In this document: one piece after another, positions 1 through 64,000 of the stretch
Layout: each line of letters begins with the position of its first letter
Position numbering within the stretch: position 1 is the stretch's first letter
Source of the DNA: an uncultured Gammaproteobacteria bacterium
GTDB lineage: Bacteria > Patescibacteriota > Microgenomatia > UBA12405
Assembly (NCBI GenBank): GCA_964503465.1
Contig: CAZCYZ010000001.1
Location: 17,583 to 81,582, forward strand
Direction: 5' to 3'
Length of the DNA: 64,000 bases
The notes under the pieces: generated by a model
The model's input: only the letters and a program-made list of their open reading frames with translations
The model's database searches: none
What the model was told of the DNA's origin: nothing
Position numbers and translations under genes: made by a program

Positions 1-951
1 ATTTCCACCAGTATTAAAAAAGACCCCGTTGACGCTGTTTTCAAATTCGAAAACAATCAGGTTCTCGATTTTCAATCCGCTCAGAATGGTTACACCATTA
101 TTGTAGATCAAACCAATCTTGATCTCTGTCAGTCTTTGGGTAAACTTATCGATTCTCCCGACAAAACCCTGTCCATTACTCTCCCTTTAAGTTTTACCCC
201 TCCAAAAATCACCAACTCCGATGTTAATAGTCTTGGAATCAAGGAGCTTCTTGGTCGTGGTACTAGCAGTTTTTCTCACAGCACCGCCATTCGTAATTTT
301 AATGTCGAAAAAGGTGCCTCAATTGTCAATCGTCTTCTTGTCGCTCCTGGTGACGAGTTCTCTTTCCTTAAGGCCCTGGGAGATGTTACTCTCGAAGCAG
401 GATATAAGAAAGCCTATGTCATCAAAAAAGGTAAAACCGAACTTGATGTTGGCGGTGGAATTTGTCAGGTTTCGACTACTTTCTTTCGTGCCATTCTCAA
501 TGCCGGTCTCGATATCACTCAACGCAAAGCTCATGCTTATCGGGTTCAGTATTATGAAGAAGATACCAAACCTGGTTTTGATGCCACTGTATTCATTCCC
601 AGCCCCGACTTAAGATTTATCAACGATACTGGTCATTATCTTCTTATTCAAAGCCAATATGATGGCAAAAATAAAAAATTGGCCTATGAAATTTATGGCA
701 CCTCCGATGGTCGTACTGTTGAAGTTAGTAATTATCGCCAATGGGATTACGCCCCTCCTCCTCCGGATATTTACATCGACGATCCAACTCTTCCCCCCGG
801 TAAGGTAGTTAAGGACGAATCTCGTATTCCCGGTCTCAAGACTTCATTTGATTGGAAAGTTAGTCGCAATGGTGAAACCATTCATCAAAAAAGTTTTGTC
901 AGTAACTACGTCCCTTGGGCTGCCGTCTACCGACGAGGCCCATCGCTATAA
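1..951 (+). CDS. VanW-domain protein, 5' end outside the window
   Basis: Frame 1 is open from nt 1 through the annotated ORF 136..951. The motif LDVGGGICQVSTTFFRA is typical of the VanW family. Confidence 0.6.
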   Translation: MSTSIKKDPVDAVFKFENNQVLDFQSAQNGYTIIVDQTNLDLCQSLGKLIDSPDKTLSITLPLSFTPPKITNSDVNSLGIKELLGRGTSSFSHSTAIRNFNVEKGASIVNRLLVAPGDEFSFLKALGDVTLEAGYKKAYVIKKGKTELDVGGGICQVSTTFFRAILNAGLDITQRKAHAYRVQYYEEDTKPGFDATVFIPSPDLRFINDTGHYLLIQSQYDGKNKKLAYEIYGTSDGRTVEVSNYRQWDYAPPPPDIYIDDPTLPPGKVVKDESRIPGLKTSFDWKVSRNGETIHQKSFVSNYVPWAAVYRRGPSL

Positions 952-2025
952 TTCTGCTCTCGGGTCCCTGTCTAATTTTCCAATATTTCCTACATATTCT
1001 TCTCTCATTGCCTTGTAGTATCCCGCCACTCCAATCATCGCCGCATTGTCGGTGTTTAGCCATTTTTTTACTGGCATATAAATTGGCAATTCCATCTCCC
1101 TAGCTAATCTTCTCAATTTTCTTCTCAAATCCAAATTAGCCATCACTCCGCCACAAGCCAACAAACTTTTTGGTTTATATCCCTTAACTGCTAATTTATA
1201 TTTCCGTAATAATTGCTCAAACACCGCCTCCTGAAAACTGGCCGCCAAATTTTCTAAATTTTTGCCAATCTTATCTTTTGGCCAATCTTTGATTTGGTAA
1301 TAAAATGATGTCTTCAGCCCCGAAAAACTATAATCCAATGTTTTTTTGTCAGCCATTGGGTGGGGGAGAGGCAAAAAATTTTTGTCTCCTGTCAATGCCA
1401 ACCTCTCAATCACTGGACCGCCCGGGTATCCCAACCCCAGCAATTTACTCGCCTTGTCCAATGCCTCACCCGCCGCGTCATCCAATGTCTCCCCAACCAC
1501 TTCATATTCGCCAACTTTTCCCATCAAAATAATTTTGGTATGACCCCCAGACACCGTCAACACTAGTCCTGGTAGGTCTATTTTTCTCTCCGGCAAACCC
1601 TTAGAATTTTTTACCCAATTACTCAATATATGCCCTTCTATGTGGTTAACCGCTACTAATTTTTTATTATATTTAATCGCCAGTTTTTTGGCTGTATCCA
1701 CTCCCACTCCCAATGCCGGCGCTAATCCCGGTCCTACCGTCACCGCAACCACATCGACACCCATCATTAAAAAATCCAATTCCCCTCCTTTTCTCAAGGG
1801 AGGGGTTAGGGGTGGGTTTTGTCTTATTTTTGATCTTTTTAGTGCTTCCAATATCACTGGCATAATTCTTTCGCTATGGGCTCGCTTGGCCAAGTCAGGT
1901 ACCACCCCTCCCCACTTTTTGTGTAAATCAATCTGTGACGATATTACTGATGACCACAATCGGTCATTGTTCAACACCGCCGCCGCGGTATCATCGCAAC
2001 TCGTTTCTATTGCCAAAATTCGCAC
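946..2025 (-). CDS. tsaD: tRNA N6-adenosine threonylcarbamoyltransferase TsaD (Kae1/YgjD family)
   Basis: N-terminus MRILAIETSCDDTAAAV. Motifs VTVGPGLAPALGVG and GGVMANLDLRR are present. There is an extra insert of ~15 aa (RQNPPLTPPLRKGGELDF) relative to canonical TsaD. Confidence 0.85.
   Translation of the reverse strand: MRILAIETSCDDTAAAVLNNDRLWSSVISSQIDLHKKWGGVVPDLAKRAHSERIMPVILEALKRSKIRQNPPLTPPLRKGGELDFLMMGVDVVAVTVGPGLAPALGVGVDTAKKLAIKYNKKLVAVNHIEGHILSNWVKNSKGLPERKIDLPGLVLTVSGGHTKIILMGKVGEYEVVGETLDDAAGEALDKASKLLGLGYPGGPVIERLALTGDKNFLPLPHPMADKKTLDYSFSGLKTSFYYQIKDWPKDKIGKNLENLAASFQEAVFEQLLRKYKLAVKGYKPKSLLACGGVMANLDLRRKLRRLAREMELPIYMPVKKWLNTDNAAMIGVAGYYKAMREEYVGNIGKLDRDPRAEL
1781..1820. repeat. 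Dispersed G/C-rich imperfect-palindrome repeat, copy 1, in-frame inside tsaD
   Basis: Sequence tcccctccttttctcaagggaggggttaggggtgggtttt. It shares the tcccctccttttctc and caaggga(r)gg...gggttt blocks with the copies at 2888, 3068 and 23601. Confidence 0.6.
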
Positions 2026-2089
2026 TGCTGTATTATCTCAATAAAGTAAAAAAATACCATCATTCCCCAGTTTGTGGTATTTTTAAAGT

Positions 2090-2677
2090 ATGAAATCCTC
2101 CTCCCAAAGTTACCTTTATTTAATTTTTGCCATCGTTCTTCTTACTATTTCCATTATCGGTGTCATCAGTCTTTATCGTCGTTCGTCTTCGCCATCAGTT
2201 GCCGCTCCAACTCCCACGTCCTCACCGCGTGGCTATCCTTCGCCCAGTTACGATTTTGAAACTGCTTCTGTTTCCCCCACCATTACCTCCGGTCTTTCCA
2301 TGGACGAAATTGAACCCACCCCCACCCACCAGCAATACACTGGCGATACTTTTCAGCTCAAATACCCTTCTTATCGAAAATTAACCATCGAAAATGAAAC
2401 CAGTGGCAAACGTTATGTTTTCTACTCCAATATTGGCAATATCACTCTTCATTCTGGTTCTGCCTGGTCCTGGACCCACCCCAGCCGTCAATTTAGCTCT
2501 ACTCTGCTTGTTGCCGATCAGCCAACTTTCCGCTATGACACTGCCACTCAAACTATCATCGATTTTCAACAAGGCGATCAACTGTTTACTATCCAATGCG
2601 TTCATAACGGTAAACCTACCCTCAAAACCGAATGTGACCAGTTTGTGGCTAGTTTTCAGTTCTCAAACAAAAACTGA
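2090..2677 (+). CDS. Hypothetical membrane-anchored protein with Pro/Ser/Thr-rich linker
   Basis: N-terminal hydrophobic helix (YLYLIFAIVLLTISIIGVISL) followed by a PT-rich low-complexity region. No recognisable catalytic motif. Confidence 0.4.
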   Translation: MKSSSQSYLYLIFAIVLLTISIIGVISLYRRSSSPSVAAPTPTSSPRGYPSPSYDFETASVSPTITSGLSMDEIEPTPTHQQYTGDTFQLKYPSYRKLTIENETSGKRYVFYSNIGNITLHSGSAWSWTHPSRQFSSTLLVADQPTFRYDTATQTIIDFQQGDQLFTIQCVHNGKPTLKTECDQFVASFQFSNKN

Positions 2678-3773
2678 TCTTTCTTGTCTGTTCGTCCACA
2701 TACTCAAAATTCACTGCTACGTATTTAACCTTCTTTTTTAACTGCGCCAGGTATTTCCTTCCCATATTTTCCGGCCATTCAATACACGCCACCGTCTTTT
2801 CTCCAAACTGTCCCAAAAAATTTATTTCTTCCAATTCTCTCTCGCTCGAGATTCGATACAAATCAAAATGCAAAAACTTCAACAATTCCCCTTGCCCTGT
2901 CAAGGGAAAGGGGTTAGGGGTTAGGGTTTTATATTCATTAAAAATCACAAAAGTCGGACTGACAATCTTCTCTTTTACTCCTAGCATTTTCCCCAGCCCT
3001 CTAGCAAACACCGTTTTACCGCACCCCAAGTCCCCACTCAACCCAAAAACTAACGGTTTAACTTGTGTCCTGTCAAGGGAAAGGTGGTACGAAGTACCAA
3101 AGGGTTTCTTTAATAAGAAACCCGCCACCTTTTCCGTCTCTCTTACCGACTTTGATATCAAGCTTTTACTATCCCCAGTTGTCAAATCTCCTCGTCTTAA
3201 CACCTCTATTTCTGGCTTGGTCGTATCAATTACCGTTGATGGTTTGTTTCTTGAAAGTTTGCCCACATCAACTATCAAGTCAATCATCCCTCTCTTCTTT
3301 TTTGACAAAGTTCTTAGAAAACTTTTTATCGAATAATGCGGTGTTCTACCTGATAGGTTAGCCGAAGTTGCCGTTATTGGCCCATCTAATACCCCAACCA
3401 AATCACTAATATATTTATTGTCCGGAATTCGTATCCCCAATGTTCCATTTTCTGCTTCTATTCCTTTGGTTACTCGGTGTTTTCCCTTCGATACTACCGT
3501 AAACGGACCAGGTAATAAATTCTTGTATATTTGTTCTGCACTTTCGGACAGCTCAACAAATTCTTGAGCCATCTTTTTATCCGCCACTGCTATCGATATC
3601 GCCTTTCCCGTCCACCTGTTTTTAAATGCCAACAGTTTATCAACTGCCAATTTATTAGTCGGGTCAACTGCCAATATATACACCGTGTCACTTGGGTACA
3701 CCACCAATCCACCGTCTTTAATCACCCTCATTGCCTGCTGAATATTTTCGTCCATTGTTTCCGATTTTACCAT
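2649..3773 (-). CDS. Fusion protein: L-threonylcarbamoyladenylate synthase TsaC/YrdC-Sua5 domain (N-terminal) plus TsaE/YjeE P-loop ATPase (C-terminal)
   Basis: N-terminal half has YrdC motifs (VVYPSDTVYILAVD, ATSANLSGRTP). C-terminal half has the TsaE Walker A GDLGCGKT, SPTFVIFNEY and HFDLYRI. It contains two in-frame copies of the dispersed repeat. Confidence 0.75.
   Translation of the reverse strand: MVKSETMDENIQQAMRVIKDGGLVVYPSDTVYILAVDPTNKLAVDKLLAFKNRWTGKAISIAVADKKMAQEFVELSESAEQIYKNLLPGPFTVVSKGKHRVTKGIEAENGTLGIRIPDNKYISDLVGVLDGPITATSANLSGRTPHYSIKSFLRTLSKKKRGMIDLIVDVGKLSRNKPSTVIDTTKPEIEVLRRGDLTTGDSKSLISKSVRETEKVAGFLLKKPFGTSYHLSLDRTQVKPLVFGLSGDLGCGKTVFARGLGKMLGVKEKIVSPTFVIFNEYKTLTPNPFPLTGQGELLKFLHFDLYRISSERELEEINFLGQFGEKTVACIEWPENMGRKYLAQLKKKVKYVAVNFEYVDEQTRKISFCLRTEN
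2888..2930. repeat. Dispersed repeat, copy 2, in-frame inside the TsaE domain
   Basis: Sequence ccccttgccctgtcaagggaaaggggttaggggttagggtttt. It encodes the extra peptide TLTPNPFPLTGQGEL between the conserved NEY and HFDLYRI motifs of TsaE. Confidence 0.65.
3068..3106. repeat. Dispersed repeat, copy 3, at the TsaC/TsaE domain junction
   Basis: Sequence tcctgtcaagggaaaggtggtacgaagtaccaaagggtt. It has the same cctgtcaagggaaagg core, in a different reading frame (encodes HLSLDRT), followed by a tggtac-gaa-gtacca hairpin. Confidence 0.55.
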
Positions 3774-3787
3774 GCTAAAATCATTTT

Positions 3788-4228
3788 ATGAGGCGGGTAC
3801 TTCTTGTTGTTTTAACTCTAATTCTCGGTCTTAACCTTTATTTCCATTTTTTTATTTCCGATCCAATTACCCGGGCCAAAATTCGCACCCTTTCCTTATC
3901 TCGTGGTGATCGCTACTACTACACTCTTCACCTCTGGTATCTTCTCACTGATATCGGTGATTGGGATTCAGCCTCCAAGCTCGAAATTTTTCTGGATCCA
4001 GCCGACACCGCTTATAATTTAGCCCAAAACTCTCCTTCCGCTCTCAAGAAACGTCTTAACAATCTCACTGCCAAGTCCGATAAAAGTGTCGAGGATTGGA
4101 TCGAATTGGCCCAAGTTCAAATTCGTCTAGGGAAAACTGTCCCCGCCATCAACTCACTTACCCAAGCCCAAACTCTCGATCCGATTCGTGACGACATCAG
4201 CAAAATGTTATCCGAGCTTCGTCGTTAA
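3788..4228 (+). CDS. Hypothetical protein with N-terminal transmembrane segment
   Basis: ORF with a hydrophobic N-terminus. No recognisable domain. Confidence 0.35.
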   Translation: MRRVLLVVLTLILGLNLYFHFFISDPITRAKIRTLSLSRGDRYYYTLHLWYLLTDIGDWDSASKLEIFLDPADTAYNLAQNSPSALKKRLNNLTAKSDKSVEDWIELAQVQIRLGKTVPAINSLTQAQTLDPIRDDISKMLSELRR

Positions 4229-4908
4229 CTTTCCTTCTTCTCTTCTTCGGGGGGTTTTTCTCCCTCTGTGGCTTCAGCGGAGTCAGGGGCTTTCTGTTCT
4301 GTTGCTGGTACATCGCCCGGAGCCACTGTTGGTTCTTCAATTACTTCTTCCTTTGGTTCTTCCAGTTTTACCACCACCTGATCGGCTGCGGTTTTTATTT
4401 CTACCCTACTCTTATCTACCACCAAATCTGCCACCGTTACTTGTTGATCCAAGTTTTCCAACTTCGAAATATCCACCTCGATTTTTTCGGGAAGATCAGC
4501 CGGCAAAGCTTCCACTTCTACTTCTTCGGTCACCTCAATTAGTACATTTCCCGCTTTTACTGCTGGTGACTCACCCACAAACTCAATTGGCACTGTCGCT
4601 GTAATCTTTTCTTTCAGGTTTACTTTATAACCATCAATGTGAATTAAGTTACCTTCCACTGGATGATACTGGGGATTTCGAAATAATACCGGATAAGTTT
4701 TTCCATCAACCTCCAAGTCAACTAATCCCGATTCTCCTACTTCGTCAAAAACTTTATTCAACTCTTTAGTGTCTACCTGAATCGACAAAGCCTTAAAGTC
4801 GTTGCCATACACTGTTGCCGGCGTAATCCCTGCTGTTCGCAAGTGCTTTACTTTTTTCCCCAGCACGTTTCTAACTTCAGCTTTAAGTTTTGGATTTATT
4901 TTTGCCAT
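4225..4908 (-). CDS. rplY: 50S ribosomal protein L25 (general stress protein Ctc form) with acidic C-terminal tail
   Basis: MAKINPKLKAEVRNVLGKK...ITPATVYG...VDLEVDGKTYPVLFR matches the L25/Ctc N-terminal and beta-barrel domains. The C-terminus is Glu/Pro-rich. Confidence 0.8.
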   Translation of the reverse strand: MAKINPKLKAEVRNVLGKKVKHLRTAGITPATVYGNDFKALSIQVDTKELNKVFDEVGESGLVDLEVDGKTYPVLFRNPQYHPVEGNLIHIDGYKVNLKEKITATVPIEFVGESPAVKAGNVLIEVTEEVEVEALPADLPEKIEVDISKLENLDQQVTVADLVVDKSRVEIKTAADQVVVKLEEPKEEVIEEPTVAPGDVPATEQKAPDSAEATEGEKPPEEEKKES

Positions 4909-5205
4909 AATTTTTTTAGTCCACTCCGCCGGCCTTCATTTTCATTACAGCCTTTGGCACCATTAATTGGATGTTAGTATAGCACGAACCAGCAGATTCA
5001 TTCCCTGGTAAATCTGCCTCCATCCCTGTGGCTTACGAGGTTTAGGTGGCTCCCATAGATTCTCCAGAGCTATTTGATTTCGACGATTCTCGTCATCTGT
5101 CGCCACCCCGGGAGGTAAAGCCCTTAATGGATCATATTCCTTCTTTTTATGAAACAAAAAATTCATTAACTCCAATTATATCAATCAATTGCGATATAAT
5201 TATTC

Positions 5206-5577
5206 ATGGCCTCAATCAGCATCAAAACCTCCAAAATTATTACTAAATCAGGCAAAGTTCCTCTCCCCCTGTCCCATCTCATCAAAGACGATAACCAAAA
5301 CGGCCTCCCCGATTTTATTGAAAACAGTATCAAGAACGCTTCCACCGATTCCTCTTTAGATATCGAAATTAATGGCAAAAAGTATACCAATTGGGATCAG
5401 GTTCCACCGGAGGATCGTCTTCAGTTTAAGGATATTATTCCTCCCAAAACTTTAACTCAGCCAGAAGTTACTTCTTCCAACTCTGGCCAACCATTAGTCA
5501 ATATCAGTTTCCGCCGTTTGTTTCTTCTACTTCTGGTCCTTGCCGTTGTTTTATCCCTGGCCGTCCGATATTTCTAG
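5206..5577 (+). CDS. Hypothetical protein with C-terminal transmembrane anchor
   Basis: ORF followed by a strong intrinsic terminator. C-terminal hydrophobic helix LFLLLLVLAVVLSLAV. Confidence 0.3.
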   Translation: MASISIKTSKIITKSGKVPLPLSHLIKDDNQNGLPDFIENSIKNASTDSSLDIEINGKKYTNWDQVPPEDRLQFKDIIPPKTLTQPEVTSSNSGQPLVNISFRRLFLLLLVLAVVLSLAVRYF

Positions 5578-5684
5578 TGTTATACTGCCCTAATGTTTAA
5601 TATCTTCAAAACTTGGTGGCACTTCAACTAGCCTCAAGCGGGAGATATTAACTGATCAAATAAAGTAACTTGTTTTTTAATACG

Positions 5685-5709
5685 GCTCCCGCAAGGGAGC
5701 TTTTTGTTT
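5685..5709 (+). terminator. Rho-independent terminator (GNRA tetraloop hairpin plus T-tract)
   Basis: ggctcccGCAAgggagc perfect 6-bp stem with GCAA loop, followed by tttttgtttg. Confidence 0.55.
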
Positions 5710-5781
5710 GGGAGCGTAGTGCAAGGGTTAGCATACTTGTCCCCAAAACAAGTGATTCGGGTTCAAGCCCCGCCGCTCCTA
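5710..5781 (+). tRNA. tRNA-Trp (anticodon CCA), non-canonical C at position 33
   Basis: Manual fold: acceptor gggagcg/cgctcct (one G-U), D-arm gtgc-aagggtta-gcat, anticodon arm cttgt-CCCCAAA-acaag, 4-nt variable loop, T-arm tcggg-ttcaagc-cccgc. No encoded CCA. Confidence 0.55.
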
Positions 5782-5886
5782 CTATGACCAAAGAAAAATT
5801 TATCAAACCAACCGAGTTGGTTGTGCCGTCTACTATGGCGGATTTATTTATTAAGCCTTCTCACCGGAGGTTACTTTGGCCGTCCT

Positions 5887-7245
5887 ATGATTAATCTTTT
5901 TGGCATCACTATCGAGGCTCCATCGGGCAACGATGGTCAGTATTTTGACCATCTTTTAACTACTGTGGCCAAAAAAGATAACGAACGACAACTCTTAAAA
6001 CGCTTTCTTTTGACCAACTCTCGACTTGAAGAAATCACTGCCAGCGCTCAAGAATCAGCCAGCCAGCACTCTGATATCGACCACTTGAAACCCCAGGCCA
6101 TTGAATTTTATTTGTCGCAACTAAAACAAACCGGTCTTTATGAACAGGCGGTTCTTCGGCTTATTAGCCGCGACCACCTTTTTCGATCTGCCCCATATGC
6201 CGCCCAAATTCTTGCCGGAAAGTCTCCAGAATTACCAAATTATTACCCCAGTGATCACAAAAAAGCCGAAATTTTGGTTGTCGGTGCTCTAATTTCAGCC
6301 ATCAGTTTGCCGGAATGTCGCCAGTATCTAGCCCGTCATTTGGTTAAATCGCGGATCCAAGAAATTGCCAAGAATATGTTTTTTGCTATCAACCGTGGTC
6401 TTAACCCAGAACAAGTCACTACCTTCGTCTCAATTATTTACCAGTTGGAGAAAATTCAAGCCGCTCCAACCCTTGGCAATTTAAGAGAAGTTCTGCTTAA
6501 TGCTATTCTCTCCTCGTCTCCGGTGGAACTGGTCCACATCAAAAGTATTCGCTTCACCTATCCTGGCGGATCGAACTTAAGGGTGATCGAGGATACTGCC
6601 CCAGTAGAACAACTTACTGTCGACCAAGGTCATCGACTTTATCCTTCTGAAGAAGTCATTTTTAGCCGTTTGAATGCTGTTGCCTCTATTTTTCGAACGC
6701 ATGGTTTATCAGTTAATACCTCAATTATTGTTTCCGATCATGATCTTCAGTATTGTTTTCCTTCTCAGCAGGGGATTGTTCCGTCGTCAGATGTTTCTCT
6801 CGCCCACCAGTCTGTTAATCGATACATTAGTTACCTTCGACAACATCATCCGGAATGCCAAAACATTTATACCCTAACCGAATATCTCCAGTTGAGCCAT
6901 GCGGTTGATAGGTACGACCAACTATTTTCCATGCTCGTTTTTCAAGGTCATGGTGGGGGTGGTCAACACGTCTCTGAGAAAATATTAGAAATGCGGGTTA
7001 ACAGCCAATTTGAACACTATCGAGACATGTTTGGTCCAGGTTATACTCGAGAATTGGCCCGTTTTACCGCCATCAGACAAATTGCCAATGTTCTTGCCCT
7101 ATCGGCTGTCTTTGAAACATTTCCAACTATTCCAATCTTAGTTATTGATTCTCGCGGTTTTGAAGATCAACTCATTGGTGGCTATAACCCCAAATCAGTA
7201 GCCAAGTTCTTTACCAAACTCAAAGATCCGGTGGTTAAATGTTAA
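5887..7245 (+). CDS. Hypothetical protein (start uncertain; the annotated ORF starts at 5821)
   Basis: Long ORF lying between tRNA-Trp and trpS. No motif I can assign (contains GHGGGGQH). The start was chosen at the internal Met after the tRNA. Confidence 0.4.
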
Positions 7246-7261
7246 AATCAATTCAACCAAT

Positions 7262-8713
7262 ATGCCCGAACCAATAGTCGAAAGATATAATCAGGAGCTC
7301 ATTCAGCTTGGGATTGAGTTTAAAAACCTCGAACATCCTCCCATCAAGGAAGTCTTTGACTGTATGCGTTTTCTTGGTCTTCCTATTTCCGAAGGTTTTT
7401 CCACCTTAGTTATGAAGGCCGACAATCGTTATGTTGCTATCATTCGTCGCGACGATTGTCAGCTTAATATTAACCGAGCTTGCCAGGTTGTTGGTTGCAC
7501 CAAATTAACTCTTGCCTCGCCTGATGAGTTTGAAAAACTCACCCATCTTCCCTCTGGCGCCGCCCATATTCTGACTGGTCTACCCACTTATCTCGACCAA
7601 AAACTTTTTGACAAAGAATATTTAATTGGTGGCTCCGGTAGTCTTTCAATTAGTAACCGCTATCGCTCCGCCGACCTCAAAAAAATTCCCAACTCCCAAA
7701 TTGTCGACATTACCACCATCAAACAAAAGCTTCGTATTCTTACTGGTGACCGCCCTACCGGACCACTTCACTTGGGTCATTACGTTGGCACCCTTGCCAA
7801 CCGTGTTCGTCTTCAGGACCAATATGATTGTTTCTTTATCATGGCTGATCTCCACACCTTGACTACCGATTTTTCCAAAGCCAAAACTTCAACCATCAAC
7901 GATCGGGTTAGGGGATTGGTTCTCGACTATTTATCTGTCGGTATTGATCCTCGAAAATCCGTTATCTATCAGCAGTCTCGCGTCCCCGAAGTTACTTACT
8001 TATCAACTCTTTTTACTAATCTCATTACTGTCCCTCGAGCTCTACGTGTTCCTACCCTCAAAGATGTCATGCACGACCTTCACATCGAGCAGCCAAGTTT
8101 GGGACTTCTCAACTATCCAGTTTTACAGGCAGCTGACATTTTAATGGTCAAAGCCAGCCTTGTTCCAGTTGGCAAAGATCAGCAAAGTCATGTCGAAGTC
8201 ACTCGTGAGATCGCCCGTGATTTCAATAAAGCTTATGGTGAAGTTTTCCCTATCCCTGAAGCCATGATTGGTGATGTTGGCACCTTGGTTGGCACTGATG
8301 GCCAAGCCAAGATGAGTAAAAGTATTGGTAATTGTATTTATCTCTCTGACACCGCCGATACAGTTACCAAAAAAGTCATGAGCATGTATACCGACCCCAC
8401 CCGTATTCGTCCAACCGATCCTGGTCACGTCGAAGGCAATCCAGTTTTTATTTATCACGACGCTTTTAATCCAAACAAGGGGGAGGTGGCCGAACTCAAA
8501 AGTCGTTACCAAAAGGGGACTGTTGGTGATGTTGAGGTCAAGCAAAAACTTGCCATTGCCATCAATCAATTTCTAGATCCTATTCGTGTTCGTCGTGCCG
8601 AATACGAAAGCAAAACTGATCTTTTGGATCAGATCATTGATGATGGTTCTACTCGTGCTCACCTTGAAGCTCAAAAAACACTTGCAGAAGTTCTAAAGGC
8701 CATGGGGATTTAA
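7262..8713 (+). CDS. trpS: Tryptophan--tRNA ligase with N-terminal YbaK/ProX-like aminoacyl-tRNA deacylase domain
   Basis: C-terminal ~330 aa has [16 protein letters not shown] (HIGH-type), ADLHTLTT and KMSKS, matching the TrpRS pattern. N-terminal ~155 aa resembles the YbaK deacylase domain (FDCMRFLG...TLVMKAD...[10 protein letters not shown]...SGAAHIL...YLIGGSGS). Confidence 0.8.
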
Positions 8714-8718
8714 TCTCA

Positions 8719-9864
8719 ATGATTAGCCGCAATATTTTTCTTTCCTATCTTCTCTCATTCCTTCGAACCACTTGGTTTTGGCTTGGTATTTGGGTTTTCT
8801 ATTATCTTCGTTTTACCAACTATGCTGGTATCGGTCTTATCGAAACAGTTTTAATTGTCACTATGACTATTTTCGAAATCCCCACCGGTGCCATTGCCGA
8901 CCTTCTTGGTAGGAAAAGAACTCTCTTCGTTTCATTTTTTCTCCAGGCTATCTGCCAGTTTTGGATGGCCTATACCGGTAACTTAACTGGTCTTTGTCTG
9001 GCAGTTTTTATCGGTGGCCTTGGTGGCACCCTCTATTCCGGCACTATGGACGCCCTCGTTTTTGATAGCCTTAAACAAAACAAGCTTGAATCAAAATATA
9101 GCCGTGTTTTGGCACACAGTCAGACCATTCAGCTTATCTCCATGACTATTTGTGGTGTCATTGGCGGTTTTCTCTACCGTTTCGATCCTCGCTTGCCATT
9201 TGTCCTGTCCGGGGTTTGTTACTTGTTGGCCACCGGTATCACTGTTTTCCTAGTTGAACCGTCCGTTGATACCGATCAGTTTTCCTTTTCCAATTATTTA
9301 TTCCAAATGAAACAGGGATTTTCTCAACTTTTTAACCAATCAATCAGATCATTCATCGTCCTCCTTCTTGTCATCGGTGGTATTTTTGTCATTTCCTCCG
9401 AAATGCTTGATAGCATTTTGGGTTATGAATTCGGCTTCACTGACATTCAGTTGGGAGTTTTTACATCAGTCGTTTTTTTAATTTCTGCTCTGATCTCCCA
9501 ATTTGCTTCTAAAGTCAAAAACATTATTGTCATTATCCTCCCCGCCGCCATTGTCTACCTATTATCTCCGGTTTCTGGAGTTTGTCTTGGTGGTCTGTTG
9601 CTTGTAATCCGTCAGATCAGTGATACTTTTTTTCAGAATTATTCCTCTGATTTTATTAATCAACATATCGAATCAAAATACCGTGCCACCACTATCTCCA
9701 CTTTTAATATGGTCAAAAATATTCCCTATGTTTTCACCGCCGTGTTTCTCGGCGCCTTTATGGATAGTCTTGGTGCCACTACCTTTGCTTTCACCCTCGG
9801 CTTGGTGTTAATGGTTGTCATCATCGTATCGGTTAGTCGCAACAAGCTCAACCTTAGGTCATAA
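8719..9864 (+). CDS. MFS-type transporter
   Basis: About 12 predicted TM helices. MFS-like motif GAIADLLGRKRTL after TM2. Confidence 0.6.
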   Translation: MISRNIFLSYLLSFLRTTWFWLGIWVFYYLRFTNYAGIGLIETVLIVTMTIFEIPTGAIADLLGRKRTLFVSFFLQAICQFWMAYTGNLTGLCLAVFIGGLGGTLYSGTMDALVFDSLKQNKLESKYSRVLAHSQTIQLISMTICGVIGGFLYRFDPRLPFVLSGVCYLLATGITVFLVEPSVDTDQFSFSNYLFQMKQGFSQLFNQSIRSFIVLLLVIGGIFVISSEMLDSILGYEFGFTDIQLGVFTSVVFLISALISQFASKVKNIIVIILPAAIVYLLSPVSGVCLGGLLLVIRQISDTFFQNYSSDFINQHIESKYRATTISTFNMVKNIPYVFTAVFLGAFMDSLGATTFAFTLGLVLMVVIIVSVSRNKLNLRS

Positions 9865-9903
9865 CCTTCAGTTTCTTTCCAGTTTTCCATTTATAATGAA
9901 TGC

Positions 9904-10335
9904 ATGTCCACTTGTCCTCGCGGCCTAATCAACGATCCCTACCCTGGTTCTTGCAGCCAATACGTTGATGTCAATCAGGATCAACTTTGTGATCTGTCCC
10001 AAGTCACTACTAGTGACTCTTCACCTCCACCAGTTACTGATTCTGTCCCACCTTCCATGTCCTTTGACTACACCCTAATTATTCTTTTTTTTATTCCTAT
10101 TTTCATTTACTTCTTTACCTCCAAGTTCAAACTTTTTTGGAATGTCATTCTTTTAATTACTTTTATCCCCACCGTCATTAGTTCTCTATTCTATGTTTTT
10201 AATATTTTCAATCCAACTATCAATCAACTCCATCTTTATTTTGGCACCGCCTTTCTAAGCATTTCTTTCTGCCATGTCATTTGGCATCTGCCTTACTGGC
10301 AAGGGATAATCAAAAAAATCTTCTTGGGAGTATAA
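9904..10335 (+). CDS. Hypothetical membrane protein with Cys-rich N-terminus
   Basis: ORF with an N-terminal CPRG...C...C...C region and hydrophobic helices. Its 3' end overlaps the next ORF in another frame. Confidence 0.3.
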   Translation: MSTCPRGLINDPYPGSCSQYVDVNQDQLCDLSQVTTSDSSPPPVTDSVPPSMSFDYTLIILFFIPIFIYFFTSKFKLFWNVILLITFIPTVISSLFYVFNIFNPTINQLHLYFGTAFLSISFCHVIWHLPYWQGIIKKIFLGV

Positions 10336-10682
10336 TTTTCTTCATGCACTGGATCTATGCCCACCTGATAGGGGACTATCTTCTCCAAAATGACTGGATG
10401 TCACAGAACAAAAAACTTGCCTCCTGGCCATGTTTTGTTCACACCATTACCTACCTAATTCCCTTCATTTTTACCCCACTTGCTTGGTGGCAATTAGTTC
10501 TTATTTTTCTTCAACATTTTTTTCAGGACCGCTTCCAATTTGCTTATTGGTTCCTCCGTCTTAAGGGATCACCTGATTTTGCCATGCCTCCCACTGCCCC
10601 TTGGTCCCTCATTGTTATCGACAATATCTTTCACATTCTCTTTGTCGCCTTCATTGCCTGGTTGCCACAAGTGTTTCTCTAG
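10281..10682 (+). CDS. Hypothetical membrane protein (DUF3307-like HxxGDYLLQ motif). The real start is probably at Met 10344
   Basis: HWIYAHLIGDYLLQ motif and several hydrophobic helices. The stop codon immediately abuts the tRNA-fragment locus. Confidence 0.3.
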   Translation: MASALLARDNQKNLLGSIIFFMHWIYAHLIGDYLLQNDWMSQNKKLASWPCFVHTITYLIPFIFTPLAWWQLVLIFLQHFFQDRFQFAYWFLRLKGSPDFAMPPTAPWSLIVIDNIFHILFVAFIAWLPQVFL

Positions 10683-10740
10683 TGGGCATGCATGGAGTCG
10701 AACCATGGACCCCTCCGACGTCACGTCGGAGTGCTCTAAC
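10683..10740 (-). pseudogene. Partial tRNA (3' portion: palindromic anticodon-arm position, T-arm, acceptor 3' strand) of a paralog of the adjacent tRNA-Ile
   Basis: The reverse complement reads gagcac-TCCGACGTGACGTCGGA-ggggtc-catgg-ttcgact-ccatg-catgccc-a. No acceptor 5' strand or D-arm is present. The T-arm is identical to tRNA-Ile at 11006..11082. Confidence 0.5.
10705..10740. repeat. 36-bp perfect direct repeat, copy A (contains a 17-bp TCCGACGTCACGTCGGA near-palindrome)
   Basis: atggacccctccgacgtcacgtcggagtgctctaac is identical to 11092..11127. Confidence 0.8.
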
Positions 10741-11005
10741 TAACAAGTTTGCAATAACCATCACGGATTATTTTATCCAGTACAATTTTAGACTTTAATT
10801 TTTTCAGTCTAAATTCGACACTTCTTGCTGCCCGTAAACTTTGACACTTTTGACTAAACACTATCCTCCACGGAATTCCGCTTTTAGTGGCTCTTACTAA
10901 TCCAAGATTATGTTGTTTATTCAATCGTCTCTCTGGATCATTCGAGCTACCTACATAATATTTCCCAGTCAAACCACTCTTTAGGACATAAATATATCCC
11001 ACCAT
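10736..11005 (-). CDS. GIY-YIG nuclease family protein (UPF0213/YhbQ-like, ~89 aa)
   Basis: GYIYVLKSGLTGKYYVGSSNDPERRLNKQHN is a GIY-YIG motif with the conserved Arg and His-Asn. The start was set at the second Met so that it does not overlap the tRNA. The stop codon lies inside direct repeat copy A. Confidence 0.65.
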   Translation of the reverse strand: MVGYIYVLKSGLTGKYYVGSSNDPERRLNKQHNLGLVRATKSGIPWRIVFSQKCQSLRAARSVEFRLKKLKSKIVLDKIIRDGYCKLVS

Positions 11006-11082
11006 TGGTGGGTGTGCATGGATTCGAACCATGGACCCTCGACTTATAAGATCGATGCTCTAACCAACTGAGCTACACACCC
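11006..11082 (-). tRNA. tRNA-Ile (anticodon UAU) with encoded CCA
   Basis: Reverse complement GGGTGTG-TA-GCTC-AGTTGGTTA-GAGC-A-TCGAT-CTTATAA-GTCGA-GGGTC-CATGG-TTCGAAT-CCATG-CACACCC-A-CCA is a full cloverleaf. Confidence 0.7.
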
Positions 11083-11091
11083 AAATTTTAA

Positions 11092-11127
11092 ATGGACCCC
11101 TCCGACGTCACGTCGGAGTGCTCTAAC
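11092..11127. repeat. 36-bp perfect direct repeat, copy B
   Basis: Identical to 10705..10740. Confidence 0.8.
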
Positions 11128-11144
11128 CACCAAGCTACATGCCC
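11093..11144 (-). pseudogene. Partial tRNA (5' portion: acceptor 5' strand, D-arm, palindromic anticodon-arm position) with its own TATAAT promoter
   Basis: Reverse complement gggcatg-ta-gctt-ggtggtta-gagc-ac-TCCGACGTGACGTCGGA-ggggtccat, then diverges. Upstream (minus strand) is ttgatataattcc 13 nt before the tRNA 5' end. Confidence 0.5.
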
Positions 11145-11260
11145 AATACTATGGAATTATATCAATTGTATCCTTCTGGTAGTATAAGTCGGGTGACTTA
11201 ATCCAAGAGAACTTTTATCGCCGTAGGCGAAATATAAATAAAGCGGATAATCGGAACAAA

Positions 11261-11304
11261 GTGACGATATAAGATCGGTGCTCTAACCACCAAGCTACAT
11301 GCCC
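11261..11304 (-). pseudogene. Chimeric partial tRNA (same 5' acceptor/D-arm as 11093..11144 fused to an Ile-like cgatcttata anticodon region) with a duplicated promoter
   Basis: Reverse complement gggcatgtagcttggtggttagagcac-cgatcttatatcgtcac. The upstream flank ttggtataattcc duplicates the promoter-like flank of 11093..11144. Confidence 0.45.
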
Positions 11305-11325
11305 AAAATTAAGGAATTATACCAA

Positions 11326-11580
11326 TTATCGACCTACAATAGCTCTCAGCACTCGCTTTTCCGCTGTAATTAAATTTCCCCCTTCCAACTCCTGCATATC
11401 AGTTCTTACTGTCTGCCATGCTTCTGTCCTGGCTTCCCTCGCCCCCCAGAACTTTCTGGTTCGTTCTGCAGGTTGTCCTATCACTTTTCCATTCTTGTCA
11501 ACTCCTTTGGCGGCCCTGCTCAACTGTTCATTAACTGCCCGAAACTTAGACAGATCACTCTCTAACTTATCACCAGGCAT
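11326..11580 (-). CDS. Hypothetical protein
   Basis: 84-aa ORF between the tRNA fragments and tRNA(CAU). No recognisable motif. Confidence 0.3.
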   Translation of the reverse strand: MPGDKLESDLSKFRAVNEQLSRAAKGVDKNGKVIGQPAERTRKFWGAREARTEAWQTVRTDMQELEGGNLITAEKRVLRAIVGR

Positions 11581-11607
11581 ATTAGTTATAAAAAATTAAC
11601 TTTTAAG

Positions 11608-11681
11608 TAGCAGGGGCGGGATTTGAACCCGCGACCCCAGCGTTATGAATGCTGTGCTCTAACCAACTGAGCTACCCTGCC
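11608..11681 (-). tRNA. tRNA with CAU anticodon (Met, or Ile2 if lysidinylated)
   Basis: Reverse complement GGCAGGG-TA-GCTC-AGTTGGTTA-GAGC-A-CAGCA-TTCATAA-CGCTG-GGGTC-GCGGG-TTCAAAT-CCCGC-CCCTGCT-A. Confidence 0.7.
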
Positions 11682-11759
11682 AAGAATACGAAATTATATC
11701 AACTCACAGCCTTCTTGACTATTTAATCCGTCCCTATGATAAAATTCCCTGAATCTACC

Positions 11760-11829
11760 TGCGGGGTAGTGTACGGCTGCACGTGAGGCTCATAATCTCA
11801 CAGACCTGGTTCAACTCCAGGCCCCGCAA
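11760..11829 (+). tRNA. tRNA with CAU anticodon, 70 nt (Met/fMet candidate), U1-A72 first pair and short D-loop
   Basis: tgcgggg-ta-gtgt-acggct-gcac-g-tgagg-CTCATAA-tctca-caga-cctgg-ttcaact-ccagg-ccccgca-a. It is convergent with the other CAU tRNA. Confidence 0.55.
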
Positions 11830-12184
11830 ATAATTCCCACCACTGTTTCCAAGCTGGCTTCTTTACTACCTCGTTAACTTTGGGGTATAGGTTGAGATTT
11901 TTATCCTCCGGTGGCAACACCAACCAGTAATCATTCGATCCCCCAAGTCCCAGCTTGTCTCTGGCCTCTTGCTCCAAATACGCGCTACTGGTTGAATACT
12001 TAATCCTTTGGGTTAATTTTCGGTTTTCTTCAATCAACTTGTCAATTTTATCCTCATTTTCGGCTACTTTCTTGGTGGCTTCCCACAAATTCCCCCACTG
12101 TCTTATAAGGTTGACCCATATTGATATAGTTACCACCAATAACACCCAATCCAAAATTGACCTAAATAACCCTTTCTTCATCAT
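11830..12184 (-). CDS. FtsB/DivIC-like septum formation initiator (the annotated ORF extends to 11798 and would overlap the tRNA)
   Basis: N-terminal TM helix, coiled-coil (KIDKLIEENRKLTQRI) and EQEARDKLGLGG motif typical of FtsB/DivIC. Confidence 0.45.
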
Positions 12185-12220
12185 TAGCTTGTAGATTGTC
12201 CTAATTTATGTTACTATAAG

Positions 12221-13093
12221 ATGTTTATGCCTGACCTATCATTAGAAAATGCCCTTGGCCTCTTCAGTAATCAACTAGCCAAAAAGGGTAAATCCAACAA
12301 TACCATTGTAGCCTACAAAGGTGATATCAACCAGCTCGCTGCCTATCTCCGTAGCCAGAATATTACCACCATTGATGCTATCGCTCCCAGCCATCTTGAC
12401 AGCTTCAAAAAGCACCTCATGGACAATGGCTACACTGCCAAATCAGTCTCCCGCAAATTAAACTCCATCAAAAATTTCTTCTCTTTTCTTAAGTCTGAGG
12501 GGGTTATTGTCTCCGACCCTTCCAGTACCATCAAACACCCCAAGTACGAAAACGATCTCCCCAAAGTTCTCAAACCCATCGAATATCGCTCTCTTCGTGA
12601 CGCCTGTAGAAATGACCTCCGAGCCACTGCCATCGTCGAGCTTATGCTTCAGGCTGGTCTTCGGATCAAGGAAATCGAAAACCTCCGTCTCGAAGATGTC
12701 AAAGACACCGAAGTCAACATTACTGCCTACGAATCTCATCCTGCCCGCAACGTCCCCCTCAACAACTCTGCCAAATCATCCCTTAAGCGCTATCTCGACG
12801 AGGGCCGTTTTGATTCAAAAGCTAAAAACGTTTTCGTCACCAAAACTGGTCGTCGTCTTTTGGCTCGAAACATTCGTTCCCTTCTTAATCGCTATTTTGA
12901 CAAAGCCGATATTAAGGACATTAAAGTTAATGACCTTCGCAATACCTTTATCGTTTTCCAGCTCAAATCCGGCGTTCCCATTGATGTTGTCTCTCAAGTT
13001 GTTGGTCACAAGCGTATCAGCACCACCGAAAAATACCTCGAACTCATCGATTCCAAAGAGGAATCCAAGGGCATCAAACTAAAAGAGCTTTAA
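12221..13093 (+). CDS. Tyrosine site-specific recombinase (XerC/XerD or integrase family)
   Basis: N-terminal SAM-like core-binding region. C-terminal catalytic motifs LRATAIVELMLQAGLRIKE, NDLRNTF, VGHKRISTTEKYLEL (R..H-R-Y). Confidence 0.8.
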   Translation: MFMPDLSLENALGLFSNQLAKKGKSNNTIVAYKGDINQLAAYLRSQNITTIDAIAPSHLDSFKKHLMDNGYTAKSVSRKLNSIKNFFSFLKSEGVIVSDPSSTIKHPKYENDLPKVLKPIEYRSLRDACRNDLRATAIVELMLQAGLRIKEIENLRLEDVKDTEVNITAYESHPARNVPLNNSAKSSLKRYLDEGRFDSKAKNVFVTKTGRRLLARNIRSLLNRYFDKADIKDIKVNDLRNTFIVFQLKSGVPIDVVSQVVGHKRISTTEKYLELIDSKEESKGIKLKEL

Positions 13094-13117
13094 TTTAATA
13101 ATTAAATTAACCACAAA

Positions 13118-13438
13118 ATGAGCCAACGATTTGTCATTGAGGCCGACAATACCAAATATCCTGCCGCCGTTGTCCGTGCGGCCATTGAAGCTGCCGAGCG
13201 GTACGATGTTTTGCAACGCCCTACTCAAGTTACTTTTGTCCCTGCCCACGATTTTGGTGACGGCAGGTTTGTTGTCCGAGTCACAGTTGATGGCACCGCT
13301 ACGATTGTTCACGACCATTTCCGTTCAGATGGTACTCCAATTGCTAGGGGTACGAGCAGAGTATTGCGAGCCGGAGAAACAAGTAAGTCTCCTGTTCTTG
13401 TTAGTTTCTCCCCCCGGCTCTCTATTTCCTCTAGATAA
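13118..13438 (+). CDS. Hypothetical protein
   Basis: 106-aa ORF with ordinary composition. The overlapping 13131..13658 ORF is low-complexity and probably spurious. Confidence 0.3.
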   Translation: MSQRFVIEADNTKYPAAVVRAAIEAAERYDVLQRPTQVTFVPAHDFGDGRFVVRVTVDGTATIVHDHFRSDGTPIARGTSRVLRAGETSKSPVLVSFSPRLSISSR

Positions 13439-13677
13439 TCAACCCCAAAGGAATCTAAAAGTAGTTACTATGCCCAAAGATCATCTCAAACCCACTCCCG
13501 ACCAAATCCTTCAAAGGCTCACCGTTTTATCTGGTGAAGCCGAAAACAAGTACCTGATGACCAAAGACAAAAAATGGTCTCGTGCCGCCAACAGTATCAA
13601 TCGAGCAGCACAAAAAATCAGCGCAAGTCCCGAATTCCAAGCTCAACGTCCCAAATAATTTTATAATCCCATTTTTA

Positions 13678-14211
13678 TCATCTCATAGCCCCGTAGGCCC
13701 TATCTCGATTCTCCCACCATAAAAGTTCCATAAAGATATTTCTTTTATCTCCTGGGTCAAAATTTGCCTCTAACCACCCTGAGTTATTTTCAACATTTTC
13801 ACTTCCTATCCCCTCCGCCATCCGTCTTAACGCTTCCGCAAAGAACGGTAATTGACCAGCTATACGTATGTCAGGTTCAACCATTGCGTATCTTGCTATG
13901 TCCTGCAATACGAGTGCCGTTGCATCTTCCAAACTCGCCACCGTAGTCACTTCGGTAAACATCTCTGCTGGTAATCTCTGGGCTAATTCCATTCCCCTTT
14001 CCCCAATTTTCCCTACCAACTCCTCGCGACTTGCTATCTTTGACAATTGTCCTCCCCATAGTCCTATGACACCGTTTTCAAATCCTCGCCATCCAGCGTA
14101 AACCCCAGCCTGGGTGGCATATCCGGGAACTCTATCCAAAAAATTTGTAACCGCTACTAATTCTGCAGATTTTGGAGGAAGTCTGTCTTTTGGTGGTTCG
14201 ACCATAATCAC
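13678..14211 (-). CDS. Hypothetical protein (same strand as, and closely spaced with, the downstream ATPase gene)
   Basis: 177-aa ORF with no recognised motif. It sits 31 nt from the start of the 14243..16573 gene. Confidence 0.35.
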   Translation of the reverse strand: MIMVEPPKDRLPPKSAELVAVTNFLDRVPGYATQAGVYAGWRGFENGVIGLWGGQLSKIASREELVGKIGERGMELAQRLPAEMFTEVTTVASLEDATALVLQDIARYAMVEPDIRIAGQLPFFAEALRRMAEGIGSENVENNSGWLEANFDPGDKRNIFMELLWWENRDRAYGAMR

Positions 14212-14242
14212 AGCTTAGCTTATAATCAGCCAAAATACAATC

Positions 14243-16573
14243 CTACAACCTCGCTCGCTTAGCAATTTCACTTTCTACAATCGCCCTTGGCCGGCCGTAT
14301 TTTAATGACGATAATTTCTTAATCATCTCAGCCATTTTGGGGTTCCCTGGTTTCTTTTTCTCCGCCGCCGCCACGTTAATCGAAAATGGTTTTTGTGGTG
14401 TTCCCTTTAGAAGTGTCTTCATATAAATTTCTCCCGTCCCCAAATTTAACAAATCATTCTCTCCAAACTCTGGCGAAAATTGTTTTACCAGGAATCCTGC
14501 ATCCGAAATCCCCACTCTAAAGCTAGCAATTGTTCCCACATTTCCAAAAACGGCATTTTTCACTTCGTCATCCATTTGGGAAATAAACTGGTTGGCCACA
14601 CACAAATTCAAATGATATTTTCGTGCCTCGCTCATAATCACCGCAAAGTCCTGAGTGGCAAAATTTTGAAATTCGTCCACATATAGATAAAAATCTCGCC
14701 GCTCTGCTTCCGGCGTGTCTTGTCGACTCATGGCCGCAATCAAAATTTTGGGAATCAACACCAACCCCAAGAAGGCCGAATTCTCCTCCCCAATTGTCCC
14801 TTTTGCAAGGTTAATTATCAAAATCTTTCCCTCATCCATTGCCTTCCGGAAGTTAAATGACGAAGTCGACTGACCGATTATGTTCCTCATCATCGTATTG
14901 GTAATAAATCGTCCAAACTTTGACACTATATAATCCAGTACTTCCGACTTGTGAAACTCGTTCGTTTGGGCAATCTGATCAGTCCAGTAACGTTTGACCA
15001 TTGGATCAGTTACCTTGGGTAGCATTGCCTGAACATATGATGGATCAGTCAAACATCGTACCACCTCAATAAACGTTGCCCCGGGCTCCATCATCACCGT
15101 CAACATAATATTTCTAATTGCATGTTCAAACCTGGGGCCAACAATCCCCGTTTTATACGGGTCGTACAGTTTATACATCAAGTTAATAATCGAACTTGTC
15201 ACAAAATCTTTTTGCTCGTCTCGATCACATTCCATTACATTAAAGCCCATCGGTCTCTCTGTCATTGACGGGTCAAAATAAATTACATCCTCAACTCTTT
15301 CCGGCGGGATTCGTTCCAGAATACTCTCGTAGGTGTCGTGTGGATCCACAAAGCAAACTCCCTTCCCGGCCTTAATATCCTGTAACGCCATATCGGCCAA
15401 CAGCCACGATTTACCCACTCCCGTTTGTCCCACGATATAAAAATGTCTTTGCCTATCAGTTTCCAGCATGCAAAACTTTTTTGTCACTCCACGGTACAAA
15501 TTATCTCCAATGTACAAGCCCTCCTGCGGGCTATCCACTGGTGCCGCCGCCTTTTTTGCCTTAAGCCAATAAATATTTGGTGTTTCAATTGTCTTGTTTG
15601 GGAAGTGGTAAATTGAGGCCAGTTCGTCGGTTGATAAAATTGTTTTGTTTTTCCACCAAAAAATTACTGGATATTTATAAATAAAATCTGTCATAAACAA
15701 ATGCTTTATCCTTATCTTCCTTCCAGACAATTTGTTCCATGGCGATTCAAGTTGACCAAAACAAGCCTTGATATTTCCAATATTCATTTTGGCCACTTCA
15801 GCCGATGGAGCGCAGGACACAATTCTGATTGCCGTCTCAAAACCAACCTTGCTACACTTTACCTCTACTGCCTCCAATTGTCTTGCGTCTACTTTATAAT
15901 TAGCCTTTTCAGGATTCGCTTCACTCTTTTTGGTTCCACTAATAAACCCTCGTCCACTTTTGGCCCACTCCCCATCAGTTGGTGATATCACCAACTGTAT
16001 CGCTACCGATTCACCCCTATCAAGTTTGGACAACGCTGAGGTAATCGATGATAACGGGTCAGTTGGAATTTCTTTATAAGTTTTTAGTGGATAAAACGGA
16101 GTTTTTTTGAGTCCTAGCCAGGCATATTCTACTTTCCCAGTTTCGGGGTAAATATTGGGTTCATCTACCACCCGTACGTCTGCTCCGGTGTAGGCACTAT
16201 AAATTTGTTTTTCCACCATGTCCTGATACTTTTGCGGCACACTAATATAAAAACGGATATCTTCGGCCGTCCCTACAATTTCCAGGGAGGCACTTTCTTG
16301 AGCCAAAAATCTTTGCAAAAACTTGAATCTAGCCGATTTGTACATACTCCCCAGGGAACTTAGTATTTGCTCCATCGCATCCACCTTCACCTCGTTGTCG
16401 TGTGGTAATGCTACTAATAGAGTCACTAATCCTAATGATTTCTTCTCTCGGTCTTTCCACCTATACCACAAGACCAAAGCATACCCCAATCCTCCCAACA
16501 ATATTCCCACCAGTGTTAATCCCATTAGCATCCAGATTAAGTTAGTCACCACCTGTTCTACTGTCTCAATCAT
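14243..16573 (-). CDS. Membrane-anchored P-loop ATPase of the VirD4/TraG-VirB4/HerA (AAA_10/DUF87) superfamily
   Basis: N-terminal TM helices. Walker A HFYIVGQTGVGKS, Walker B-like FYLYVDEFQNF. Length 776 aa. Domain order resembles type IV coupling/translocation ATPases. Confidence 0.55.
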   Translation of the reverse strand: MIETVEQVVTNLIWMLMGLTLVGILLGGLGYALVLWYRWKDREKKSLGLVTLLVALPHDNEVKVDAMEQILSSLGSMYKSARFKFLQRFLAQESASLEIVGTAEDIRFYISVPQKYQDMVEKQIYSAYTGADVRVVDEPNIYPETGKVEYAWLGLKKTPFYPLKTYKEIPTDPLSSITSALSKLDRGESVAIQLVISPTDGEWAKSGRGFISGTKKSEANPEKANYKVDARQLEAVEVKCSKVGFETAIRIVSCAPSAEVAKMNIGNIKACFGQLESPWNKLSGRKIRIKHLFMTDFIYKYPVIFWWKNKTILSTDELASIYHFPNKTIETPNIYWLKAKKAAAPVDSPQEGLYIGDNLYRGVTKKFCMLETDRQRHFYIVGQTGVGKSWLLADMALQDIKAGKGVCFVDPHDTYESILERIPPERVEDVIYFDPSMTERPMGFNVMECDRDEQKDFVTSSIINLMYKLYDPYKTGIVGPRFEHAIRNIMLTVMMEPGATFIEVVRCLTDPSYVQAMLPKVTDPMVKRYWTDQIAQTNEFHKSEVLDYIVSKFGRFITNTMMRNIIGQSTSSFNFRKAMDEGKILIINLAKGTIGEENSAFLGLVLIPKILIAAMSRQDTPEAERRDFYLYVDEFQNFATQDFAVIMSEARKYHLNLCVANQFISQMDDEVKNAVFGNVGTIASFRVGISDAGFLVKQFSPEFGENDLLNLGTGEIYMKTLLKGTPQKPFSINVAAAEKKKPGNPKMAEMIKKLSSLKYGRPRAIVESEIAKRARL

Positions 16574-16920
16574 TTTTCCTCTTTAAACACTACCTCTCCC
16601 TTTTTAATTTTAATCAATCGCCACACAAAGGTCGACAACCATCTCCCCGCTTCTTCAATTTTTTTCTTAAATCCATCACCAAAAGCCTTCCTGGTTACTG
16701 GCAGTACTATTTTTGGATTTTGCGGTTGTGTTGGGGTCAACAACGGCTGACCGGTGTCATCAGTCACCGTTGTTGTTTGAGCCTTTTCCACTTTTCTCAT
16801 CCAGGTTTCCACTTCTGGTGGCAATTTTTCCTCATCTCTAATCTTGTCAAGATCCCTAATCTCAAATTCTGGTTTCGTTACTTCTACTGGCGTCGTCAAT
16901 CTTTCTTTGCTTTCGGTCAT
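16570..16920 (-). CDS. Hypothetical protein, translationally coupled (4-nt overlap) to the ATPase gene
   Basis: 116-aa charged protein. ATGA overlap with the downstream gene. Confidence 0.35.
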   Translation of the reverse strand: MTESKERLTTPVEVTKPEFEIRDLDKIRDEEKLPPEVETWMRKVEKAQTTTVTDDTGQPLLTPTQPQNPKIVLPVTRKAFGDGFKKKIEEAGRWLSTFVWRLIKIKKGEVVFKEEK

Positions 16921-16941
16921 ATCAAACAGTATAGGCTAACA

Positions 16942-18117
16942 ATGCTACAATTTCACTACATGCCTTCTACTTTTAGTTCTATTCGATCCATTGACAATAC
17001 TCGTCGTCAGGCCCCATTTATCACCATCCTTCTTGTGGCTTTGTTAATTGTCATCGCAATCTGGTTTTTCCGTGGTGGCAGTTTCCGTCTTTACGCTAGT
17101 GCTTTTTTTGGTCTTTACTTTATTACTCGTCAGGTTTGGGTTTCTGTTTTGCTCATCGGCATTTTGCAAAACATTATTTTTCTTCCTCTTCGCTTTATCG
17201 GTCTCAAACTTTCTACCTCACTCAAACAATTCGAAGATGAACTCGAGAATGTCAAAAGTGAAAGCCAGCAATATTTTCTCTTCACTCAAAAAGTTCGCCG
17301 TGGTGACCCAGCTATTGTCTTTTTTATTTTCAACTTTGTTGTTAATGCTATTGCTTTTTTTTCGGCCGGTCGTATCTTCTTAATCGATTTTTATTCCCAA
17401 GAACTTGATTCCAGTTATCTTTACAGTTTTATTCCTTACCCCCAATATCCCCTACAAGGAACCAACTTTTATTTTCCATTTTTTAAAATCACTAACACTG
17501 TTTCTCTACCCTGGTCCAAAATTCTTCTTATCTGGTTAGTTATCAGTCTTGGCTTTGCTATCCCTAAATTTCTTTGGCGCTTTGTTAAACCACTATTGTG
17601 GAGGAATCAACAAGTCTTAGGGGCCCGCATTAACTATAATCGTCTTTTGTTAATCACCGGCGGTTTCAGTGGCACTGTTTTTGTCCTCTCACTTTTCCTG
17701 CTTCGTCATATCCCTGTCGGATTTGAGGGTTGGCTTCTTATGGCTGATCTTACCCGTCAAAACACTACTATGAATTTCATTACTGCCATTGGTACCTTCA
17801 TCACCACTCTCCATGCCGGTTACACCCACAGTTCTTTAGTTGCCTCAGAAGCTCGCCACAGTGCTATACCCGAAAACATCATTTCCCGTGTCTTTCGCAG
17901 TCAAATGCGTCAATCTTTCAAAAATGCTCTTATTTTAGGTATTGGTGCTTTCTTGGTTACTAACCACATTCCTTGTGCCTTCGAGCTTTCTGTTGCCACT
18001 TTCGAGGTCCTCTATATTCTTTCTCCCTACACCTTCAACCGTCTTCTCCCCAAACCCGCTCCGGTAGTTACCGCCACCGAGACCGAATCAAATATTTCCA
18101 CCAAAAAAACCGACTAA
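16942..18117 (+). CDS. Polytopic integral membrane protein (start uncertain)
   Basis: More than 8 predicted TM helices. Divergent from the ATPase cluster with only a ~20-bp spacer. No motif recognised. Confidence 0.4.
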   Translation: MLQFHYMPSTFSSIRSIDNTRRQAPFITILLVALLIVIAIWFFRGGSFRLYASAFFGLYFITRQVWVSVLLIGILQNIIFLPLRFIGLKLSTSLKQFEDELENVKSESQQYFLFTQKVRRGDPAIVFFIFNFVVNAIAFFSAGRIFLIDFYSQELDSSYLYSFIPYPQYPLQGTNFYFPFFKITNTVSLPWSKILLIWLVISLGFAIPKFLWRFVKPLLWRNQQVLGARINYNRLLLITGGFSGTVFVLSLFLLRHIPVGFEGWLLMADLTRQNTTMNFITAIGTFITTLHAGYTHSSLVASEARHSAIPENIISRVFRSQMRQSFKNALILGIGAFLVTNHIPCAFELSVATFEVLYILSPYTFNRLLPKPAPVVTATETESNISTKKTD

Positions 18118-18123
18118 ACCACC

Positions 18124-19194
18124 ATGACACATCAAGATTTTGTTCAAATACTCAAAGATTATCGATCCTTGGTTTGGCCCATTATTGATAAGGCCTTGCC
18201 AACAATTATTGATTTTGATCCGTTTTGTCGTCCCAGCCCCAAATATCAGCCCCTTATCGATTACCACGCCAAGATGATTGAAGTTTATCCACAACGAATG
18301 GGAAAATATTTCCGTCCCGGAATGGTCATCCTTACCGGGGAAGCTATGGGTGCCCCCCGCCATCTATTGTTAAACACCGCCGCCGCACAACAATTATCCG
18401 AAGAATGGATTCTGATTCACGATGATGTTGAGGACGATTCTCGGGAACGTCGTGGCGACAAGGCCCTTCATCATCTCTATTCCAAAGAGTTGGCCATCAA
18501 CATTGGTGATGCCATTCATGTCCTTATGTGGACCACCCTGCAACAGAATCGCCATATTCTTGGTATCGATAAAACCTTTGCCATTATGGATGAATTTACT
18601 CGCATGCTCAATCGCACCGTTTTTGGTCAAACTACCGAAATCAAATGGACCCAAGAAAACAAAAAAGACCTTTCCGACGAGGACATCCTCCTTATTCTTG
18701 AGGGTAAAACTGGTTATTACACTGTTGCCGGACCCATGCGGGAAGGCGCCATTATTGCCGGCGCAACCCCCCAGCAGTTAGAAAAAATTTATTACTTTGG
18801 CAAGCTCACTGGTTATTTATTCCAAATAAAGGACGATCTTCTTGATCTTACTTCCGATTTTCAAGGACTCAAAAAACAAATTGGTAACGACATTTTTGAA
18901 GGTAAACGAACTATTATGTTAGCTCACCTTCTTTGTCATGTTTCCGGGCCAGACCAAATCAAGCTCGATACTATTCTAGCCAAAAGTCGCTATCAAAAAA
19001 CTCAAGACGAAGTTGACTGGGTTATTTCGATTATGGACAAGTATGGCAGCCTGGCTCACGCCAACGAACTTATGCACCGGTTTGCTTCTGAAGCTAATGA
19101 TTATTTTACCAAAGAAATGAGCTTTCTTTCTCATCAACCAGCCAGAGGTTATCTTGAATTTTTACCCGAGTTTCTTCTCCATCGCGATCACTAA
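18124..19194 (+). CDS. Polyprenyl diphosphate synthase (IspA/GGPPS family)
   Basis: Two aspartate-rich motifs: LIHDDVEDD and FQIKDDLLD. Confidence 0.8.
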   Translation: MTHQDFVQILKDYRSLVWPIIDKALPTIIDFDPFCRPSPKYQPLIDYHAKMIEVYPQRMGKYFRPGMVILTGEAMGAPRHLLLNTAAAQQLSEEWILIHDDVEDDSRERRGDKALHHLYSKELAINIGDAIHVLMWTTLQQNRHILGIDKTFAIMDEFTRMLNRTVFGQTTEIKWTQENKKDLSDEDILLILEGKTGYYTVAGPMREGAIIAGATPQQLEKIYYFGKLTGYLFQIKDDLLDLTSDFQGLKKQIGNDIFEGKRTIMLAHLLCHVSGPDQIKLDTILAKSRYQKTQDEVDWVISIMDKYGSLAHANELMHRFASEANDYFTKEMSFLSHQPARGYLEFLPEFLLHRDH

Positions 19195-19907
19195 ATCAAC
19201 TCCCAAAAGTTAGCACAAATAGTCTTGATTTTCCCCAGCTCAACCTTGTTTGCTTTAAGTATTCTTACTTCCTCCTCCGCTTCCTTTTTGGCTAGTTCAA
19301 TTGATCTCATTTTATAGTTTATTTTCCCTTCTATTTCTCCCCTAACTGCCCCAATTAATTCCTGGTTAGTTTGCAAATAAGCCTCAACTCCACCTTTAAC
19401 ATCAATTTCGCTTTTCAGAAAGACTCTCCAAGCTTTTACTTGATAAGCCGAAAAATCACGTATTGTCTCCACAAAGCTTCCATACGTTCCGCCGCAAGCC
19501 CAAGAATAAGCCACTGCCCTTTGAAAACTCATTTCACTCTTGTCTGCCAACGACAATATTTCCATTAATGTGTTACCCTTACCCTCTAGAATTTTTTCAT
19601 CATGATTCTCAATTACCTCTACTATTTCTTCAGTTTTTTCAACCAGTTCAGTTTTAGCCAACAACCCCCTGGCAATCATCGCCGCTGTTGTTTCATGTTC
19701 TTCCTGTCCGCCACCTTTAGCCGGTCGATATATATCATGTAGCATTCCCGTTGCCCAAGCCAACATCGGATCAAAATTGTGCCCCCTCGCCACCTCTTCA
19801 CACTTCTTGGCTACTTTCCACAAGTGTCCATATGCGTGTCCCAATGTCGGCGGATTATCAATTAAATAGGTAATTACCAAATTATTTAATCCCAATTTCA
19901 AGTCCAT
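19191..19907 (-). CDS. HD-domain phosphohydrolase
   Basis: GHAYGHLWKV...GMLHDI contains the H...HD motif. Confidence 0.55.
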   Translation of the reverse strand: MDLKLGLNNLVITYLIDNPPTLGHAYGHLWKVAKKCEEVARGHNFDPMLAWATGMLHDIYRPAKGGGQEEHETTAAMIARGLLAKTELVEKTEEIVEVIENHDEKILEGKGNTLMEILSLADKSEMSFQRAVAYSWACGGTYGSFVETIRDFSAYQVKAWRVFLKSEIDVKGGVEAYLQTNQELIGAVRGEIEGKINYKMRSIELAKKEAEEEVRILKANKVELGKIKTICANFWELI

Positions 19908-19924
19908 ATCTGTTAAATTATACT

Positions 19925-21115
19925 ATGTCCCTGCTCTATCTTTTCTCCCCGATGATTTTTTTCTGGGCCCTGTTTGATGGCATTATTTCTTTTATCACCC
20001 CCATCTTTATTACCGATGTCGGTTTCACCAATACCGAAATGGGTTTAATTATCGCCTTTTCCTCTGTCGCTGGTGCCATCTTTGACTTTATTCTAACCAA
20101 AGTTATTCCCACCACCCACTACCGCCGTCTTTTCATCTTTGTCTTCATTCTCTGCTTCTTTCACCCATTTGTTCTCTTTTTTGCCAAATCCGCCCTAGTT
20201 TTTCTTTTTGCCATGGCTATTTGGGGACTTTATTATGATCTTGATAGTTTTGCCCAGTTCGATTTTATTGCCCGCCATTCCCGTCCAAACGAACATTGCA
20301 AGAACTCTGGTATTGTTACTGTTTTCAAATCCCTTGGCTATTTGCTTGCCCCGGTTTTAGCCGGTTTAGTGGTTACTACTCATCGCACCTTCAACCCTTT
20401 GGCTTTCGCCCTCCTCTACCTATTCGTTGCTTTCCTTTTCTTTGTTGTTCTCTACCGTCTTACCGCCTCTGCCTCGCATCTTCAACCCATTACCCATCAC
20501 CGTCGCCCCAACATTTTTGCCGAACTTGGCCTATGGCGACGTGTTGGTATTATCCTTTTACCAGTCCTTTTGTTTAACACTGGCACCTACATCTTTGAAG
20601 CTACTTTCTGGACTATTGGCCCACTATTTGCTGGTAACTTTACCGAGTTTTCCGACTTTTCTGGTATCTTCATGATGCTCTATGGTTTACCGCCATTGTT
20701 AACTGGTTGGTTTGTCGAGAATTTTACTTCTCGTTTTGGCAAAAAACGTACTGCCTACATTTCTTTCCTCTTGGGTAATTTTTTTCTTATCCCCTTTGCT
20801 TTTGTTAATTCTCCCTACATTATTCTTGTCCTTGTCTTTCTGTCTTCTGTCGTTAACTCGTTTGCTTGGCCAGCCATCAAGGGAGCTTATGTTGACTACA
20901 TCAACGAATCCCACCAATATGAAAACGAAATTGTTGGTCTTAACGATTTTTCTACCAATATCGGTTATGTTATTGGTCCTATCATGGCTGGTTTCCTCTC
21001 TGATCGTATCGGCATCGGTGGTAGTTTCGCCGCCATCGGCCTTTTCAACATTGGCCTAGTCATTTTCCTTTTTGGTTTTACCCCTCGTCATATTAATATC
21101 AACTTAACCAATTGA
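19925..21115 (+). CDS. MFS-like membrane transporter
   Basis: About 12 TM helices with MFS-like topology. Confidence 0.45.
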   Translation: MSLLYLFSPMIFFWALFDGIISFITPIFITDVGFTNTEMGLIIAFSSVAGAIFDFILTKVIPTTHYRRLFIFVFILCFFHPFVLFFAKSALVFLFAMAIWGLYYDLDSFAQFDFIARHSRPNEHCKNSGIVTVFKSLGYLLAPVLAGLVVTTHRTFNPLAFALLYLFVAFLFFVVLYRLTASASHLQPITHHRRPNIFAELGLWRRVGIILLPVLLFNTGTYIFEATFWTIGPLFAGNFTEFSDFSGIFMMLYGLPPLLTGWFVENFTSRFGKKRTAYISFLLGNFFLIPFAFVNSPYIILVLVFLSSVVNSFAWPAIKGAYVDYINESHQYENEIVGLNDFSTNIGYVIGPIMAGFLSDRIGIGGSFAAIGLFNIGLVIFLFGFTPRHININLTN

Positions 21116-22191
21116 CCGTCAAACTAACCAAAGCTATTCTTCTTCAACTTTCTGGTATTCTTGGAGCCGGAATTTTTGTTCTTCCTCATGTTTTCCAGCA
21201 ATCAAATTTTAATTTTGCCATTCTTGGCCTTGTTCTCGTTACTCTTCTCATTTCCCAAATCAATCTTTTCTATTCTGATATTATTAACAATACTCCCGGT
21301 GACCATCAACTTTCCGGTTATGCTCACATTTACCTTGGTTCCGTCTGCAAATTTATCACCCTGATTAATTTTCTTCTTTTAGAAATCGGTTCTCTGGTCG
21401 CTTATATTATTCTCTTTTCCCAGTTTTTAACTCATCTGTTCCCGTCTCTCTCGTTTTTGCAGTCTTCGACTATTTTTTTTACTATGGCTATTATCTTTCA
21501 TCTAAATCGCCTCAAGTTTTTTGGTCGCTATTACCAAATCATTCCCATTTCCGCTGCTATCATTATCTTTATTCTTCTCACCTCCGCTCTTTCCCTTCCC
21601 AAATTACCAGCTACGATTTATCATCCACCATCCTTTTTGTTTTTTGGCTCATTAGTTTTTGCCCTAACTGGTTTTACCATCATTCCCGAAGTCGAAGAAA
21701 TTCTTCGTCCTCATAAAAAATATCTCAAAATTGTTTCTTTGGTTGGTTTGTCTCTCGCGGCCATTTTTTACCTTCTTTTTTCCTATGCTGTTAGCAAACT
21801 TTCCTTTCCCCATATTTCCGCCGACGCTGTCACTGGTCTTGGCATCAATTTCCCCATTTTGGCCTCTCTTCTTTCCCTACTTGGTCTTTTTCTCGTTTTT
21901 CAAGCCTCGCTTAACCTGCTTTTAGTTTTTAAGGAAACTTTCTATCGTGATTTTAATCTTTCTCTTCAGTCATCCTATTTAGTTTCTATTCTTATTTTCC
22001 TTGGTTGTTTTCTTCTTCACCAAATTTCTTTGGTTACCATCATCTCACTTACCGGTTCGGTTACTCTCTTCGTCTCCGCTCTTATTATCTGTCTTATCCG
22101 CCTCCGCATCAGCCACACACCTCAAATTATTTTTCGCACTCTTCTTGTTCTTGTCGTCTTCCTCATCGGCCTTATTTCCGAATTTTTCTAA
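21112..22191 (+). CDS. Amino acid permease-like membrane protein (APC superfamily)
   Basis: Polytopic. N-terminal LQLSGILGAGIFVLP resembles the APC consensus. Confidence 0.45.
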   Translation: MTVKLTKAILLQLSGILGAGIFVLPHVFQQSNFNFAILGLVLVTLLISQINLFYSDIINNTPGDHQLSGYAHIYLGSVCKFITLINFLLLEIGSLVAYIILFSQFLTHLFPSLSFLQSSTIFFTMAIIFHLNRLKFFGRYYQIIPISAAIIIFILLTSALSLPKLPATIYHPPSFLFFGSLVFALTGFTIIPEVEEILRPHKKYLKIVSLVGLSLAAIFYLLFSYAVSKLSFPHISADAVTGLGINFPILASLLSLLGLFLVFQASLNLLLVFKETFYRDFNLSLQSSYLVSILIFLGCFLLHQISLVTIISLTGSVTLFVSALIICLIRLRISHTPQIIFRTLLVLVVFLIGLISEFF

Positions 22192-22219
22192 GAATAGTAT
22201 CGAAATTTTTGTATAATCA

Positions 22220-22543
22220 GTGAACATGACAAAAACTACTCGAGGAATTTTGTTCGGTGCTCTAGCCGGTCTTATCGACCTGATTCCTATGATTCTTCAA
22301 GGTCTCACCCTCGATGCTGATTTGTCGGCATTTTCTCTGTGGGTCATCTCAGGTTTTTTAATTGCCACCACTAATCTTCCACTTAAAGGTCCAGTCAAGG
22401 GGGTAGCTATTTCTTTTTTAGTCCTTATCCCGTCAGCTGTACTTATTGGTTGGCAAGAACCATTCTCTCTTCTGCCCATCACTATCATGACTCTAATTCT
22501 TGGTTCGATTCTTGGATACCTAGTGGATAGAAATAACGTTTAG
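22220..22543 (+). CDS. Small membrane protein
   Basis: 107 aa with 3 predicted TM helices. Confidence 0.3.
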   Translation: MNMTKTTRGILFGALAGLIDLIPMILQGLTLDADLSAFSLWVISGFLIATTNLPLKGPVKGVAISFLVLIPSAVLIGWQEPFSLLPITIMTLILGSILGYLVDRNNV

Positions 22544-23568
22544 ATTTTCCCGTATCTCTTTAGCCCTATCTTAATTATCTTTCCAATTATTTCATCATAG
22601 TTTATTCCCGCAGCCATTGCCGATACTACTAGTTTTGACTCATCAGGCGGTGGCAACAGTCCTACCGGGCAATTAATTTCCAGTACATACAATTTTCCCT
22701 CCAGATCCATTCTCATATCAACTCTACTCCAATCTCGACATTCAATTGTTTTAAAAGCCATTTTCGCCAGCATTTCAATCACTTCTTTTAATTGACCATC
22801 CACTACTGCTGGACAAATAGTCGAATCAACTCTATTAGGATTGTTTGGCATATCGTGTATCCATTTCACTTCGTAGCTGTCAATCTTCTCCATTTCCGCT
22901 GGTAGCCCGCTAAAGTCAGATTCGACAATTGGTAACACTTCCAAATCATTCCCATTCCCCAATACTGGTACGGTAAACTCTCGTCCTTCCAAAAATCTTT
23001 CCACTAACGCCGGCTCCTTAAATTTACTAATACTTTCTCTTACCCTTTCTCTTAGTTCGTTTTCATTTCTCACCACCGAATTATTTCTTATCCCAGCACT
23101 CGATCCCTGTCCGTTGGCTTTAACAATTAGTGGGAACGTTAAATCGTCATTTAATCTCTCATTTTCGTCCTCAAACACCTGCCACCCTGGAGTTGGTATT
23201 TTGTAGTAATGCCAGATTTCTTTGGTTCGGTATTTGTTCAAAATCAGTGCCGCCGACATTGGTGACGGTCCCGAATAGGGGATTTTCAATATCTCGGCTA
23301 TCATTGGCACGTGAGCCTCTCTATCAGCACTATCGGTTATCGCCTCGGCAAAATTAAAAATAAAATCAATCGAGCTTCTTTCACTTCTTAATTTTTGATA
23401 CAAATCCTCATTAGCCTCCAGTGGTAACACTTCAAAGTCGTTTTTTCTAATCGCATTTGTTATCGCCTCAATCGTTTTCGGAGTATCAAATTCTGCCTGA
23501 AATTCCGCCTCCGGTTGGTTGAAATCTACCCTATTCTGTTTGAGATTGTAAACAAATGCAATTTTCAT
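22540..23568 (-). CDS. ATP-grasp enzyme (D-alanine--D-alanine ligase-like)
   Basis: MKIAFVYNLK N-terminal domain, and an ATP-grasp core LIVKANGQGSSAGI...ALVERFLEGREFTV...LEINCPVGL. Confidence 0.6.
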   Translation of the reverse strand: MKIAFVYNLKQNRVDFNQPEAEFQAEFDTPKTIEAITNAIRKNDFEVLPLEANEDLYQKLRSERSSIDFIFNFAEAITDSADREAHVPMIAEILKIPYSGPSPMSAALILNKYRTKEIWHYYKIPTPGWQVFEDENERLNDDLTFPLIVKANGQGSSAGIRNNSVVRNENELRERVRESISKFKEPALVERFLEGREFTVPVLGNGNDLEVLPIVESDFSGLPAEMEKIDSYEVKWIHDMPNNPNRVDSTICPAVVDGQLKEVIEMLAKMAFKTIECRDWSRVDMRMDLEGKLYVLEINCPVGLLPPPDESKLVVSAMAAGINYDEIIGKIIKIGLKRYGKI

Positions 23569-23600
23569 AATTCAGTATAGCCCATTCATCATTTATTTAG

Positions 23601-23652
23601 TCCCTCCTTTTCTCCCCCTGCCCTGTCAAGGGAAGGGTCGGGGAAGGGTTTG
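23601..23652. repeat. Dispersed repeat, copy 4 (intergenic, upstream of dnaG)
   Basis: tccctccttttctccccctgccctgtcaagggaagggtcggggaagggtttg. It shares the tccctccttttctc block with copy 1 and the ccctgtcaagggaa block with copies 2 and 3. Confidence 0.6.
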
Positions 23653-23668
23653 ATGTTAAAATTACCCA

Positions 23669-25447
23669 GTGTCGACCCAGGTTGAAGAAATCAAACAAAA
23701 GCTTGACATTGTTAATATTATTTCCCGTTATGTTCCAATCAAAAAACGTGGTCGCCATTTTGTGGCTCCCTGTCCTTTCCACTCCGAAAAAACTCCTTCT
23801 TTTATAGTTTCCCCCGAACTTCAAATTTTTAAATGTTTTGGTTGTGGAAAAGCTGGTGATATTTATAATTTTATTCAAGAATTCGAACGGGTTGATTTTG
23901 GTGAAGCCCTAGAAATTTTGGCCAAAGAAGCTGGTATTACTCTTGAACGTAGTTCTCAATCTTCCCCCGAAGTCTCCCGCCGCAAACGTCTTCTCGACCT
24001 CCACTCTCAGGTTCAAAAATTCTATCACTATCTGCTAACGTCCCACCCCTTGGGTAAACCTGCTCTTGAATACGTTCTCAAACGGGATATTACTTTGTCG
24101 ACTATCAAACTATTTGGTATCGGTTTTTCTCCCGCTAATTCCTCTCTTCTGGTCAATCATCTTCTCAAAAAAGGTTTCAAGGATTCTGAACTTATCGTTT
24201 CTGGAATTTTTGGTCGCAGCCAATACCAATCTCGTTTTTATGACCGTTTTTCCGGCCGTCTCACCTTTCCGCTTTCCGACCCTCGTGGTCAAATCCTTGG
24301 TTTTTCTGGTCGTCTTCTTCCCGGAGCTAAAAGTGATTTAGCCAAATACATCAATTCCCCCGAAACCGATCTTTATCACAAAAGTCAAATAGTTTTTGGC
24401 CTTCATCTGGCTAGGGAATCAATTAGACTTGCCGGCAAAGTAGTTGTCACCGAGGGGGAGTTTGACATGATCGCCCCCTTTCAGGCCGGTATTACTAATA
24501 TTGTCGCCCTCAAAGGCACTGCTTTTACTCTCGATCAGCTCCAGCTTCTTCGTCGTTACACTAACACTTTGGTTTTGGCTCTCGATTCCGATTTTGCTGG
24601 TTCCGCCGCCGCCAAAAGAAGTATCGAGCTAGCCGATTCTCTTGATTTTGATATTCAAGTTTTAGATCTTGGTGGCCGTTACAAAGATCCCGACGAAGCC
24701 GTTCGTGCCGATCCAGATTTTTTTAAAAATCAATTAAATAACCCTTTACCAATCTGGGATTTCTTCATCAATTCTGCCATTAAAAACTATGGCACCGATA
24801 CTGTTACCGGCAAGCGTCAAATATTAAGCGACGTTCTCCCCTCACTTGTCAAAATTACCAATTCCGTTATTCGTTCTGATTATTTTCACAAACTAGCTAG
24901 GTTAATTAATTCTGATTATGACTCGATAGTTCAAGAATCGGCCAAATACTCTCCCAGCCAAACCAAGTCTGCCACCCCAGTTACCACTAAGCCCGTTCCT
25001 GTTTCTCAAGTTGAAAAGCTTGAAGAATATCTCTTAAGTCTTGTTTTGAGCGCCAAAAAACCTCAAGTTTTAGCCAACCGTCTTCGGTCCGATCTCGTAA
25101 ATTTCACTACTACTCGATTCAAAAATCTTGTTGCCCAATTATTGGCTACCGCCAATTTCGACATCGCCACTTTTGGCTCCAACCTTCCTTCCGAGCTCCA
25201 GCCCACTTTTCAGCACCTTTATTTAGCTGGCACCAGTCAGGATTTAGAGTCCAAGGTTCGTCGCCGGGAAATCGCCCAAACCCTGCAACAACTACGGATA
25301 ATTAGTCTCAAAGATCGACTAAACTCACTTGGGGCTCAAATTGCCAACCGCGAATCTGCTGGTCCCGACGTTGATTTTTCCGATCTCGAAACAGAATATA
25401 ATCAACTTCTTTCAAAACTTTCCCAGTTACAATTAGAAAAATACTAG
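23669..25447 (+). CDS. dnaG: DNA primase DnaG
   Basis: CHC2 zinc finger [11 protein letters not shown]...[23 protein letters not shown]...LALDSDFAG. Confidence 0.85.
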
Positions 25448-25467
25448 ATTCTACTGTAGAATACACC

Positions 25468-26553
25468 ATGTCTTCCTCCCTCGACTTTACCAAGATTCGC
25501 CAGCATCTGGTTACTCTCGCCAAAAAGCTTCATTATCTTACCCACGACGAAGTTCTTAAATTAGTCCCCGAGCCGGAAAAATATATTGACGATGTTGACA
25601 ATCTTTTTGATTATCTTTTTGACAAGGGTATCGATGTTTTCGATAAAGTTGAGTCTCAAGAGCTCATTATCAGTGCTGGGTCAAAGACCAATAGTGCCGA
25701 TCTCATGGCTCTTCTAAGCCAAAAAAATAGTGTCGACTCTGTTCGGATGTATCTTAAGGAAATTGGCAAAATCGACCTGTTAACTTTTGCCGAAGAAGTT
25801 TCTTTAGCCCAATCAATCGAACGAGGTTCACCTTCAGCCCGCGAGCAACTCATTAACGCCAATCTTCGTTTGGTTGTCTCTATTGCCAAAAAATATATTG
25901 GCCGTGGTCTAACTTTTCTTGATCTAGTCCAGGAAGGTAATCAAGGCCTAATGCGAGCCGTCGAGAAATTTGATTGGAAAAGGGGATTTAAGTTCTCCAC
26001 TTATGCGACCTGGTGGATTCGTCAGGCTATTACTCGAGCTATCGCCGATCAGGCCAAAACCATCCGTATCCCAGTTCACATGGTCGAGACCATCAATAAA
26101 GTCTACAAAGCCACCAGGGCCCTAACTCAGCGTCTTGGTCACGAACCTAGCACCGATCAAATTGCCCAAGAAGTTGGCATCACTATCGATAAGGTTGAGG
26201 AAATTTATCGTATTTCTCAAGATACTACTTCACTAGCTACCCCGGTGGGGGACGACGAAGATTCATTTCTAGGTGATTTTATCGAAGACACCACCCAACC
26301 TTCTCCCTATGATGAGACCAGCAAAGAGCTACTTCGCGAATCAATCGAGGAAGTACTCGGGAGTCTTGACGAACGTGAAGCCAAAGTGCTAGCTCTTCGT
26401 TTTGGACTTCTGGGCGAAACCCCCAAAACTCTTGAAGAAGTTGGCAAAATTTTTAATGTCACTCGTGAACGTATTCGTCAAATCGAAGCCAAGGCTCTTC
26501 GTAAACTCCGTCATCCCAGCCGTCGCAAGAAATTACAAGACTATCTCGAATAA
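25468..26553 (+). CDS. rpoD: RNA polymerase sigma-70 factor RpoD
   Basis: Regions 2-4: [58 protein letters not shown]. Classic dnaG-rpoD gene order. Confidence 0.9.
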
Positions 26554-26973
26554 TTCCCCATTTCCAAATTCCTTTTTCTCCCCGCTTATCACGTAAGTTA
26601 TCATTGCCAGTACTATCTTGTGGCTAATAATTAGTATCGTTTCGCTGTCTTTATGGTCATGTTTCACATCGTCTACAAACCTGGTCACTCTCCTCTTTAC
26701 CCCTTCGAACTTCTCTTTCTTTGTTTTTGGTGCTATCAATTGGCACATATAAATCGACTGACTATCGTCCTTAACCCTCAAGATTTCGTCTAATGTTTGT
26801 TCACATCTATTAGTCGGCGAGCAATAAATCACCCCAATTTGCTTCCTGATTAATTTTTTTGCCGTTTCTACCGCCTGTCCCACCCCCTGGGCCGTTAGGT
26901 TATTTTCTTCAGCCCTTACCTTATAACCTCTGTTTCTGGCACTTTCTCCGTGTCTTACCAATATTAATTTCAT
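26533..26973 (-). CDS. Histidine phosphatase family protein (phosphoglycerate mutase-like)
   Basis: LVRHGES catalytic RHG motif and a conserved His in IISHKIVL. Confidence 0.6.
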
Positions 26974-27026
26974 CCCAAATTATACCATTGCCAATTTTGG
27001 TCAGCACGTCTACAATTTGCTTAATT

Positions 27027-27377
27027 ATGAAAATCAAATTCACCGTCCTGTCCGCTCTATTTGTTGTTCTTTGTGCTTTGGTTATAAAGTTTAGTCCTCA
27101 AATCGTCACCGCCACTACCGCTCTGTGGTATGACACTGGTACCAAAATCTATAGTCTATCGGCCAACAAAGTTGGTGTCGGTACTTCCAATCCTACCCAG
27201 CAACTTGAAATCAATGGTGGCGTTCGTCTCAATACTAGTACCGCCAGACCCTCTTGCACCACTTCCGTTCGCGGCACCCTTTGGTTTACTTACGGGGTTG
27301 GTACTTCTAAGGATTCTCTCTATCTTTGCGCTCAAGCCGCCGGAACTACTGTTCCTAGCTGGAAAACTATCTACTAG
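27027..27377 (+). CDS. Small secreted hypothetical protein
   Basis: Signal-peptide-like N-terminus MKIKFTVLSALFVVLCALV. Motif VGVGTSNPTQQLEINGGV, as seen in fibre-like repeat proteins. Confidence 0.35.
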   Translation: MKIKFTVLSALFVVLCALVIKFSPQIVTATTALWYDTGTKIYSLSANKVGVGTSNPTQQLEINGGVRLNTSTARPSCTTSVRGTLWFTYGVGTSKDSLYLCAQAAGTTVPSWKTIY

Positions 27378-27991
27378 CAAGACTGCAGTTCTATTCCTAG
27401 TTTTTTTAATTCCTCACCAAACTGTCCAAAGTTTTCGTACACAAAAGCGTTTATTCCCAACTCCTTTGCTCCGGACAACTTATCTTCGCTGTCATCAGAG
27501 TAAACGATTTCATTCGCTTCACATCCAGATCTTTTTATCAATTCCTCAAAAATTCCTTTTTCTGGTTTTAATACCCCAGTCTCGTAAGAGAAAACTGCCG
27601 TGTCAAAATTACTTAGAAATCTAAATCTTTTGTCCAGCCCATCTACTCTGGCTGGAAAATTATTCGAACAGGCTAATATTCTATAGTTATTGTTTTTTAG
27701 CTTATTTATCATTCCTATCACTTCTTCATTCACCTCATACCCCTCAATTAATAGTTCAACTACTTTTTCCCAATTTCCATCTATTTTCCATTCGCTAATG
27801 GCCCATTTCCAAAACTGTTCGTCACTCCAACGACCAGTTTTGTATAGGCTATTCATCTCCTCACTCTTCAAAAACACTCGTCTTGTCTCATCCTCACCCA
27901 CCCCATATTTTTCACTTAAATTTTTTATAAAATTCTCCTTTCCATTTAGAAAATACACCCCATCCAGGTCAAAGGTTATGGCTTTAATCAT
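27374..27991 (-). CDS. HAD-superfamily hydrolase
   Basis: MIKAITFDLDGV motif I (DxDG), and a later GINAFVYENFGQ region. Confidence 0.65.
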   Translation of the reverse strand: MIKAITFDLDGVYFLNGKENFIKNLSEKYGVGEDETRRVFLKSEEMNSLYKTGRWSDEQFWKWAISEWKIDGNWEKVVELLIEGYEVNEEVIGMINKLKNNNYRILACSNNFPARVDGLDKRFRFLSNFDTAVFSYETGVLKPEKGIFEELIKRSGCEANEIVYSDDSEDKLSGAKELGINAFVYENFGQFGEELKKLGIELQSC

Positions 27992-28012
27992 GGGCTATTC
28001 TACCACTGAGAC

Positions 28013-28279
28013 TCATTGAACTATGTCACTTTCAAATACCACTCCGGGTACTGTTATCTGTCCTATTATGTCAATAGTCTCCAGTCTGTGCCCCGTTCCC
28101 CTGGTGGTTGGGCTTCGTGGGTGATTCAGATGGCTGTTCACCGCCATTATTATCGACGCCCTGTCAGTTAGTTTCCCATAGTCATCAGCGATTACTCTTT
28201 GACAAGTAACACAATGTATTCTTCTTTGTGGTCTCCGTTCTTTGTTTTCATCTCCCATAGGTCGTATATTAGCAGACAA
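28013..28279 (-). CDS. Hypothetical protein (possible JAMM/RadC-like remnant)
   Basis: 88-aa ORF. AVNSHLNHPRSPTT weakly resembles the HxHP..S JAMM motif. Confidence 0.2.
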   Translation of the reverse strand: MSANIRPMGDENKERRPQRRIHCVTCQRVIADDYGKLTDRASIIMAVNSHLNHPRSPTTRGTGHRLETIDIIGQITVPGVVFESDIVQ

Positions 28280-28410
28280 ATGTACAAATTAGTGGCTTTT
28301 GGGTCAGTGTTATTCTATAATCAATCCTAACTTTTGCACCTTTTACAACCCACATTACTTCAGTTTTAGTTTAAAACTTCAAATTTTAAATTAAAAATTG
28401 AATAAATATT

Positions 28411-28462
28411 CCCCTGTAGCTCTCCGCCAGCTGGCGGACGGTAGAGGCTCGCCTGTTAAAAT
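28411..28462 (+). pseudogene. Partial tRNA-Asn (5' portion to anticodon loop) with a 16-bp palindrome inserted in the D-loop
   Basis: cccctgtagctc-TCCGCCAGCTGGCGGA-cggtagag-g-ctcgcctgttaa, then diverges. The intact tRNA-Asn is 310 bp downstream. Confidence 0.5.
28416..28444. repeat. 29-bp perfect direct repeat, left copy, containing the 16-bp perfect palindrome TCCGCCAGCTGGCGGA
   Basis: gtagctctccgccagctggcggacggtag is identical to 28718..28746. Confidence 0.85.
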
Positions 28463-28467
28463 TAAGT

Positions 28468-28746
28468 GTGTATATCGTTTACGCGATTTACCACCCAAAA
28501 TCAGGAAAAATCTATATAGGTCAAACAGTCGACCTAGGTAATAGATTAAGGGAACATAACGATCCTAACTGCCAGCGCCATTTATATACCAAGAGGATCG
28601 GGATCGGCTGGGAAGTTCTTTATAAGGAAACTCAGCCGACCAGACAGCTTGCCTTAAAGCGAGAAAAACAGTTAAAAAGTTATCAAGGCAGATTGTTCAT
28701 TAAAAAACACATTACAGGTAGCTCTCCGCCAGCTGGCGGACGGTAG
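28468..28746 (+). CDS. GIY-YIG nuclease family protein (UPF0213/YhbQ-like, 92 aa, GTG start)
   Basis: VYIVYAIYHPKSGKIYIGQTVDLGNRLREHN matches GIY-YIG with the conserved Arg and His-Asn. The C-terminal 9 codons are encoded by the right direct repeat, and the stop is the last triplet of that repeat. Confidence 0.65.
   Translation: MYIVYAIYHPKSGKIYIGQTVDLGNRLREHNDPNCQRHLYTKRIGIGWEVLYKETQPTRQLALKREKQLKSYQGRLFIKKHITGSSPPAGGR
28718..28746. repeat. 29-bp perfect direct repeat, right copy
   Basis: Identical to 28416..28444. It is followed by a degenerate anticodon-stem-like sequence ggcaccgcctgtaat. Confidence 0.85.
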
Positions 28747-28772
28747 GGCACCGCCTGTAATACTCAATACAT

Positions 28773-28845
28773 TCCCCTGTAGCTCAGTCGGTAGAGCGCT
28801 CGCCTGTTAAGCGATCGGTCCGTGGTTCGAGTCCACGCGGGGGAG
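28773..28845 (+). tRNA. tRNA-Asn (anticodon GUU)
   Basis: tcccctg-ta-gctc-agtcggta-gagc-g-ctcgc-CTGTTAA-gcgat-cggtc-cgtgg-ttcgagt-ccacg-cggggga-g is a complete cloverleaf. No encoded CCA. Confidence 0.8.
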
Positions 28846-28947
28846 CAAGCAAAATATATCCTAAAGATACGTAACAAATGTTTCTATGGTATGGCAAGAG
28901 TGACAAGTATATAATGTGGTTAATCAATAATTAAATTACTCAAATCC

Positions 28948-29973
28948 ATGTCTCCTCAAAAAGAAAAAATAGTTACCTCAGAACCGGATCTTCCAATTGA
29001 TCGTTTACGTTTAGCCTTCCGCCTTCAAGAAAGAGTCGAAGAAATCGACCAGGCTTTAGAAATAGCGGCACGGCCAAAGGATGTTTTAGGATTCGATGGT
29101 GCCCAGCCCGCCACCTTAAACGAGTTTCATCAACTTCGTGAAGCATATCAAGCGAGGTTGGATCAATCTCTCGCAAGTATGGATCCTTCTACTCGCGAGC
29201 AGTATGAGGCTATTTCTACGGCACGTCAGACTGCCAGAGAGGAAGAAGATAGTAGGGTACAAGCCTATCTAAAAGACCATTTTGGTGTCGATTGGGTCGA
29301 AACAGGTAGAACGCGGTTTGAGTGGAAACGTGAACATCCCCTTAATGTTGATACCGAATTGAATCCTGGTCATACCTGGGAGCAATATGAGGTAACACCA
29401 GAAGTCATGGCTGAAAAGGCTAGATTGTCTATGGAATTGTCACTCGTCTTATATGTCAGCCAACTTGCCACCGATCCCAGAGATCGTGTTGCATTTGATT
29501 TGAGCCAAGAAGCCTCTCAGGATTTACAGCGTATTTCTAAATGCCTAATGATACAAACGAATCGCATGCTGACGACTAATGGTGAGCAAAGAGACAGAAT
29601 CAGGCGGTTTGAAGATGTTGCCTGGAACTTTCGCAGAGAGACTGATGGGTTTTATCGGGCATTCGAACAAATCGCCGGAGATTCTATTTTCGAACCATAC
29701 AAGAAAGAGGAACCTCCAACAGAAGGCACCAAAATTGAGGAAGAACCTGCAGAAGTTAAATTCTATACCAGAGAATGTCCTCACTGTCAGGTTCAGTTTC
29801 ATAGCCGAAAAGCCGAGGGAAAATGCTACAATTGCACCCTTGACGAAATTACCCACGGGAATCCTCCCGAGGAAGGTGACTTTAACTCTGCCGGCATTAT
29901 ATCCGGTACACTCACAGATGAAGAGTGGAAAAATCTTCAAGCCGATCTGGCTGCAGTTGAGCTGGGTAGATAG
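28948..29973 (+). CDS. Hypothetical protein with C-terminal zinc-ribbon (CPHC...CYNC)
   Basis: 341-aa ORF. Higher GC than the flanking genome. C-terminal CxxC...CxxC. Confidence 0.4.
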   Translation: MSPQKEKIVTSEPDLPIDRLRLAFRLQERVEEIDQALEIAARPKDVLGFDGAQPATLNEFHQLREAYQARLDQSLASMDPSTREQYEAISTARQTAREEEDSRVQAYLKDHFGVDWVETGRTRFEWKREHPLNVDTELNPGHTWEQYEVTPEVMAEKARLSMELSLVLYVSQLATDPRDRVAFDLSQEASQDLQRISKCLMIQTNRMLTTNGEQRDRIRRFEDVAWNFRRETDGFYRAFEQIAGDSIFEPYKKEEPPTEGTKIEEEPAEVKFYTRECPHCQVQFHSRKAEGKCYNCTLDEITHGNPPEEGDFNSAGIISGTLTDEEWKNLQADLAAVELGR

Positions 29974-30036
29974 TTCTGCTCCCATTCTTCCATCCAAATG
30001 CTATTCTATCGGTGAGTTTTTGTGGATATAACTGTT

Positions 30037-30070
30037 TCGAATGTTCTCCATCTCGTGGAGCATTGTGACC
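30037..30070. promoter_or_regulatory. Conserved palindromic upstream motif, copy 1 (tttcgaatgttctccatctcgtggagcatt)
   Basis: Near-inverted repeat AATGTTCTCCA / TGGAGCATT about 100 bp upstream of the 30141 start. A second copy lies at 30615..30648. Confidence 0.45.
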
Positions 30071-30140
30071 TCATATTTATAAATAAATCTGTGGCGATAT
30101 ATGTTTGAATTGAAGTTGCTAAACAGTTTATAATCACCTT

Positions 30141-30590
30141 ATGAAAGATGAATCATTAGTAATTACTGATTGGGATATGGATTATGCCGATCTCTCGCAG
30201 AGGGATGAGTATGAGGAACTTAAAGCCCAAATTACTGAAGTCTACGGTACACCAGAACGTGATTCAGTAGATTGGCAAGCGTGTCTTGATGCCACGCTAC
30301 TTGCCGTTTACCGTTCAGAAGTATCTCGTTGTCAAAGTCATGTTGTATCACCACCTGGATCAGAGACGGAAGAAGTCAGGCCGGCTGTTTTGGAGTCACA
30401 TCTTCGCATCGCTGAACAAAGATTAGCGATACACCTGGATCGTGTTGATCAAAGATGCTTGCAACCAGAATATGATACCGCTTTCGAACTTGCTGGCAAA
30501 AAATTAGACAAAGTATCCGAAGGTAATCCATACGCTGATATGTTTGTTCTTGCTCACTTAGGTGCTGGGTCGGTTCAGTTGGTAAGATAA
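30141..30590 (+). CDS. Hypothetical protein
   Basis: 149-aa ORF. TATAAT hexamer ends 6 nt before the ATG (tataatcaccttATG). Confidence 0.4.
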   Translation: MKDESLVITDWDMDYADLSQRDEYEELKAQITEVYGTPERDSVDWQACLDATLLAVYRSEVSRCQSHVVSPPGSETEEVRPAVLESHLRIAEQRLAIHLDRVDQRCLQPEYDTAFELAGKKLDKVSEGNPYADMFVLAHLGAGSVQLVR

Positions 30591-30614
30591 TCTAGAATTT
30601 GGAGAGCAGTAATT

Positions 30615-30648
30615 TTTCGAATGTTCTTCGTTCCGTAGAGCATTAAGT
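30615..30648. promoter_or_regulatory. Conserved upstream motif, copy 2 (tttcgaatgttcttcgttccgtagagcatt)
   Basis: Shares TTTCGAATGTTCT...GAGCATT with copy 1. Lies ~120 bp upstream of the 30769 start. Confidence 0.45.
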
Positions 30649-30768
30649 AACACCAAAAATTCTAAAATCATTCCACTCCTCGAGCCAGCAAAATATTTCC
30701 GAAGAATACGTACATTAACTCATGACACATAGTTTAGTAGAAGTGTTGTTCACTGCTATAATCATCCT

Positions 30769-31602
30769 ATGAACATAACCGCCGACACCAAAGTCATTGC
30801 TCGTCTTCATACCAAACCCAGTCCCAGAGGTCTTAATATCTATAATCCATTCTTTCAAGAATCTAATCTCAATGCTGTCTATCTACTCTTTTTTAACCCT
30901 GACCCGGCTCCTCTTATTTCAGCCATGCGTGGGTTTAATATCGCCGGAGCCATCACAGCCGGATTTGAGTCGGATGACAGACTTCCATCTCTTTTGGATG
31001 AAGTCGATGACGTTTCTGCCTACACGGGTCGAGTCGGGTTCATCACTAATAATGGTGGGAAATTAATCGGATCATCACAAGGTGGTCAGGGATTACTAAG
31101 ATCTATCCTCAAACATGGCCATATTGAAAATAAGAAACTTGTTATAGTCGGTTCTGGCAATATCGCCAAAGGATTGTTGTTTAACATAAAAAAACAGTTT
31201 CCTGATCCTCCCGAAGTAGTTCTAGTTAACCGCACAATTGAAAAGGCGCTATCCATTCAAAGAGATTTTTCATTTGTCACTTCCACCAAGTCAGTCACTG
31301 ATCTGTCTACCGAAACTGGTGATATTTTAGTTAATGCTACTGATATTGGTGGCAGTCAAGCTGACGATGTTTACACCGAATCAATCGTTGGCAACTTTCA
31401 GACGATAGCCGATGTCACTTTTGAAACCGAGAACACTAATCTGGTTAATCTGGCTAAGAAATTGAATAAACAATTCTCAACCGGCTGGGATATGTTTGCT
31501 TATCAAGGCCAGGTTATTCTCGAAAGTATCTTTCATACAGGCATTGATATTGGTTCGCTCAGAAAGCATGTTGTAAGTGGATTATCAGAAGTTGTTTCTT
31601 AG
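30769..31602 (+). CDS. Shikimate/quinate 5-dehydrogenase-like protein (AroE family)
   Basis: N-terminal substrate-binding domain resembles the AroE family. NAD(P)-binding region has VIVGSGNIAKG (Rossmann glycine motif) and VNRT...DILVNATDIG. Confidence 0.55.
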   Translation: MNITADTKVIARLHTKPSPRGLNIYNPFFQESNLNAVYLLFFNPDPAPLISAMRGFNIAGAITAGFESDDRLPSLLDEVDDVSAYTGRVGFITNNGGKLIGSSQGGQGLLRSILKHGHIENKKLVIVGSGNIAKGLLFNIKKQFPDPPEVVLVNRTIEKALSIQRDFSFVTSTKSVTDLSTETGDILVNATDIGGSQADDVYTESIVGNFQTIADVTFETENTNLVNLAKKLNKQFSTGWDMFAYQGQVILESIFHTGIDIGSLRKHVVSGLSEVVS

Positions 31603-31644
31603 TTTATGCCCGTGTAATTTAGGCATTCGATAGCTAATCAACAT

Positions 31645-32757
31645 ATGTCCGAGAATCCTCAGTCAATAGTCAGTCGAGAAAAACCACCAGTTGACCTATT
31701 GGCCGACGAAGTTGTCAGATTAAGAGAATCACTCGAAAGACGTGGCGAACAATTGGGTTTTTCCAACATCCTAGCTTTGTCTTATGTTGTCGAACTTTAT
31801 TCTAGCGTTAATGGTCAACAATCCCTAGTGGAGTGGTTTCGTGACCCAAAATCTGACGAAGAAATTTTTACTCTTCAACAATCAGTGGACTTAGGACATG
31901 TACTCGAAAATGCCAATAGGTTATCGGCCATTCATGGGATAACTCCTCCTCCGTTATCTACCGATCTTACTGTTCCCCAAGATCAATTGGCTATTCCCAG
32001 GACACCCGCCCAAGTTGATCAAGAGATTCTCGATGCTACTGAAACCTTACCCGGTGAACGTCTAATTACCCTTTTTCGCTATGTTGATACCGTTGGTTGG
32101 AGAGATGACACCCAGTCCATGGAGCCAGATGAGATTAGATCATTTATGGATGAACCGTCTAATCAGGTAATCAATCACGCTCGAGGCTTACGATTTCCCG
32201 TGGCAAGTATTGAGGACGCTCGAGGCATTAGACATGAATCGTTATTTGCTCTTAGCCAGCTAATTACATATCCAAGATTTGTTTTGGATAGAACTGATGA
32301 TGTTGTTTATTCCGGATTAGTCAATGAACCAAGACACCTTGACATCCTTCGTGAACACTTACTCCTCTCGGAAAGGGAGTCACTGGCTCGCTCTGTTCAA
32401 AGGGCTGACAAAGTTGTTGCTTTTACCTCCGCATCAGTTGGTAGTCAAGGTCTATGTAATTGGGGATTTTTTTGTATTGAAATGCAGGTCCCAGAGAGAT
32501 TAATTCTCAATGTTCGAGACTTGTGTATTCAGGGCGATGAAGTTATGGGTGACAACGATGGAGTTGATCCGGACACACGACAGAGACTATCACTCTCAAT
32601 TCATTCCTACCCACCTCCACTAGAAACTTATCAAAGTGTTGGCGGTATTCACCTAGACGAAATGGCTGTTCTTGGGGGTATTAGGCGAGAGTGGGTAAGG
32701 TCTGTCATCGACATTAGGGACCAATCAATTGTGTGGCAGAAATCGTCAGACAAGTAA
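31645..32757 (+). CDS. Hypothetical protein
   Basis: 370-aa ORF with no recognised motif. Confidence 0.4.
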   Translation: MSENPQSIVSREKPPVDLLADEVVRLRESLERRGEQLGFSNILALSYVVELYSSVNGQQSLVEWFRDPKSDEEIFTLQQSVDLGHVLENANRLSAIHGITPPPLSTDLTVPQDQLAIPRTPAQVDQEILDATETLPGERLITLFRYVDTVGWRDDTQSMEPDEIRSFMDEPSNQVINHARGLRFPVASIEDARGIRHESLFALSQLITYPRFVLDRTDDVVYSGLVNEPRHLDILREHLLLSERESLARSVQRADKVVAFTSASVGSQGLCNWGFFCIEMQVPERLILNVRDLCIQGDEVMGDNDGVDPDTRQRLSLSIHSYPPPLETYQSVGGIHLDEMAVLGGIRREWVRSVIDIRDQSIVWQKSSDK

Positions 32758-32842
32758 TTTTCTATCTACCCCTTGCTGTGTCGTTGTTCGTCCAAATATA
32801 ATACGATTATAGCCTATAACATGATATAATCCCATTCATATT

Positions 32843-33484
32843 ATGCCCGTAACTATTGAACAAGTTGGCCATGCTTGGGATGGTCTGACTGCCGAGGATC
32901 ATGCTTATGGTCAAATTGTCGCCACTGGTATGGCCGCTATCCTTGAATCGCGTGGATATGGTCATGATGCCGGGCCAATTTGGCAAACCATTGGTGTCAG
33001 TCAGGAAGTTCAACTTAGACTTGACCCACAGGAGACATTTACTAGGGCAATTGAGTTAGTTATGTTGAATGATGGTGGCGATCCCGACTCTCAACAGTTT
33101 GTTCAATGGCTTCAGGGCAATGGCCTTCAACAACTTACCGATCCTCGATTGACGCCTTACCTTGAACCTTATCTTGCTACTTCTGACAGCACCCCGTTTG
33201 TTAATCGACTTCTAAGTTTTGTCAATCATCCCATTCCTTATGATCAAATATCTACCAAGCACGACCTTGGCTATTTTCCTCAATGTTACCTAACCTTTAT
33301 TTCTGTCCTACTCGCTTCACGTCTTAGTGGTGCTGGCAACACCGAGTTGATTACTCGCCTTAGGGAAGCATCATCAGAATTACTCACTACTCCTGACTTT
33401 CAAAGAATTGTTGGTCTCTATGCTACTATTACCGACACTCGGCAATTTGCCGAACAATTATCAATCTCTACATTTAATGCCTAA
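32843..33484 (+). CDS. Hypothetical protein
   Basis: 213-aa ORF. A TATAAT lies 14 nt upstream of the ATG. Confidence 0.4.
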   Translation: MPVTIEQVGHAWDGLTAEDHAYGQIVATGMAAILESRGYGHDAGPIWQTIGVSQEVQLRLDPQETFTRAIELVMLNDGGDPDSQQFVQWLQGNGLQQLTDPRLTPYLEPYLATSDSTPFVNRLLSFVNHPIPYDQISTKHDLGYFPQCYLTFISVLLASRLSGAGNTELITRLREASSELLTTPDFQRIVGLYATITDTRQFAEQLSISTFNA

Positions 33485-34010
33485 AGATCGTTTATATGGC
33501 CTTCCCGTACGTACTAAGGTCGTCAAAATAACTCAAGGTTGGCACGGTCCGTTTAGTCATCAGGATCTCGGCGGTGGTCGAACAGATATGACCTTTGCTG
33601 TTGATTTTAGTGCCGAAGAAGATACCCCGGTTGTAGCCGCCAGAGCTGGTAAACCCAGAATTGTTGTCGATCATCACCAAAGCCACTACGAAGGTGATGA
33701 CCCAAAAATAGGTTTAGCCGTTAACACCACCAATCTGGTGATTATCGAGCATCGAGATGGCACCGAAGTGGAATATACAGTCTATTCTCACCTTAAGCCA
33801 GGCAGTGTGCCAGAAAAAGTTAAAAACGGACAAATGGTTGATGAGGGAGAACAAATAGGTCTATCTGGAAAAAGTGGTTGGGTTCCTGTGCCCCATGTTC
33901 ATTTCCAGGTTTTGTCTCGTAAATCTCCAGATCAAAGATTAAGAAGTCGCCCAGTACGTTTTAGGGGTTATAACGGTCCACTGGAAGACGATAAGATTAG
34001 AGGAAAATAA
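33480..34010 (+). CDS. M23-family (lysostaphin-like) metallopeptidase domain protein (start uncertain; the annotated ORF starts at 33408)
   Basis: HQDLGGGRTDMTFAVDF, GEQIGLSGKSGWVPVPHVHFQV. HxxxD and HxH are typical of the M23 family. Confidence 0.55.
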   Translation, partial: PKDRLYGLPVRTKVVKITQGWHGPFSHQDLGGGRTDMTFAVDFSAEEDTPVVAARAGKPRIVVDHHQSHYEGDDPKIGLAVNTTNLVIIEHRDGTEVEYTVYSHLKPGSVPEKVKNGQMVDEGEQIGLSGKSGWVPVPHVHFQVLSRKSPDQRLRSRPVRFRGYNGPLEDDKIRGK

Positions 34011-34044
34011 CATCCTTATAACATTTCAAATGCTATAATTACCC

Positions 34045-34350
34045 ATGACCATTGAAGCTACTAAACGCCAAATCGGTATATCTAGGGTCTTTGATGTCTT
34101 AGCCAAAGTCCATATTGAAAAACATTTACCAGGAGAGGTTCCGGTACTACGTCAACTACAGTGGGAAAACCCAGGGTCTGCCGATGCTAGATTGTTAAGT
34201 ACAGTTATTACCTTAAGACAACAAGGCAAAATGCCCGATGCTCGCACTATGTGGGCTGATGCAGAGAGAATGTACGATCTGCCTGTCGATAGACAAGGAG
34301 ATGCTTATCTTGCTTACCACCAGAGAGTATTTAGCGATCAATCAAAATAA
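34045..34350 (+). CDS. Hypothetical protein
   Basis: 101-aa ORF. TATAAT ends 6 nt before the ATG. Confidence 0.35.
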   Translation: MTIEATKRQIGISRVFDVLAKVHIEKHLPGEVPVLRQLQWENPGSADARLLSTVITLRQQGKMPDARTMWADAERMYDLPVDRQGDAYLAYHQRVFSDQSK

Positions 34351-34355
34351 TAATT

Positions 34356-34844
34356 ATGGCAAAAACTGAATTTGCATCTGAACTACGTCGATTAACTGAG
34401 AAACATGGACCAAAACTTGGCCTAAAGCCGAATGAAGTTGTTGGTGCGGTTATGGTTTGGCCGTCTAAAGCGGACATGCGACGATTTCAGGAAGGCATAC
34501 CGGAAGAATTATTAGCCCTCAAGGAGCTTAAGGCCGTTCAAGAAACTGGACAAGTCGTTGCTGAATTAAACGCTGGCAATATCCCACTTACTCGAGAACA
34601 AATTCAAAGGCTATCGCCACGAAGAGGAGTTGGAATTCGTATTCTTTGGAGTCTAAGTACTGGCGAGGATACTGCCACAATAAATGAAGAATTGGATGGT
34701 GGTACTAGACGAGGTATCAGAACTCGAGTTCTCACTGATACAGAAAAACAATCAGTCGGTATTCTCGATGACGTTGTTACCGTCACTACCCTTCGATTAC
34801 GTCCTGATAGTCCTATTCTTAGAAAAGTCAAACCAGCATCTTAA
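34356..34844 (+). CDS. Hypothetical protein
   Basis: 162-aa ORF, 5 nt after the previous stop. Confidence 0.35.
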   Translation: MAKTEFASELRRLTEKHGPKLGLKPNEVVGAVMVWPSKADMRRFQEGIPEELLALKELKAVQETGQVVAELNAGNIPLTREQIQRLSPRRGVGIRILWSLSTGEDTATINEELDGGTRRGIRTRVLTDTEKQSVGILDDVVTVTTLRLRPDSPILRKVKPAS

Positions 34845-34958
34845 AAATTTCATCCACACAATGACTGAAAAAACCCAATGGTTATTTGATAGAAGTAAAT
34901 TAATGCGTGGTGCATCTCCAGTTACTCTAGAGGTCGAACTTACCCCCCAGAACTGGCT

Positions 34959-35240
34959 TTGTTAGAAGAAATTCGGGCCCTCGAAGATAGTCCTGAAGTT
35001 GGCCACAGTGTTGCTTCGGGTTCTGGATATATGAGGCAGTATGAAACAGAAAAACGAGCCCCCTTTGGTTATCGTTTGACCAGACCAAGGGGAGAGGTTT
35101 TGGCTGACGCCAGAGCCAGTCGTGATTATCTTCGTCAAAATCTCGCGGGAATTGATAGACAGTCATCTGAATGTTCTACTCAAGTTAGGGGAATCATCTC
35201 CAGACTAAACAAAGTGCTTGGCGAGGAAGAAGATAAATAA
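34959..35240 (+). CDS. Hypothetical protein
   Basis: 93-aa ORF. Weak. Confidence 0.25.
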   Translation: MLEEIRALEDSPEVGHSVASGSGYMRQYETEKRAPFGYRLTRPRGEVLADARASRDYLRQNLAGIDRQSSECSTQVRGIISRLNKVLGEEEDK

Positions 35241-35301
35241 TCCGTCACCCACTTCCTCATACCTGTACTATTCATTCGGGGGAGCCCAGTATAATATACT
35301 C

Positions 35302-35727
35302 ATGAAACGTGTCATCTCTGCCGGTGGAATAATCACCAAAATAGAAAACGATCAGCTCAAGATTTGTCTTGTCCGATTAAGACCTCCAATGAAGGGTTAT
35401 GTTTTTCCCAAAGGTCATGTTGAATTGGGTGAAACTTATGAACAAACTGCCCTCCGAGAGGTGGCCGAAGAAACCGGATTGTCTAATTTAACTATCAAAC
35501 AGAAGTTGGGCGTTGTTCAAAGACAATCAACTGAAAACGACGGCACTCAAGTGACTAAGAATATTCATCTTTATTTGATGACTACCGATAGTTTTCAGCA
35601 TAACCAATCAGACGAAAGATATGAATGGTTTACTATTGACGAGGCTCTCAAAGCTCTTAATTTTATTGAAGAAAAAGAGTTCTTATTCAAAAACAGAGAT
35701 CAAATTTGCGACTCCGATCAGCTCTAA
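35302..35727 (+). CDS. NUDIX hydrolase
   Basis: Nudix box GHVELGETYEQTALREVAEETGL (GX5EX7REUXEEXGU). The start was taken at MKRV, with a TATAAT ending 8 nt upstream. Confidence 0.7.
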   Translation: MKRVISAGGIITKIENDQLKICLVRLRPPMKGYVFPKGHVELGETYEQTALREVAEETGLSNLTIKQKLGVVQRQSTENDGTQVTKNIHLYLMTTDSFQHNQSDERYEWFTIDEALKALNFIEEKEFLFKNRDQICDSDQL

Positions 35728-35750
35728 ATCTCCACCACTCCCCGAGCACC

Positions 35751-35787
35751 AAAAATCCCCTCCATCACGGAGGAGATTTTAGTTTTT
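35751..35787. terminator. Bidirectional intrinsic terminator
   Basis: aaaaa-tcccctcc-atcac-ggaggaga-tttt, lying between convergent genes. Confidence 0.45.
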
Positions 35788-35799
35788 GTAAACAGAACT

Positions 35800-36162
35800 T
35801 TACTGGCTGTTGTTCATTCCACAACCTCTACCACTCCCATTTCCTCGCCCCATTCCATATTTGGCTCTAAAAGCATTCAATAGGGTAGGGTCACCTTTTT
35901 GAGCCGTCAGTTGAGCTGTCGCAAACTCTTTGAAGTTAGATTCGTTGACGAATCGAGTGGCACCACGTCCGGCCATATTGGCGACCCAGGCTTTGTAATC
36001 ACCTTTTTGAAAGGCAGTCACGTTGACAGTGTGTCTGGCTTCTGTGTAATTAGGGCCACGAACTGTGGCATCACCACGATAAGCAAGAACCGGGGCAAAT
36101 GATTTAACAGCTACTAAGCCCAGTGCTATCGCGGCGATACCAAGAGCAATTTGAGTTTTCAT
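35800..36162 (-). CDS. Small secreted hypothetical protein
   Basis: Signal-peptide-like N-terminus MKTQIALGIAAIALGLVAV. Gly/Arg-rich C-terminus. Confidence 0.35.
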   Translation of the reverse strand: MKTQIALGIAAIALGLVAVKSFAPVLAYRGDATVRGPNYTEARHTVNVTAFQKGDYKAWVANMAGRGATRFVNESNFKEFATAQLTAQKGDPTLLNAFRAKYGMGRGNGSGRGCGMNNSQ

Positions 36163-36222
36163 ATAAATTGATTTGAATTATTAATATGACTTGCGCAGTC
36201 TATTAGTAATACAAACCAGGCC

Positions 36223-36900
36223 CTAGTTTTCTTTCATCATGTTTTGCCCCATGCCATTCCATGGTCTAACTTCATCTATAGAAAAACTGTTTGACCCAGT
36301 TTGGGTGCCGATTAGTTTTATCTCTTCACCAACCACCACCTGAACTCTACCTCTGATTAATGGATTTTGGCCACTAATATTCCATACTTTATTGTTAAAA
36401 TCCTTGATCTGAAAATTATTTGGACCAGTGATATTAATAATTTCACCAGACAAATAACCTTGTTCTGGATTGTTCCATACCATCATTCTCATTGGTACCA
36501 CTTGACGATACAAGGAGGACCGCAATTCTAGACTTCGATCCACTCTACTCGCGATACCAAGCTTAAAAATGGCTCCACCAATAATTAATCCAACAATCAT
36601 GATAAAAGTAATTACTTGCCACTTTTGGAAACGATAAGCCCTTTTCGTTTTTTCAAAAAATAGAAAAGATAATCCCAAAAATAATATGGCAATAAATAGC
36701 CACGGGTATGGCGTAATAATATTATCTGCCAGACCAAACCACGACACTCCTGTCCCTAAAACCAATAATCCTAGGCTAACAATAAAACCCAGCCACAAGC
36801 TCCATTTCTTCATCACAAACTCCCACCTGGGAATCGGCCTCAATTGTTGTTGGTTGATAAGCTTTAGTGATTTATCGCTAATATTTGTTTTCCTTTTCAT
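36223..36900 (-). CDS. Membrane protein, putative anti-sigma factor (start uncertain; the annotated ORF runs to 37002)
   Basis: Lies immediately downstream of, and overlapping, the ECF sigma gene. Short cytoplasmic N-terminus, then TM helices and an extracytoplasmic domain. Confidence 0.4.
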   Translation of the reverse strand: MKRKTNISDKSLKLINQQQLRPIPRWEFVMKKWSLWLGFIVSLGLLVLGTGVSWFGLADNIITPYPWLFIAILFLGLSFLFFEKTKRAYRFQKWQVITFIMIVGLIIGGAIFKLGIASRVDRSLELRSSLYRQVVPMRMMVWNNPEQGYLSGEIINITGPNNFQIKDFNNKVWNISGQNPLIRGRVQVVVGEEIKLIGTQTGSNSFSIDEVRPWNGMGQNMMKEN

Positions 36901-37453
36901 AGATTTCCTTAAATTGTATTTTTGCCCGGGAGAGTAGTGTCGCCACTGTTCCCATTGGCTTTTGTAAAATATCGCTAATTTCTGAATAGTCTTTATCTTC
37001 AAAGAATTTCAAGACAATAACCTCTTTATAATCTGGTTTTAATTTCTCTATTATTGCTTTGACGTAATCGTTAAAATGTTTCGTTATCGTTTCCTTTTCA
37101 ATATTGGTATCGGCTACCAACCAATCGACAAACTCATTATCATTTTCGATATCAATTTTCACCGACTGCTTATTCTTCTTCATAAAATTCACCGCTTGGT
37201 TGTGAACTATTCGATACAGCCAGCTGCTAAATTTCAAATTACAGTCACAATCATTTAGGTGTTGGTAAGCTTTAATAAATGATTCTTGGACAATATCAGC
37301 AATGTCATCATCCTTCAAATACGTAAATCTACGGACATAGTTCGCCAGTTTCTCTTCATATCTTCTCATTAGGCAATAAAAATACCGACTGTCGTCTATT
37401 GACAACACCACTAATTCCTTATCTTCTAAACCGTAGCATTGTTCATCAATCAT
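36878..37453 (-). CDS. ECF-type RNA polymerase sigma factor (sigma-70 family)
   Basis: Region 2 DIVQESFIKAYQHL...WLYRIVHNQAVNFMK. Region 4 YSEISDILQKPMGTVATLLSRAK. Confidence 0.75.
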   Translation of the reverse strand: MIDEQCYGLEDKELVVLSIDDSRYFYCLMRRYEEKLANYVRRFTYLKDDDIADIVQESFIKAYQHLNDCDCNLKFSSWLYRIVHNQAVNFMKKNKQSVKIDIENDNEFVDWLVADTNIEKETITKHFNDYVKAIIEKLKPDYKEVIVLKFFEDKDYSEISDILQKPMGTVATLLSRAKIQFKEIYEKENKY

Positions 37454-37578
37454 GGCTTATATATAGTATATATACAGTTAGCCCAATGATTTTCTTTCAC
37501 TCAAATCATTTATCTCTAACTTGCCGGGTGTAATATAATCACTCCATACCAATAATTATGTTATTTTAAAGCCAAAAT

Positions 37579-37839
37579 ATGAAAATCCAAGTTTTGGGCT
37601 CTGGTTGCCCCACCTGTAAGAGGCTTTATGAATTGACTCAAACTGCCGTTAAAGAACTGAATGTTGATGCTGAAGTTGAATATTCCACCGACATTTCAAA
37701 AATCATTGAACTTGGTGTTATGGAATCACCAGTTATGACCATTGACGGCAAAATAGCTCTTCTTGGTTCTGCCAGTTTAGAAAAAATCAAAGACATTATT
37801 ACCAAAAAACCTACTTGCACCTGTGGAGGTAAATGTTAA
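37579..37839 (+). CDS. Thioredoxin-fold redox-active disulfide protein (CxxC)
   Basis: MKIQVLGSGCPTCKRL resembles the small redox-active disulfide protein 2 family. Confidence 0.6.
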   Translation: MKIQVLGSGCPTCKRLYELTQTAVKELNVDAEVEYSTDISKIIELGVMESPVMTIDGKIALLGSASLEKIKDIITKKPTCTCGGKC

Positions 37840-38801
37840 TGGATATCTTTTACCCCGTTCAAATACTAGCCGATTCGATTGTCAGTAGAGAAACTTATTT
37901 TGGGTCAGCCTTAAATTTCTTTATCTACGACACCATTAAAATCGGGATTCTTCTGGTCTTTATCAATTACTTAATGGCTATTACCCGCTATTACTTTCCC
38001 ACGAATAAAGTTAGGGATATGCTTACCAAAAGACGCTGGTATGGCCTTGATTATCTTTTTGCCGCTTTCCTTGGAGTCGTTACCCCATTTTGTTCCTGTT
38101 CCTCAATTCCTCTTTTTATCGGTTTTGTCAGTGCCGGAATACCTCTGGGAGTTACTTTTGCTTTCCTAATTGCTTCACCTCTTGTCAATGAATCTTCACT
38201 GATTCTTTTTCCGGCTCTATTTGGACTCAAAACGACCATTATTTACAACCTTGTCGGAGTCATCGTGGCCGTAATCGGGGGCATGATTATTCAGAGACTA
38301 CATTTGGAAAAATACGTTAATCAGCAACTCTTAAAATTCAAATCACGTACCGACGTCGAAGCCGAAAGCGGTGGACAGAAAATAGAATTAAAAAAGTTCT
38401 TAAGCTACTGGTGGGCCGATGGCATCAAAATCACCAAAAGCATTTTTCCTTATGTTGTTTTAGGTGTTGCTATTGGAGCCATCATTCATGGATTTATACC
38501 TGCAACTTTAATTGAAAAATATCTAAGCTTTAAAGCCTGGTGGGTAGTACCAGTAGCAACATTACTAGGCGTTCCACTATACGCCAATTCAGTTTCAGTT
38601 ATTCCGGTAGTGGAGGTCCTAATTGGAAAGGGGATACCTATGGGAACGGCACTGGCCTTTATGACCGCCACTGTTACTCTATCTATTCCCGAAGCTTTGA
38701 TTCTCAAACAAGCCATGAAGTGGCAATTACTAGCCATCTTTTTTGGCATTACCATTCTCGGCATCATGTTGATCGGTTATTTGTTCAATTTTATATCGTG
38801 A
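37833..38801 (+). CDS. Permease of the DUF318 family
   Basis: Polytopic membrane protein with a conserved FCSCSSIPL-type motif. This family is typically adjacent to small thioredoxin-like genes. Confidence 0.55.
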   Translation: MLMDIFYPVQILADSIVSRETYFGSALNFFIYDTIKIGILLVFINYLMAITRYYFPTNKVRDMLTKRRWYGLDYLFAAFLGVVTPFCSCSSIPLFIGFVSAGIPLGVTFAFLIASPLVNESSLILFPALFGLKTTIIYNLVGVIVAVIGGMIIQRLHLEKYVNQQLLKFKSRTDVEAESGGQKIELKKFLSYWWADGIKITKSIFPYVVLGVAIGAIIHGFIPATLIEKYLSFKAWWVVPVATLLGVPLYANSVSVIPVVEVLIGKGIPMGTALAFMTATVTLSIPEALILKQAMKWQLLAIFFGITILGIMLIGYLFNFIS

Positions 38802-39280
38802 GTAAGTTTTATATTTTTGGCCCAATCGCATTTGCTATTGTCCTCGGCCTAACTATCTTCCAACCGTTTAGATCAACCAAAAAAGTCATTTTATCAGCCA
38901 AAGACCAACCACCAACTCCGATCCAGACAATTTCGACAACCCTACCTTCCGGTTCTGAAAAGATGGAGATCTTACACTTTCATGCTACCCGACAATGCAC
39001 TTCCTGTATCAACATCGGTAAATTTACTAAAGCCACCATCGAGGACAAGTTTCCCGAGGAATACAGATCCGGCAAAATTGTTTTCCGGGAAATCAACATA
39101 GACTTACCTGAAAACTATAAAATTGCCAACGATTATAAAGTCAGCGGATCAGCCCTTTACCTAAATGCCGTGAAAGATGGAACAGAAAATCATGAAGAAG
39201 ATACAACCGTTTGGCGATTAGTTACCCACGAAATCCAGCTCAAAAATTACTTTGAGGCCAGGTTGAGGGCATTACTCTAA
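38798..39280 (+). CDS. Membrane-anchored CxxC protein (thioredoxin-like), GTG start overlapping the upstream stop (GTGA)
   Basis: N-terminal TM helix, then HFHATRQCTSC. The start is inferred from the GTGA overlap. The annotated longer ORF 38540.. overlaps the permease gene in another frame. Confidence 0.4.
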   Translation: MSKFYIFGPIAFAIVLGLTIFQPFRSTKKVILSAKDQPPTPIQTISTTLPSGSEKMEILHFHATRQCTSCINIGKFTKATIEDKFPEEYRSGKIVFREINIDLPENYKIANDYKVSGSALYLNAVKDGTENHEEDTTVWRLVTHEIQLKNYFEARLRALL

Positions 39281-39982
39281 ATGGACTGGATAAATTATTT
39301 GATTGATAGCTACAACATCCCGCTGTTATCTGCCTTTTTGATTGGGGTAATGACCTCAATTAGTCCTTGTCCGCTGGCCACTAACATTACTGCCATCGCT
39401 TATATCTCCAAAGATATTAAGACAGTCAAAAATACTTTGCTAAATGGTCTCTTTTACACCTTGGGTAGAGGAATCAGTTATACACTACTCGCCACCTTCA
39501 TTTATTTCGGTCTTTCATCTTTTAAGGTTTCTTCTGTTTTTCAAGGTTGGGGAGATAAGGTCTTGGGTCCGGTTTTAATCACCATCGGTTTAGTTATGGC
39601 CGATATTACCAAAATCAATTTTAAAACCAATAATTCAAAGATTGAAAATATTAAGTTATGGTTAGCCAAAAAAGGTTATATTGGCTCACTTCTCCTTGGA
39701 ACGCTTTTTGCCATCGCCTTTTGTCCGTACAGTGGTGTTTTATTTTTTGGCGTTTTAATTCCTATGGTTTTGAAATCACCAGAAAGTCTTTTGTTGCCCC
39801 CAATGTTTGCTCTTGGTACTGGTTTGCCCGTAATAGTCTTTTCCTTTCTCATCGCTTTTAGTGTCAACAAAGTCAGTCAGGTATTCCTGAAAGTTTCAAA
39901 GGTGGAGGAAGTCATTCGAAAAATCACCGCCTCGGTTTTTGTTGTTGTGGGAATATACTACCTGAAGAATTTGTTACCTTAG
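39281..39982 (+). CDS. CcdA/DsbD-family thiol:disulfide interchange membrane protein
   Basis: Six TM helices. The SISPCPL motif in TM1 and the CPYSG motif are typical of CcdA. Confidence 0.6.
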   Translation: MDWINYLIDSYNIPLLSAFLIGVMTSISPCPLATNITAIAYISKDIKTVKNTLLNGLFYTLGRGISYTLLATFIYFGLSSFKVSSVFQGWGDKVLGPVLITIGLVMADITKINFKTNNSKIENIKLWLAKKGYIGSLLLGTLFAIAFCPYSGVLFFGVLIPMVLKSPESLLLPPMFALGTGLPVIVFSFLIAFSVNKVSQVFLKVSKVEEVIRKITASVFVVVGIYYLKNLLP

Positions 39983-40032
39983 ATTCCGTAAGCTATCTTT
40001 TTAATTTCGTCCAAGGTAAAGAGATTAGCAAC

Positions 40033-40635
40033 TTACGGCTTTCTTGCCAGTACCACCAGGTGATGTTCGCCACCAGACCCATCAACTTCTGCCATGATAA
40101 TTTCAAAACCCGCCATTTTTATTAGTTCAAGATTTTTGTCTTTCCCATAATGACTCCAGTGCATTGTTACTCCATAGAACTCTTCAGAACCTTCCCAATC
40201 TTCTGATCCCAAAGTTGCCAAAAACATCCCACTTCTCCTAAGAAACCCAAAAATTTTTTTAAAGATTTCTAAGTGTTCTTTCCTTGGAATATGAAATATG
40301 GCATAAAAAGATACCACTGCATCAAAAAAACCCGGCGGGAAAAAAGTTTTTGACATATCCTCAACGAGGTAAACCGCTTGTGGCACATTTATCTTAGCCA
40401 ATTCAATTTGTTTTTCTGAAATGTCAACACCGGTCACTCGATGTCCTTTCGAAATCAAGTATTCATCTATTGGAACTCCCGCCCCACAGCCCACATCCAA
40501 AATTCTCGACCCTTGTTTTAGGTACTTATTCAATTCATCCAAATATTTTTTATTTTTAAAAACATCTCTACCCAAACCATAACTATTGGCACATCGGTTA
40601 TACCCATCCTTAACCAACAGCCTCATATTTTTCAT
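40033..40635 (-). CDS. Class I SAM-dependent methyltransferase
   Basis: Motif I ILDVGCGAGVP. Confidence 0.7.
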   Translation of the reverse strand: MKNMRLLVKDGYNRCANSYGLGRDVFKNKKYLDELNKYLKQGSRILDVGCGAGVPIDEYLISKGHRVTGVDISEKQIELAKINVPQAVYLVEDMSKTFFPPGFFDAVVSFYAIFHIPRKEHLEIFKKIFGFLRRSGMFLATLGSEDWEGSEEFYGVTMHWSHYGKDKNLELIKMAGFEIIMAEVDGSGGEHHLVVLARKP

Positions 40636-40729
40636 GACTAATTATATCCTTCTATCACCTTCTAGTTTCCTTCAGGATAAAGTCATTGTCTATAAAATCA
40701 AAATCCTATTGGGTATTATTTACTTAATG

Positions 40730-41548
40730 GGTGTTATCAAAACACTTGCTAAGTCTTTGTCTATTGCCCTGTTAATTTTGATCCTCACCTCGCCAGTATG
40801 GATCAAAACCATTCCAACCAAAAATATTTCTTTCCTAATTGGTAGATCGTCAGTGATCGATAATTTACTTTGTCATTTTTCCAATAAAGTTAGTGGAAAA
40901 GCGCTGGATTCACTTGTTACCTCTGGTAGCTTGATCACTATGAATCGTTGTTTTAAGCCGGAGGATTTGGTTGTCGGGACTCTGATAATATTCCACGACA
41001 ATTCCGCTCCGCGTTTTGGTATTATCCGTCACCTAATTCCACTTGATCCAATTGTTTACAAAGTATCGGACGAAAAAGCCCCCGAATTGCTCCATGATGT
41101 GGTTAAAGAAGAAATAATCGGTATTACCAACAATATCGATATCAGTCAGTCAAAATATCAAGCCAAAAATCGAGTCGAATCTTTTATTCTTGACTCTACA
41201 GAGTTTTTGAAAGATTTATATTTAGCCAAAATACCCCGGAGCATGGGTCTGGAAATGGCCACTGTCGGAAAAACAAATAATTTCAATAATCAGCAGGACA
41301 AATTTTGCATTGTAATTTTTCCCAGGAAAAAACTGACCGGAGTTAATAGTGAAATTATCAACCAGCAAACAAAAAGTATTATTTCCTTGGGAAAAGATAT
41401 TGTTTTTGATACCGCTCCGTCACCAAACATCAATTGCTCAGAATTTGGCTCCGGCCAGGGAATGCTCAATTTATCTCCGGGCAATTACCAGTATCGTTTT
41501 CTAGTCAATCATCAAGTGCTGTTCACCATTCCTTTTGAAATACAATAG
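40730..41548 (+). CDS. Hypothetical membrane-anchored protein (possible S26 signal-peptidase-like; start uncertain)
   Basis: N-terminal TM helix. SGSLITM weakly resembles the SPase I SGSMxPT box. Confidence 0.25.
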   Translation, partial: GVIKTLAKSLSIALLILILTSPVWIKTIPTKNISFLIGRSSVIDNLLCHFSNKVSGKALDSLVTSGSLITMNRCFKPEDLVVGTLIIFHDNSAPRFGIIRHLIPLDPIVYKVSDEKAPELLHDVVKEEIIGITNNIDISQSKYQAKNRVESFILDSTEFLKDLYLAKIPRSMGLEMATVGKTNNFNNQQDKFCIVIFPRKKLTGVNSEIINQQTKSIISLGKDIVFDTAPSPNINCSEFGSGQGMLNLSPGNYQYRFLVNHQVLFTIPFEIQ

Positions 41549-41597
41549 TTTCCCGTCTTGTTGCTGAGTTGGTGTTCGACATGCTTGACATAATGTA

Positions 41598-42044
41598 ATG
41601 TATAACATACATTATTCTTGTATGAACAGAAAACAATATAAACAACTTCGGATAATTATTGCTTTCTTTGTCGGTATTATTGTTTCCCTTGCTCTTGTTC
41701 GTGACAGTTATCTTTTAGCCACCGCCGGCGTTCTTACTGGTGTTGTTTTTATGCTGTTAGTCCGTTCTCGGGCTAACATTAGAACTGACGAACGGGAACT
41801 AGTAGTTCAGGAAAAGGCCGCTCGGTCGACTTACGCTATTTTTACTCCCACTATTGGTATTGCTGCCTTTTTGTTACTACTTCCTTCTCGGGGCGGTCTT
41901 TCTGTTTTTAGTCGGGGGGAGTGGCTTTATCTTGAATCTTTGGGTATGGTCTTTGCCTATCTATCTTTATTCCTCATCACTGTATATGCCATTTCCTATC
42001 ATTTTTTCAACCAAAAATTTGGCGGTGATAGCGATGAAAAATAA
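41598..42044 (+). CDS. Small membrane protein (DUF2178-like) paired with the downstream XRE regulator
   Basis: Four TM helices. Its stop overlaps the start of the HTH gene (ATGAAAAATAA). Confidence 0.35.
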   Translation: MYNIHYSCMNRKQYKQLRIIIAFFVGIIVSLALVRDSYLLATAGVLTGVVFMLLVRSRANIRTDERELVVQEKAARSTYAIFTPTIGIAAFLLLLPSRGGLSVFSRGEWLYLESLGMVFAYLSLFLITVYAISYHFFNQKFGGDSDEK

Positions 42045-42225
42045 GCTTAGGGTTTTTCGAGCAATGCATGATCTAACTCAAGAACAATTAGCCGACAAAA
42101 TTGGCATTAGCCGCCAAACTGTCATCGCTATTGAGGCCGACAAATACCTGCCATCTCTGGGTCTGGCTTTTAAAATTGCTCAATTTTTTAAAGTCAAGAT
42201 TGAGGATATTTTTATCAATCAATAG
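42034..42225 (+). CDS. XRE-family helix-turn-helix transcriptional regulator (63 aa)
   Basis: LRVFRAMHDLTQEQLADKIGISRQTVIAIE is the canonical Cro/C1 HTH. Confidence 0.7.
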   Translation: MKNKLRVFRAMHDLTQEQLADKIGISRQTVIAIEADKYLPSLGLAFKIAQFFKVKIEDIFINQ

Positions 42226-42236
42226 GAGGTTTTACT

Positions 42237-42644
42237 ATGAACTTCAAAATCCTTAAACAAAACTTATTTTATTTTGTTGCCGTTAGTTTTAGTATCTTTT
42301 TGCTTTTTTTCTTCATCACCAGCGTTTGGATTGGTCATGAGGCCAAAAGATTATGTCAGGAGGCCAAGTGGGAATATGGTAAAACCGATTGTACCGAAGC
42401 TCTCATGGCCACGCTCGAAGATAAAAATCAGGGCTACAGGACCAGAAATCACGCCATTTGGGCTCTTGGTCAGTTTGGCGACAGTCGAGCCCTATTAACT
42501 CTTCAAAAATATTACACCGGTAATATTCCCAACCGAGAACCTCTAGACGACACTATTAGTCAGTACGAACTCAAAAAGGCCATCAATCTCACCAATGGTG
42601 GTGTCAACATTGCCGCTTGGGCCTGGCGATGGGGAGTCAAATAA
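42237..42644 (+). CDS. HEAT/PBS-lyase-like repeat protein with N-terminal TM
   Basis: ALMATLEDKNQGYRTRNHAIWALGQFGDSRALLTL matches the HEAT_2/PBS lyase repeat. Confidence 0.45.
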   Translation: MNFKILKQNLFYFVAVSFSIFLLFFFITSVWIGHEAKRLCQEAKWEYGKTDCTEALMATLEDKNQGYRTRNHAIWALGQFGDSRALLTLQKYYTGNIPNREPLDDTISQYELKKAINLTNGGVNIAAWAWRWGVK

Positions 42645-42674
42645 TCCTCTTTCAATTCCTGTTGCCCTCGCAAA

Positions 42675-43097
42675 CTAATCTATCTTATTGTTTATCAGGA
42701 GTACTCCTCCTATACCCAAGCCAACCAGGGCAACCGAATACACAACAATCGACAATATCACCAGCAACCATGGCCACCCAGATGGATCAACCTTGCCTGA
42801 CGCGAGTCCAGATAGAACAGCATATACTTGTCCAAGAATTAGTGACCCCAATGCCGCAGTAAAACATGAATTAATCAGTTTTTGATACCGCCGACACTTT
42901 TTTGCTCCGACAATCAGTAATATCCCGCCCAGCAATGCCATTGGGAAAAGTTCAGCTGGTAGTAGGTAGTCAAACAGGAGTCGTTGGTCAATAATAAATC
43001 TTGTCGCCGCAAAAATAACTGGGAACAAAATTGGTAGCCAGCAAAAAATTGTCCCAAGGATTATTAAAATTCTTATAAAGGTATTTGTCATTCTCAC
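42675..43097 (-). CDS. Hypothetical membrane protein
   Basis: Four TM helices. Confidence 0.3.
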   Translation of the reverse strand: MRMTNTFIRILIILGTIFCWLPILFPVIFAATRFIIDQRLLFDYLLPAELFPMALLGGILLIVGAKKCRRYQKLINSCFTAALGSLILGQVYAVLSGLASGKVDPSGWPWLLVILSIVVYSVALVGLGIGGVLLINNKID

Positions 43098-43182
43098 CTA
43101 TTAATGATATATCACTAATAAAGTCAATTATGAGCACGCCCGTGTTCACCCCGCCATTTGGTCACCTACAAATTGATATGTT

Positions 43183-43545
43183 TTGATGAACGATAAAGTT
43201 GCAAAATACATCCAAAAACAGCCACCTCTTCAAGCAGAAATATGCCGCCACTTAAGGCAGATGATTTTAGTCAATTTCCCCAAAATCAAAGAAACCGTTA
43301 TGTCAGAAGGTTTGTGGTATGAAGGGAAGTTTTATATAATTTCATTTGTTGACCATGTAAATCTGGGTGTAGGAATAAATGGACTAAACACAGAAGAATT
43401 GAAACAACTCGCAGGCAAAGGAAAGTTTATGAGGCATATTAAATTATTTTCCCCTGAAGATGTCAATCAAGAAAAATTGCTTCCACTGATGCGGTTGGTT
43501 TATAAAAAAACCAAATGTACCTGTCAAATTAGTTGGAAAGATTAA
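43183..43545 (+). CDS. DUF1801 (YdhG-like) domain protein
   Basis: KVAKYIQKQPPLQAEICRHLRQMIL is the family N-terminal signature. Confidence 0.45.
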   Translation: MMNDKVAKYIQKQPPLQAEICRHLRQMILVNFPKIKETVMSEGLWYEGKFYIISFVDHVNLGVGINGLNTEELKQLAGKGKFMRHIKLFSPEDVNQEKLLPLMRLVYKKTKCTCQISWKD

Positions 43546-46500
43546 AACCCCCTGACTTTTTTCAGCATATATCCCAATCCGCCAACCAGCAGTACCCCCC
43601 CCAAGAGAATAGTGTAGATTTTTGAACCCAAATATCCAGATCTGTTAATTTTATTATCTTTATCTATAGTTATTTGTTTACCACCAAGAATCGTTTCTTT
43701 CACGTTTTTAGAAGTAATCAAAACCTCTCCTTCCTCCGCCGCCGCATTAAATTTTCCCTCCCCGTTTACTAGTCTAAATTTGGTGTGGATATTTTGGATT
43801 ACAAAATATTCATCCTCCGGTAACTGGTGGTGAATAAATTTGCTTAATTTCTCCTCAAACAAACCCGACCAGTATCGATCAAATTTGATGGCGTAAACCG
43901 TCGCTGGGGAATCAAAATTAGCCGTCATCTGACCTTTGATCAACACTGGGTCGTGATTTGAATCAACGGCGAATAAGCTGTCTTTGGTGATCGATAGTAT
44001 CCCAAGTGAACTGTTAGTAAAAGGTTTAACTATATTAAATTTAATACTTACATCTGCCCTATAAATCGTCCCCGGGTCGAGGCTGGCATATCTTTTGTTA
44101 TAAACCGGAGTAAACTGTCCCCGTGAGTAAATTGAAATGCCATTTATCCAATCTGGCACTGGTGTTGGCGTATTTTTGCCAAGATTGTATTCCGATGCAT
44201 ATTCTCCTATTTGGTAGAACTCTACTTGGTTTAACTTAATTTGAGCAAAGTACATTCCCTTATCGTTGGCAAACACAAATCGAACATTTTTGTAAGGAAA
44301 ACTTGGTGTTTTCTCCACCCCGCCACTATCAAATACTTTCAACCCCAGCATCTTGTCACTCCCATCGCCTACTGTTGTCATGGCATACGTTCCACCATTG
44401 CTAATCGCCACACTTTTAAAATCATTGTCACTCTCCAGTTCCTTACTCCAACTTGATTGGCCAAAATAATAAAGCTTCTTGTGGGTTCGAACAACCACCG
44501 TACTATCATTGCTACTTGAATCGTACTTGGTTGCCGCTGTGTGCTCCGAAATATTTCCAATCGTTCGCACTTGTTGACCAGATATTGTTTTTTCACACAA
44601 ATTACCACCGCAGTCATCAATATAATTATTGTTTCGCAAAAAATAATCCCCACAATTAGCTGCATTCCGCTCAAAATTATCATCACCCTTCCCTTTCGTT
44701 TCATGTTGGGTGTATTTGTGCAATCCCTTGTCCAAGAGTAGGTAAGGACAAACATAAAACCCATCCGGGGACACTTCCATCGATATCGCGTTCTTTTTAT
44801 CCAAGGTGGTTGTTCCCAGCTCATTACCACTGGCATTAAATACCTTCACAATTCCCTCATGGTCGGTTGCCCCCATGCCAGGATTGACGTACAATCCCAC
44901 CGTTTCGCCATTATATGATGTATCAAGTCCGACATAACGCATTTGCTCCACCGAATAGGGGACGGGTACAATGTTTATTTGATTCCCGGATACAAAATCA
45001 AGGAAATGTAAATCTCTGGTTTTTGATTTGTTGTCACCCACGCTGACCACCAACAACTGACCATTTTTGCTTCCCACCATATTTCCAATTAGTCTTTCCC
45101 CAGTCCCCAAGTTTTTCTTCCACAAAAGTTTTGGAGTGACCAAATGTAGTCCATTATCATCAAGTCTCCCTCCTATTTTTTCTAACACAAATTCCAAATT
45201 GTTATTCTCCGGTACTGCGTTAACATCTTGTCTAATGGTTTTATAACCCGGAGCCGATACTACAAACTGATATCTCCCCGGTTGCAATTCTGGCATTGGC
45301 CCACTGCCATTAATATCCACCTCCTTTCTAAAGTCTGTGTTAACTGCTAAGACGTGACCATTAACCAGGTTTCCGGCCGTATCCTTAATTGTTACTCTAA
45401 ACAATACATCTTGATCTTTGAGGACAAAATTAACCGAGTTAAACAATAAGTATCCCTCCTTACAGGCCTTAAATTCATCACCAAACTTAAATTCAATTTG
45501 CCTAGTATCCGCCTTCGAGTATTCACTGTGGGTTGCCTTAATTATCTGTTTTCCCAACCTGTTTATCCCCTTTAGGTGAAAATAGCCAATATCACTGCTT
45601 TGAGTTTCTTGTCCACTGTCCGCCTTAATCGTCGCCATTTTGACTCGTTTCCCCAAAATATCATCAACTCGGCCATTAACCGACCCCAAGTAAATTGGTA
45701 ACCAAAAAGATCTTTGGCTTTGATTGCCCTCCTGGTCACCTACCACCAAGGTATATTCTTTAAGTTTGCCGCAATATAGGTTGGGGTCAGTTGATGGGTT
45801 AACTACCACTGTTGTTTCAAAATCTTTATAATTTTTTCCCAAAATATTTCCCTCTGTCTGATAGACTGGTGCTTTATCTTCAGTGTATTTCCCGTCATAT
45901 ATCTTAACCTTGGCCACGCCACTTTCCTCGCCGGTGTTCTTCACCTGGAAATTAACCAAGAAAGAGTCTAAAGTATCCTCCACTATTTTTTTGGTCAAAG
46001 TTGTTACTTCATATCTGGCCGGTGCTGGCCGTAGATCAATTTCCAACACAAACGTGTTGTTGTTTTCATATACTTCAGGAATTACCTGGCTTGGATCAAC
46101 TTTAAAAGTGATTCGATTAAGTTCCCCTGGAATCGGATTGTAGGACACCGCTTTTATCCAATAATTAGGAACATTATAATTTTTTGAATCAGAGTGCAAA
46201 TCCAAGCTTGACACCACCCAGCTTTTAAAGTTATGCAAATATTGGCCATTTAGTGATTCCTCAATCAAAAAATCTCCTACCGAATCTGAAAAACTTTTTG
46301 GTGGACCGTTCCTGGCTCCCACGTAAATCAAATGCTCAACCTTTTCCTTAAACAACTGCTGTTCGTTTGACATCATTCCATCTCGGTTGGGGGTATGGCC
46401 GGAAGATGCTTCCACCTCAATATTCCAAGCATAGCCCATGCCATTGTTCACCAACTTAAAATAAAGTTGTTTGGTTTTTTCATCATAGTACACCCCATGA

Positions 46501-46892
46501 AAACTACTTTCTCGATGACCCACCGACAAATCGGGTGCGTAAACATACTGATCCACTCCACAAGTTTGTTTGCAATCATTCTGATTGGGGACGATACAGC
46601 TCTCAATTAGTGGTTTACATACAAACATCGCCTTAAATGGCACGTCAATGTTATCGCCACTTTTAACCACGTCATATACTGATTTCAGAAAACTTATCGT
46701 CTTGACAATGGTATTTCCTTTTTCCTCGGTACAATTATCAGCAAAAACATCATAGCAATAAGTTCCCTGCCACACAAACCGATAAGCCAAGCACTGGGAA
46801 TAACAAGTTCCCTCACTTTGTTGATAGGCCCAACTTGTCCCCCGGAAAACAAAAACAAACACCAATCCAAATAGAACAAAATACTTTTTCAT
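43542..46892 (-). CDS. Very large (1116 aa) extracellular protein with signal peptide and C-terminal TM anchor
   Basis: N-terminal signal MKKYFVLFGLVFVFVFRGTSWA. C-terminal LLGGVLLVGGLGYMLKKVRGF. Internal carboxypeptidase-regulatory-like beta-sandwich (RVTIKDTAGNLVNGHVLAV...GRYQFVVSAPGY). Confidence 0.6.
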   Translation of the reverse strand: MKKYFVLFGLVFVFVFRGTSWAYQQSEGTCYSQCLAYRFVWQGTYCYDVFADNCTEEKGNTIVKTISFLKSVYDVVKSGDNIDVPFKAMFVCKPLIESCIVPNQNDCKQTCGVDQYVYAPDLSVGHRESSFHGVYYDEKTKQLYFKLVNNGMGYAWNIEVEASSGHTPNRDGMMSNEQQLFKEKVEHLIYVGARNGPPKSFSDSVGDFLIEESLNGQYLHNFKSWVVSSLDLHSDSKNYNVPNYWIKAVSYNPIPGELNRITFKVDPSQVIPEVYENNNTFVLEIDLRPAPARYEVTTLTKKIVEDTLDSFLVNFQVKNTGEESGVAKVKIYDGKYTEDKAPVYQTEGNILGKNYKDFETTVVVNPSTDPNLYCGKLKEYTLVVGDQEGNQSQRSFWLPIYLGSVNGRVDDILGKRVKMATIKADSGQETQSSDIGYFHLKGINRLGKQIIKATHSEYSKADTRQIEFKFGDEFKACKEGYLLFNSVNFVLKDQDVLFRVTIKDTAGNLVNGHVLAVNTDFRKEVDINGSGPMPELQPGRYQFVVSAPGYKTIRQDVNAVPENNNLEFVLEKIGGRLDDNGLHLVTPKLLWKKNLGTGERLIGNMVGSKNGQLLVVSVGDNKSKTRDLHFLDFVSGNQINIVPVPYSVEQMRYVGLDTSYNGETVGLYVNPGMGATDHEGIVKVFNASGNELGTTTLDKKNAISMEVSPDGFYVCPYLLLDKGLHKYTQHETKGKGDDNFERNAANCGDYFLRNNNYIDDCGGNLCEKTISGQQVRTIGNISEHTAATKYDSSSNDSTVVVRTHKKLYYFGQSSWSKELESDNDFKSVAISNGGTYAMTTVGDGSDKMLGLKVFDSGGVEKTPSFPYKNVRFVFANDKGMYFAQIKLNQVEFYQIGEYASEYNLGKNTPTPVPDWINGISIYSRGQFTPVYNKRYASLDPGTIYRADVSIKFNIVKPFTNSSLGILSITKDSLFAVDSNHDPVLIKGQMTANFDSPATVYAIKFDRYWSGLFEEKLSKFIHHQLPEDEYFVIQNIHTKFRLVNGEGKFNAAAEEGEVLITSKNVKETILGGKQITIDKDNKINRSGYLGSKIYTILLGGVLLVGGLGYMLKKVRGF

Positions 46893-47069
46893 CTTCTCTC
46901 TTCAACTCGAATTATAATCGAAGCCTAACCTTTTGTATAATTCATCAATGTGGACTTGTCCCGTCTGCCGTCGGCTCTTTGAAAAAGCCAAAGAATCCTA
47001 TCACCTAAAAGACAATTCATAATTTCTTAAAAAAGAATCGGCCATTTTCTTGTATCATTAATCTAACCG

Positions 47070-49400
47070 ATGAGAAAGTTATCAGTTCTATTTTTACCCC
47101 TACTGTATTTTCTTTGTTCAAAGTTTACTTTTGCCCAAAGTATTTCCAATATCAATATTGGTCCTAGCCTCGATATTGCCCGCTTCGACAGTTATACCAT
47201 TACTGCCGATGTTGCTGGATATTCTACTACCGATCCGGTTACTGTTCGCCTCACTCCGATCAATGGTGACGATATCGAGAATTGGAATTTTACTGCTGCC
47301 GGCATCGGTTTAACCCGAGACTTAACCTTTGATATGACCTATGTTTCCGGCACAACGTGGCAAAAAACCAACATCCGTCCAGATTATATCTATCCGGAAA
47401 TATATTTTGCTAATTCAACCATTACCTGGAACAATACCCCCTCCAATATTTCAGTCCGGCGCAACAACTATAGTCTTTTTCATGTATCACACGGTTTTTC
47501 CTCTGTTGCCGATATGAATTTTTGGATCGAGATTAACGCCGATGCCGTCGCTGCCAACTCAGCCGATTTGCAGGTGTATTTAGTCAAGAAAGGCAAAACT
47601 GTTTCCTATTTCAATTCTGACTGGCGACTAGGAGTTGGTAGTTCAGAGGTTGAATTGGTGGGAACAGTTAATCGCTTGGCCGACTTTAACCATACTCATA
47701 ACGCCAATTCATCCCACCACCTCATTACTCTCACCGCCAATACAGATGGTACTTTTGGTACCAACCACCTTGATATTTCTGAAGATTTCTGGCTCATTCT
47801 ATACAATAACTCACCCAATGTTGCCCGGGGGTGGAACCTTCGTTACCACAATTCTTCTCTTTGCACTTACCCTGATCGGTGGTATCTTGGTAATCAAACT
47901 GGCTGGACTACCACCGTCCAAGCTGGGTGTCCAGATGTTCATTTTCATCTAGCCAGAAGAGATGCCCAGGTTATGGATGGAGTTGGTGTTAATATTTCCG
48001 CCGGTTCTACCTCTGCTAGTCAAAGTTTTTACTACGGCCAACTTCCCAATTTAGCTCCAGTTCCTGGTCGTTTTACCCATCCAGTTGGCGGAGCTCACTC
48101 GGGAAATTTAGACATTACCTGGTCCTCGGCCTCCGATCCCAACGATGATGTTCTAACTTACAAAATATATCTGCTCAATGGCGGCGGAACTGAAGTTCAA
48201 ACTTTATCTTCGGGAACCACTGCCACCACTATCAGCCTAGACACCACCGGAATTACCAATGGGGAATACGGTCTAAAAGGTGAGGTCTGCGATCAGGCAC
48301 CCTTGTGTGTTTCATTTAACTCTAGTATCAATTTTTTTGTCAACAACGCTCAGGCCGAATTTTACACTGTTTCTTCAGCTAACTTAGCCTCAAGTAATTC
48401 AACACCCACCACCGCCCAAGAAGGGGATACTGTCACTTTAACTTTTACACTAAGCGGCCAGGTGTCTACCCCTGACGTAACTTTCTATTCTGCTGGTTAC
48501 CCAATAACTAATCCAATTACCACAACTAATACCTCCGGCAACACCTGGACAGCTTCTTTTGAAGCTGATACCAGCGACACCAATGGTGAAGTTTCCTTTG
48601 TGATTAGATCCTCCCAACTCGACGCCGAATATTATCAGACCACCGACAGTTCTTTTGTCACTATCGATAATCCAGTTCCTACCGCTACCCCTACTGCCAC
48701 CCCGACTCCGATCTTGACACCTACTTCTACTCCAACTCCAACCTCAACTCCGACCTTGACACCTACTTCTACTCCAACTCCAACCACCACTCCCTCCCAG
48801 AGTCCTACTTCTACTCCCACTTTCACTCCAACTCCAACCTCAACTCCGACCCCCACCCCAACCTCTTCTCCCTCCTCCTCAGCTACAGCCTCCTCCACCT
48901 CGTCTGTTGCCCTACCACCTTCGTGCTCTGACCTAAAACCTGCTACCAACCCTGATTTATTTCAAATTGTTGCCACCTCCAACCGGGCAATCTTATATTA
49001 TTTGCCTATTTCAGGCAAAAATACTTCTTACTACCTTGCTTACGGTCACCAATCGGGTAAACCACAATATGGTGCCATGATCAATTCCAGCCATTCTTCT
49101 GGCGTCCTGTCCTTTACTGTCAATTATCTTAAGCCAAACACTGTCTATTTTTTCAGAATCAGAGGTCAAAATGGTTGCGCCCCCGGTGACTGGAGCAATG
49201 AACTTAAAGTTAAAACACCACCACGAGGCAAAACCACCACTTTTTATAAGTACTTAAAATTTAATCCCTCACCTTTAAAAACCAAAAGCAGTTTTAAAAA
49301 TACATTTCCCCTCATTTCTCCAACCCCAACCTCCCCGCCTTCCGTTCATCCTACTTCGTCGCCTCAAATCAAAAAATGTTTCTTATTTTGGTGTAGATAA
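47070..49400 (+). CDS. Large secreted protein with Thr/Pro-rich linker and C-terminal fibronectin type III-like domain
   Basis: Signal peptide MRKLSVLFLPLLYFLCSKFTFA. PT-repeat linker. FN3-like LKPNTVYFFRIRGQNGCAPGDWSNE. Confidence 0.55.
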   Translation: MRKLSVLFLPLLYFLCSKFTFAQSISNINIGPSLDIARFDSYTITADVAGYSTTDPVTVRLTPINGDDIENWNFTAAGIGLTRDLTFDMTYVSGTTWQKTNIRPDYIYPEIYFANSTITWNNTPSNISVRRNNYSLFHVSHGFSSVADMNFWIEINADAVAANSADLQVYLVKKGKTVSYFNSDWRLGVGSSEVELVGTVNRLADFNHTHNANSSHHLITLTANTDGTFGTNHLDISEDFWLILYNNSPNVARGWNLRYHNSSLCTYPDRWYLGNQTGWTTTVQAGCPDVHFHLARRDAQVMDGVGVNISAGSTSASQSFYYGQLPNLAPVPGRFTHPVGGAHSGNLDITWSSASDPNDDVLTYKIYLLNGGGTEVQTLSSGTTATTISLDTTGITNGEYGLKGEVCDQAPLCVSFNSSINFFVNNAQAEFYTVSSANLASSNSTPTTAQEGDTVTLTFTLSGQVSTPDVTFYSAGYPITNPITTTNTSGNTWTASFEADTSDTNGEVSFVIRSSQLDAEYYQTTDSSFVTIDNPVPTATPTATPTPILTPTSTPTPTSTPTLTPTSTPTPTTTPSQSPTSTPTFTPTPTSTPTPTPTSSPSSSATASSTSSVALPPSCSDLKPATNPDLFQIVATSNRAILYYLPISGKNTSYYLAYGHQSGKPQYGAMINSSHSSGVLSFTVNYLKPNTVYFFRIRGQNGCAPGDWSNELKVKTPPRGKTTTFYKYLKFNPSPLKTKSSFKNTFPLISPTPTSPPSVHPTSSPQIKKCFLFWCR
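48712..48850. repeat. Imperfect tandem ~42-bp repeats encoding the TPTPTSTPT linker
   Basis: cttgacacctacttctactccaactccaacctcaactccgac is repeated about 3 times with decay. Coding, not CRISPR. Confidence 0.7.
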
Positions 49401-49402
49401 CT

Positions 49403-50896
49403 ATGTCTTTATTCATTTTTTTAGCTATTTTACCCTTTTCCCTTTTTTGTCTCCTTCTTCTTTTTCGTCCTAGCACCTCACTTTTAAAAATTTCTCTAAT
49501 CACCTTAGTTGTCACCGTTTTTATCGCCATCACTTTTTGGCACAGCCCTTTTGACATCATCTCTTTTTCGGCCACTCGAGGTTTTTTAATCTCACTTGAT
49601 ATCCTGGCCATTATTTTCGGAGCGATCTTATTTTTGGAAATCCTAAAAAAAATCAAAATTACCGACAACCTAGCTTTCCGCCTCGATGCTTTTTCGCCTG
49701 ATCTGCGGGTTCAAGTTATCATCTTGGCCTGGTTTCTTGAAATCTTTTTAGAAGGTATTGCTGGTTTTGGTACCCCATCCACCGTCGTCGCCCCAATGCT
49801 GGTCGCTTTGGGCTTATCCCCGTTTAAAGCCGTTGTTATTGCTTTGTTGGGTAACAGTGTTTCCGTTCCTTTTGGCGCCGTTGGTACTCCTCTTCGTCTT
49901 GGTCTTTCTGGTGTCAACTTACCACCAGCCTCCCTGGCTCCACTAACTGCTATTTACGGTTTTGTCGGCCTACTTATTCCCGCTTTTATGGCTTGGATTT
50001 TAGTTTCGTCAACCGACAGAAAGTTTATTTTATTTCGTCAGACCCTTCCTTTCGCTCTTTGGTCAGGTATCGCTTTTATCATTCCCGCTTATTTGGTTTC
50101 ATTCTTTGGCGTCGAATTCCCCTCCATTATAGGGCCAATTATTGGTCTAGTCTTGGTTGCCACCACCACTAAAGCCGGCCTTTTTTCTCTTGGTTCGGTG
50201 TATCGTCTGTCCCCCCGCAGTCTTAGACCCTCAACACTATTATCTTTTCAAAAAACTGTTTTTCCATATCTTCTTTTCATTATGCTTCTTATAATCGCTA
50301 AATTCTTATTGGGTACTATTTCAGTCCCAGTCCCGTCACTGTCTTATTCAATTAATATTTTTAATCCTGGTCTGGTCTTTATTCTCACTTCTATTATCAT
50401 CGCCGTTTTTTCTAAAATTTCAGTCTCCGATTTAATAATTATTGGTCGTCACGCCGCCAACAAAACCCTCGAGCCATTTTTGGTTGTCGCCATCATGTCA
50501 ATCATTGTTCAGCTTATGAATTATTCGAGCAACAACAGTTTTCCCCTTCCATCAATCACCCAAACCATATCAACAGTTTTTGAGACACAGTTGTTGCCAA
50601 TTGTTGCTCCGTTTGTTGGTGCTTTAGGAAGTTTCATTACCGGTTCGGCTACTGTCTCCGGTCTGATGTTTGCTCCATCTCTTTATTCATCAAGCTCTAA
50701 TCTTGGCCTGTCTTCCCCCAAAATACTCTCCCTTGCTATGGCCGGAGCCGGCATTGGCAATATGATTGCTCTTTCTGATGTCCTGGCTGCCAAAACTGTG
50801 GCTGACTCCCACACTTCTCTTCGTCAAATCATTTTGCAGATTTTGCCCTATTGCCTAATTTGTCTTGCTCTCATCTCTTTTATGGGTCTTGTTTAA
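49403..50896 (+). CDS. L-lactate permease (LctP) family transporter
   Basis: GIAGFGTPSTVVAPMLVALGLSP...VPFGAVGTP matches the LctP consensus. About 14 TM helices. Confidence 0.55.
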   Translation: MSLFIFLAILPFSLFCLLLLFRPSTSLLKISLITLVVTVFIAITFWHSPFDIISFSATRGFLISLDILAIIFGAILFLEILKKIKITDNLAFRLDAFSPDLRVQVIILAWFLEIFLEGIAGFGTPSTVVAPMLVALGLSPFKAVVIALLGNSVSVPFGAVGTPLRLGLSGVNLPPASLAPLTAIYGFVGLLIPAFMAWILVSSTDRKFILFRQTLPFALWSGIAFIIPAYLVSFFGVEFPSIIGPIIGLVLVATTTKAGLFSLGSVYRLSPRSLRPSTLLSFQKTVFPYLLFIMLLIIAKFLLGTISVPVPSLSYSINIFNPGLVFILTSIIIAVFSKISVSDLIIIGRHAANKTLEPFLVVAIMSIIVQLMNYSSNNSFPLPSITQTISTVFETQLLPIVAPFVGALGSFITGSATVSGLMFAPSLYSSSSNLGLSSPKILSLAMAGAGIGNMIALSDVLAAKTVADSHTSLRQIILQILPYCLICLALISFMGLV

Positions 50897-50897
50897 G

Positions 50898-51740
50898 TCA
50901 TCTGTTGAAGAAAATGAAGAACAATATCGAGCGCAGGGACAATACTACAGATTGAAATTTTGGTAATGGTTTAAGTGGCAATGACCACCGATCATAAATA
51001 TCTTGTAAGCTATTAGCAATCAACCGACCGCTACCCCCGCAAATATTAGTCGCTTCTAATGGCATTGAAAATTTGATTTTAAGTTTTGGTAGAATTTTCC
51101 CTAGTAGGGGAATAATCCGAAAGAAATCCCAAGAAGATGTTCCACTAACGTACGCCATCACCACTTTAGTTTCTTTTGGATATTTTAAATTCTTGATTAT
51201 ATGACCCACCCCGGGCAAAAAGTCCCGGCCATTTATTGATCCACCAGCTGGGAAAATTCCTACCAATGCTCCCTCGTTAATTCTTCTTGTTACCAAAGCC
51301 ATACTTTTAATATTTTTCCCATGAGCCACCTCTGGTGAATATTCAGGACTGAAATGCAATTTACCAAAAAGTCTTAGCCACAAGTTATTTTTGGACCTAT
51401 CACCAATTCGGTGCCCAATATACACCGGAATCAAATGTTTATTAATTGCTGGCAGAATCGATAACAAACTATGCATTACTACCAGGAATACTTTTCGTCT
51501 CGGTGGAATGGCCGCCAATAGCATCAATACCTCTATTTGGGCCGGATGATTACAAATCAATAACACCCGTTCATCTTTTAATACTTTTTTGGTTGTCTCT
51601 GGTAACTCAATCTCTAGTCCCGACGAACAATCTTCAACCACTCGTTTTAAAGTTGTTGACAATCCCTTCGATTTTAGCTTTCGGTTAATCGGCCGAAGAA
51701 TTCGTCGCAGGCCAATTGTAGTATAAAGTGATCTGGACAC
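50898..51740 (-). CDS. Acyltransferase (PlsC/lysophospholipid acyltransferase-like)
   Basis: LLICNHPAQIE (NHxxxxD/E-type block) and FPAGGSINGR (motif III). Confidence 0.45.
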   Translation of the reverse strand: MSRSLYTTIGLRRILRPINRKLKSKGLSTTLKRVVEDCSSGLEIELPETTKKVLKDERVLLICNHPAQIEVLMLLAAIPPRRKVFLVVMHSLLSILPAINKHLIPVYIGHRIGDRSKNNLWLRLFGKLHFSPEYSPEVAHGKNIKSMALVTRRINEGALVGIFPAGGSINGRDFLPGVGHIIKNLKYPKETKVVMAYVSGTSSWDFFRIIPLLGKILPKLKIKFSMPLEATNICGGSGRLIANSLQDIYDRWSLPLKPLPKFQSVVLSLRSILFFIFFNR

Positions 51741-51808
51741 CTGCTTATTCTATCATTGCCAATCGTCTCAATTGATCCTCTCCTAAAATACGACTAAAAT
51801 GTATTTAG

Positions 51809-53380
51809 GTGGACATCATTAAAATTCTTAAGAATCTAAAAGTTAAGGGTACTAATCAAGAAAGCCTATTAACTGGTTTGGGAGTTGAGCAAGTTGGGAA
51901 ATCAATTTACCTTTTTTACCGATTGGACACCGACCATTCAAGTGCTATTAGACTTGCCAGAAGTACCGATGGGGTTGAGTTTAATCTTGTAAAAATCCTT
52001 CAAGAAGAAAAATATCTCCGAAGTACGATTAGTCTTTCAATCAAAAAAGCTATTCGTTCCAGGATAGAGTATTTTGACTGCGGCCCTATTGAATTCGAAG
52101 GAGTAGTCAAGGTCAATGGTGGCAACTTGGTGGTCTATCACCATCGTAATTGGCCCACTGGTTACCAAGTTGGGGTGGCTATTATTAAAAACAACAAAAC
52201 TGTCTATCGGTCAGAATCACCCCTTTGGGAGTCCCCAACTAATTGGGACAATCAAGAAGTCAACTTTGTTGGCCTGGCCTATCTTGACGGCAGGGTGGTC
52301 GGCTATTGGCAGGTTGATGATCAAATTCAGGCAGTTTTTTATCCCAGTTTCAAGTTACGAAGTTCTTCAGTTGCCAAAAACATCAAAGTTGGTCTTAACC
52401 GAACTGACCAAAATCCAATTATCTCTCCCAATCCACAAAACAATTGGGAGTCATGCCAAACTTTTAACCCCGGAGTAATATTGCTTGATAACAAATTCCG
52501 TTTTCTTTATCGCGCCATTGGCGATGATGGTGTTTCTCGTTTAGGTTATGCCGTCTCCGACGATGGTTTTGATATTGGTGGCCGACTTCCTTACCCTGTT
52601 TATACTCACGAAGCCGATCAGTCATTACCTGCCACTTTTAATCTTTATCCTTCCGGTGGTAGTTGGGCTGGTGCCGAAGACCCTCGACTGGTTCGAGTCG
52701 GTAACGAAAATACTGTTTATATGACTTACACCGCTTGTAACCATGGTTTACGGGTCGGACTGACCTCGATTAGTGTCGATGACTTTATTAATGGCCGATG
52801 GAACTGGAAACCTCCAATTTGCATTTCCCCTCCTGGCCAAATCCACAAAAACTGGGTAATTTTCCCGGAAAAAATTCGGGGTCACTATGCTATCCTGCAT
52901 GCCATCACCCCCAAAATTCACATTGAATATTTTGATGATTTAGATTTTAAAAGTGAAAAATATATTGAAAAGAGTATTGATCCTCAACTAATCCCACCTC
53001 AAAACAGCAGTTGGGATCGACGACTCCGCGGAGCCGGCTCCCCACCCATCAAAACAGACCATGGTTGGCTCATGTTTTATCATGCCATGAATTACAAGGT
53101 TGGAGTTATGTTGCTTGACTTAAACGACCCCACCAAAATTATTTGTCGTTCCAAAGCTCCGGTACTAGAATCAGCCGAATTTTACGAAAATAACGGCTTT
53201 AAGCCTGGTGTCGTCTATGTTTCCGGTGCTGTCATTCAGGATGGAAAAATTTACGTTTATTATGGCGGTGCCGATTCGTATGTTTGCGCCGCTTCAGCCG
53301 ACTTGGACACATTTTTAAAACAATTAAGGTATTCCGAACCGCCCACTTTGGAACCGGCCAGGATTATTAAAATTATCTAG
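51809..53380 (+). CDS. GH130-family glycoside phosphorylase/hydrolase-like protein
   Basis: CQTFNPGVILLDNKFRFLYRAIGDDGVSRLGYAVSDDG and a C-terminal YVYYGGAD are GH130 (DUF377) hallmarks. Confidence 0.6.
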   Translation: MDIIKILKNLKVKGTNQESLLTGLGVEQVGKSIYLFYRLDTDHSSAIRLARSTDGVEFNLVKILQEEKYLRSTISLSIKKAIRSRIEYFDCGPIEFEGVVKVNGGNLVVYHHRNWPTGYQVGVAIIKNNKTVYRSESPLWESPTNWDNQEVNFVGLAYLDGRVVGYWQVDDQIQAVFYPSFKLRSSSVAKNIKVGLNRTDQNPIISPNPQNNWESCQTFNPGVILLDNKFRFLYRAIGDDGVSRLGYAVSDDGFDIGGRLPYPVYTHEADQSLPATFNLYPSGGSWAGAEDPRLVRVGNENTVYMTYTACNHGLRVGLTSISVDDFINGRWNWKPPICISPPGQIHKNWVIFPEKIRGHYAILHAITPKIHIEYFDDLDFKSEKYIEKSIDPQLIPPQNSSWDRRLRGAGSPPIKTDHGWLMFYHAMNYKVGVMLLDLNDPTKIICRSKAPVLESAEFYENNGFKPGVVYVSGAVIQDGKIYVYYGGADSYVCAASADLDTFLKQLRYSEPPTLEPARIIKII

Positions 53381-53382
53381 CT

Positions 53383-55281
53383 GTGATCAAGGTTCAAAGT
53401 TATATTTTCAATCCCATTATTTCCCCCAACAAAAAACGGGATTATGAAAATCAGGCAACATTTAATGGCAGTGTCATTGTTGATAATGGTCAATATTTTA
53501 TGGTTTATCGCTGTCTTGGTAACAACCTCTCCACTATTGGTTTAGCTCAAAGTACCGATGGCTATAACTTTACCAAAAGACGACAAATTTTAAAACCCCA
53601 ATATCCCTGGGAACAGTGCGGTTTGGAAGACCCAAGAATCACCAAAATCGGCCAAAAATTTTACATTTTTTATACCGCTATCAGTGACAATCCTCCTGGG
53701 CCCAATTCAATCAAGATTGCCGTCGCTGTCACTACAGATTTTGTTAATTTCGATAAACATCTCGTTACTCCGTTTAACGCCAAAGCCATGGCCTTGTTCC
53801 CCAAAAAAGTTAATGGAAAATATTTGGCCATATTAACTGCCAACACCGATCTTCCCCCATCCCATACCGCTCTGGCCTTTTTTGACTCCGAAGATGATAT
53901 TTGGTCGGTTGACTATTGGCGCCAATGGTATTCCACCTTAGCGGCAAAGGAGATTGTTTTAAGACGCCTTAACCGCGACCACACCGAAATTGGTGCCGTT
54001 CCAATTGAGACTACTGATGGTTGGTTGTTAATTTATTCTTACAATGAGGATTATTTTAATGGCAGCTATGGTACTTTTGGTATTGAAGCTATACTTTTGG
54101 ACAAAAATGATCCGCAAAAAATCGTCGGTCGGACCATCAGCCCATTAATGCTTCCCCAAGAAGATTATGAGCTAAACGGATTAATTCCCAATGTCATCTT
54201 TCCAACAGGTTCATTGGTCAAAAACGATGATCTTTATATTTACTACGGTGCCGCCGACAACTATTGTGCCCTGGCAACTACAAATCTTCAGGACTTATTG
54301 ACCGAAATCAAGAAACACCCAAGCCCAGCCCCCAAACTTCAAAGATTTATTGGTAATCCAATAATCTCCCCTAGTAATGTTCTTAGTTGGCAATCAAAAG
54401 CTACTTTTAATCCCGCCGCTGTCTTAGTAAACCACGAAGTCCATCTTCTTTACCGAGCCATGGGGGCCGACAATACTTCAGTTTTTGGTTATGCCAAAAG
54501 TAACGACGGATTTACTTTTACAGACAAACTCTCTCAGCCTATTTATTCCCCTCGTGAATCTTTTGAAATGAAGAAAATGGAAAATTGTTTCAGCGGTTGT
54601 GAAGATCCACGAATCACCATAATAGGGGATTATCTCTATATTTGCTACACTGCCTATGACGGCCAAACTAATCCCAAAATCGCCCTTTCTTCTATTTCTG
54701 TCGCCGATTTTGTCAATCAAAAATGGAATTTTTCCAAACCAATTGTAATTTCTGATCCCAATTCTGACAACAAGGATGGATGTTTGTTTCCCGAACTCAT
54801 CGATGGTAAATATGTCTTCCTCCATCGAGAAGGTGGTAAGGGTATCATGATTGACTACCTTGATGATTTAGATTTTGCTAATAATCGCCACCTAGAAGGT
54901 GAAATGTGTTTTGTGTTGGGTCAAAACCAGTGGGAAAACGCCAAAATGGGTATATCCGCTCCCCCCATCAAAACTTCTGCTGGTTGGTTGCTTCTTTATC
55001 ATGGTGTCAGTAGAAACGATCAACAATACCGGCTTGGAGCTATGCTTTTGAAACTCGATGATCCCAAAACTATCCTTGGTAAAACCCGCTACCCTTTGTT
55101 GGAACCTGAAATGGACTACGAAAAATCTGGTGAAGTCAACAATGTCGTTTTCCCTTGTGGTGCCATTGCCCGAGGAGATGAAATTCTAGTTTATTATGGG
55201 GGTGGGGATAAAGTGGTTGGGGTTGCTCGGGGGAATGTCATCGAAATCATTGATTCGATGTTTAGCCAATTATCTTCCTAA
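53383..55281 (+). CDS. GH130-family protein with two tandem GH130 modules
   Basis: N-module ATFNGSVIVDNGQYFMVYRCLG...YIYYGAAD. C-module ATFNPAAVLVNHEVHLLYRAMGADNTSVFGYAKSNDG...LVYYGGGD. Confidence 0.6.
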   Translation: MIKVQSYIFNPIISPNKKRDYENQATFNGSVIVDNGQYFMVYRCLGNNLSTIGLAQSTDGYNFTKRRQILKPQYPWEQCGLEDPRITKIGQKFYIFYTAISDNPPGPNSIKIAVAVTTDFVNFDKHLVTPFNAKAMALFPKKVNGKYLAILTANTDLPPSHTALAFFDSEDDIWSVDYWRQWYSTLAAKEIVLRRLNRDHTEIGAVPIETTDGWLLIYSYNEDYFNGSYGTFGIEAILLDKNDPQKIVGRTISPLMLPQEDYELNGLIPNVIFPTGSLVKNDDLYIYYGAADNYCALATTNLQDLLTEIKKHPSPAPKLQRFIGNPIISPSNVLSWQSKATFNPAAVLVNHEVHLLYRAMGADNTSVFGYAKSNDGFTFTDKLSQPIYSPRESFEMKKMENCFSGCEDPRITIIGDYLYICYTAYDGQTNPKIALSSISVADFVNQKWNFSKPIVISDPNSDNKDGCLFPELIDGKYVFLHREGGKGIMIDYLDDLDFANNRHLEGEMCFVLGQNQWENAKMGISAPPIKTSAGWLLLYHGVSRNDQQYRLGAMLLKLDDPKTILGKTRYPLLEPEMDYEKSGEVNNVVFPCGAIARGDEILVYYGGGDKVVGVARGNVIEIIDSMFSQLSS

Positions 55282-56050
55282 TTTCCTCAACTGTCTTTTT
55301 TGGTCGCTGCGCAAACACATTGTGTCCTGCCCCTTTTATGGTTACAAATTTAGTCACCATTGGGTTACTTCCTTTCTGAGCGTCAAATTCTCCATAAATA
55401 TAACTAATTGGGTTATGTAACTTAGTTAATATTTCAGGAAATTCTGTTTCAATTTCTTTTTTATAATCAGGGTCAGCCAAAGACACAGGATCCGTTACTC
55501 TTAAACTTGCTAGTAAGTTACTAGTGTCCTTTTCCTGACTTCCAGTGTTACCTCTTACCGTCGGAATCAATATATTTTCCTTCCCCCACTTGGTTGCCGC
55601 CATCAACCGTCTTATTTGATAGGGGATACAACTGGCTACCGTCGCCATCAATCCGGATATTTTTCCCGGAACCCCCACCAGAACCATCGTCCCCTTAAGA
55701 TTTCCATCAGCCGCCGTTTTAGCCGCCACTACCGTCCCTAGTGAAAAGGCAACAACTGGACTGTTCAATGTTTTTGTTTTTTTTAAGAACTCACCCAGGG
55801 CCTTGGTAAACAAATTGGTATCATGTTTTCTGCCATCTACTGTGTCCGATGCCCCAAATCCCGGCAGATCAAGCAAATATACTTGGTAATATTTAGCCAA
55901 TTCTTCCCCAAATTTACCCCAACAATCACTCGTCATTGACCCATGAACCAACACTATTTTTTGCCCCTGCCCCAACACCCGATAGTTCATCTTCCTTCCG
56001 CTAAAACCATATGTTTCTTGATACGGAAGTTTTTTTCGTGGCTCAAGCAT
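55262..56050 (-). CDS. Alpha/beta-fold hydrolase
   Basis: HG box (VLVHGSMTSD) and a GxSxG-type nucleophile elbow (AFSLGTVVA). Confidence 0.6.
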   Translation of the reverse strand: MLEPRKKLPYQETYGFSGRKMNYRVLGQGQKIVLVHGSMTSDCWGKFGEELAKYYQVYLLDLPGFGASDTVDGRKHDTNLFTKALGEFLKKTKTLNSPVVAFSLGTVVAAKTAADGNLKGTMVLVGVPGKISGLMATVASCIPYQIRRLMAATKWGKENILIPTVRGNTGSQEKDTSNLLASLRVTDPVSLADPDYKKEIETEFPEILTKLHNPISYIYGEFDAQKGSNPMVTKFVTIKGAGHNVFAQRPKKTVEEIRKIIG

Positions 56051-56355
56051 TATTTAGCCAGTATTTCTAGAATCTTGTCAAGCTTTGCGTTTATTGTTTC
56101 AAGCTGTGAACTTCCTCGTGAATCGTCCCTTCTCCTGCCTCCACCGCCACTTTTCTCGAAACATTGACTACATAGCACCGGTTTACCGCTAGTCGGTCTA
56201 AAAGGTACTCGGCAGTTTTTGCCACACTCACCACAAACTGCTTCAAACATCTGCCTATCGTCGTCCCGGCTTCCCCCAAAGCTTCTTTTCCCAAAACTTC
56301 GTTTCTTTCCAAAACTTTTGTTGTTATCAAAATATCCCATCCACCATGATAACAC
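56050..56355 (-). CDS. Zinc-ribbon protein with Arg/Gly-rich tails
   Basis: CGECGKNC...CSQC four-Cys ribbon flanked by KKRSFGKRSFGGSRDDDR and GGGGRRRDDSRG. Confidence 0.35.
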   Translation of the reverse strand: MLSWWMGYFDNNKSFGKKRSFGKRSFGGSRDDDRQMFEAVCGECGKNCRVPFRPTSGKPVLCSQCFEKSGGGGRRRDDSRGSSQLETINAKLDKILEILAK

Positions 56356-56426
56356 ACAATTCCCCTACACCCTAATTCAAGTTACATTTTCAGCAAAACT
56401 TCAGCCCTAGGTTATAATCTCTCATC

Positions 56427-57101
56427 ATGAGAATCTTAGTCGTCGAAGATGAACACCGTTTAGCCAATTCCATTAAAAAGGGCCTCGAACAGGAGCACTA
56501 CGCTGTCGACGTTGCCTACGATGGTCTCGACGGTTACGATCTGGCTGCCTCCGAGGATTATGACTTAATTCTCCTTGATCTAATGCTTCCTGGTATGGAC
56601 GGCCTAGCTGTTTGCCACAAGCTTCGTCAGCAACAAGATCACACTCCAATTCTTATCCTAACCGCCAAGGGTCAGGTCGAGGACAAAGTTACCGGTCTTA
56701 ATACCGGTGCCGACGATTACCTTACCAAACCATTTTCTTTTGACGAACTTCTGGCTCGAATTCGTTCTCTTACTCGTCGTCCCAAAAAATCCCTGGATCT
56801 CATTCTCACCCTTGACGATTTAAGTCTTAATACCATTACCTATGAAGTTTCTCGGGCTGGCAAACCAATCAAGCTTTCCGGTAAAGAATATTCACTTCTT
56901 GAATTCTTGCTCCGGCATCCTCGTCAGATTGTCAAAAAAGAACGTATTATTGGCCATGTTTGGGACTATGATTCCGACATCCTCCCCAACACTGTTGAGG
57001 TTTATATCAAAAACCTTCGCCGCAAAATTGACGACCCATTCTCCAAACTCCCACCGCTTATTAATACGGTTCGTGGTTTTGGTTACCGACTTGGTAATTA
57101 A
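56427..57101 (+). CDS. OmpR-family response regulator
   Basis: Receiver MRILVVEDE...DLILLDLMLPGMDG. Winged-helix output domain. TATAAT ends 10 nt before the ATG. Confidence 0.85.
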   Translation: MRILVVEDEHRLANSIKKGLEQEHYAVDVAYDGLDGYDLAASEDYDLILLDLMLPGMDGLAVCHKLRQQQDHTPILILTAKGQVEDKVTGLNTGADDYLTKPFSFDELLARIRSLTRRPKKSLDLILTLDDLSLNTITYEVSRAGKPIKLSGKEYSLLEFLLRHPRQIVKKERIIGHVWDYDSDILPNTVEVYIKNLRRKIDDPFSKLPPLINTVRGFGYRLGN

Positions 57102-57104
57102 TTT

Positions 57105-58100
57105 ATGTTTACTACTGCCCGTTTTAAGCTGACTGCCTGGTACCTGCTCATTATTATGTTTATTAGTTTTTTCTTTAGTGCCATTATCTTTCGTATGGTT
57201 AGTTTTGAAATTGAACGTTTTGCCAATCGTCAGCGTCTTCGAGTTGAGGGACCATTCTTTCAACAGGATTTTCTTCTCCCCGACATTGAGTTGATCAACG
57301 AAACCAAACAACGTTTCCTTACCACCCTTGGAATTGTTAATGGTGGTATTTTGATTATCTCTGGAGCTGCTGCTTATTACCTTGCCGGTAAAACCCTACA
57401 ACCCATCCAGGAAATGGTTGACGAGCAAAATCGTTTTATTTCCGATTCTTCCCACGAACTTCGTACTCCACTAGCCTCCCTCAAAACTGCTTTTGAGGTT
57501 AATCTACGTGATCGTCGGTTGACTCTCGCTACCGCCAAACAACTTATTACTGACAGTATTGACGAGGTTAATCGACTTCAATCACTTTCCGATGAGCTTT
57601 TAACCCTGGCTTCTTATCAAAAACCTAACGGCCATACCATTCTTACTGCTGTTGATATCAAACTTATTATTTCCGAAGCAGTTAAAAAAATTAAACCACT
57701 AGCCGCCAACAAGTCAATTACTCTAAAGTGTTCCCCCGTCAATTTGTCGGTTTTGGGCAACCGTCACAGCCTTGTTGATCTTTTTGTTATTCTCCTTGAC
57801 AATGCCGTCAAATACAGTCCTCCCAAAACTACTATTCACATATTCTCTCAAAGCCACCACCATCACCTTGATGTTTCAGTGTCCGATCAAGGTCCTGGTA
57901 TCGACCCCAAAGATATTCCTCACCTCTTTGATCGTTTCTATCGAGCTGATTCTTCTCGTACCCAGACTAATATTTCTGGCTATGGTCTGGGTCTCTCCAT
58001 CGCCAAAAAAATTGCCGATCAACATCATGCCTCAATCAAGGTTGACAGCCAATTAAACAAAGGTAGTACCTTTACAGTTAAACTTCAGCTGGCGGGCTGA
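57105..58100 (+). CDS. Sensor histidine kinase
   Basis: H-box SHELRTPLASL, N-box LLDNAVKYS, G-boxes DQGPGI and GYGLGLSIAK. Two N-terminal TM helices. Confidence 0.8.
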   Translation: MFTTARFKLTAWYLLIIMFISFFFSAIIFRMVSFEIERFANRQRLRVEGPFFQQDFLLPDIELINETKQRFLTTLGIVNGGILIISGAAAYYLAGKTLQPIQEMVDEQNRFISDSSHELRTPLASLKTAFEVNLRDRRLTLATAKQLITDSIDEVNRLQSLSDELLTLASYQKPNGHTILTAVDIKLIISEAVKKIKPLAANKSITLKCSPVNLSVLGNRHSLVDLFVILLDNAVKYSPPKTTIHIFSQSHHHHLDVSVSDQGPGIDPKDIPHLFDRFYRADSSRTQTNISGYGLGLSIAKKIADQHHASIKVDSQLNKGSTFTVKLQLAG

Positions 58101-58109
58101 CAATATCAT

Positions 58110-59273
58110 ATGCCACAAAAATACAAACTAATTGCTCTAGTAATCCTTTTAGTGTTAGGATTTACAGTCTATTTTCGTTTCTTTACTCCCAAAAAGGCTA
58201 CTTCACAGTACCAAACTTCAACTGTCTCCCGTGACAATCTTATTGCCACGGTCTCTGTCTCGGGTTCCGTTTCCAGTTCCAACAGTACTCTCATCACCAC
58301 CTCTGCCACTGGTGTCGTCACCAAAGTTTTTGTCAAAGACGGTGACACTGTTAAAACTGGTCAAAAAGTTGCACAAATTGAACTTGATCTTGTTGGTCAA
58401 CAAAATGCTCAATCAGCTTATTCTTCGTATCAGAGTGCCAAAAATTCTCTTGTCTCAGCCGAAAACGGCCTTCGGTCTGCCGAGGCCTCCCTGGCGGTCA
58501 CCTATGATCAGGTTAAAGGACACGATACCGATGAAACTCTGGCTCAAAAAGAAACTCGTACCAAAGCTGAAGTCTCCAAAGACAATGCCTATCTTGGTGT
58601 CGTCAATGCCAAAGCCAACATTTCTTCAGCCTGGCTTAAATATCAACAAAGCTCTTCCATTATATATGCCCCAATTTCTGGAACCATTTCTGGGTTAACT
58701 CTCCAGCCAGGAACAATTATTACCTCTACTAATGGCGCCAAAATTGCTAATGTCAAAACCCAAGCAAAACCACTTATTACTGCCAATTTAACCGAAGTCG
58801 ATGTTGCCAAAGTCAAACTTAATCAAAAAGCCACCATCACCTTTGATTCCATTACTGACAAAACCTTTACCGGTACTGTCTCCAGTATCGACACCGTCGG
58901 TGCAGTCAGTTCTGGGGTAACTTCTTATCCCATTGCTATTTCCCTTGATGTGGACAACAACAGTCTTTTCCCCAATATGGCCGCTACTGCCAAAATTGTC
59001 GTTGATACTCGCGATCAAGTTTTGGTTGTTCCTTCATCGGCCATCAAAACTACCAACGGTCAAACTACCGTTCAAACTTACAACAACCAAACATTAGCTA
59101 CAATTGAGATAGAATCCGGCCTCACTGATGGTTCTTACACCGAAATAATCTCTGGCCTTAATGAGGGTGATGTGATTATTACCTCCACTTCTACTTCCAC
59201 CCCCAGTCGTTCCCAGATGGGTTCTTCTCAGTCAGTTTTTGGTGGTGGTAATTTTATGAGAATGGGGCGTTAA
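58110..59273 (+). CDS. Efflux periplasmic adaptor (membrane fusion protein, MacA/HlyD family)
   Basis: N-terminal TM, coiled-coil, lipoyl/beta-barrel segments (IYAPISGTISGL). Upstream of the ABC ATPase and permease. Confidence 0.7.
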   Translation: MPQKYKLIALVILLVLGFTVYFRFFTPKKATSQYQTSTVSRDNLIATVSVSGSVSSSNSTLITTSATGVVTKVFVKDGDTVKTGQKVAQIELDLVGQQNAQSAYSSYQSAKNSLVSAENGLRSAEASLAVTYDQVKGHDTDETLAQKETRTKAEVSKDNAYLGVVNAKANISSAWLKYQQSSSIIYAPISGTISGLTLQPGTIITSTNGAKIANVKTQAKPLITANLTEVDVAKVKLNQKATITFDSITDKTFTGTVSSIDTVGAVSSGVTSYPIAISLDVDNNSLFPNMAATAKIVVDTRDQVLVVPSSAIKTTNGQTTVQTYNNQTLATIEIESGLTDGSYTEIISGLNEGDVIITSTSTSTPSRSQMGSSQSVFGGGNFMRMGR

Positions 59274-59275
59274 AT

Positions 59276-59980
59276 ATGGTAAAGGATTCTCTCATCCGCA
59301 TCGAAAAATTATCAAAAATTTATCGAACCGATATTTTGGAAACTGTCGCTTTGTCAAATGTCTCTTTTAAGATCGACAAAGGGGAATATGTTGCCATTAT
59401 GGGACCATCAGGTAGTGGCAAGTCGACTCTAATGCACATCTTGGGTGCCCTCGATCTTCCTACTAGCGGCAAATACTACCTTAATGGTCACGATGTTGGC
59501 TCACTTTCTGATGATCAATTGGCCGATATTCGTAACCGTCAAATCGGTTTTATCTTCCAGTTTTTTAATCTACTTCCTCGAACTACCACTGTCAAAAATG
59601 TTGTTTTACCAATGATTTATGCTGGTATTCCAGCTGATTTGCGCCTTCAAAGGGCCATCAAACTTTTGACACTCGTCGGATTGGGTGACCACCTCCATCA
59701 TCTTAGTAATCAACTTTCCGGAGGCCAACAACAACGTGTTGCCATTGCTCGGGCTTTAACCATGGATCCATCCATAATTTTGGCCGATGAACCTACTGGC
59801 AACATTGCCTCAGCTCAAGCCGAAGAAGTTATGTCCATCTTCCAAAAACTCAATGATAATGGCCATACCATTATTGTTATTACTCACGAACCTGATATTG
59901 CCGATCACGCCAAAAGAATCATTCTTCTTAAAGATGGCAAAATTGCATTCGATAAATATCAAAAACAAAAAAGAACATGA
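59276..59980 (+). CDS. ABC transporter ATP-binding protein (MacB/LolD-like)
   Basis: Walker [10 protein letters not shown], signature [15 protein letters not shown], Walker [10 protein letters not shown]. Confidence 0.85.
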
Positions 59981-61200
59981 AAATAGCCGAATTAATTTCC
60001 GAAAGTCTCGCCACTCTTACTCTTAATAAAGTTCGTACCGGTTTGGCGGCCTTGGGTATTGTTATTGGTATTGGTAGTGTTATTGCTTTAGTTTCTTTGG
60101 GTCAAGCCACCCAGAAATCCATTCAAAATCAAATCGAATCACTTGGATCAAACCTTTTAACTATCCAGCCCGGATCGATTAACCAAGGTGGAGTCCGTGG
60201 TGCCATGGGTGGTCGTACCACTTTAACTCTTGATGATGCTAAGGCTATTGCCTCTTCCGCCCAAATTACCACTATCAAAACTGTTTCTCCTGAAGTATCC
60301 AATCGTTCCCAAATCACCGCCGGCGGCAACAACACTAACACTCAAATTATTGGAGCCACCCCTCAATATGCCCAAGTTCACAAAGTTAGCATTAGTAATG
60401 GTTCTTTTATTTCCCAGTCCGACAATGATTCCATCAGTCGGGTAGCTGTGCTCGGGCCCCAAGTAGTTACCGATCTGTTTGGTGAAGGTAGTAATCCCAT
60501 CGGTCAATCAATCCGAATTAATCGTCAAAGTTTTGTTATTGTTGGAATTACTACCACCAAGGGCGGTACTGGTTTCAATAATCAGGACGATATTGTCTAC
60601 GTTCCTCTGTCTACTGCTCAAAAACAGCTTTTTGGTCAAAGTTATCTCGGTTCTATTGCCCTTGAAGCCAATAGTGCCGATATCATGACTGCTGCTCAAG
60701 ACGAAGTTGGATATTTTCTTTTAGCCCGTCACCAAATCTCTGATCCCACCAAGGCCGATTTTTCTATCATGTCCCAACAGGACATTATCAACACTGTCGC
60801 CAACACTACTGGCACCTTCACTACCCTGCTTTCTGGTATTGCCGCTATTTCCCTCATTGTTGGTGGTATCGGCATCATGAATATTATGCTGGTTACCGTC
60901 ACTGAACGTACTCGTGAAATTGGCCTTCGTAAGGCTCTTGGAGCCAAAAAGAAAACTATTACTCTTCAATTTCTTATTGAATCGGTTATTCTCACCTTTG
61001 TTGGTGGCATTATCGGAGTTATTGTCGGTATTATTGCTTCTTTTGTTATTTCCAGGTTAACCTCTTCATTATTTGTTATTTCCCCATTCTCTATTCTTTT
61101 GGCTTTTGCTGTTTCCGCCGCTATTGGCATTATCTTTGGTTGGTATCCCGCCAACCGTGCCTCAAATCTCCAGCCCATCGAAGCTCTAAGATATGAATAA
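59977..61200 (+). CDS. ABC transporter permease (FtsX/MacB-type)
   Basis: N-terminal TM, large periplasmic MacB_PCD-like domain, C-terminal FtsX four-helix bundle with ERTREIGLRKALGA. Confidence 0.8.
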   Translation: MKIAELISESLATLTLNKVRTGLAALGIVIGIGSVIALVSLGQATQKSIQNQIESLGSNLLTIQPGSINQGGVRGAMGGRTTLTLDDAKAIASSAQITTIKTVSPEVSNRSQITAGGNNTNTQIIGATPQYAQVHKVSISNGSFISQSDNDSISRVAVLGPQVVTDLFGEGSNPIGQSIRINRQSFVIVGITTTKGGTGFNNQDDIVYVPLSTAQKQLFGQSYLGSIALEANSADIMTAAQDEVGYFLLARHQISDPTKADFSIMSQQDIINTVANTTGTFTTLLSGIAAISLIVGGIGIMNIMLVTVTERTREIGLRKALGAKKKTITLQFLIESVILTFVGGIIGVIVGIIASFVISRLTSSLFVISPFSILLAFAVSAAIGIIFGWYPANRASNLQPIEALRYE

Positions 61201-61257
61201 TCAGTCTCTTTTCAGCTTGCTGGCTTATTATAATTTCAATTAGATATTCATCTAACA

Positions 61258-61734
61258 GTGGAAAAAACAAAAACCGATCAAAAAACCATTATTTTCGTTC
61301 TTCTTCTGGTTATTTTCTCCGGCATTTCCTTTTTTGCTGGTACTAAGTATCAGCAATCAAAAGTCCCCAATTTTGCTAATCGAGATTTTCGTCAGCAAAT
61401 GGGTGCTGGCCCCAACGGTTTCGGGAATGGTAATGGCGCTGCTAACCGTCAACGTTTTGGCGGTGGTCAAATTATGGGAGAAATTCTAAGCCAGGATGAC
61501 AAATCAATTACGGTTAAATTAGCCGATGGTAGTTCCAAAATAATTCTTTTTTCCAGCAACACCTCAATTAATAAAGCCTCAGAGGCCACTCAAACTGATT
61601 TAAAAGTTGGTGAAAAAGTTGCTGTCTTTGGTACCACCAACAGTGACGGTTCGGTTACCGCCCAAAACATTCAACTTAATCCAATTTTTCGTCAACCAAA
61701 CTTACCGCAAACTACCACTTCACCAATCCAATAA
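61258..61734 (+). CDS. Secreted/anchored hypothetical protein with DUF5666-like OB-fold segment
   Basis: N-terminal TM. KVGEKVAVFGTTNSDGSVTAQNIQLNP. Confidence 0.35.
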   Translation: MEKTKTDQKTIIFVLLLVIFSGISFFAGTKYQQSKVPNFANRDFRQQMGAGPNGFGNGNGAANRQRFGGGQIMGEILSQDDKSITVKLADGSSKIILFSSNTSINKASEATQTDLKVGEKVAVFGTTNSDGSVTAQNIQLNPIFRQPNLPQTTTSPIQ

Positions 61735-62278
61735 GACTTTTCCAGTTTTGACTCAAAAACCAGATAGTGGTTATGGCTATACTCGGGAACACCACCCAAT
61801 TTTCAAACCACTTTCCGGTTTTTATTCGCCAGCTTCTTATCGGCGGGATACCAAATTTCACCTTTAGAGGAAACAGTAGTGGCAAACCCTCCTCCGTTAA
61901 GCTATCAAGGATTAAATGGGATCCATAACCAATCATTACGGCCGCCACCACATACCCACTATCAACAAAGTTTGGGTTAAAAATTATCGGGATTAACCAG
62001 TTAATTAACTGATATACCAATACTACTCCCAGCGCCGAATGTGAAATCGTGCGATGCGACAAAAACAAATCTTTCACCACTTCTCCAATAAAATCGCCTC
62101 CCGGCAATAAATCCCACAATCGATTAGAAGCCTGGTCAATATCTGGCAGTAAAGCTCCGACAATATTGGCCACTACCACCACCAACACCGTCACTAAACT
62201 TATTTGTTCCAGGGGAAAATATATCGCTGCCACCACCAAAGACTCAAAGGCAAACAGGTCGTGAGTTCTTGACAACAT
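61712..62278 (-). CDS. Membrane-bound metal-dependent hydrolase (DUF457/YdjM-like)
   Basis: Conserved SHRTISHSALG and GYGSHLILDSLT His motifs, in a 4-5 TM protein. Confidence 0.5.
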   Translation of the reverse strand: MLSRTHDLFAFESLVVAAIYFPLEQISLVTVLVVVVANIVGALLPDIDQASNRLWDLLPGGDFIGEVVKDLFLSHRTISHSALGVVLVYQLINWLIPIIFNPNFVDSGYVVAAVMIGYGSHLILDSLTEEGLPLLFPLKVKFGIPPIRSWRIKTGKWFENWVVFPSIAITTIWFLSQNWKSLIGLVKW

Positions 62279-62661
62279 TACTTCACCTCAAACCAGTCTA
62301 TTGGTGTCCTGTCATCGGGTTCACCGTTATAGTTGACCAAAATTTCTTCTCCCTTTCTAATTGGTTTAATCGCTCGGTAAACCATACATCCAGTCTTGAA
62401 ATTTTGTTTCCAATCGGCGTTTGGTTCGTACGAGTGGTTATATACCGACCCATACCCCATTACCATCGCCGCTCCGCGGGTACTTCTCCAAGGATAAATG
62501 TATGTTCCCAAAATTGTTTTCTCGCAGTGTTTTCTCTCTTTAGTATTTAGCTTTATCACCGGACAACTTTCAATTATTTCACCTTCTTTAAAATCCTTTC
62601 CAGCAAATATTCCCCAACCTTTAAGCTTATTTATTCTTCTTGCTACTATTTTTAGTTTCAT
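62278..62661 (-). CDS. SET-domain protein (putative protein lysine methyltransferase)
   Basis: GWGIFAGKDFKEGEII, NHSYEPN, GEEILVNY are SET domain signature blocks. Confidence 0.7.
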   Translation of the reverse strand: MKLKIVARRINKLKGWGIFAGKDFKEGEIIESCPVIKLNTKERKHCEKTILGTYIYPWRSTRGAAMVMGYGSVYNHSYEPNADWKQNFKTGCMVYRAIKPIRKGEEILVNYNGEPDDRTPIDWFEVK

Positions 62662-62686
62662 TTTTCTAGTTTATCATTTCAAATCA

Positions 62687-63082
62687 TTATGGTCCGGTGG
62701 CAATCTTGGTAATTTTCCAATCATCGTTATCTTTGGTTAACTCTATCCATCTTACATTTACTCCCTCTGTCCAGAAACCTTCATTTATTATTCCCACTTC
62801 AATTTCGACTCGAAACAAATTATCTTTTTCCGGTTTAACGCTCAAAATCTTAAACTTAGTAAACTGCTCAAATTGTTTTTTCCATTCCTGTCTATCTTCG
62901 TCAGTAGCTATGTTGTCGCGACTGATCATGGCCACCACCTTGTCGATTTGTTTGGTACTTATTGCTTCTCCAAAGTTTCGAATCGTCTTTTCCTGGACAG
63001 ACAACAATGGGACAGCTGTTTTTTGACACCCGCCCATTACCCAAGTCAACCCGAACGCTAAAAAAACATTAACAAATTTCAT
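62687..63082 (-). CDS. Putative lipoprotein
   Basis: MKFVNVFLAFGLTWVMGGC is a signal peptide with a lipobox-like Cys. Confidence 0.4.
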   Translation of the reverse strand: MKFVNVFLAFGLTWVMGGCQKTAVPLLSVQEKTIRNFGEAISTKQIDKVVAMISRDNIATDEDRQEWKKQFEQFTKFKILSVKPEKDNLFRVEIEVGIINEGFWTEGVNVRWIELTKDNDDWKITKIATGP

Positions 63083-63114
63083 CCTGATCCAATTATAACT
63101 GTTACACTAATATT

Positions 63115-63696
63115 GTGAACGCCATTATCTATGCGTTTATCCTATTAGCCTCTATCAATCTTTTTGTTTTGGACTATTTTGTTTTTTCTAAGCCCGTCAC
63201 CCCATCGGTGCCAATTCCTTCTCCCACTTCAATCCCCACCCCCACCCAAATTGCCGTCAACCCCAGTCCTACTATCACTCCAACTGTCACTCTATCTACT
63301 AAACCTACCTCCATTCCCAAAACGTCAAAATCTGTCTCTTATTTTCCCATCCCAGGTAGCGGCAGCATCCTTTCCACCAAGTGGGCTGATGTTAGCGGCA
63401 CCGACTTTTACTTCGACACCAACGACTATCCTTCACTGGCGGAATCATATTTTAGTGCCAGCATCCGTCTCTTCAACGGTAATGGTACTGCTTTTGTTCG
63501 CCTTTTTGATGTTACTGCCGGCATCGAAGTCTGGGGCAGTGAAGTCAAAACCAATAGTCAAAGTTTTACTTTTGTTACCTCAGACAGACTCACTCTTCGA
63601 TCTGGCAACCATCTCTATCGAGTTCAAGCTAAATCCCTAACTGCTGATACCACTGTCTTTAATTCCGGTCAATTACGTCTTATCTCTTCACAATAG
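63115..63696 (+). CDS. Secreted hypothetical protein with PT-rich linker
   Basis: N-terminal TM/signal, then a PSPTSIPTPTQ linker, then a beta-rich C-terminus. Confidence 0.35.
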   Translation: MNAIIYAFILLASINLFVLDYFVFSKPVTPSVPIPSPTSIPTPTQIAVNPSPTITPTVTLSTKPTSIPKTSKSVSYFPIPGSGSILSTKWADVSGTDFYFDTNDYPSLAESYFSASIRLFNGNGTAFVRLFDVTAGIEVWGSEVKTNSQSFTFVTSDRLTLRSGNHLYRVQAKSLTADTTVFNSGQLRLISSQ

Positions 63697-63735
63697 ACGA
63701 GCAAGAGGCTGGCACTGGGATACCAGCCTCTTACA

Positions 63736-64000
63736 CTAATCATGGTTCCATCTTTTTACCCATAGGGCAGTTGCTATCAGCACTATTGCTGATATTGCCC
63801 AAATTTGGGTTAGTTCAAACCACCTAGTTAGCCACCCGGATATCAACAATCCTACTATTGCTCCGATTGACCCTGCCGCTGATTTTAGTGAGTTTTTGGT
63901 GTTTCGTACATTGTTTTCTACTCTCCTATTAAAGTAGCCCCACAAAATTGGACCAATACCTCCACGGCCAATCTCGTGCAACAAAAACACTCCCACCAGT
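63736..64000 (-). CDS. Membrane protein, C-terminal fragment (the ORF continues beyond the window end)
   Basis: No stop is reached upstream before the window edge. The product is hydrophobic. Confidence 0.3.
   Translation of the reverse strand, partial: LVGVFLLHEIGRGGIGPILWGYFNRRVENNVRNTKNSLKSAAGSIGAIVGLLISGWLTRWFELTQIWAISAIVLIATALWVKRWNHD

Follow-up and report, generated by a model that had tools for sequence, protein, structure and literature searches.

The question raised by this locus is whether a short G+C-rich hairpin lying in the frame of tsaD is merely a part of that gene, or whether it is one copy of a repeat that was inserted into it. We have analyzed this segment together with the whole stretch of 64,000 nucleotides in which it lies (the window in what follows) and with similar sequences in public collections. 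The host genome has 42% G+C and is about 92% coding; its closest named relatives are Candidatus Shapirobacteria (Microgenomates). The features of the window that bear on the question are listed in Table 1. Our conclusion is that the segment at 1781-1822 is likely a copy of a very small, G+C-rich family of dispersed repeats found in Shapirobacteria/Microgenomates-like genomes, which we read as a small non-autonomous mobile hairpin.

Table 1. Repeat copies and their host genes, in positions of the window
Feature	Position	Strand	Subfamily	Remarks
Host gene tsaD	946..2025	-		359 aa, GTG start; intact; catalytic His and Asp residues conserved
Repeat copy	1781..1822	+	D	Hairpin 1782-1791/1796-1805, then G-tract tail; in-frame within tsaD
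Host gene, fused Sua5/TsaC-TsaE	2649..3773	-		374 aa
Repeat copy	2887..2932	+	B	TsaE domain, between SPT and HFDLYR motifs, in-frame; TLTPNPFPLTGQGE
Repeat copy	3066..3108	+	C	N-terminal edge of TsaE domain, in-frame; PFGTSYHLSLDRT
Repeat copy	23613..23653	+	A	Intergenic, between a minus-strand gene ending at 23568 and a dnaG-like gene starting at 23669

The sequence of the copy in tsaD is TCCCCTCCTTTTCTCAAGGGAGGGGTTAGGGGTGGGTTTTGT. It opens with a 10-nt inverted repeat, the arms of which (CCCCTCCTTT and AAGGGAGGGG) are 90% complementary and are separated by a 4-nt loop. On the 3' side of the hairpin follows the G-tract tail GGGGTTAGGGGTGGGTTTT, which closes with GGGTTT at about position 1822. 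Only the first ~25 nt are thus palindromic, and the remainder is tail. Folded as single-stranded DNA the copy yields -8.2 kcal/mol (z = -2.8 versus shuffled sequences), and a stable hairpin is predicted by folding for both strands. The G-rich half, GGGAGGGGTTAGGGGTGGG, contains four runs of three or more G and, by inspection, fits a G-quadruplex motif. Translated on the minus strand, the copy supplies residues ~67-81 of TsaD, QNPPLTPPLRKGGE. The tsaD ORF matches the Pfam TsaD family (PF00814) with E = 5.5e-78, the match being broken into two stretches at the insert, and the protein keeps the metal-binding His residues and other invariant positions.

All four window copies share one orientation. 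An nhmmer model that we built from these four copies, which were thus also its training set, identifies exactly these four in the 64 kb, with E values from 5e-10 to 7e-6 and a next best match of E = 2.2. A second model, made from ~120 metagenome copies plus the 1781 copy, likewise recovers all four (E = 8e-12, 1e-10, 3e-5 and 1.5e-4). Degraded copies were sought by a peptide-motif scan of all six frames of the window, which returned only the four known copies. The GGGGTTAGGGGT pattern, allowing up to 2 mismatches, gave 6 matches versus 5 expected, and short-pattern counts are uninformative by themselves. The 3066 copy has lost most of its left arm and contains an inner GGTACGAAGTACC hairpin; it is read in a different element frame from the 2887 copy. 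An assembly artefact was rejected, since the identical tsaD DNA is present in an independent Logan assembly. An intron or intein was rejected because the element is too small and is frame-constrained, and a terminator because there is no T run and the intergenic copy is located between divergent genes.

The segment in tsaD and the two in sua5-tsaE are insertions into these genes. A syntenic relative (L246, near Shapirobacteria RBG_13_44_7) has a 343-aa TsaD and a 343-aa Sua5-TsaE that are without all three inserts. In a codon-level alignment with this relative the net gains are +54 nt at 1781 in tsaD, +39 nt at 3066 and +36 nt at 2887, all of them multiples of three, and each insert begins directly 3' of an A run (AAAA/CCC..., the slash marking the junction). 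Among 120 TsaD homologues with 58-100% identity, the short form without an insert at this site is found in 39; the remaining 81 carry inserts of +9 to +31 aa, with highly diverse sequences. Both TsaE sites are equally hypervariable in length among 120 Sua5-TsaE homologues. In one TsaD orthologue with 69% protein identity (P0032, from L003) the peptide NPPLTPPLRKGGE is identical, and the DNA at this site is nearly the same repeat, with a perfect 10-bp stem. Elsewhere the same site is filled by another subfamily: where the window has subfamily D in tsaD, the 65% identical orthologue of L005 has a subfamily B copy, of the 2887 type, and in a 77% identical Sua5-TsaE (L248) subfamily A takes the place of the window's subfamily B with an identical junction. 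The TsaE site of L246 itself reads AAAACC-AGA-GGGGGA, which resembles two element ends remaining after an internal deletion.

Relative to the solved structures 8iey and 6nak, the TsaD insert corresponds to a gap of 15-18 aa between a helix and the following strand. The TsaE insert corresponds to a gap of 12 aa between the SPT and HFDLYR motifs relative to 1htw. An AlphaFold model of the window TsaD has a mean pLDDT of 89.4 and places residues 66-80 in coil, with a mean pLDDT of 60 for residues 71-80. The model superposes on the E. coli and Aquifex TsaD proteins with TM scores of 0.85-0.91 (normalised to target length). It is therefore predicted that the TsaD fold is intact despite the insert, which would form a flexible coil.

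These results bear on an earlier note, made from the sequence alone, which had described a ~40-bp G/C-rich imperfect palindrome within tsaD that adds a segment of ~15 aa (RQNPPLTPPLRKGGELDF) without disturbing the frame, with related copies at 2888, 3068 and 23601. The palindrome is real, although limited to the portion given above; the peptide was correctly translated and the frame is undisturbed, as the 359-aa ORF is intact. The related copies are also upheld, with boundaries refined to those of Table 1. The length of the extra segment required correction: it is 15-18 aa when compared with the solved TsaD structures, and 18 aa when compared with the empty site of L246, of which ~13-14 aa derive from the repeat. 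The note had proposed that orthologues be aligned, further copies sought and the insert placed on a structure. All three came out in its favour, since the insert is absent from L246 and from the 39 short homologues, more copies exist in public collections in addition to the four in the window, and the insert falls between helix and strand as a low-confidence coil in a normal fold. Orthologues having the same peptide without repeat DNA would have refuted it; those that share the peptide, in L002 and L003, carry repeat DNA.

In the element a C-rich arm and a complementary G-rich arm enclose a 4-nt loop (STCA), and a G-tract tail follows that closes with GGGTTT; the total length is 36-47 nt. A metagenome scan with the 19-nt core TGCCCTGTCAAGGGAARGG found at least 120 loci, and the counts given here are those of samples. 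The sample contains 128 copies, 122 of them distinct, on contigs that mostly have 30-46% G+C and resemble the window genome. Consensus sequences were derived for subfamilies A (CCCTGCCCTGTCAAGGGAAGGGTYGGGGAAGGGTTT), B (CCCTTGCCCTGTCAAGGGAAAGGGTAGGGWTAGGGTTT) and C (GTGCCCTGTCAAGGGAAAGGTGGTACGAAGTACCAAAGGGTTT); in the window these correspond to the copies at 23613 (A), 2887 (B) and 3066 (C). The tsaD copy represents a further type, D, of which L003, L064 and L106 hold other examples. Related contigs carry ~43 copies per Mb, excluding the copy by which each contig was found; the window has 4 in 64 kb. When a copy is scored as gene-embedded if it lies in a stop-free frame with at least 40 codons on both sides, 43 of the 122 distinct copies (~35%) lie inside such frames. 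Roughly two thirds of the sampled copies are intergenic and have no fixed position relative to genes.

The genes that harbour embedded copies include, by Pfam match, a GT1 glycosyltransferase, MurB, a RadA-like protein, QueH, MiaA, a radical-SAM methylthiotransferase, ribonucleotide reductase (RNR), Fpg, PheT and an ATP-grasp protein. TsaE and a second TsaD site are also among the metagenome hosts, and TsaD/TsaE account for 8 of the 43 embedded copies. In the Fpg host the element corresponds to a gap of ~17-19 aa relative to 1l1t. In QueH the element-derived peptide substitutes for a native segment of about equal length and is not an addition. At one site (L162) there are multiple adjacent or nested inserts.

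Embedded copies are read in five different frames and in both orientations, giving peptides such as PCPVKGRVGEGF, PALSREGSGKGL, KPFPNPSLDRAG and NPSQTLPLTGQG. The dispersed repeat is therefore a DNA element, and the idea of a peptide motif is contradicted. The consensus contains a stop in only one of its six reading frames, and the translations of the other five are rich in Pro, Gly, Ser and Arg. The closed frame, which has a TGA, is used by only 3 gene-embedded copies, whereas the two open frames on its strand are used by 13 and 11. From this depletion we infer that the inserts are likely translated and not removed; the inference rests on frame statistics, with no protein data. The unit lengths (38, 36, 37 nt and so on) are not confined to multiples of three, and a fit to the frame therefore decides which copies persist but is not inherent in the element.

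Between subfamilies A and B one stem pair has changed with compensation, C:G versus T:A, and 110 of 111 copies are concordant for it. This change represents one or a few events, not 110, and the founding copies kept the stem; we consider it probable that the hairpin is under selection. We relied on the A/B pair because differences in loop length obscured stem-pair covariation in ungapped comparisons across phyla.

The most striking clue to how copies are inserted comes from their orientation. Strand-wise GC skew is very strong in these genomes. On the + strand of the window the skew is -0.16 in plus-strand genes and -0.29 in minus-strand genes, and being negative in both it tracks the DNA strand, not the direction of transcription. 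Strand composition served as a proxy for replication direction. Among the copies with measurable local skew, 115 of 137 have the element's G-rich strand on the C-rich strand of the genome (p = 2e-16), and the Shapirobacteria loci found in a scan of reference genomes show the same orientation bias in 7 of 7 cases. The two cues to the leading strand conflict in the window, in that 26 of 36 large genes are on the + strand while the + strand is C-rich. Drift in base composition would favour the opposite orientation, so the bias comes from oriented insertion or from selection.

No target-site duplication was detectable in 95 copies, for which the best 3-mer flank match was 11 versus 5 expected, many offsets having been tried. 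The 5' flank is T-rich, and in gene sense the junctions are A runs. A tblastn search of 1.77 Mb of retrieved DNA for a Y1 transposase gave no match, which is a weak negative as the IS608 TnpA query was only approximate. There is no transposase ORF between the inverted copy pairs of L157 and L183, where the ORFs are ordinary or unknown proteins. No filled/empty polymorphism was seen between near-identical genomes, and recent movement is only inferred.

The explanation that we propose is the following. Copies enter the chromosome beside A/T runs, without detectable target-site duplication. Because nearly all element frames are open and encode the composition described above, a gene still works when a copy comes to lie in one of its surface loops and the net gain is a multiple of three. 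The tsaD copy and the two sua5-tsaE copies are tolerated copies of this kind, by inference translated as extra flexible loops, and the same loops have been struck or overwritten again in related lineages, which makes them hypervariable. The element itself would be non-autonomous, and an enzyme acting in trans would move it in single-stranded form at the replication fork, in the style of IS200/IS605 and REP/RAYT. This mobilisation is inferred from three features: the conserved hairpin with its compensated stem, the lack of duplications and the strong orientation bias. Such a combination is characteristic of single-strand (HUH/Y1) transposition. No enzyme was identified, however, and we consider fork-coupled mobilisation in trans to be rather more doubtful than not. 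It is also possible that the recurrence at the three t6A sites reflects instead selection for function, or gene conversion between copies.

Sequences of this architecture are not confined to Shapirobacteria. Reference genomes were scanned with the pattern TCAARGGARN{0,1}GGGGYTRGGGG, which extends only from the loop through the G-rich arm into the first tracts of the tail; at least 120 matches were obtained. Most of them bear the complementary C-rich arm, which is absent from the search pattern, and the outer stem positions pair in 92-98% of the copies that belong to the 20-nt pattern class. The hosts include Sphingomonas, Erythrobacter, Nostoc, Anabaena, Dehalococcoidia, Ktedonobacterales, Binatus, Saprospiraceae and Planctomycetes, as well as, among the candidate phyla, Shapirobacteria, Peribacteria, Gracilibacteria and Parcubacteria. 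Most of the copies outside Shapirobacteria lie between genes. The architecture CCCCTYCCCT-TCAA-GGGARGGGG-YTRGGGGG-TKAGG is shared by Sphingomonadaceae, Nostocales, Chloroflexota, Binatota, Bacteroidota, Planctomycetota and several candidate-phyla lineages. These cross-phylum copies may be one family or may result from convergence. Among 2.9 million viral contigs, two scans gave just 1 and 5 matches, and on this basis phage carriage was rejected as the main vehicle. Neither the window nor six representative loci gave an Rfam family for the element; the sole Rfam matches were chance, miRNA-like ones in a Sphingomonas locus of 69% GC.

A bolder reading, which we consider no more than possible, is that the window element represents, in Shapirobacteria, one branch of a very widespread and, to the extent of our search, still unnamed family of ~40-nt 'hairpin plus G-tract' elements that move single-stranded at the replication fork. 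In gene-dense Microgenomates such elements would be the smallest known mobile DNA routinely residing inside essential genes. If this is true, they would generate hypervariable surface loops, for example on the t6A machinery.

The earlier note had likened the segment to Rickettsia palindromic elements (RPEs), which are dispersed palindromic repeats found in-frame in housekeeping genes (Ogata et al. 2000, via PMC10969869). The comparison holds for behaviour and not for membership. Like RPEs, the element is a multi-copy dispersed palindrome that lies in-frame in unrelated housekeeping genes of a small, gene-dense genome. RPE-bearing proteins stay functional, with the insert at tolerated surface positions, which for the window element is inferred from sequence and model. 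However, RPEs are ~100-150 bp long, so the element, at 36-47 nt, is 3-4 times shorter. Each RPE family encodes a conserved peptide of 30-50 aa, whereas the present element yields different peptides from its five frames. The host phylum is unrelated to Rickettsia, and the likeness is one of behaviour, as no RPE sequence was compared. The same note was not aware of a description in genomes of this kind. In a keyword and sequence-string search of the open literature we likewise found no account of the element or of in-frame repeats in these bacteria.

REP elements are reported to be associated with RAYT (Y1/HUH) transposases, and IS200/IS605 elements reportedly transpose as single strands (Nunvar 2010; Ton-Hoang 2010). 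REPs are short (20-40 nt), G+C-rich imperfect hairpins, a criterion that the element meets. It also shares with REP/RAYT and IS200/IS605 the lack of target-site duplication and an orientation tied to the replication strand, with strand composition as proxy in our case. In contrast, REPs are extragenic by definition, while the element lies in open frames in 3 of 4 window copies and in ~35% of sampled copies. The conserved 5' GTAG/GTGG head of REPs is absent from the consensus of each subfamily (A to D), and the search of 1.77 Mb with only an approximate query returned neither a RAYT nor a TnpA gene. As with PATE-like elements of the IS200/IS605 type, the element has hairpin-bearing ends, no duplication and an orientation bias. 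IS200/IS605 elements are inserted 3' of a specific tetra- or pentanucleotide by a Y1 transposase; for the present element only a T-rich 5' flank or an A-run junction is seen.

Bacterial MITEs, of which the Coxiella QMITE is an example (PMC5896051), exceed 50 bp (50-500 bp) and have target duplications, whereas the element is smaller and none were detected. MITE terminal inverted repeats come from a parent IS, and no parent IS was seen here; the element ends AAACCCT...AGGGTTT are inverted solely through the hairpin and tail. Cyanobacterial small dispersed repeats (SDRs) are also reported (Elhai et al. 2008). With SDRs and MITEs the element has in common very small dispersed hairpins, compensatory stem changes, nested insertions and occasional intragenic copies. 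SDRs differ in being 21-27 nt long and restricted to one cyanobacterial group, and neither SDRs nor MITEs are known to occupy essential genes as frequently as this element does. By analogy, the closest counterpart in size, composition and behaviour is the set of G+C clusters of yeast mitochondrial DNA, some of which reportedly lie in-frame in var1 as optional clusters (Wenzlau and Perlman 1990; Weiller 1989). These too are mobile G+C hairpins of ~30-50 bp in an A+T-rich genome, with A/T-rich targets and in-frame tolerance. They reside, however, in an organelle genome with a single coding host gene, whereas the present element is bacterial and occupies many essential genes.

Several other explanations must be weighed against a mobile repeat. 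The first is that the copies are a useful cis-element kept by the t6A and other genes, such as a regulatory hairpin, a G-quadruplex switch or a site bound by a protein, with an effect on replication, transcription, mRNA stability or the speed of translation. In its favour, three of the four window copies, and 8 of the 43 embedded metagenome copies, are in t6A genes. The same three loops are filled in most orthologues, the stem was maintained through a compensated change, the orientation bias could also come from selection, and the same architecture is seen in many phyla. Against it, the gene is intact without the element in 39 of 120 TsaD orthologues and in L246, and the host genes are functionally unrelated. 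About two thirds of the copies are intergenic at no fixed position relative to genes, and different subfamilies, frames and lengths are found at one site. We consider this explanation unlikely.

The second explanation, also unlikely, is that the repeats spread without a transposase, by gene conversion, illegitimate recombination or template switching between copies and sites that contain A/T runs or are prone to hairpins, so that sites are overwritten and not newly struck. The absence of target-site duplications agrees with this, as does the failure to find a transposase in the 1.77 Mb or between the L157 and L183 pairs. Further support comes from different subfamilies at exactly one junction (AAAACC/...), from the adjacent or nested inserts of L162 and from the TsaE remnant of L246, which looks like an internally deleted element. 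Conversion alone, however, leaves unexplained both the arrival of the element in at least 20 unrelated genes and its strand-orientation bias.

A third possibility, that the element is removed from the transcript (as a mini-intron or processed hairpin) or bypassed by the ribosome and is thus absent from the protein, is compatible with the stable hairpin in both strands and with the absence of protein-level data, but it is very unlikely and already disfavoured, as it would free the reading frame, yet the stop-containing frame is depleted and every net insert in the window has a length divisible by three. A fourth view, likewise very unlikely, is that of an ordinary lineage-specific protein loop whose DNA likeness is a by-product of selection on the peptide; it can cite the identical NPPLTPPLRKGGE in an orthologue only 69% identical overall, but is already contradicted by the repeat DNA with its perfect stem in that same orthologue, by the unrelated peptides from five frames and both orientations, by the mostly intergenic copies and by covariation at the level of base pairs, not codons.

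We thus retain the reading of a mobile hairpin repeat. What is likely new is a minimal hairpin repeat for which a candidate-phyla lineage routinely provides in-frame sites within its essential genes; the t6A genes are recurrent hot spots, and the strand bias is strong. Selfish DNA lying in-frame within essential genes has so far been essentially a curiosity of Rickettsia; the present case suggests that such residence may be a general result of hairpin repeats in genomes almost without intergenic space. The element accounts for a part of the unexplained length variation and low-complexity loops in the proteins of these bacteria, and this loop variation is relevant to annotation, alignment-based phylogeny and structure prediction. 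The inserts also show where, in enzymes such as TsaD, TsaE, Fpg, MurB and PheT, a loop naturally tolerates an insertion. Strand bias without target duplications offers a testable handle on the movement of tiny elements, and the architecture shared across phyla hints at a broadly distributed mobilising activity, as yet unidentified.

In QueH (L193 / L243), the peptide that the element encodes, KPFPNPSLDRAG, lines up with a native stretch of the solved structure 7lc5 that is about as long; the loop has been swapped for the element, not lengthened by it. A second TsaD insertion site, ...GGHTKIVLITNPSQTLPLTGQGLEQKLNYTVIG, was found in the metagenome locus L189, within the beta-hairpin matching residues about 163-180 of the window TsaD. 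The 'empty' TsaE hairpin site of L246, a syntenic relative without the tsaD and sua5-tsaE inserts of the window, reads AAAACC-AGA-GGGGGA-AAA. Since this sequence seems to keep both ends of an element, the site could be a deletion or excision footprint instead of a site that was never occupied.

A second repeat-like peptide family, ..NPSVLRT(A/S)PL(D/E/K)KG.., turns up repeatedly at the TsaD/TsaE hot spots that the element also occupies, and is present in other proteins of relatives as well (L162, L183, L186 and L202, plus the TsaD and TsaE homologue alignments). These peptides sometimes adjoin copies of the hairpin element, and the L162 inserts are tandem or nested.

The architecture CCCCTYCCCT-TCAA-GGGARGGGG-YTRGGGGG-TKAGG is a multi-copy, mostly intergenic repeat across many phyla. 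The reference-genome scan returned at least 120 loci (L006-L125), with hosts among Sphingomonadaceae, Nostocales, Chloroflexota, Binatus, Saprospiraceae, Planctomycetes, Peribacteria and Gracilibacteria. Rfam has no family for this hairpin-plus-G-tract architecture, and no name for it was found in the literature searched.

A conserved sequence of Lachnospiraceae, Clostridia and Atopobium, TTCAAAGGAGAGGGGTTAGGGGAAAGGATAGGAA(A/T)GGAAT, was rejected as a copy of the element: despite matching the search pattern (L010, L046, L049, L057, L068, L071, L090, L091, L094 and others) it is a different thing, without the complementary left arm. At the named loci it lies inside an open frame of 283-319 aa, conceivably part of a shared mobile-element gene.

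Coordinates of the features discussed (window positions, except for L246)
Feature	Position	Strand	Size or period	Surrounding region
Sua5/TsaC-TsaE polypeptide	2649-3773			
GIY-YIG ORF 1	10736-11032	minus		10680-11330
GIY-YIG ORF 2	28468-28746	plus		28416-28846
Near-zero-skew stretch	28000-40000 (~28-40 kb)			
Pro/Thr-rich tandem repeat	48635-48885		12-30 nt periods	
ORF holding this repeat	47070-49400		776 aa	
'Empty' TsaE site, L246				6007-7038

GC skew is very strong and strand-wise across the window (1-64000) with the exception of one stretch, where it is about 0 to -0.06; this stretch may have a foreign origin. The plus strand, which carries the majority of the tabulated large genes (26/36), is C-rich in genes of either direction (mean skew -0.16 for plus-strand and -0.29 for minus-strand genes). 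The median absolute GC skew in related metagenome contigs is 0.23.

Two small GIY-YIG ORFs lie amid duplicated tRNA-gene fragments. The first has 5' and 3' tRNA-like pieces nearby, whose 'anticodon arm' is an unusual 8-bp palindrome (CTCCGACGTGACGTCGGAG); close to the second, GTAGCTCTCCGCCAGCTGGCGGACGGTAG occurs twice, adjoining tRNA-Asn. Both regions resemble GIY-YIG cassettes inserted at tRNA genes. The Pro/Thr-rich tandem repeat probably serves as a linker in a surface protein.

In the window, a single fused polypeptide combines Sua5/TsaC with TsaE. Both Pfam domains are present in 120 of the 120 best homologues, and the fusion is thus typical of this lineage.

Follow-up and report, generated by a model that had tools for sequence, protein, structure and literature searches.

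A TsaC–TsaE fusion encoded near tsaD in CPR bacteria: a candidate bifunctional t6A protein

In t6A synthesis, a YrdC-type enzyme converts threonine, bicarbonate and ATP into threonylcarbamoyl-AMP (TC-AMP). TsaE of canonical bacteria binds TsaD at the entrance to its active site and comes off once ATP has been hydrolysed; its ATPase is activated on binding the dimer of TsaD with TsaB (YeaZ), the dimerisation subunit. The main open points of the bacterial pathway are the role of the TsaE ATPase and the route by which the very labile TC-AMP travels from TsaC to TsaD. In E. coli and T. maritima, TsaC (YrdC) and TsaE (YjeE) are stand-alone proteins with TsaD as their partner in the pathway.

According to a model from a structural study, TsaE ‘prepares’ TsaD for TsaC, and TsaD receives TC-AMP during the TsaE-bound phase that precedes ATP hydrolysis (PMC6009658). 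Covalent links between t6A components have been described elsewhere. The archaeal Kae1-Bud32 fusion (e.g. MJ1130, HVO_1895) has been taken as a sign of functional linkage (PMC4615747), and in TobZ, HypF and the Pandoravirus protein TsaN, an adenylate-forming YrdC domain is tethered to the consumer of its labile product. The mitochondrial pair Sua5 and Qri7, as well as Mycoplasma haemofelis and M. suis, may offer precedents for reduced genomes that make t6A without TsaB (PMC4615747).

Here, we describe a protein in which TsaC and TsaE are joined in one chain, hereafter TsaCE, encoded in the 64-kb stretch of DNA that we analysed as a whole (the window). Searches of the literature turned up no described TsaC–TsaE fusion and nothing relevant on t6A genes in CPR. 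Public annotation of TsaCE proteins reads only ‘L-threonylcarbamoyladenylate synthase’, meaning that name-based pathway reconstructions would count TsaE as missing in these genomes.

The tsaCE gene and its two domains

The tsaCE gene (2649..3773, minus strand, as are all of its features given below) is one ORF of 374 aa with an ATG start and its stop codon at 2649..2651. A first-pass annotation of the window had read it as a single TsaC–TsaE polypeptide, and this reading is borne out: the ORF is uninterrupted and real, and both domains, found by Pfam as well as NCBIfam, lie on one chain. A 470,112-bp NCBI contig encodes a protein identical to the window's TsaCE (P0001).

The N-terminal TsaC (YrdC-type) TC-AMP synthase domain spans aa 1-195 (3189..3773; PF01300, TIGR00057, alignment and Foldseek) and the complete TsaE P-loop ATPase domain aa 204-374 (2652..3164; PF02367, TIGR00150 and Foldseek). 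They are joined by an 8-residue linker, DLTTGDSK (aa 196-203; 3165..3188), which runs from the end of TsaC to where the first strand of TsaE begins. These limits follow from alignment with E. coli TsaC and TsaE, which places the TsaC end at RRG195 and the N-terminal strand and helix of TsaE from about S204. The junction itself, ...VLRRG-DLTTGDSK-SLISKS..., is in a single frame without a stop codon or a long homopolymer run.

Pfam reports exactly two families in TsaCE: Sua5_yciO_yrdC (PF01300) at aa 17-195 (3.5e-43, 147.6 bits, cut-off 25.1) and TsaE (PF02367) at aa 240-365 (2.7e-26, 92.5 bits, cut-off 26.6). No SUA5 domain was reported, the C-terminal half matching TsaE structures instead, and no Kae1/TsaD-like domain (PF00814) was found in the protein, TsaD being a separate gene. 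With NCBIfam, TsaCE scores 156.1 bits against TIGR00057 (L-threonylcarbamoyladenylate synthase; cut-off 123.2) and 76 bits against TIGR00150 (TsaE; cut-off 60.1), i.e. well past chance and above both curated equivalog cut-offs. The profile HMMs to which the first-pass annotation had referred its assignment thus support a YrdC N-terminus together with a TsaE C-terminus.

The residues expected of both activities are in place. In the TsaC domain, the KxR (aa 51-53; 3615..3623) and SxN (aa 137-139; 3357..3365) motifs, both checked by translation, make up a complete KRSN tetrad of K51, R53, S137 and N139. In a set of 70 fused proteins with identities of 30-61%, K51 never varies, and S137 and N139 each reach at least 90% conservation. 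The same level holds for R53 within the Shapirobacteria-type proteins, and in the wider set arginine remains the consensus at this position. The TsaE domain carries the Walker A motif GDLGCGKT (aa 247-254; 3012..3035) and the switch/sensor motifs S272-P-T-F (2949..2960), H302-F-D-L-Y-R (2853..2870) and E332-W-P-E (2769..2780), with nine residues (G250, G252, K253, T254, S272, H302, D304, E332 and W333) invariant across the diverse family. The residue following SPTF is V rather than T; for the role of the SPT loop in TsaE, we follow PMC6009658. Two variable loop insertions (aa 226-239 and aa 283-297) also fall in this half. That the motifs of both domains are kept down to ~30% identity indicates that both activities are under selection, and by this sequence evidence, the N-terminal half is most likely a TC-AMP synthase and the C-terminal half a TsaE ATPase.

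An AlphaFold2 model of TsaCE (pLDDT 89.7, pTM 0.88) argues for a fixed inter-domain arrangement, the two domains with their joint of ~8 residues being predicted as one compact body. In Foldseek searches, the TsaC half matched E. coli YrdC (1hru, TM 0.83 normalised to the target) and the TsaE half matched the TsaE structures 1htw (TM 0.76) and 6n9a_E (TM 0.65). Full-length TsaCE aligned loosely with the Sua5 entries 6f89 and 9dsv (rmsd ~15 Å), and none of the fold-search matches was a solved structure with TsaC and TsaE domains in one chain.

Gene neighbourhood and spread of the fusion

The window's tsaD (946..2025, minus strand) encodes a tRNA N6-adenosine threonylcarbamoyltransferase of 359 aa that is recognised by TIGR03723 (348 bits, cut-off 296) and PF00814 (5.5e-78). 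Its metal-binding motifs HIEGH (1630..1644), GGVMAN (1135..1152) and DNAAM (1036..1050) are all read from the minus strand. In 97 of the 98 loci that have both genes, tsaD lies downstream of tsaCE on the same strand, and in ~44 the two are direct neighbours, an arrangement seen in lineages more distant from the window. In the window, a gap of 623 bp separates them and contains an ORF on the opposite strand, orf195, which means that tsaCE and tsaD do not form one operon there. The initial description of tsaCE as lying directly beside tsaD on the same strand therefore stands as regards strand and linkage, but not as regards direct adjacency. Recurrent neighbours of the pair are FtsH, Zip, VanW, a 5′-3′ exonuclease and Rrf2-SufC-SufB; a third partner gene recurring near tsaCE-tsaD across lineages was not found.

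The intervening orf195 (2090..2677, plus strand) encodes a conserved, membrane-anchored protein of 195 aa that has a membrane helix at its N-terminus and a linker of low complexity. The ORF shares 29 bp with the 3′ end of tsaCE and starts 64 bp from the tsaD start; most of 38 Shapirobacteria-type loci have it at the same place and in the same orientation (E 1e-27 to 1e-45). No Pfam family was found for it, one homologue giving a weak match to PsbP_2, and it is absent where tsaCE and tsaD directly adjoin. We considered orf195 as a hidden TsaB or TsaB analogue and rejected it on these grounds, i.e. its membrane helix, the lack of a Pfam family, its strand and its absence where the two genes abut. 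It probably stands outside the t6A system, though it interrupts the tsaCE-tsaD pair in the window's lineage.

The fusion is not confined to the window. Two database searches gave 120 best matches each, and all 240 listed matches had both domains, as did 131 of the top 150 representatives of clusters at 50% identity. It was found in ~120 retrieved loci, comprising 38 genome loci and 80 metagenome loci, the metagenome scan having used a 12-sequence alignment as its query, and the named sources are Shapirobacteria, Pacebacteria, Woesebacteria and Dojkabacteria. All told, the same TsaC–TsaE architecture occurs in hundreds of independent assemblies from NCBI, JGI, ENA and Logan. No second copy of tsaC or tsaE was seen near the fusion. 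Longer family members (409-486 aa) might have had a further domain, for instance TsaB, but consist of the same two domains plus insertions. A close relative (locus L047) has a stand-alone TsaE and no TsaC anywhere on its 11.5-kb contig; a 177-aa ORF following this tsaE was rejected as a TsaB candidate, having neither a family match nor any resemblance.

A proposed mechanism and its alternatives

We propose, with a probability of about 0.72, that TsaCE is a bifunctional t6A protein that ties the delivery of TC-AMP to the TsaE-bound state of TsaD. With a joint of only ~8 residues and a body predicted to be compact, docking of the TsaE half on TsaD would necessarily hold the TsaC half near the transferase. 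ATP-bound TsaCE would first bind a TsaD-containing dimer, and the labile TC-AMP would be passed straight to TsaD. Hydrolysis of ATP by TsaE would then let the entire TsaCE depart, whereupon tRNA would enter the vacated site and receive the threonylcarbamoyl group. In this scheme, we infer the hand-off, its coupling to ATP hydrolysis and the identity of the TsaD partner, which may be a TsaB encoded elsewhere or a second TsaD. That a covalent link should couple the making of TC-AMP to the TsaE step is plausible and agrees with the model of PMC6009658, which was arrived at independently; a natural TsaC–TsaE fusion is what this model would lead one to expect from comparative evidence.

The geometry of such a hand-off must differ from that of TobZ. 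There, the TsaD-like module carries its TsaC-like partner on the face opposite the TsaE binding site (PMC6009658). An 8-residue tether cannot extend to that face of the same TsaD, which makes a TobZ-like channel unlikely. Two further observations count against the proposed mechanism: L047 has a stand-alone TsaE, so that the covalent link is dispensable, and tsaCE and tsaD are not co-transcribed in the window. A deeply conserved fusion that nearly always lies just before tsaD offers independent comparative evidence for TsaC and TsaE acting on TsaD together, and TsaCE itself, compact and already joined by nature, lends itself to structural and kinetic work.

A more far-reaching reading, compatible with a bifunctional TsaCE but adding a further claim, holds that tsaCE and tsaD are the complete, reduced system, in which TsaD pairs with itself, as does mitochondrial Qri7, and TsaE acts on the homodimer. 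We regard this as possible, though with the odds somewhat against it. The absence of tsaB from the neighbourhood, remarked upon in the first-pass annotation, was confirmed: among 69 window ORFs scanned with Pfam, the sole PF00814 matches were the two control tsaD copies, and phmmer with TsaD or E. coli TsaB as the query recovered no TsaB-like paralogue from the 64-kb window. Likewise, no tsaB was found within 10 kb beyond the window's left end or in ~1.6 Mb of related loci, for which the probes were E. coli TsaB and an HMM of the N-terminal domain, constructed from TsaD plus E. coli TsaB. As a control, the E. coli TsaB query finds T. maritima TsaB at 41 bits. The lack of a recurrent third partner gene points the same way, as does a census of CPR genomes, in which the TsaB family is recorded for 415 of 2321 genomes, compared with 1942 for TsaD and 1528 for TsaE, and is flagged as ‘depleted’ (PMC6744442 Supplementary Data 1). 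This table, however, takes in only 921 widespread families, and a divergent CPR TsaB could lie outside them. Moreover, our searches covered gene neighbourhoods, and in other bacteria, tsaB frequently lies apart from tsaD. Loss of TsaB with retention of TsaE is also not among the patterns of a 2015 review, where either TsaE is the first to go or neither is kept (PMC4615747), and in solved complexes TsaE touches both TsaB and TsaD (PMC6009658).

The fullest version of this reading—that the TsaCE-bearing CPR (Microgenomates-type lineages and Dojkabacteria) make t6A with a two-gene system of tsaCE and tsaD, without TsaB, the TsaE domain acting on a TsaD homodimer while delivering TC-AMP from the fused TsaC—is a tentative suggestion that we consider rather less probable than its negation. 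If true, it would be the first bacterial system in which TsaB has been lost but TsaE kept, and a natural experiment on what TsaE does.

Alternatively, the fusion might be neutral or merely regulatory: two neighbouring genes would have lost the stop codon between them, and the joint product would only secure 1:1 expression, leaving catalysis unaffected. L047 has a stand-alone TsaE, and gene fusions are common in small genomes; the window has another one, an editing domain joined to TrpRS. Yet we find this explanation unlikely, for several CPR lineages have kept TsaCE while diverging to ~30% identity, its junction staying short throughout, and its structural model is compact and of high confidence. 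Such retention suggests, though it does not prove, selection for the linkage itself.

It is very improbable that TsaCE is no t6A enzyme at all, its N-terminal domain being a YciO-like paralogue or its P-loop domain serving another role. The YciO structures 1k7j and 1kk9 do match the YrdC fold at similar Foldseek scores, but the KRSN tetrad, the feature that tells TsaC from its YciO paralogue (PMC4615747), is present and conserved. In addition, both domains match equivalog-level models, 97 of 98 loci show tsaCE paired with tsaD, and the vicinity of the gene yielded no further tsaC or tsaE. Finally, the idea that a frameshift, sequencing error or mis-assembly merged two genes, which the first-pass annotation had raised against its own reading, can be dismissed, as the ORF is in frame, uninterrupted and free of a homopolymer run at the junction, and the same two-domain ORF recurs in hundreds of independent assemblies.

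TsaCE among known t6A systems

Compared with the stand-alone TsaC and TsaE of E. coli and T. maritima, TsaCE has the same folds, the same pathway partner and the same motifs (KxR/SxN in the one half; Walker A, SPT(F/Y), HxDxYR and EW in the other). It departs from them in being one chain with an 8-residue linker and in the two lineage-variable loop insertions of its TsaE half. In overall layout, it resembles Sua5/TsaC2, which likewise has, behind an N-terminal YrdC domain, a second alpha/beta domain of about the same size; however, the C-terminal domain is SUA5 in the latter and a TsaE P-loop ATPase in TsaCE.

Like the archaeal Kae1-Bud32 protein, TsaCE is a covalent fusion of t6A components that includes a regulatory ATPase or kinase. 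In Kae1-Bud32, this ATPase is fused to the transferase, whereas in TsaCE it is fused to the TC-AMP synthase, and Bud32 and TsaE are themselves unrelated and bind different faces of the transferase (PMC6009658). A tethered YrdC domain is what TsaCE has in common with TobZ, HypF and Pandoravirus TsaN. In these three, the synthase is fused directly to a Kae1/TsaD-like transferase, with TobZ and HypF forming a channel, while TsaCE joins it to the accessory ATPase, with TsaD as a gene of its own.

The systems that may manage without TsaB, i.e. Sua5 with Qri7 and those of M. haemofelis and M. suis, lack TsaE too. The TsaCE clade, by contrast, keeps TsaE strongly conserved and thus does not represent the same kind of reduction; should it also be without TsaB, it would constitute a new minimal bacterial t6A system.

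Domains and distribution of the TsaC–TsaE fusion

The gene tsaCE (2649..3773 on the minus strand, ATG start) encodes a 374-aa protein, TsaCE, in which Pfam places a Sua5_yciO_yrdC domain at residues 17–195 (3.5e-43) and a TsaE domain at residues 240–365 (2.7e-26). The NCBIfam equivalog models agree, with 156 bits for TIGR00057 (L-threonylcarbamoyladenylate synthase; cut-off 123) and 76 bits for TIGR00150 (TsaE; cut-off 60), so that the YrdC N-terminus and TsaE C-terminus proposed for this ORF by the first-pass annotation are both supported. In an alignment with TsaC and TsaE from the annotated E. coli K-12 genome, TsaC runs to RRG195 and TsaE opens with its N-terminal strand and helix from about S204, leaving a true linker of eight residues (DLTTGDSK); the late start of the Pfam TsaE match is due solely to a loop insertion. 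The KxR...SxN residues that tell true TsaC from its paralogue YciO (PMC4615747) are present as K51, R53, S137 and N139, and the TsaE half carries a Walker A motif, GDLGCGKT (aa 247–254), followed by SPTF (aa 272–275), HFDLYR (aa 302–307) and EWPE (aa 332–335). By these membership tests on sequence, the two halves are a genuine TsaC and a genuine TsaE.

A frameshift or mis-assembly is ruled out as the origin of tsaCE: the junction DNA is in frame and free of stop codons and long homopolymer runs, an identical protein is encoded on a 470,112-bp NCBI contig, and intact two-domain homologues are widespread. All of the 120 best homologues (62–78% identity) have both Pfam domains, which excludes the sequencing error at the junction, restoring two separate ORFs, that had been raised earlier; their named sources are Candidatus Shapirobacteria or Microgenomates MAGs. 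Scanning one genome per GTDB species yielded 38 tsaCE loci, full length except where a contig end cuts the gene, and a metagenome scan added 80 further fused loci. Among 1.84 billion cluster representatives, 174 proteins matched with E <= 1e-30, and both domains occur in 131 of the 150 best 50%-identity representatives, down to ~33% identity. When the most distant family member served as query, the 120 matches listed were again all two-domain proteins, with named examples from Candidatus Dojkabacteria and Pacebacteria. Across 70 diverse fusions (30–61% identity), K51, G250, G252, K253, T254, S272, H302, D304, E332 and W333 are invariant and S137 and N139 at least 90% conserved; both active sites have thus been retained throughout the history of the family.

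An AlphaFold2 model built with 119 homologues as input (mean pLDDT 89.7, pTM 0.88) argues for two domains held in a fixed mutual orientation. In Foldseek searches of the PDB, its N-terminal half resembles E. coli YrdC (1hru, TM 0.83 normalised to the target) and its C-terminal half TsaE (1htw, TM 0.76; 6n9a chain E, TM 0.65); no structure combining both domains in one chain was found there.

Upstream, only 14 bp separate the start of tsaCE (3773, minus strand) from that of a divergent 146-aa membrane/TPR-like ORF (3788, plus strand). This is scarcely space for two promoters, and one of the two start codons may be wrongly called.

Gene order around tsaCE and tsaD

The tsaD gene (946..2025; TIGR03723, 348 bits) lies on the same strand as tsaCE, as first described, though not directly beside it: the 623 bp between them are filled by orf195 (2090..2677, plus strand), a 195-aa ORF whose start lies 64 bp from that of tsaD and which shares 29 bp with the 3′ end of tsaCE. 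With orf195 on the other strand, tsaCE and tsaD are not one transcription unit in the window. In 97 of the 98 loci having both genes, tsaD is downstream of tsaCE on the same strand; the two abut in ~44 of these (gaps of -41 to +245 bp), including the distant lineages L043, L045 (from the 938-kb genome OZ246401.1) and L049, and L048 is the sole locus in which they lie apart. An orf195 homologue occupies, on the opposite strand, a 590–900 bp gap in roughly 50 Shapirobacteria-type loci, the window included. The simplest history is an ancestral tsaCE–tsaD operon into which orf195 was inserted later, in the Shapirobacteria branch. The encoded protein begins with a membrane helix, continues with a Pro/Ser-rich linker and ends in a domain of ~110 aa that gives only a weak PsbP-like match.

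One close relative of the window organism, L047 (TrpRS 59% and L25 72% identical), has a stand-alone TsaE of 170 aa (9640..10152 on a Logan SRR22388160 contig), ~51–54% identical to the fused TsaE domain; next come an unannotated ORF of 177 aa, the homologue of orf195 and tsaD. No TsaC-coding sequence was found on its 11.5-kb contig. This gene is probably a secondary fission product of the fusion, and it shows the covalent link to be dispensable.

No other gene family was found to recur beside the tsaCE–tsaD pair across lineages. Within a group of ~39 loci that includes L050 and L051 (fusion proteins at least 55% identical, single linkage), a subset has tsaD followed by an Rrf2-family regulator, SufC and SufB. 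SufC and SufB function in Fe-S cluster assembly; because TsaD requires a bound metal, this linkage may be meaningful. The window TsaD itself has an insertion of ~20–25 residues (KIRQNPPLTPPLRKGGELDFLMMG, aa ~62–90) after its first helix, where its Pfam match breaks into two stretches. This helix is one of the two N-terminal helices that build the dimer interface of TsaB–TsaD and Qri7. TsaD reaches 404 aa in one distant lineage (L043).

Elsewhere in the window, a 483-aa tryptophanyl-tRNA-synthetase-type protein (7262..8713, plus strand; PF00579 at aa 155–438) has a YbaK/ProX-type aminoacyl-tRNA editing domain at its N-terminus (PF04073, aa 25–141, 6.6e-15), an architecture that seems unusual for a TrpRS and recurs in L047 (485 aa). 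Between its gene and a 123-aa ORF (5206..5577, plus strand) just beyond the L25 gene lies a 474-aa ORF (5821..7245, plus strand) without a Pfam family at E <= 0.01. Plus-strand GC skew is strongly negative (about -0.2 to -0.3) in 1..28000 and 44000..64000 and about 0 at 28000..36000; phage-integrase and GIY-YIG domains were matched somewhere within the window, making an inserted element one possibility for this change. A report on a complete Microgenomates genome mentions an unusual strand composition disparity (PMC7143001). Several public MAG records with the CPR-type cluster (L003, L006, L011, L013, L014, L016–L018, L021–L023 and others; protein record P0320) bear the titles "uncultured Gammaproteobacteria", "Candidatus Methanoperedens" or "Diapherotrites archaeon" and are probably mislabelled or mis-binned.

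The question of TsaB

The earlier remark that tsaB is missing from the neighbourhood stands for the window: in a Pfam scan of its 69 ORFs, PF00814 matched just the two supplied tsaD entries, and phmmer with TsaD or E. coli TsaB found no TsaB paralogue. Nor did TsaB turn up in 10 kb beyond the left end of the window, for which a Logan contig supplied the sequence. In ~1.6 Mb of related loci, TsaD ORFs alone matched E. coli TsaB and an N-terminal-domain HMM trained on E. coli TsaB together with 102 TsaD sequences of the clade. The sensitivity of the E. coli probe is shown by a control, T. maritima TsaB, which it retrieved at 41 bits, clearly ahead of the TsaD chains.

The literature points in opposite directions. 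According to a 2015 review, reduced genomes lose TsaE alone or TsaB and TsaE together, and loss of TsaB with TsaE kept is not recorded there (PMC4615747). In contrast, Supplementary Data 1 of Méheust et al. 2019 (PMC6744442) lists TsaD in 1942 and TsaE in 1528 of 2321 CPR genomes, both flagged "equally distributed", and TsaC in 1303 and TsaB in 415, both flagged "depleted"; TsaB is listed in 840 of the 1198 non-CPR bacterial genomes of the dataset. Given this low CPR count, an arrangement without TsaB has to be taken seriously, yet a divergent CPR TsaB family could fall outside the table, which is limited to 921 widespread families. That the TsaCE-bearing CPR lineages run their t6A system without TsaB is thus a tentative reading, to which we give somewhat less than even odds.

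A proposed mechanism and known systems

In solved T. maritima TsaBDE complexes, TsaE occupies the mouth of the TsaD active site, competing with tRNA, and the γ-phosphate of its ATP is held by TsaE and TsaD jointly (PMC6009658). In the authors' proposal, TsaE "prepares" TsaD for TsaC, TC-AMP is transferred with TsaE in place, and ATP hydrolysis then frees TsaE and lets tRNA bind (PMC6009658). Since this model has TsaC and TsaE working on TsaD in one and the same step, a conserved TsaC–TsaE fusion is the comparative-genomic signature that it predicts, making a bifunctional TsaCE the best explanation. Beyond the observed domain identities, motif conservation and pairing with tsaD, we infer a TC-AMP hand-off within TsaCE–TsaD that is coupled to ATP hydrolysis: the TsaE half would dock onto a TsaD-containing dimer, the tethered TsaC half would deliver TC-AMP to TsaD, and the whole protein would depart as a unit once ATP is hydrolysed. 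In TobZ, the TsaC-like module sits on the transferase side opposite TsaE (PMC6009658). An eight-residue tether is too short to reach the opposite side of one TsaD, so the arrangement must be unlike that of TobZ, unless the TsaC half works on the second TsaD of a higher-order complex.

The t6A reviews and structural papers searched make no mention of a natural TsaC–TsaE fusion, and the main text of the CPR gene-content papers searched is silent on t6A genes. Public databases usually name such proteins just "L-threonylcarbamoyladenylate synthase", while one JGI protein name appears to give both functions. The fusion is of moderate interest now and would gain in interest if the clade truly does without TsaB. 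TsaCE is not Sua5/TsaC2, as Pfam finds no SUA5 domain in it, nor is it a fusion of the TobZ/HypF type, since TsaD has a gene of its own. In logic it comes closest to the archaeal Kae1–Bud32 fusion, which links the ATPase to the transferase, whereas TsaCE links it to the synthase.

Follow-up and report, generated by a model that had tools for sequence, protein, structure and literature searches.

Dispersed palindromic repeats have been described inside unrelated housekeeping genes of Rickettsia (RPE; Ogata et al. 2000, via PMC10969869). RPE are said there to lie in frame at positions compatible with the protein fold, to occur in intergenic regions as well and to have no known transposase. MITEs (e.g. 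Correia, ERIC and BOX), some of which form in-frame fusions, are small repeats, non-autonomous and in some cases situated inside ORFs (PMC10969869). REP sequences and BIMEs are 20-40 nt long, extragenic by definition, have a conserved 5' GTAG and are mobilised by RAYT (Y1 HUH). IS200/IS605 elements and the non-autonomous PATEs are hairpin-based and have neither terminal inverted repeats nor target duplications. The orientation bias of IS200/IS605 is reportedly tied to the replication strand.

Here we describe two segments of a tsaC-tsaE fusion gene that are probably independent insertions of small, non-coding, hairpin-forming dispersed repeats present in the genomes of Candidatus Shapirobacteria, tiny bacteria that are uncultured. 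The repeats probably constitute a REP/RPE-like family of small palindromic mobile elements that is apparently undescribed in CPR bacteria. With a family HMM exactly four copies are found in the window, i.e. the whole 64-kb stretch of DNA that was analysed, all on the plus strand and with E-values from 8e-12 to 7e-5; the stretches matched by the HMM are 1780-1821, 2886-2929, 3066-3106 and 23612-23653. The copies and the two t6A genes, for essential enzymes of tRNA modification, that host three of them are:

946 to 2025, minus strand: tsaD gene, 359 aa (Pfam PF00814, E=5.5e-78), hosts copy 1
1780 to 1823, plus strand: repeat copy 1, subfamily C-like, within tsaD (family HMM E=6e-7)
2649 to 3773, minus strand: tsaC(sua5/yrdC)-tsaE fusion gene, 374 aa (ORF and Pfam), hosts copies 2 and 3
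2884 to 2930, plus strand: repeat copy 2, subfamily A, within the tsaC-tsaE fusion (family HMM E=9e-10)
3066 to 3106, plus strand: repeat copy 3, subfamily with a second mini-hairpin, within the tsaC-tsaE fusion (family HMM E=7e-5)
23607 to 23653, plus strand: repeat copy 4, subfamily B, intergenic (family HMM E=8e-12)

The t6A genes, 2.8 kb in length, contain three of the four copies (under uniform placement, P is about 3e-4), while copy 4 is located between a D-Ala-D-Ala-ligase-like gene (22540-23568, minus strand) and dnaG (23669-25447, plus strand). The overall density in the window is low, four per 64 kb.

The initial annotation took the two segments of the fusion gene for copies of one dispersed repeat, and this is borne out both by the family HMM and by the exact 16-mer CCTGTCAAGGGAAAGG, which copies 2 and 3 have in common. 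Copy 2 consists of the hairpin CCCCTTGCCCT-GTCA-AGGGAAAGGGG followed by TTAGGGG TTAGGG TTT. Its minus-strand reading is TLTPNPFPLTGQGEL (aa 283-297), located, as had been annotated, in the TsaE loop between NEY and HFDLYRI. Copy 3 consists of (T)CCTGTCAAGGGAAAGG, then TGGTACGAAGTACCA and then AAGGGTTT; its minus-strand reading, KPFGTSYHLSLDRT (aa 223-236), falls within the alpha1-beta1 loop of TsaE. It is a full member of the subfamily with the second hairpin GGTACGAAGTACC and no truncated fragment; the same 39 nt are present at this site in the orthologue L126 and also in L021 and L037, two genomes that are unrelated. In tsaD, copy 1 has the sequence CCCCTCCTTT-TCTC-AAGGGAGGGG, then TTAGGGG TGGG TTT, and is read as QNPPLTPPLRKGGEL; the PF00814 match is broken into two stretches on either side of this insert.

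The copies are not all read in the same frame. At the hairpin core, CCCTTGA, copy 2 is translated as CCC TTG ACA (PLT) and copy 3 as TCC CTT GAC (SLD), in agreement with the frame difference first noticed, while the core frame of copy 1 is that of copy 2. A third frame through the core would yield TGA, and only two stay open. At the AAACCC end, in contrast, copies 1-3 occupy all three phases. The claim that three frames are tolerated across the t6A genes is therefore right for the terminal AAACCC module but has to be reduced to two frames for the core. At the same site of L126 a variant is read in another frame (TLPPSPSLDRAGG), and the family as a whole makes use of two frames and of both strands.

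The repeat family is spread across Candidatus Shapirobacteria genomes. A total of 54 copies from many genomes align as subfamilies that have the hairpin, the TCAA loop and the GGGTTT end in common. The unit is about 40-60 nt long and modular: a hairpin of a pyrimidine arm and a purine arm with a (G/T)TCAA-type loop is followed by a variable middle (a spacer of 2-3 nt or, alternatively, another mini-hairpin, whose loop is of the CGAAG type) and by a G-run tail that ends in GGGTTT or GGGATT. When orthologous loci totalling 869 kb are scanned by structure, 128 elements are detected, compared with none in shuffled sequence. In about 1 Mb there are 171 elements, and 80 of these (47%) are inside ORFs of at least 600 nt. 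When a genome collection of 596 Gb was scanned with the 16-mer, 119 stretches were found, most of them by chance, and the full element was required for true members. The same pattern has 21 matches in viral contigs, none with a full element. Searches against Rfam gave only tRNAs and noise, both for the whole window at the gathering threshold and for positions 1700-3200 at E<=10. Inteins, introns, CRISPR-like arrays and terminators were also considered and rejected: the segments are too short, they are in frame in intact genes, and no T-run follows directly after the hairpin in either orientation.

The hairpin is under selection. When copies are picked by loop, right arm and tail only, the left arm of a copy pairs with its own right arm over 7.6 bp on average and 81% have at least 7 bp, compared with 5.0 bp and 20% against the arms of other copies. 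RNAalifold shows compensatory changes in four of five pairs; the underlying MAFFT alignment of mixed subfamilies is poorly registered and gives only these five pairs, so that this result is superseded by the test of own against other arms. The folding z-scores of single copies as RNA are modest (-0.1 to -2.0), because shuffled sequences with a C-block and a G-block also fold. As a sequence motif only (four runs of at least 3 G, 1-7 nt apart), a canonical G-quadruplex is present in copies 1, 2 and 4, in copy 2 on the plus strand.

Next, we compared orthologous sites. Third codon positions are identical at 77 of 90 positions (86%) in the inserts, but only at 838 of 1590 (53%) in the rest of the gene. 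Copy 3 matches the same site of L126 at 41 of 42 nt, compared with 58% identity at the gene's synonymous sites. Subfamily A is found at one TsaE codon in seven lineages with 39 of 46 nt invariant, and only the 3-nt spacer that separates the G-runs varies. The one variable codon changes freely (N, C, D, Y, I, V, S), while synonymous positions are frozen. Taken with the intergenic copies and the use of other frames at the same site, the third-position identity supports that the conserved entity is the DNA and not the peptide.

The occupants of the sites turn over. In 78 orthologues both TsaE loops can be empty, filled by various subfamilies, or filled by unrelated repeats such as 7-mer tandem arrays and a different palindrome, and the types of occupant are scattered over the gene tree. 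Filled and empty sites are seen among close relatives: the window and L126 versus L127, L003 versus L180, L135 versus L187, L137 versus L169 and L151 versus L199. In L127, the closest relative, the sites of copies 1, 2 and 3 are all empty; the tsaD site holds other subfamilies in L001 and L005. Neither target-site duplications nor terminal inverted repeats are visible in the filled/empty pairs. The 'empty' site of L127 (AAAACC AGA GGGGGAAAA) retains both ends of the element; some of the empty sites may thus have arisen by deletion and need not be sites that were never occupied.

Could the peptide be what matters? Many orthologues with identities of 64-71% have the segment TLTPxPFPLTGQGEK at one and the same position of TsaE, as would be expected from a single ancient insertion per site, vertically inherited, with a peptide (e.g. 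PFPLTGQGE) that is useful to the t6A enzymes. However, of the nearest relatives L127 lacks the insert and L126 has a variant that is read in another frame. In other lineages the site is filled by different subfamilies or by unrelated repeats, and the same DNA is found in intergenic regions and in unrelated genes. The free variation of one codon next to frozen synonymous positions also speaks against it. In addition, the inserts are predicted to be located in low-confidence loops: in the AF2 model pLDDT falls below 50 exactly at aa 226-237 and 286-294. A useful peptide is therefore a very unlikely explanation.

The fusion protein carries a Sua5/YrdC domain (Sua5_yciO_yrdC, PF01300, aa 17-195, E=3.5e-43) and a TsaE domain (PF02367, aa 240-365, E=2.7e-26) on one polypeptide. 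One repeat copy, copy 3, lies between the two Pfam matches. It had initially been placed at the TsaC/TsaE junction, with the suggestion that recombination between repeat copies might have created the fusion. Neither idea is supported. The true start of TsaE was found by searching homologues with the TsaE domain only, where the matches are mostly fragments and stand-alone TsaE proteins and not the fused set. In the alignment, aa 205-223 of the fusion correspond to the N-terminus of stand-alone TsaE. TsaE thus starts at aa 205, before copy 3, which puts the site of copy 3 inside TsaE, about 20 residues past the true boundary (about aa 195-205). Further, the fusion is clade-wide: both domains are present in all of the best 120 homologues listed, of which the named ones are Candidatus Shapirobacteria, and the architecture is common to the 78 metagenomic orthologues with identities down to 56%. 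About 20 of these 78, including the most divergent, have short linkers free of repeats (e.g. LYKKNGKL in L127, LLKKHLDEP in L137, and the divergent L200-L206). The subfamily found at the supposed junction site differs from lineage to lineage, which dates these insertions after the fusion. That repeats made the fusion is accordingly the least credible of the explanations considered, and hardly to be believed; from the comparison of orthologues, the fusion appears to be older than the repeat insertions and unrelated to them. At both insert positions the loops of stand-alone TsaE proteins are short, with just 3-10 residues at that of copy 2.

The orientation of the elements correlates strongly with strand composition. 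Their G-rich strand lies on the C-rich strand of the genome for 117 of 128 elements at syntenic loci and for 36 of 43 at non-syntenic loci (p=9e-6). In the genome JAEWUV01 the orientation flips with the sign of the skew (L032 and L068 versus L073). It is independent of the strand of the gene, as the copies of L001 in leuS (minus) and tsaCE (plus) point the same way. In independent loci genes are found on the G-rich strand in a ratio of 81:47, which agrees with the skew rule for the leading strand, and we infer the leading strand on this basis. The window shows the reverse, as the C-rich strand carries 70% of the coding sequence, and at L041, the one dnaA locus examined, there is no skew switch.

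This polarity is what one would expect if the elements were functional cis-acting DNA or RNA structure motifs under selection, such as strand-polar signals for replication or chromosome handling (KOPS/Chi-like motifs, G-quadruplex or hairpin sites), that are intragenic only from the near-absence of intergenic space. Nucleotide conservation far above that of synonymous sites, with substitutions only between the G-runs, is likewise expected if G-tracts and stems matter. Of the 110 G-quadruplex motifs in 1.03 Mb, 75 fall in repeat elements, and three of the four window copies have the canonical motif. Some tails contain GGGNAGGG, the KOPS consensus of E. coli. On the other hand, presence and absence differ between close relatives at every site examined, subfamilies are interchangeable at one site, and unrelated repeats fill the same loops. 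The subfamily of copy 3 has no G-quadruplex motif, and the usual skew rule would put the G-rich motif on the lagging strand, opposite to KOPS. While KOPS and Chi-like motifs are frequent and evenly spread, the repeats are polar but sparse, variably present among relatives and clustered, with three of the four window copies inside 1.3 kb and then one in 60 kb. We therefore regard a functional motif as unlikely.

How do the repeats relate to the systems known from other bacteria? Like RPE, they are multi-copy palindromic repeats of a reduced genome, found both between genes and in frame within genes (three of the four window copies are in ORFs), and have no associated transposase known. RPE measure about 100-150 bp with one conserved peptide per family, whereas the units described here have a length of 40-60 nt and a modular build and make use of two frames and of both strands. 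The strong polarity relative to strand composition is a further difference, and the host belongs to a different phylum (CPR/Patescibacteria); the distinction is drawn from descriptions of RPE. With REP and BIMEs the family shares short imperfect palindromes in many copies, covarying arms, the lack of terminal inverted repeats and target-site duplications, and occasional inverted pairs (L008, L065, L091). However, about half of the copies are intragenic, GTAG is absent from the repeat alignment, and there is an extra G-run tail. The resemblance to IS200/IS605 and PATEs lies in the hairpin, in the same lack of terminal repeats and duplications, and in a possible insertion next to a short fixed sequence (an A-run adjoining the GGGTTT end). 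The repeats also have a strong orientation bias relative to GC skew (36:7 and 117:11), which would be a bias of replication strand if the leading strand is as inferred above. The elements are far shorter, with one central hairpin instead of two subterminal ones, and a similar mechanism is a conjecture. MITEs are also small and sometimes within ORFs (PMC10969869), but in the present repeats the inverted repeat is central, not terminal, no target-site duplications are seen and the length falls short of what is usual for MITEs. Neither IS200 TnpA nor the RAYT of E. coli, used as tblastn queries, had a match in Shapirobacteria DNA (about 1 Mb), which is a weak test as the query sequences were approximate, and no transposase or other mobilising gene for the family was found in this DNA.

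If the segments are independent insertions, the elements, presumably mobile now or formerly, would land in, or be deleted from, all parts of these roughly 90%-coding genomes. The intragenic survivors would then be the copies that keep the frame, contain no stop codons and fall in loops or linkers, so that the same permissive loops of TsaE and TsaD would be hit repeatedly, and the encoded peptide would be a tolerated by-product of the repeat DNA. The hairpin may act as single-stranded DNA, either by insertion coupled to replication or by selection against the opposite orientation. The presence of subfamily A at exactly one codon in at least seven scattered lineages counts against a simple mobile element. 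It calls for insertion that is both site-specific and recurrent, for gene conversion, or for strong selection at the nucleotide level on an ancient insertion; in the last case the element would be functional and not only spread selfishly. It is conceivable, although we consider it rather doubtful, that the repeats are single-strand DNA elements (hairpin/G-quadruplex) of a class not so far described from CPR bacteria, which insert site-specifically and repeatedly in the same codons of essential genes, or else strand-polar structural signals under nucleotide-level selection. Either would explain all of the following: 39 of 46 nt frozen despite saturated synonymous sites, variation in the spacer only, and near-perfect tracking of strand composition by orientation.

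In-frame palindromic repeats in housekeeping genes have so far been treated as a peculiarity of Rickettsia. A comparable system, more compact and with a strong strand polarity, in a second and unrelated lineage with reduced genomes suggests that this is what generally happens when DNA that is selfish or structural enters a genome nearly devoid of intergenic space. For bacteria that cannot yet be grown alone, the frozen nucleotides and the polarity also raise a testable question, that of hairpins or G-quadruplexes in the DNA of the replication fork. For the t6A enzymes, the repeats are natural markers of permissive loops, and they would explain much of the length variation and of the 'low-complexity' loops in CPR proteins. 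Annotation and alignment-based phylogeny call for caution, as peptides such as PLTGQGE, SLDRARG and SPFDKGD are derived from repeats. One example of a predicted peptide that spans an insert is EYKTLTPNPFPLTGQGELLK.

Both segments of the TsaC-TsaE fusion gene that the initial annotation had flagged have a 16-mer in common without mismatch, CCTGTCAAGGGAAAGG, which is matched nearly exactly a third time at 23622. The repeat unit was defined from the repeat search and an alignment of four places in the window. On the + strand it comprises a hairpin, in which a left arm of pyrimidines and a right arm of purines enclose a GTCA or TCAA loop (CCCCTTGCCCT-GTCA-AGGGAAAGGGG), a short middle and G-runs with a GGGTTT end. 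With a profile HMM made from 54 copies of many genomes, the count for the 64-kb window is exactly four, and all of these point in the + direction. Three of the four lie within 2.8 kb of t6A genes (P ~3e-4 under uniform placement).

Repeat copies (profile HMM) and t6A genes of the window
946..2025, - strand: tsaD, close downstream of the fusion gene
1780-1821, + strand: copy 1, in tsaD
2649..3773, - strand: TsaC-TsaE fusion ORF (tsaCE), 374 aa; Sua5/YrdC (TsaC) aa 17-195, TsaE match aa 240-365
2886-2929, + strand: copy 2, in the TsaE loop
3066-3106, + strand: copy 3, upstream of the TsaE P-loop
23612-23653, + strand: copy 4, intergenic, between a Ddl-like gene and dnaG

Past the 16-mer, copy 3 continues as TGGTACGAAGTACCA-AAGGGTTT. 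It belongs to a subfamily that lacks the outer left arm and has, as its middle module, a second mini-hairpin with a CGAAG loop. Its 39 nt recur in two unrelated contigs (L021 and L037; L-numbers denote comparison loci from other genomes) and at the orthologous site of L126, a recurrence that argues for a complete element and not a fragment. As copy 3 is a complete member of the mini-hairpin subfamily, the coordinates first proposed for copies 2 and 3 are both right.

On the coding (C-rich) strand, the core of copy 2 is read as CCC TTG ACA GGG (PLTG) and that of copy 3 as TCC CTT GAC AGG (SLDR), while the third frame leads to TGA. The fusion gene therefore uses both core-open frames, and with the shared 16-mer these readings bear out the proposal of one repeat in different frames. 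The wider claim, that the repeat DNA is read in three frames across the t6A genes, holds at the AAACCC end, where copies 1-3 are in three different phases, but not at the core, where copy 1 has the same frame as copy 2 and only two frames occur.

The G-rich tails at 2910-2930 and 1802-1821 read GGGGTTAGGGGTTAGGG, a telomere-like TTAGGG(G) repeat, and eukaryotic and archaeal homologues of the host genes (Sua5, Kae1) are tied to telomere maintenance; the Pfam name of PF01300 is 'Telomere recombination'. This is probably a coincidence, since unrelated genes and intergenic DNA contain the elements as well.

Outside the window, a hairpin regex finds 3 to 8 extra copies, genic and intergenic, in each of three syntenic orthologous loci. 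A structural scan for arms, loop and tail detects no element in shuffled sequence but 128 in the 869 kb of orthologous loci. What sets the subfamilies apart is the sequence of the arms, the middle module and the tail, which is GGGTTT or GGGATT. When copies were picked by loop, right arm and tail alone, the left arm paired over a mean of 7.6 bp with its own right arm and 5.0 bp with those of other copies; at least 7 bp of pairing was seen for 81% and 20%, respectively. In a rough alignment RNAalifold shows compensatory changes in four of five pairs, and covariation is seen in second hairpins too (GTCCGAAGGAC, GGCCGAAGGCC, GGTACGAAGTACC, GCGGCGAAGCCG). Such covariation indicates that the hairpin is maintained.

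The 16-mer scan covered one genome per species and returned many chance matches; true full elements came from some 25 loci in MAGs of Shapirobacteria type, several of which are labelled 'Gammaproteobacteria' or 'Parcubacteria'. These taxonomic labels look wrong. The repeat-bearing 'uncultured Gammaproteobacteria' and 'Candidatus Parcubacteria' MAGs are represented by L021, L030, L034, L037, L041, L064, L070, L085, L108, L125 and L008-L073 (CAYOPC01, CAYPBP01, CAYUUU01 and CAYRYK01 among them; L008-L073 are JAEWUV01), and the tsaCE and tsaD genes that L073 also carries match P0010, a Shapirobacteria orthologue.

Among the matches listed, over 100 are close homologues of the fusion protein (62-77% identity, 343-419 aa). 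Both domains are present in all, and the named ones are Candidatus Shapirobacteria (Microgenomates, CPR). In an AlphaFold2 model (mean pLDDT 76.7) the two inserts, aa 226-237 and aa 286-294, have pLDDT below 50; the first lies between helix 210-225 and strand 241-247, the second between strands 278-282 and 299-304. Stand-alone TsaE proteins have just 3-10 residues at the second site.

It had also been suggested that copy 3 marks the TsaC/TsaE junction and that repeat-mediated rearrangement may have made the fusion. The N-terminal helix of stand-alone TsaE (T.S..ET...A) matches fusion aa 205-223, so copy 3 is inside TsaE, about 20 residues past the real domain boundary (~aa 195-205). Further, the fusion is common to every recovered orthologue, down to 56% identity, many of these have a short repeat-free linker, and occupancy of the site varies. 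A repeat origin of the fusion is thus rejected.

Both sites were extracted from 78 metagenomic orthologues using conserved protein anchors. About 20 upstream sites (the place of copy 3) and about 28 TsaE loops are empty, while filled sites hold at least six subfamilies or else unrelated repeats. Element orientation at both sites is always identical. In a neighbour-joining tree of masked proteins the occupant types are scattered, with sister taxa often filled versus empty. Filled/empty pairs with near-identical flanks (e.g. L137, L169) differ by clean indels adjoining an A-run, and no target duplication is seen in such pairs.

Unrelated fillers of the tsaCE loops include 7-mer tandem arrays, (GTAATTC)n, GGAAATT and TTTCAAC, with peptides such as NYELRITNYELR, and a perfect palindrome, GTAGAGACG-N-CGTCTCTAC (VETLHATSLQ). 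Unrelated repeat DNA was noted in L148, L136, L204, L168, L166 and L184 (TsaE loop or linker) and in L134, L150, L182 and L208 (linker).

The same turnover is seen in tsaD, which has a second hot spot in other lineages. This follows '...GGHTKIIL' and is filled in L001 12316-13458, L003 11731-12849 and L005 4586-5737, with the repeat-like peptides NPSHASRDLPLTRE, NPSVLRTAPLDEREPSLGQK and NPPESPLDRGD; neither the window nor L127 has an insert there. Directly 3' of tsaD, L001 (13515-13862) and L005 (7413-7778) carry a small PF05635 gene (23S_rRNA_IVP, four-helix-bundle, Avd-like), and none was seen at the corresponding position of the window.

In a codon alignment of the window's fusion gene with six orthologues, neither insert is present in L127, the closest relative (77% identity). 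In L126, also at 77% identity, the upstream site holds the window's subfamily and the TsaE loop a variant of subfamily B in another frame (TLPPSPSLDRAGG); the upstream site of every more distant orthologue is occupied by a different subfamily. For codons of the same amino acid, third-position identity to the window is 0.46-0.58 gene-wide versus 10-13 of 12-13 positions in inserts; pooled, it is 77/90 in inserts versus 838/1590 elsewhere in the gene. In seven lineages subfamily A occupies exactly the same position, with 39 of 46 nt invariant. Its variation is confined to a 3-nt spacer between two G-runs, and the encoded residue varies freely (N, C, D, Y, I, V, S). Judged from these comparisons, the conserved entity is the DNA. 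A purely selfish model does not fully explain this freezing of nucleotides in orthologous copies, which keeps a functional or site-specific reading alive.

The GC skew of the window is extreme. For most of the length it is between -0.2 and -0.28; at third codon positions it is, in + strand terms, -0.40 in + genes and -0.35 in - genes. It falls to about 0 at ~28000-36000, where most ORFs lack a Pfam match; this suggests that the segment was recently acquired or inverted. Of the 128 elements in syntenic loci, 117 have their G-rich strand on the C-rich strand of the genome, as do 36 of 43 in non-syntenic loci (p=9e-6). Within the single genome JAEWUV01, a skew of opposite sign goes with the opposite orientation (L032 and L068 versus L073). 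Orientation is independent of gene direction. Of the intragenic copies, 58 are read on the C-rich strand and 22 on the G-rich strand.

By the conventional skew rule the G-rich strand would be the leading one. Gene orientation in 20 independent loci agrees with this rule (81:47), but in the window region 70% of coding sequence is on the C-rich strand. In L041, a repeat-bearing genome and the one dnaA locus among those compared, the skew is strongly positive (0.15-0.57) on both sides of dnaA (840-2186) with no switch, so the switch, and presumably the origin, is away from dnaA. With a leading G-rich strand, the element's G-tract strand would be the leading-strand template and its C-rich hairpin strand would be on the lagging-strand template. 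This arrangement would fit either single-strand, replication-coupled insertion or selection against DNA prone to form G-quadruplexes on the exposed template. Canonical G4 motifs are present in copies 1, 2 and 4 and absent from copy 3, and 75 of 110 such motifs in 1.03 Mb are part of these elements; G4 potential is thus frequent in the family, not universal.

Rickettsia palindromic elements (RPEs) are selfish palindromic DNA of a reduced genome, lying in frame within various unrelated housekeeping genes (summarised in PMC10969869). The Shapirobacteria elements match this behaviour, as in-frame palindromes in housekeeping genes, but are about one third the size, modular, strand-polar and read in several frames. 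Size and arm covariation recall REPs; unlike REPs, the elements are not extragenic and lack GTAG. In contrast to MITEs, they have no MITE-type TIR or TSD. A weak test, tblastn with IS200 TnpA and E. coli RAYT queries, gave no RAYT or IS200-type gene in ~1 Mb of Shapirobacteria DNA. A full-text search of incomplete coverage gave nothing relevant on such repeats in the CPR, Patescibacteria or Shapirobacteria literature, which is absence of evidence only. Overall, these elements are best viewed as a compact, strand-polar and new variety of REP/RPE-like palindromic repeat that colonises permissive loops of essential genes in Shapirobacteria.

Other features of the window can be noted. At 10682-11330, an 89-aa GIY-YIG nuclease ORF (~11005..10736, - strand; PF01541, E=3e-12) is flanked by tRNA-Ile(tat) and a duplicated 3' tRNA portion (10682-10747). 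A tRNA 5' half (GGGCATGTAGCTTGGTGGTTAGAGCAC) has two further copies (11304-11275 and 11144-11118), and ARAGORN finds only three intact tRNAs in the region. It looks as if a small mobile cassette had split or duplicated a tRNA gene. Another repeat, two 50-nt copies 84% identical and 302 nt apart (28416-28465 and 28718-28767), is directly upstream of a tRNA gene (28773-28845) and contains the perfect palindrome CCGCCAGCTGGCGG. Finally, a Thr/Pro-rich degenerate tandem repeat with periods of 12-30 nt (48635-48885) lies in the gene at 47070-49400, whose 776-aa product has a fibronectin type III domain.
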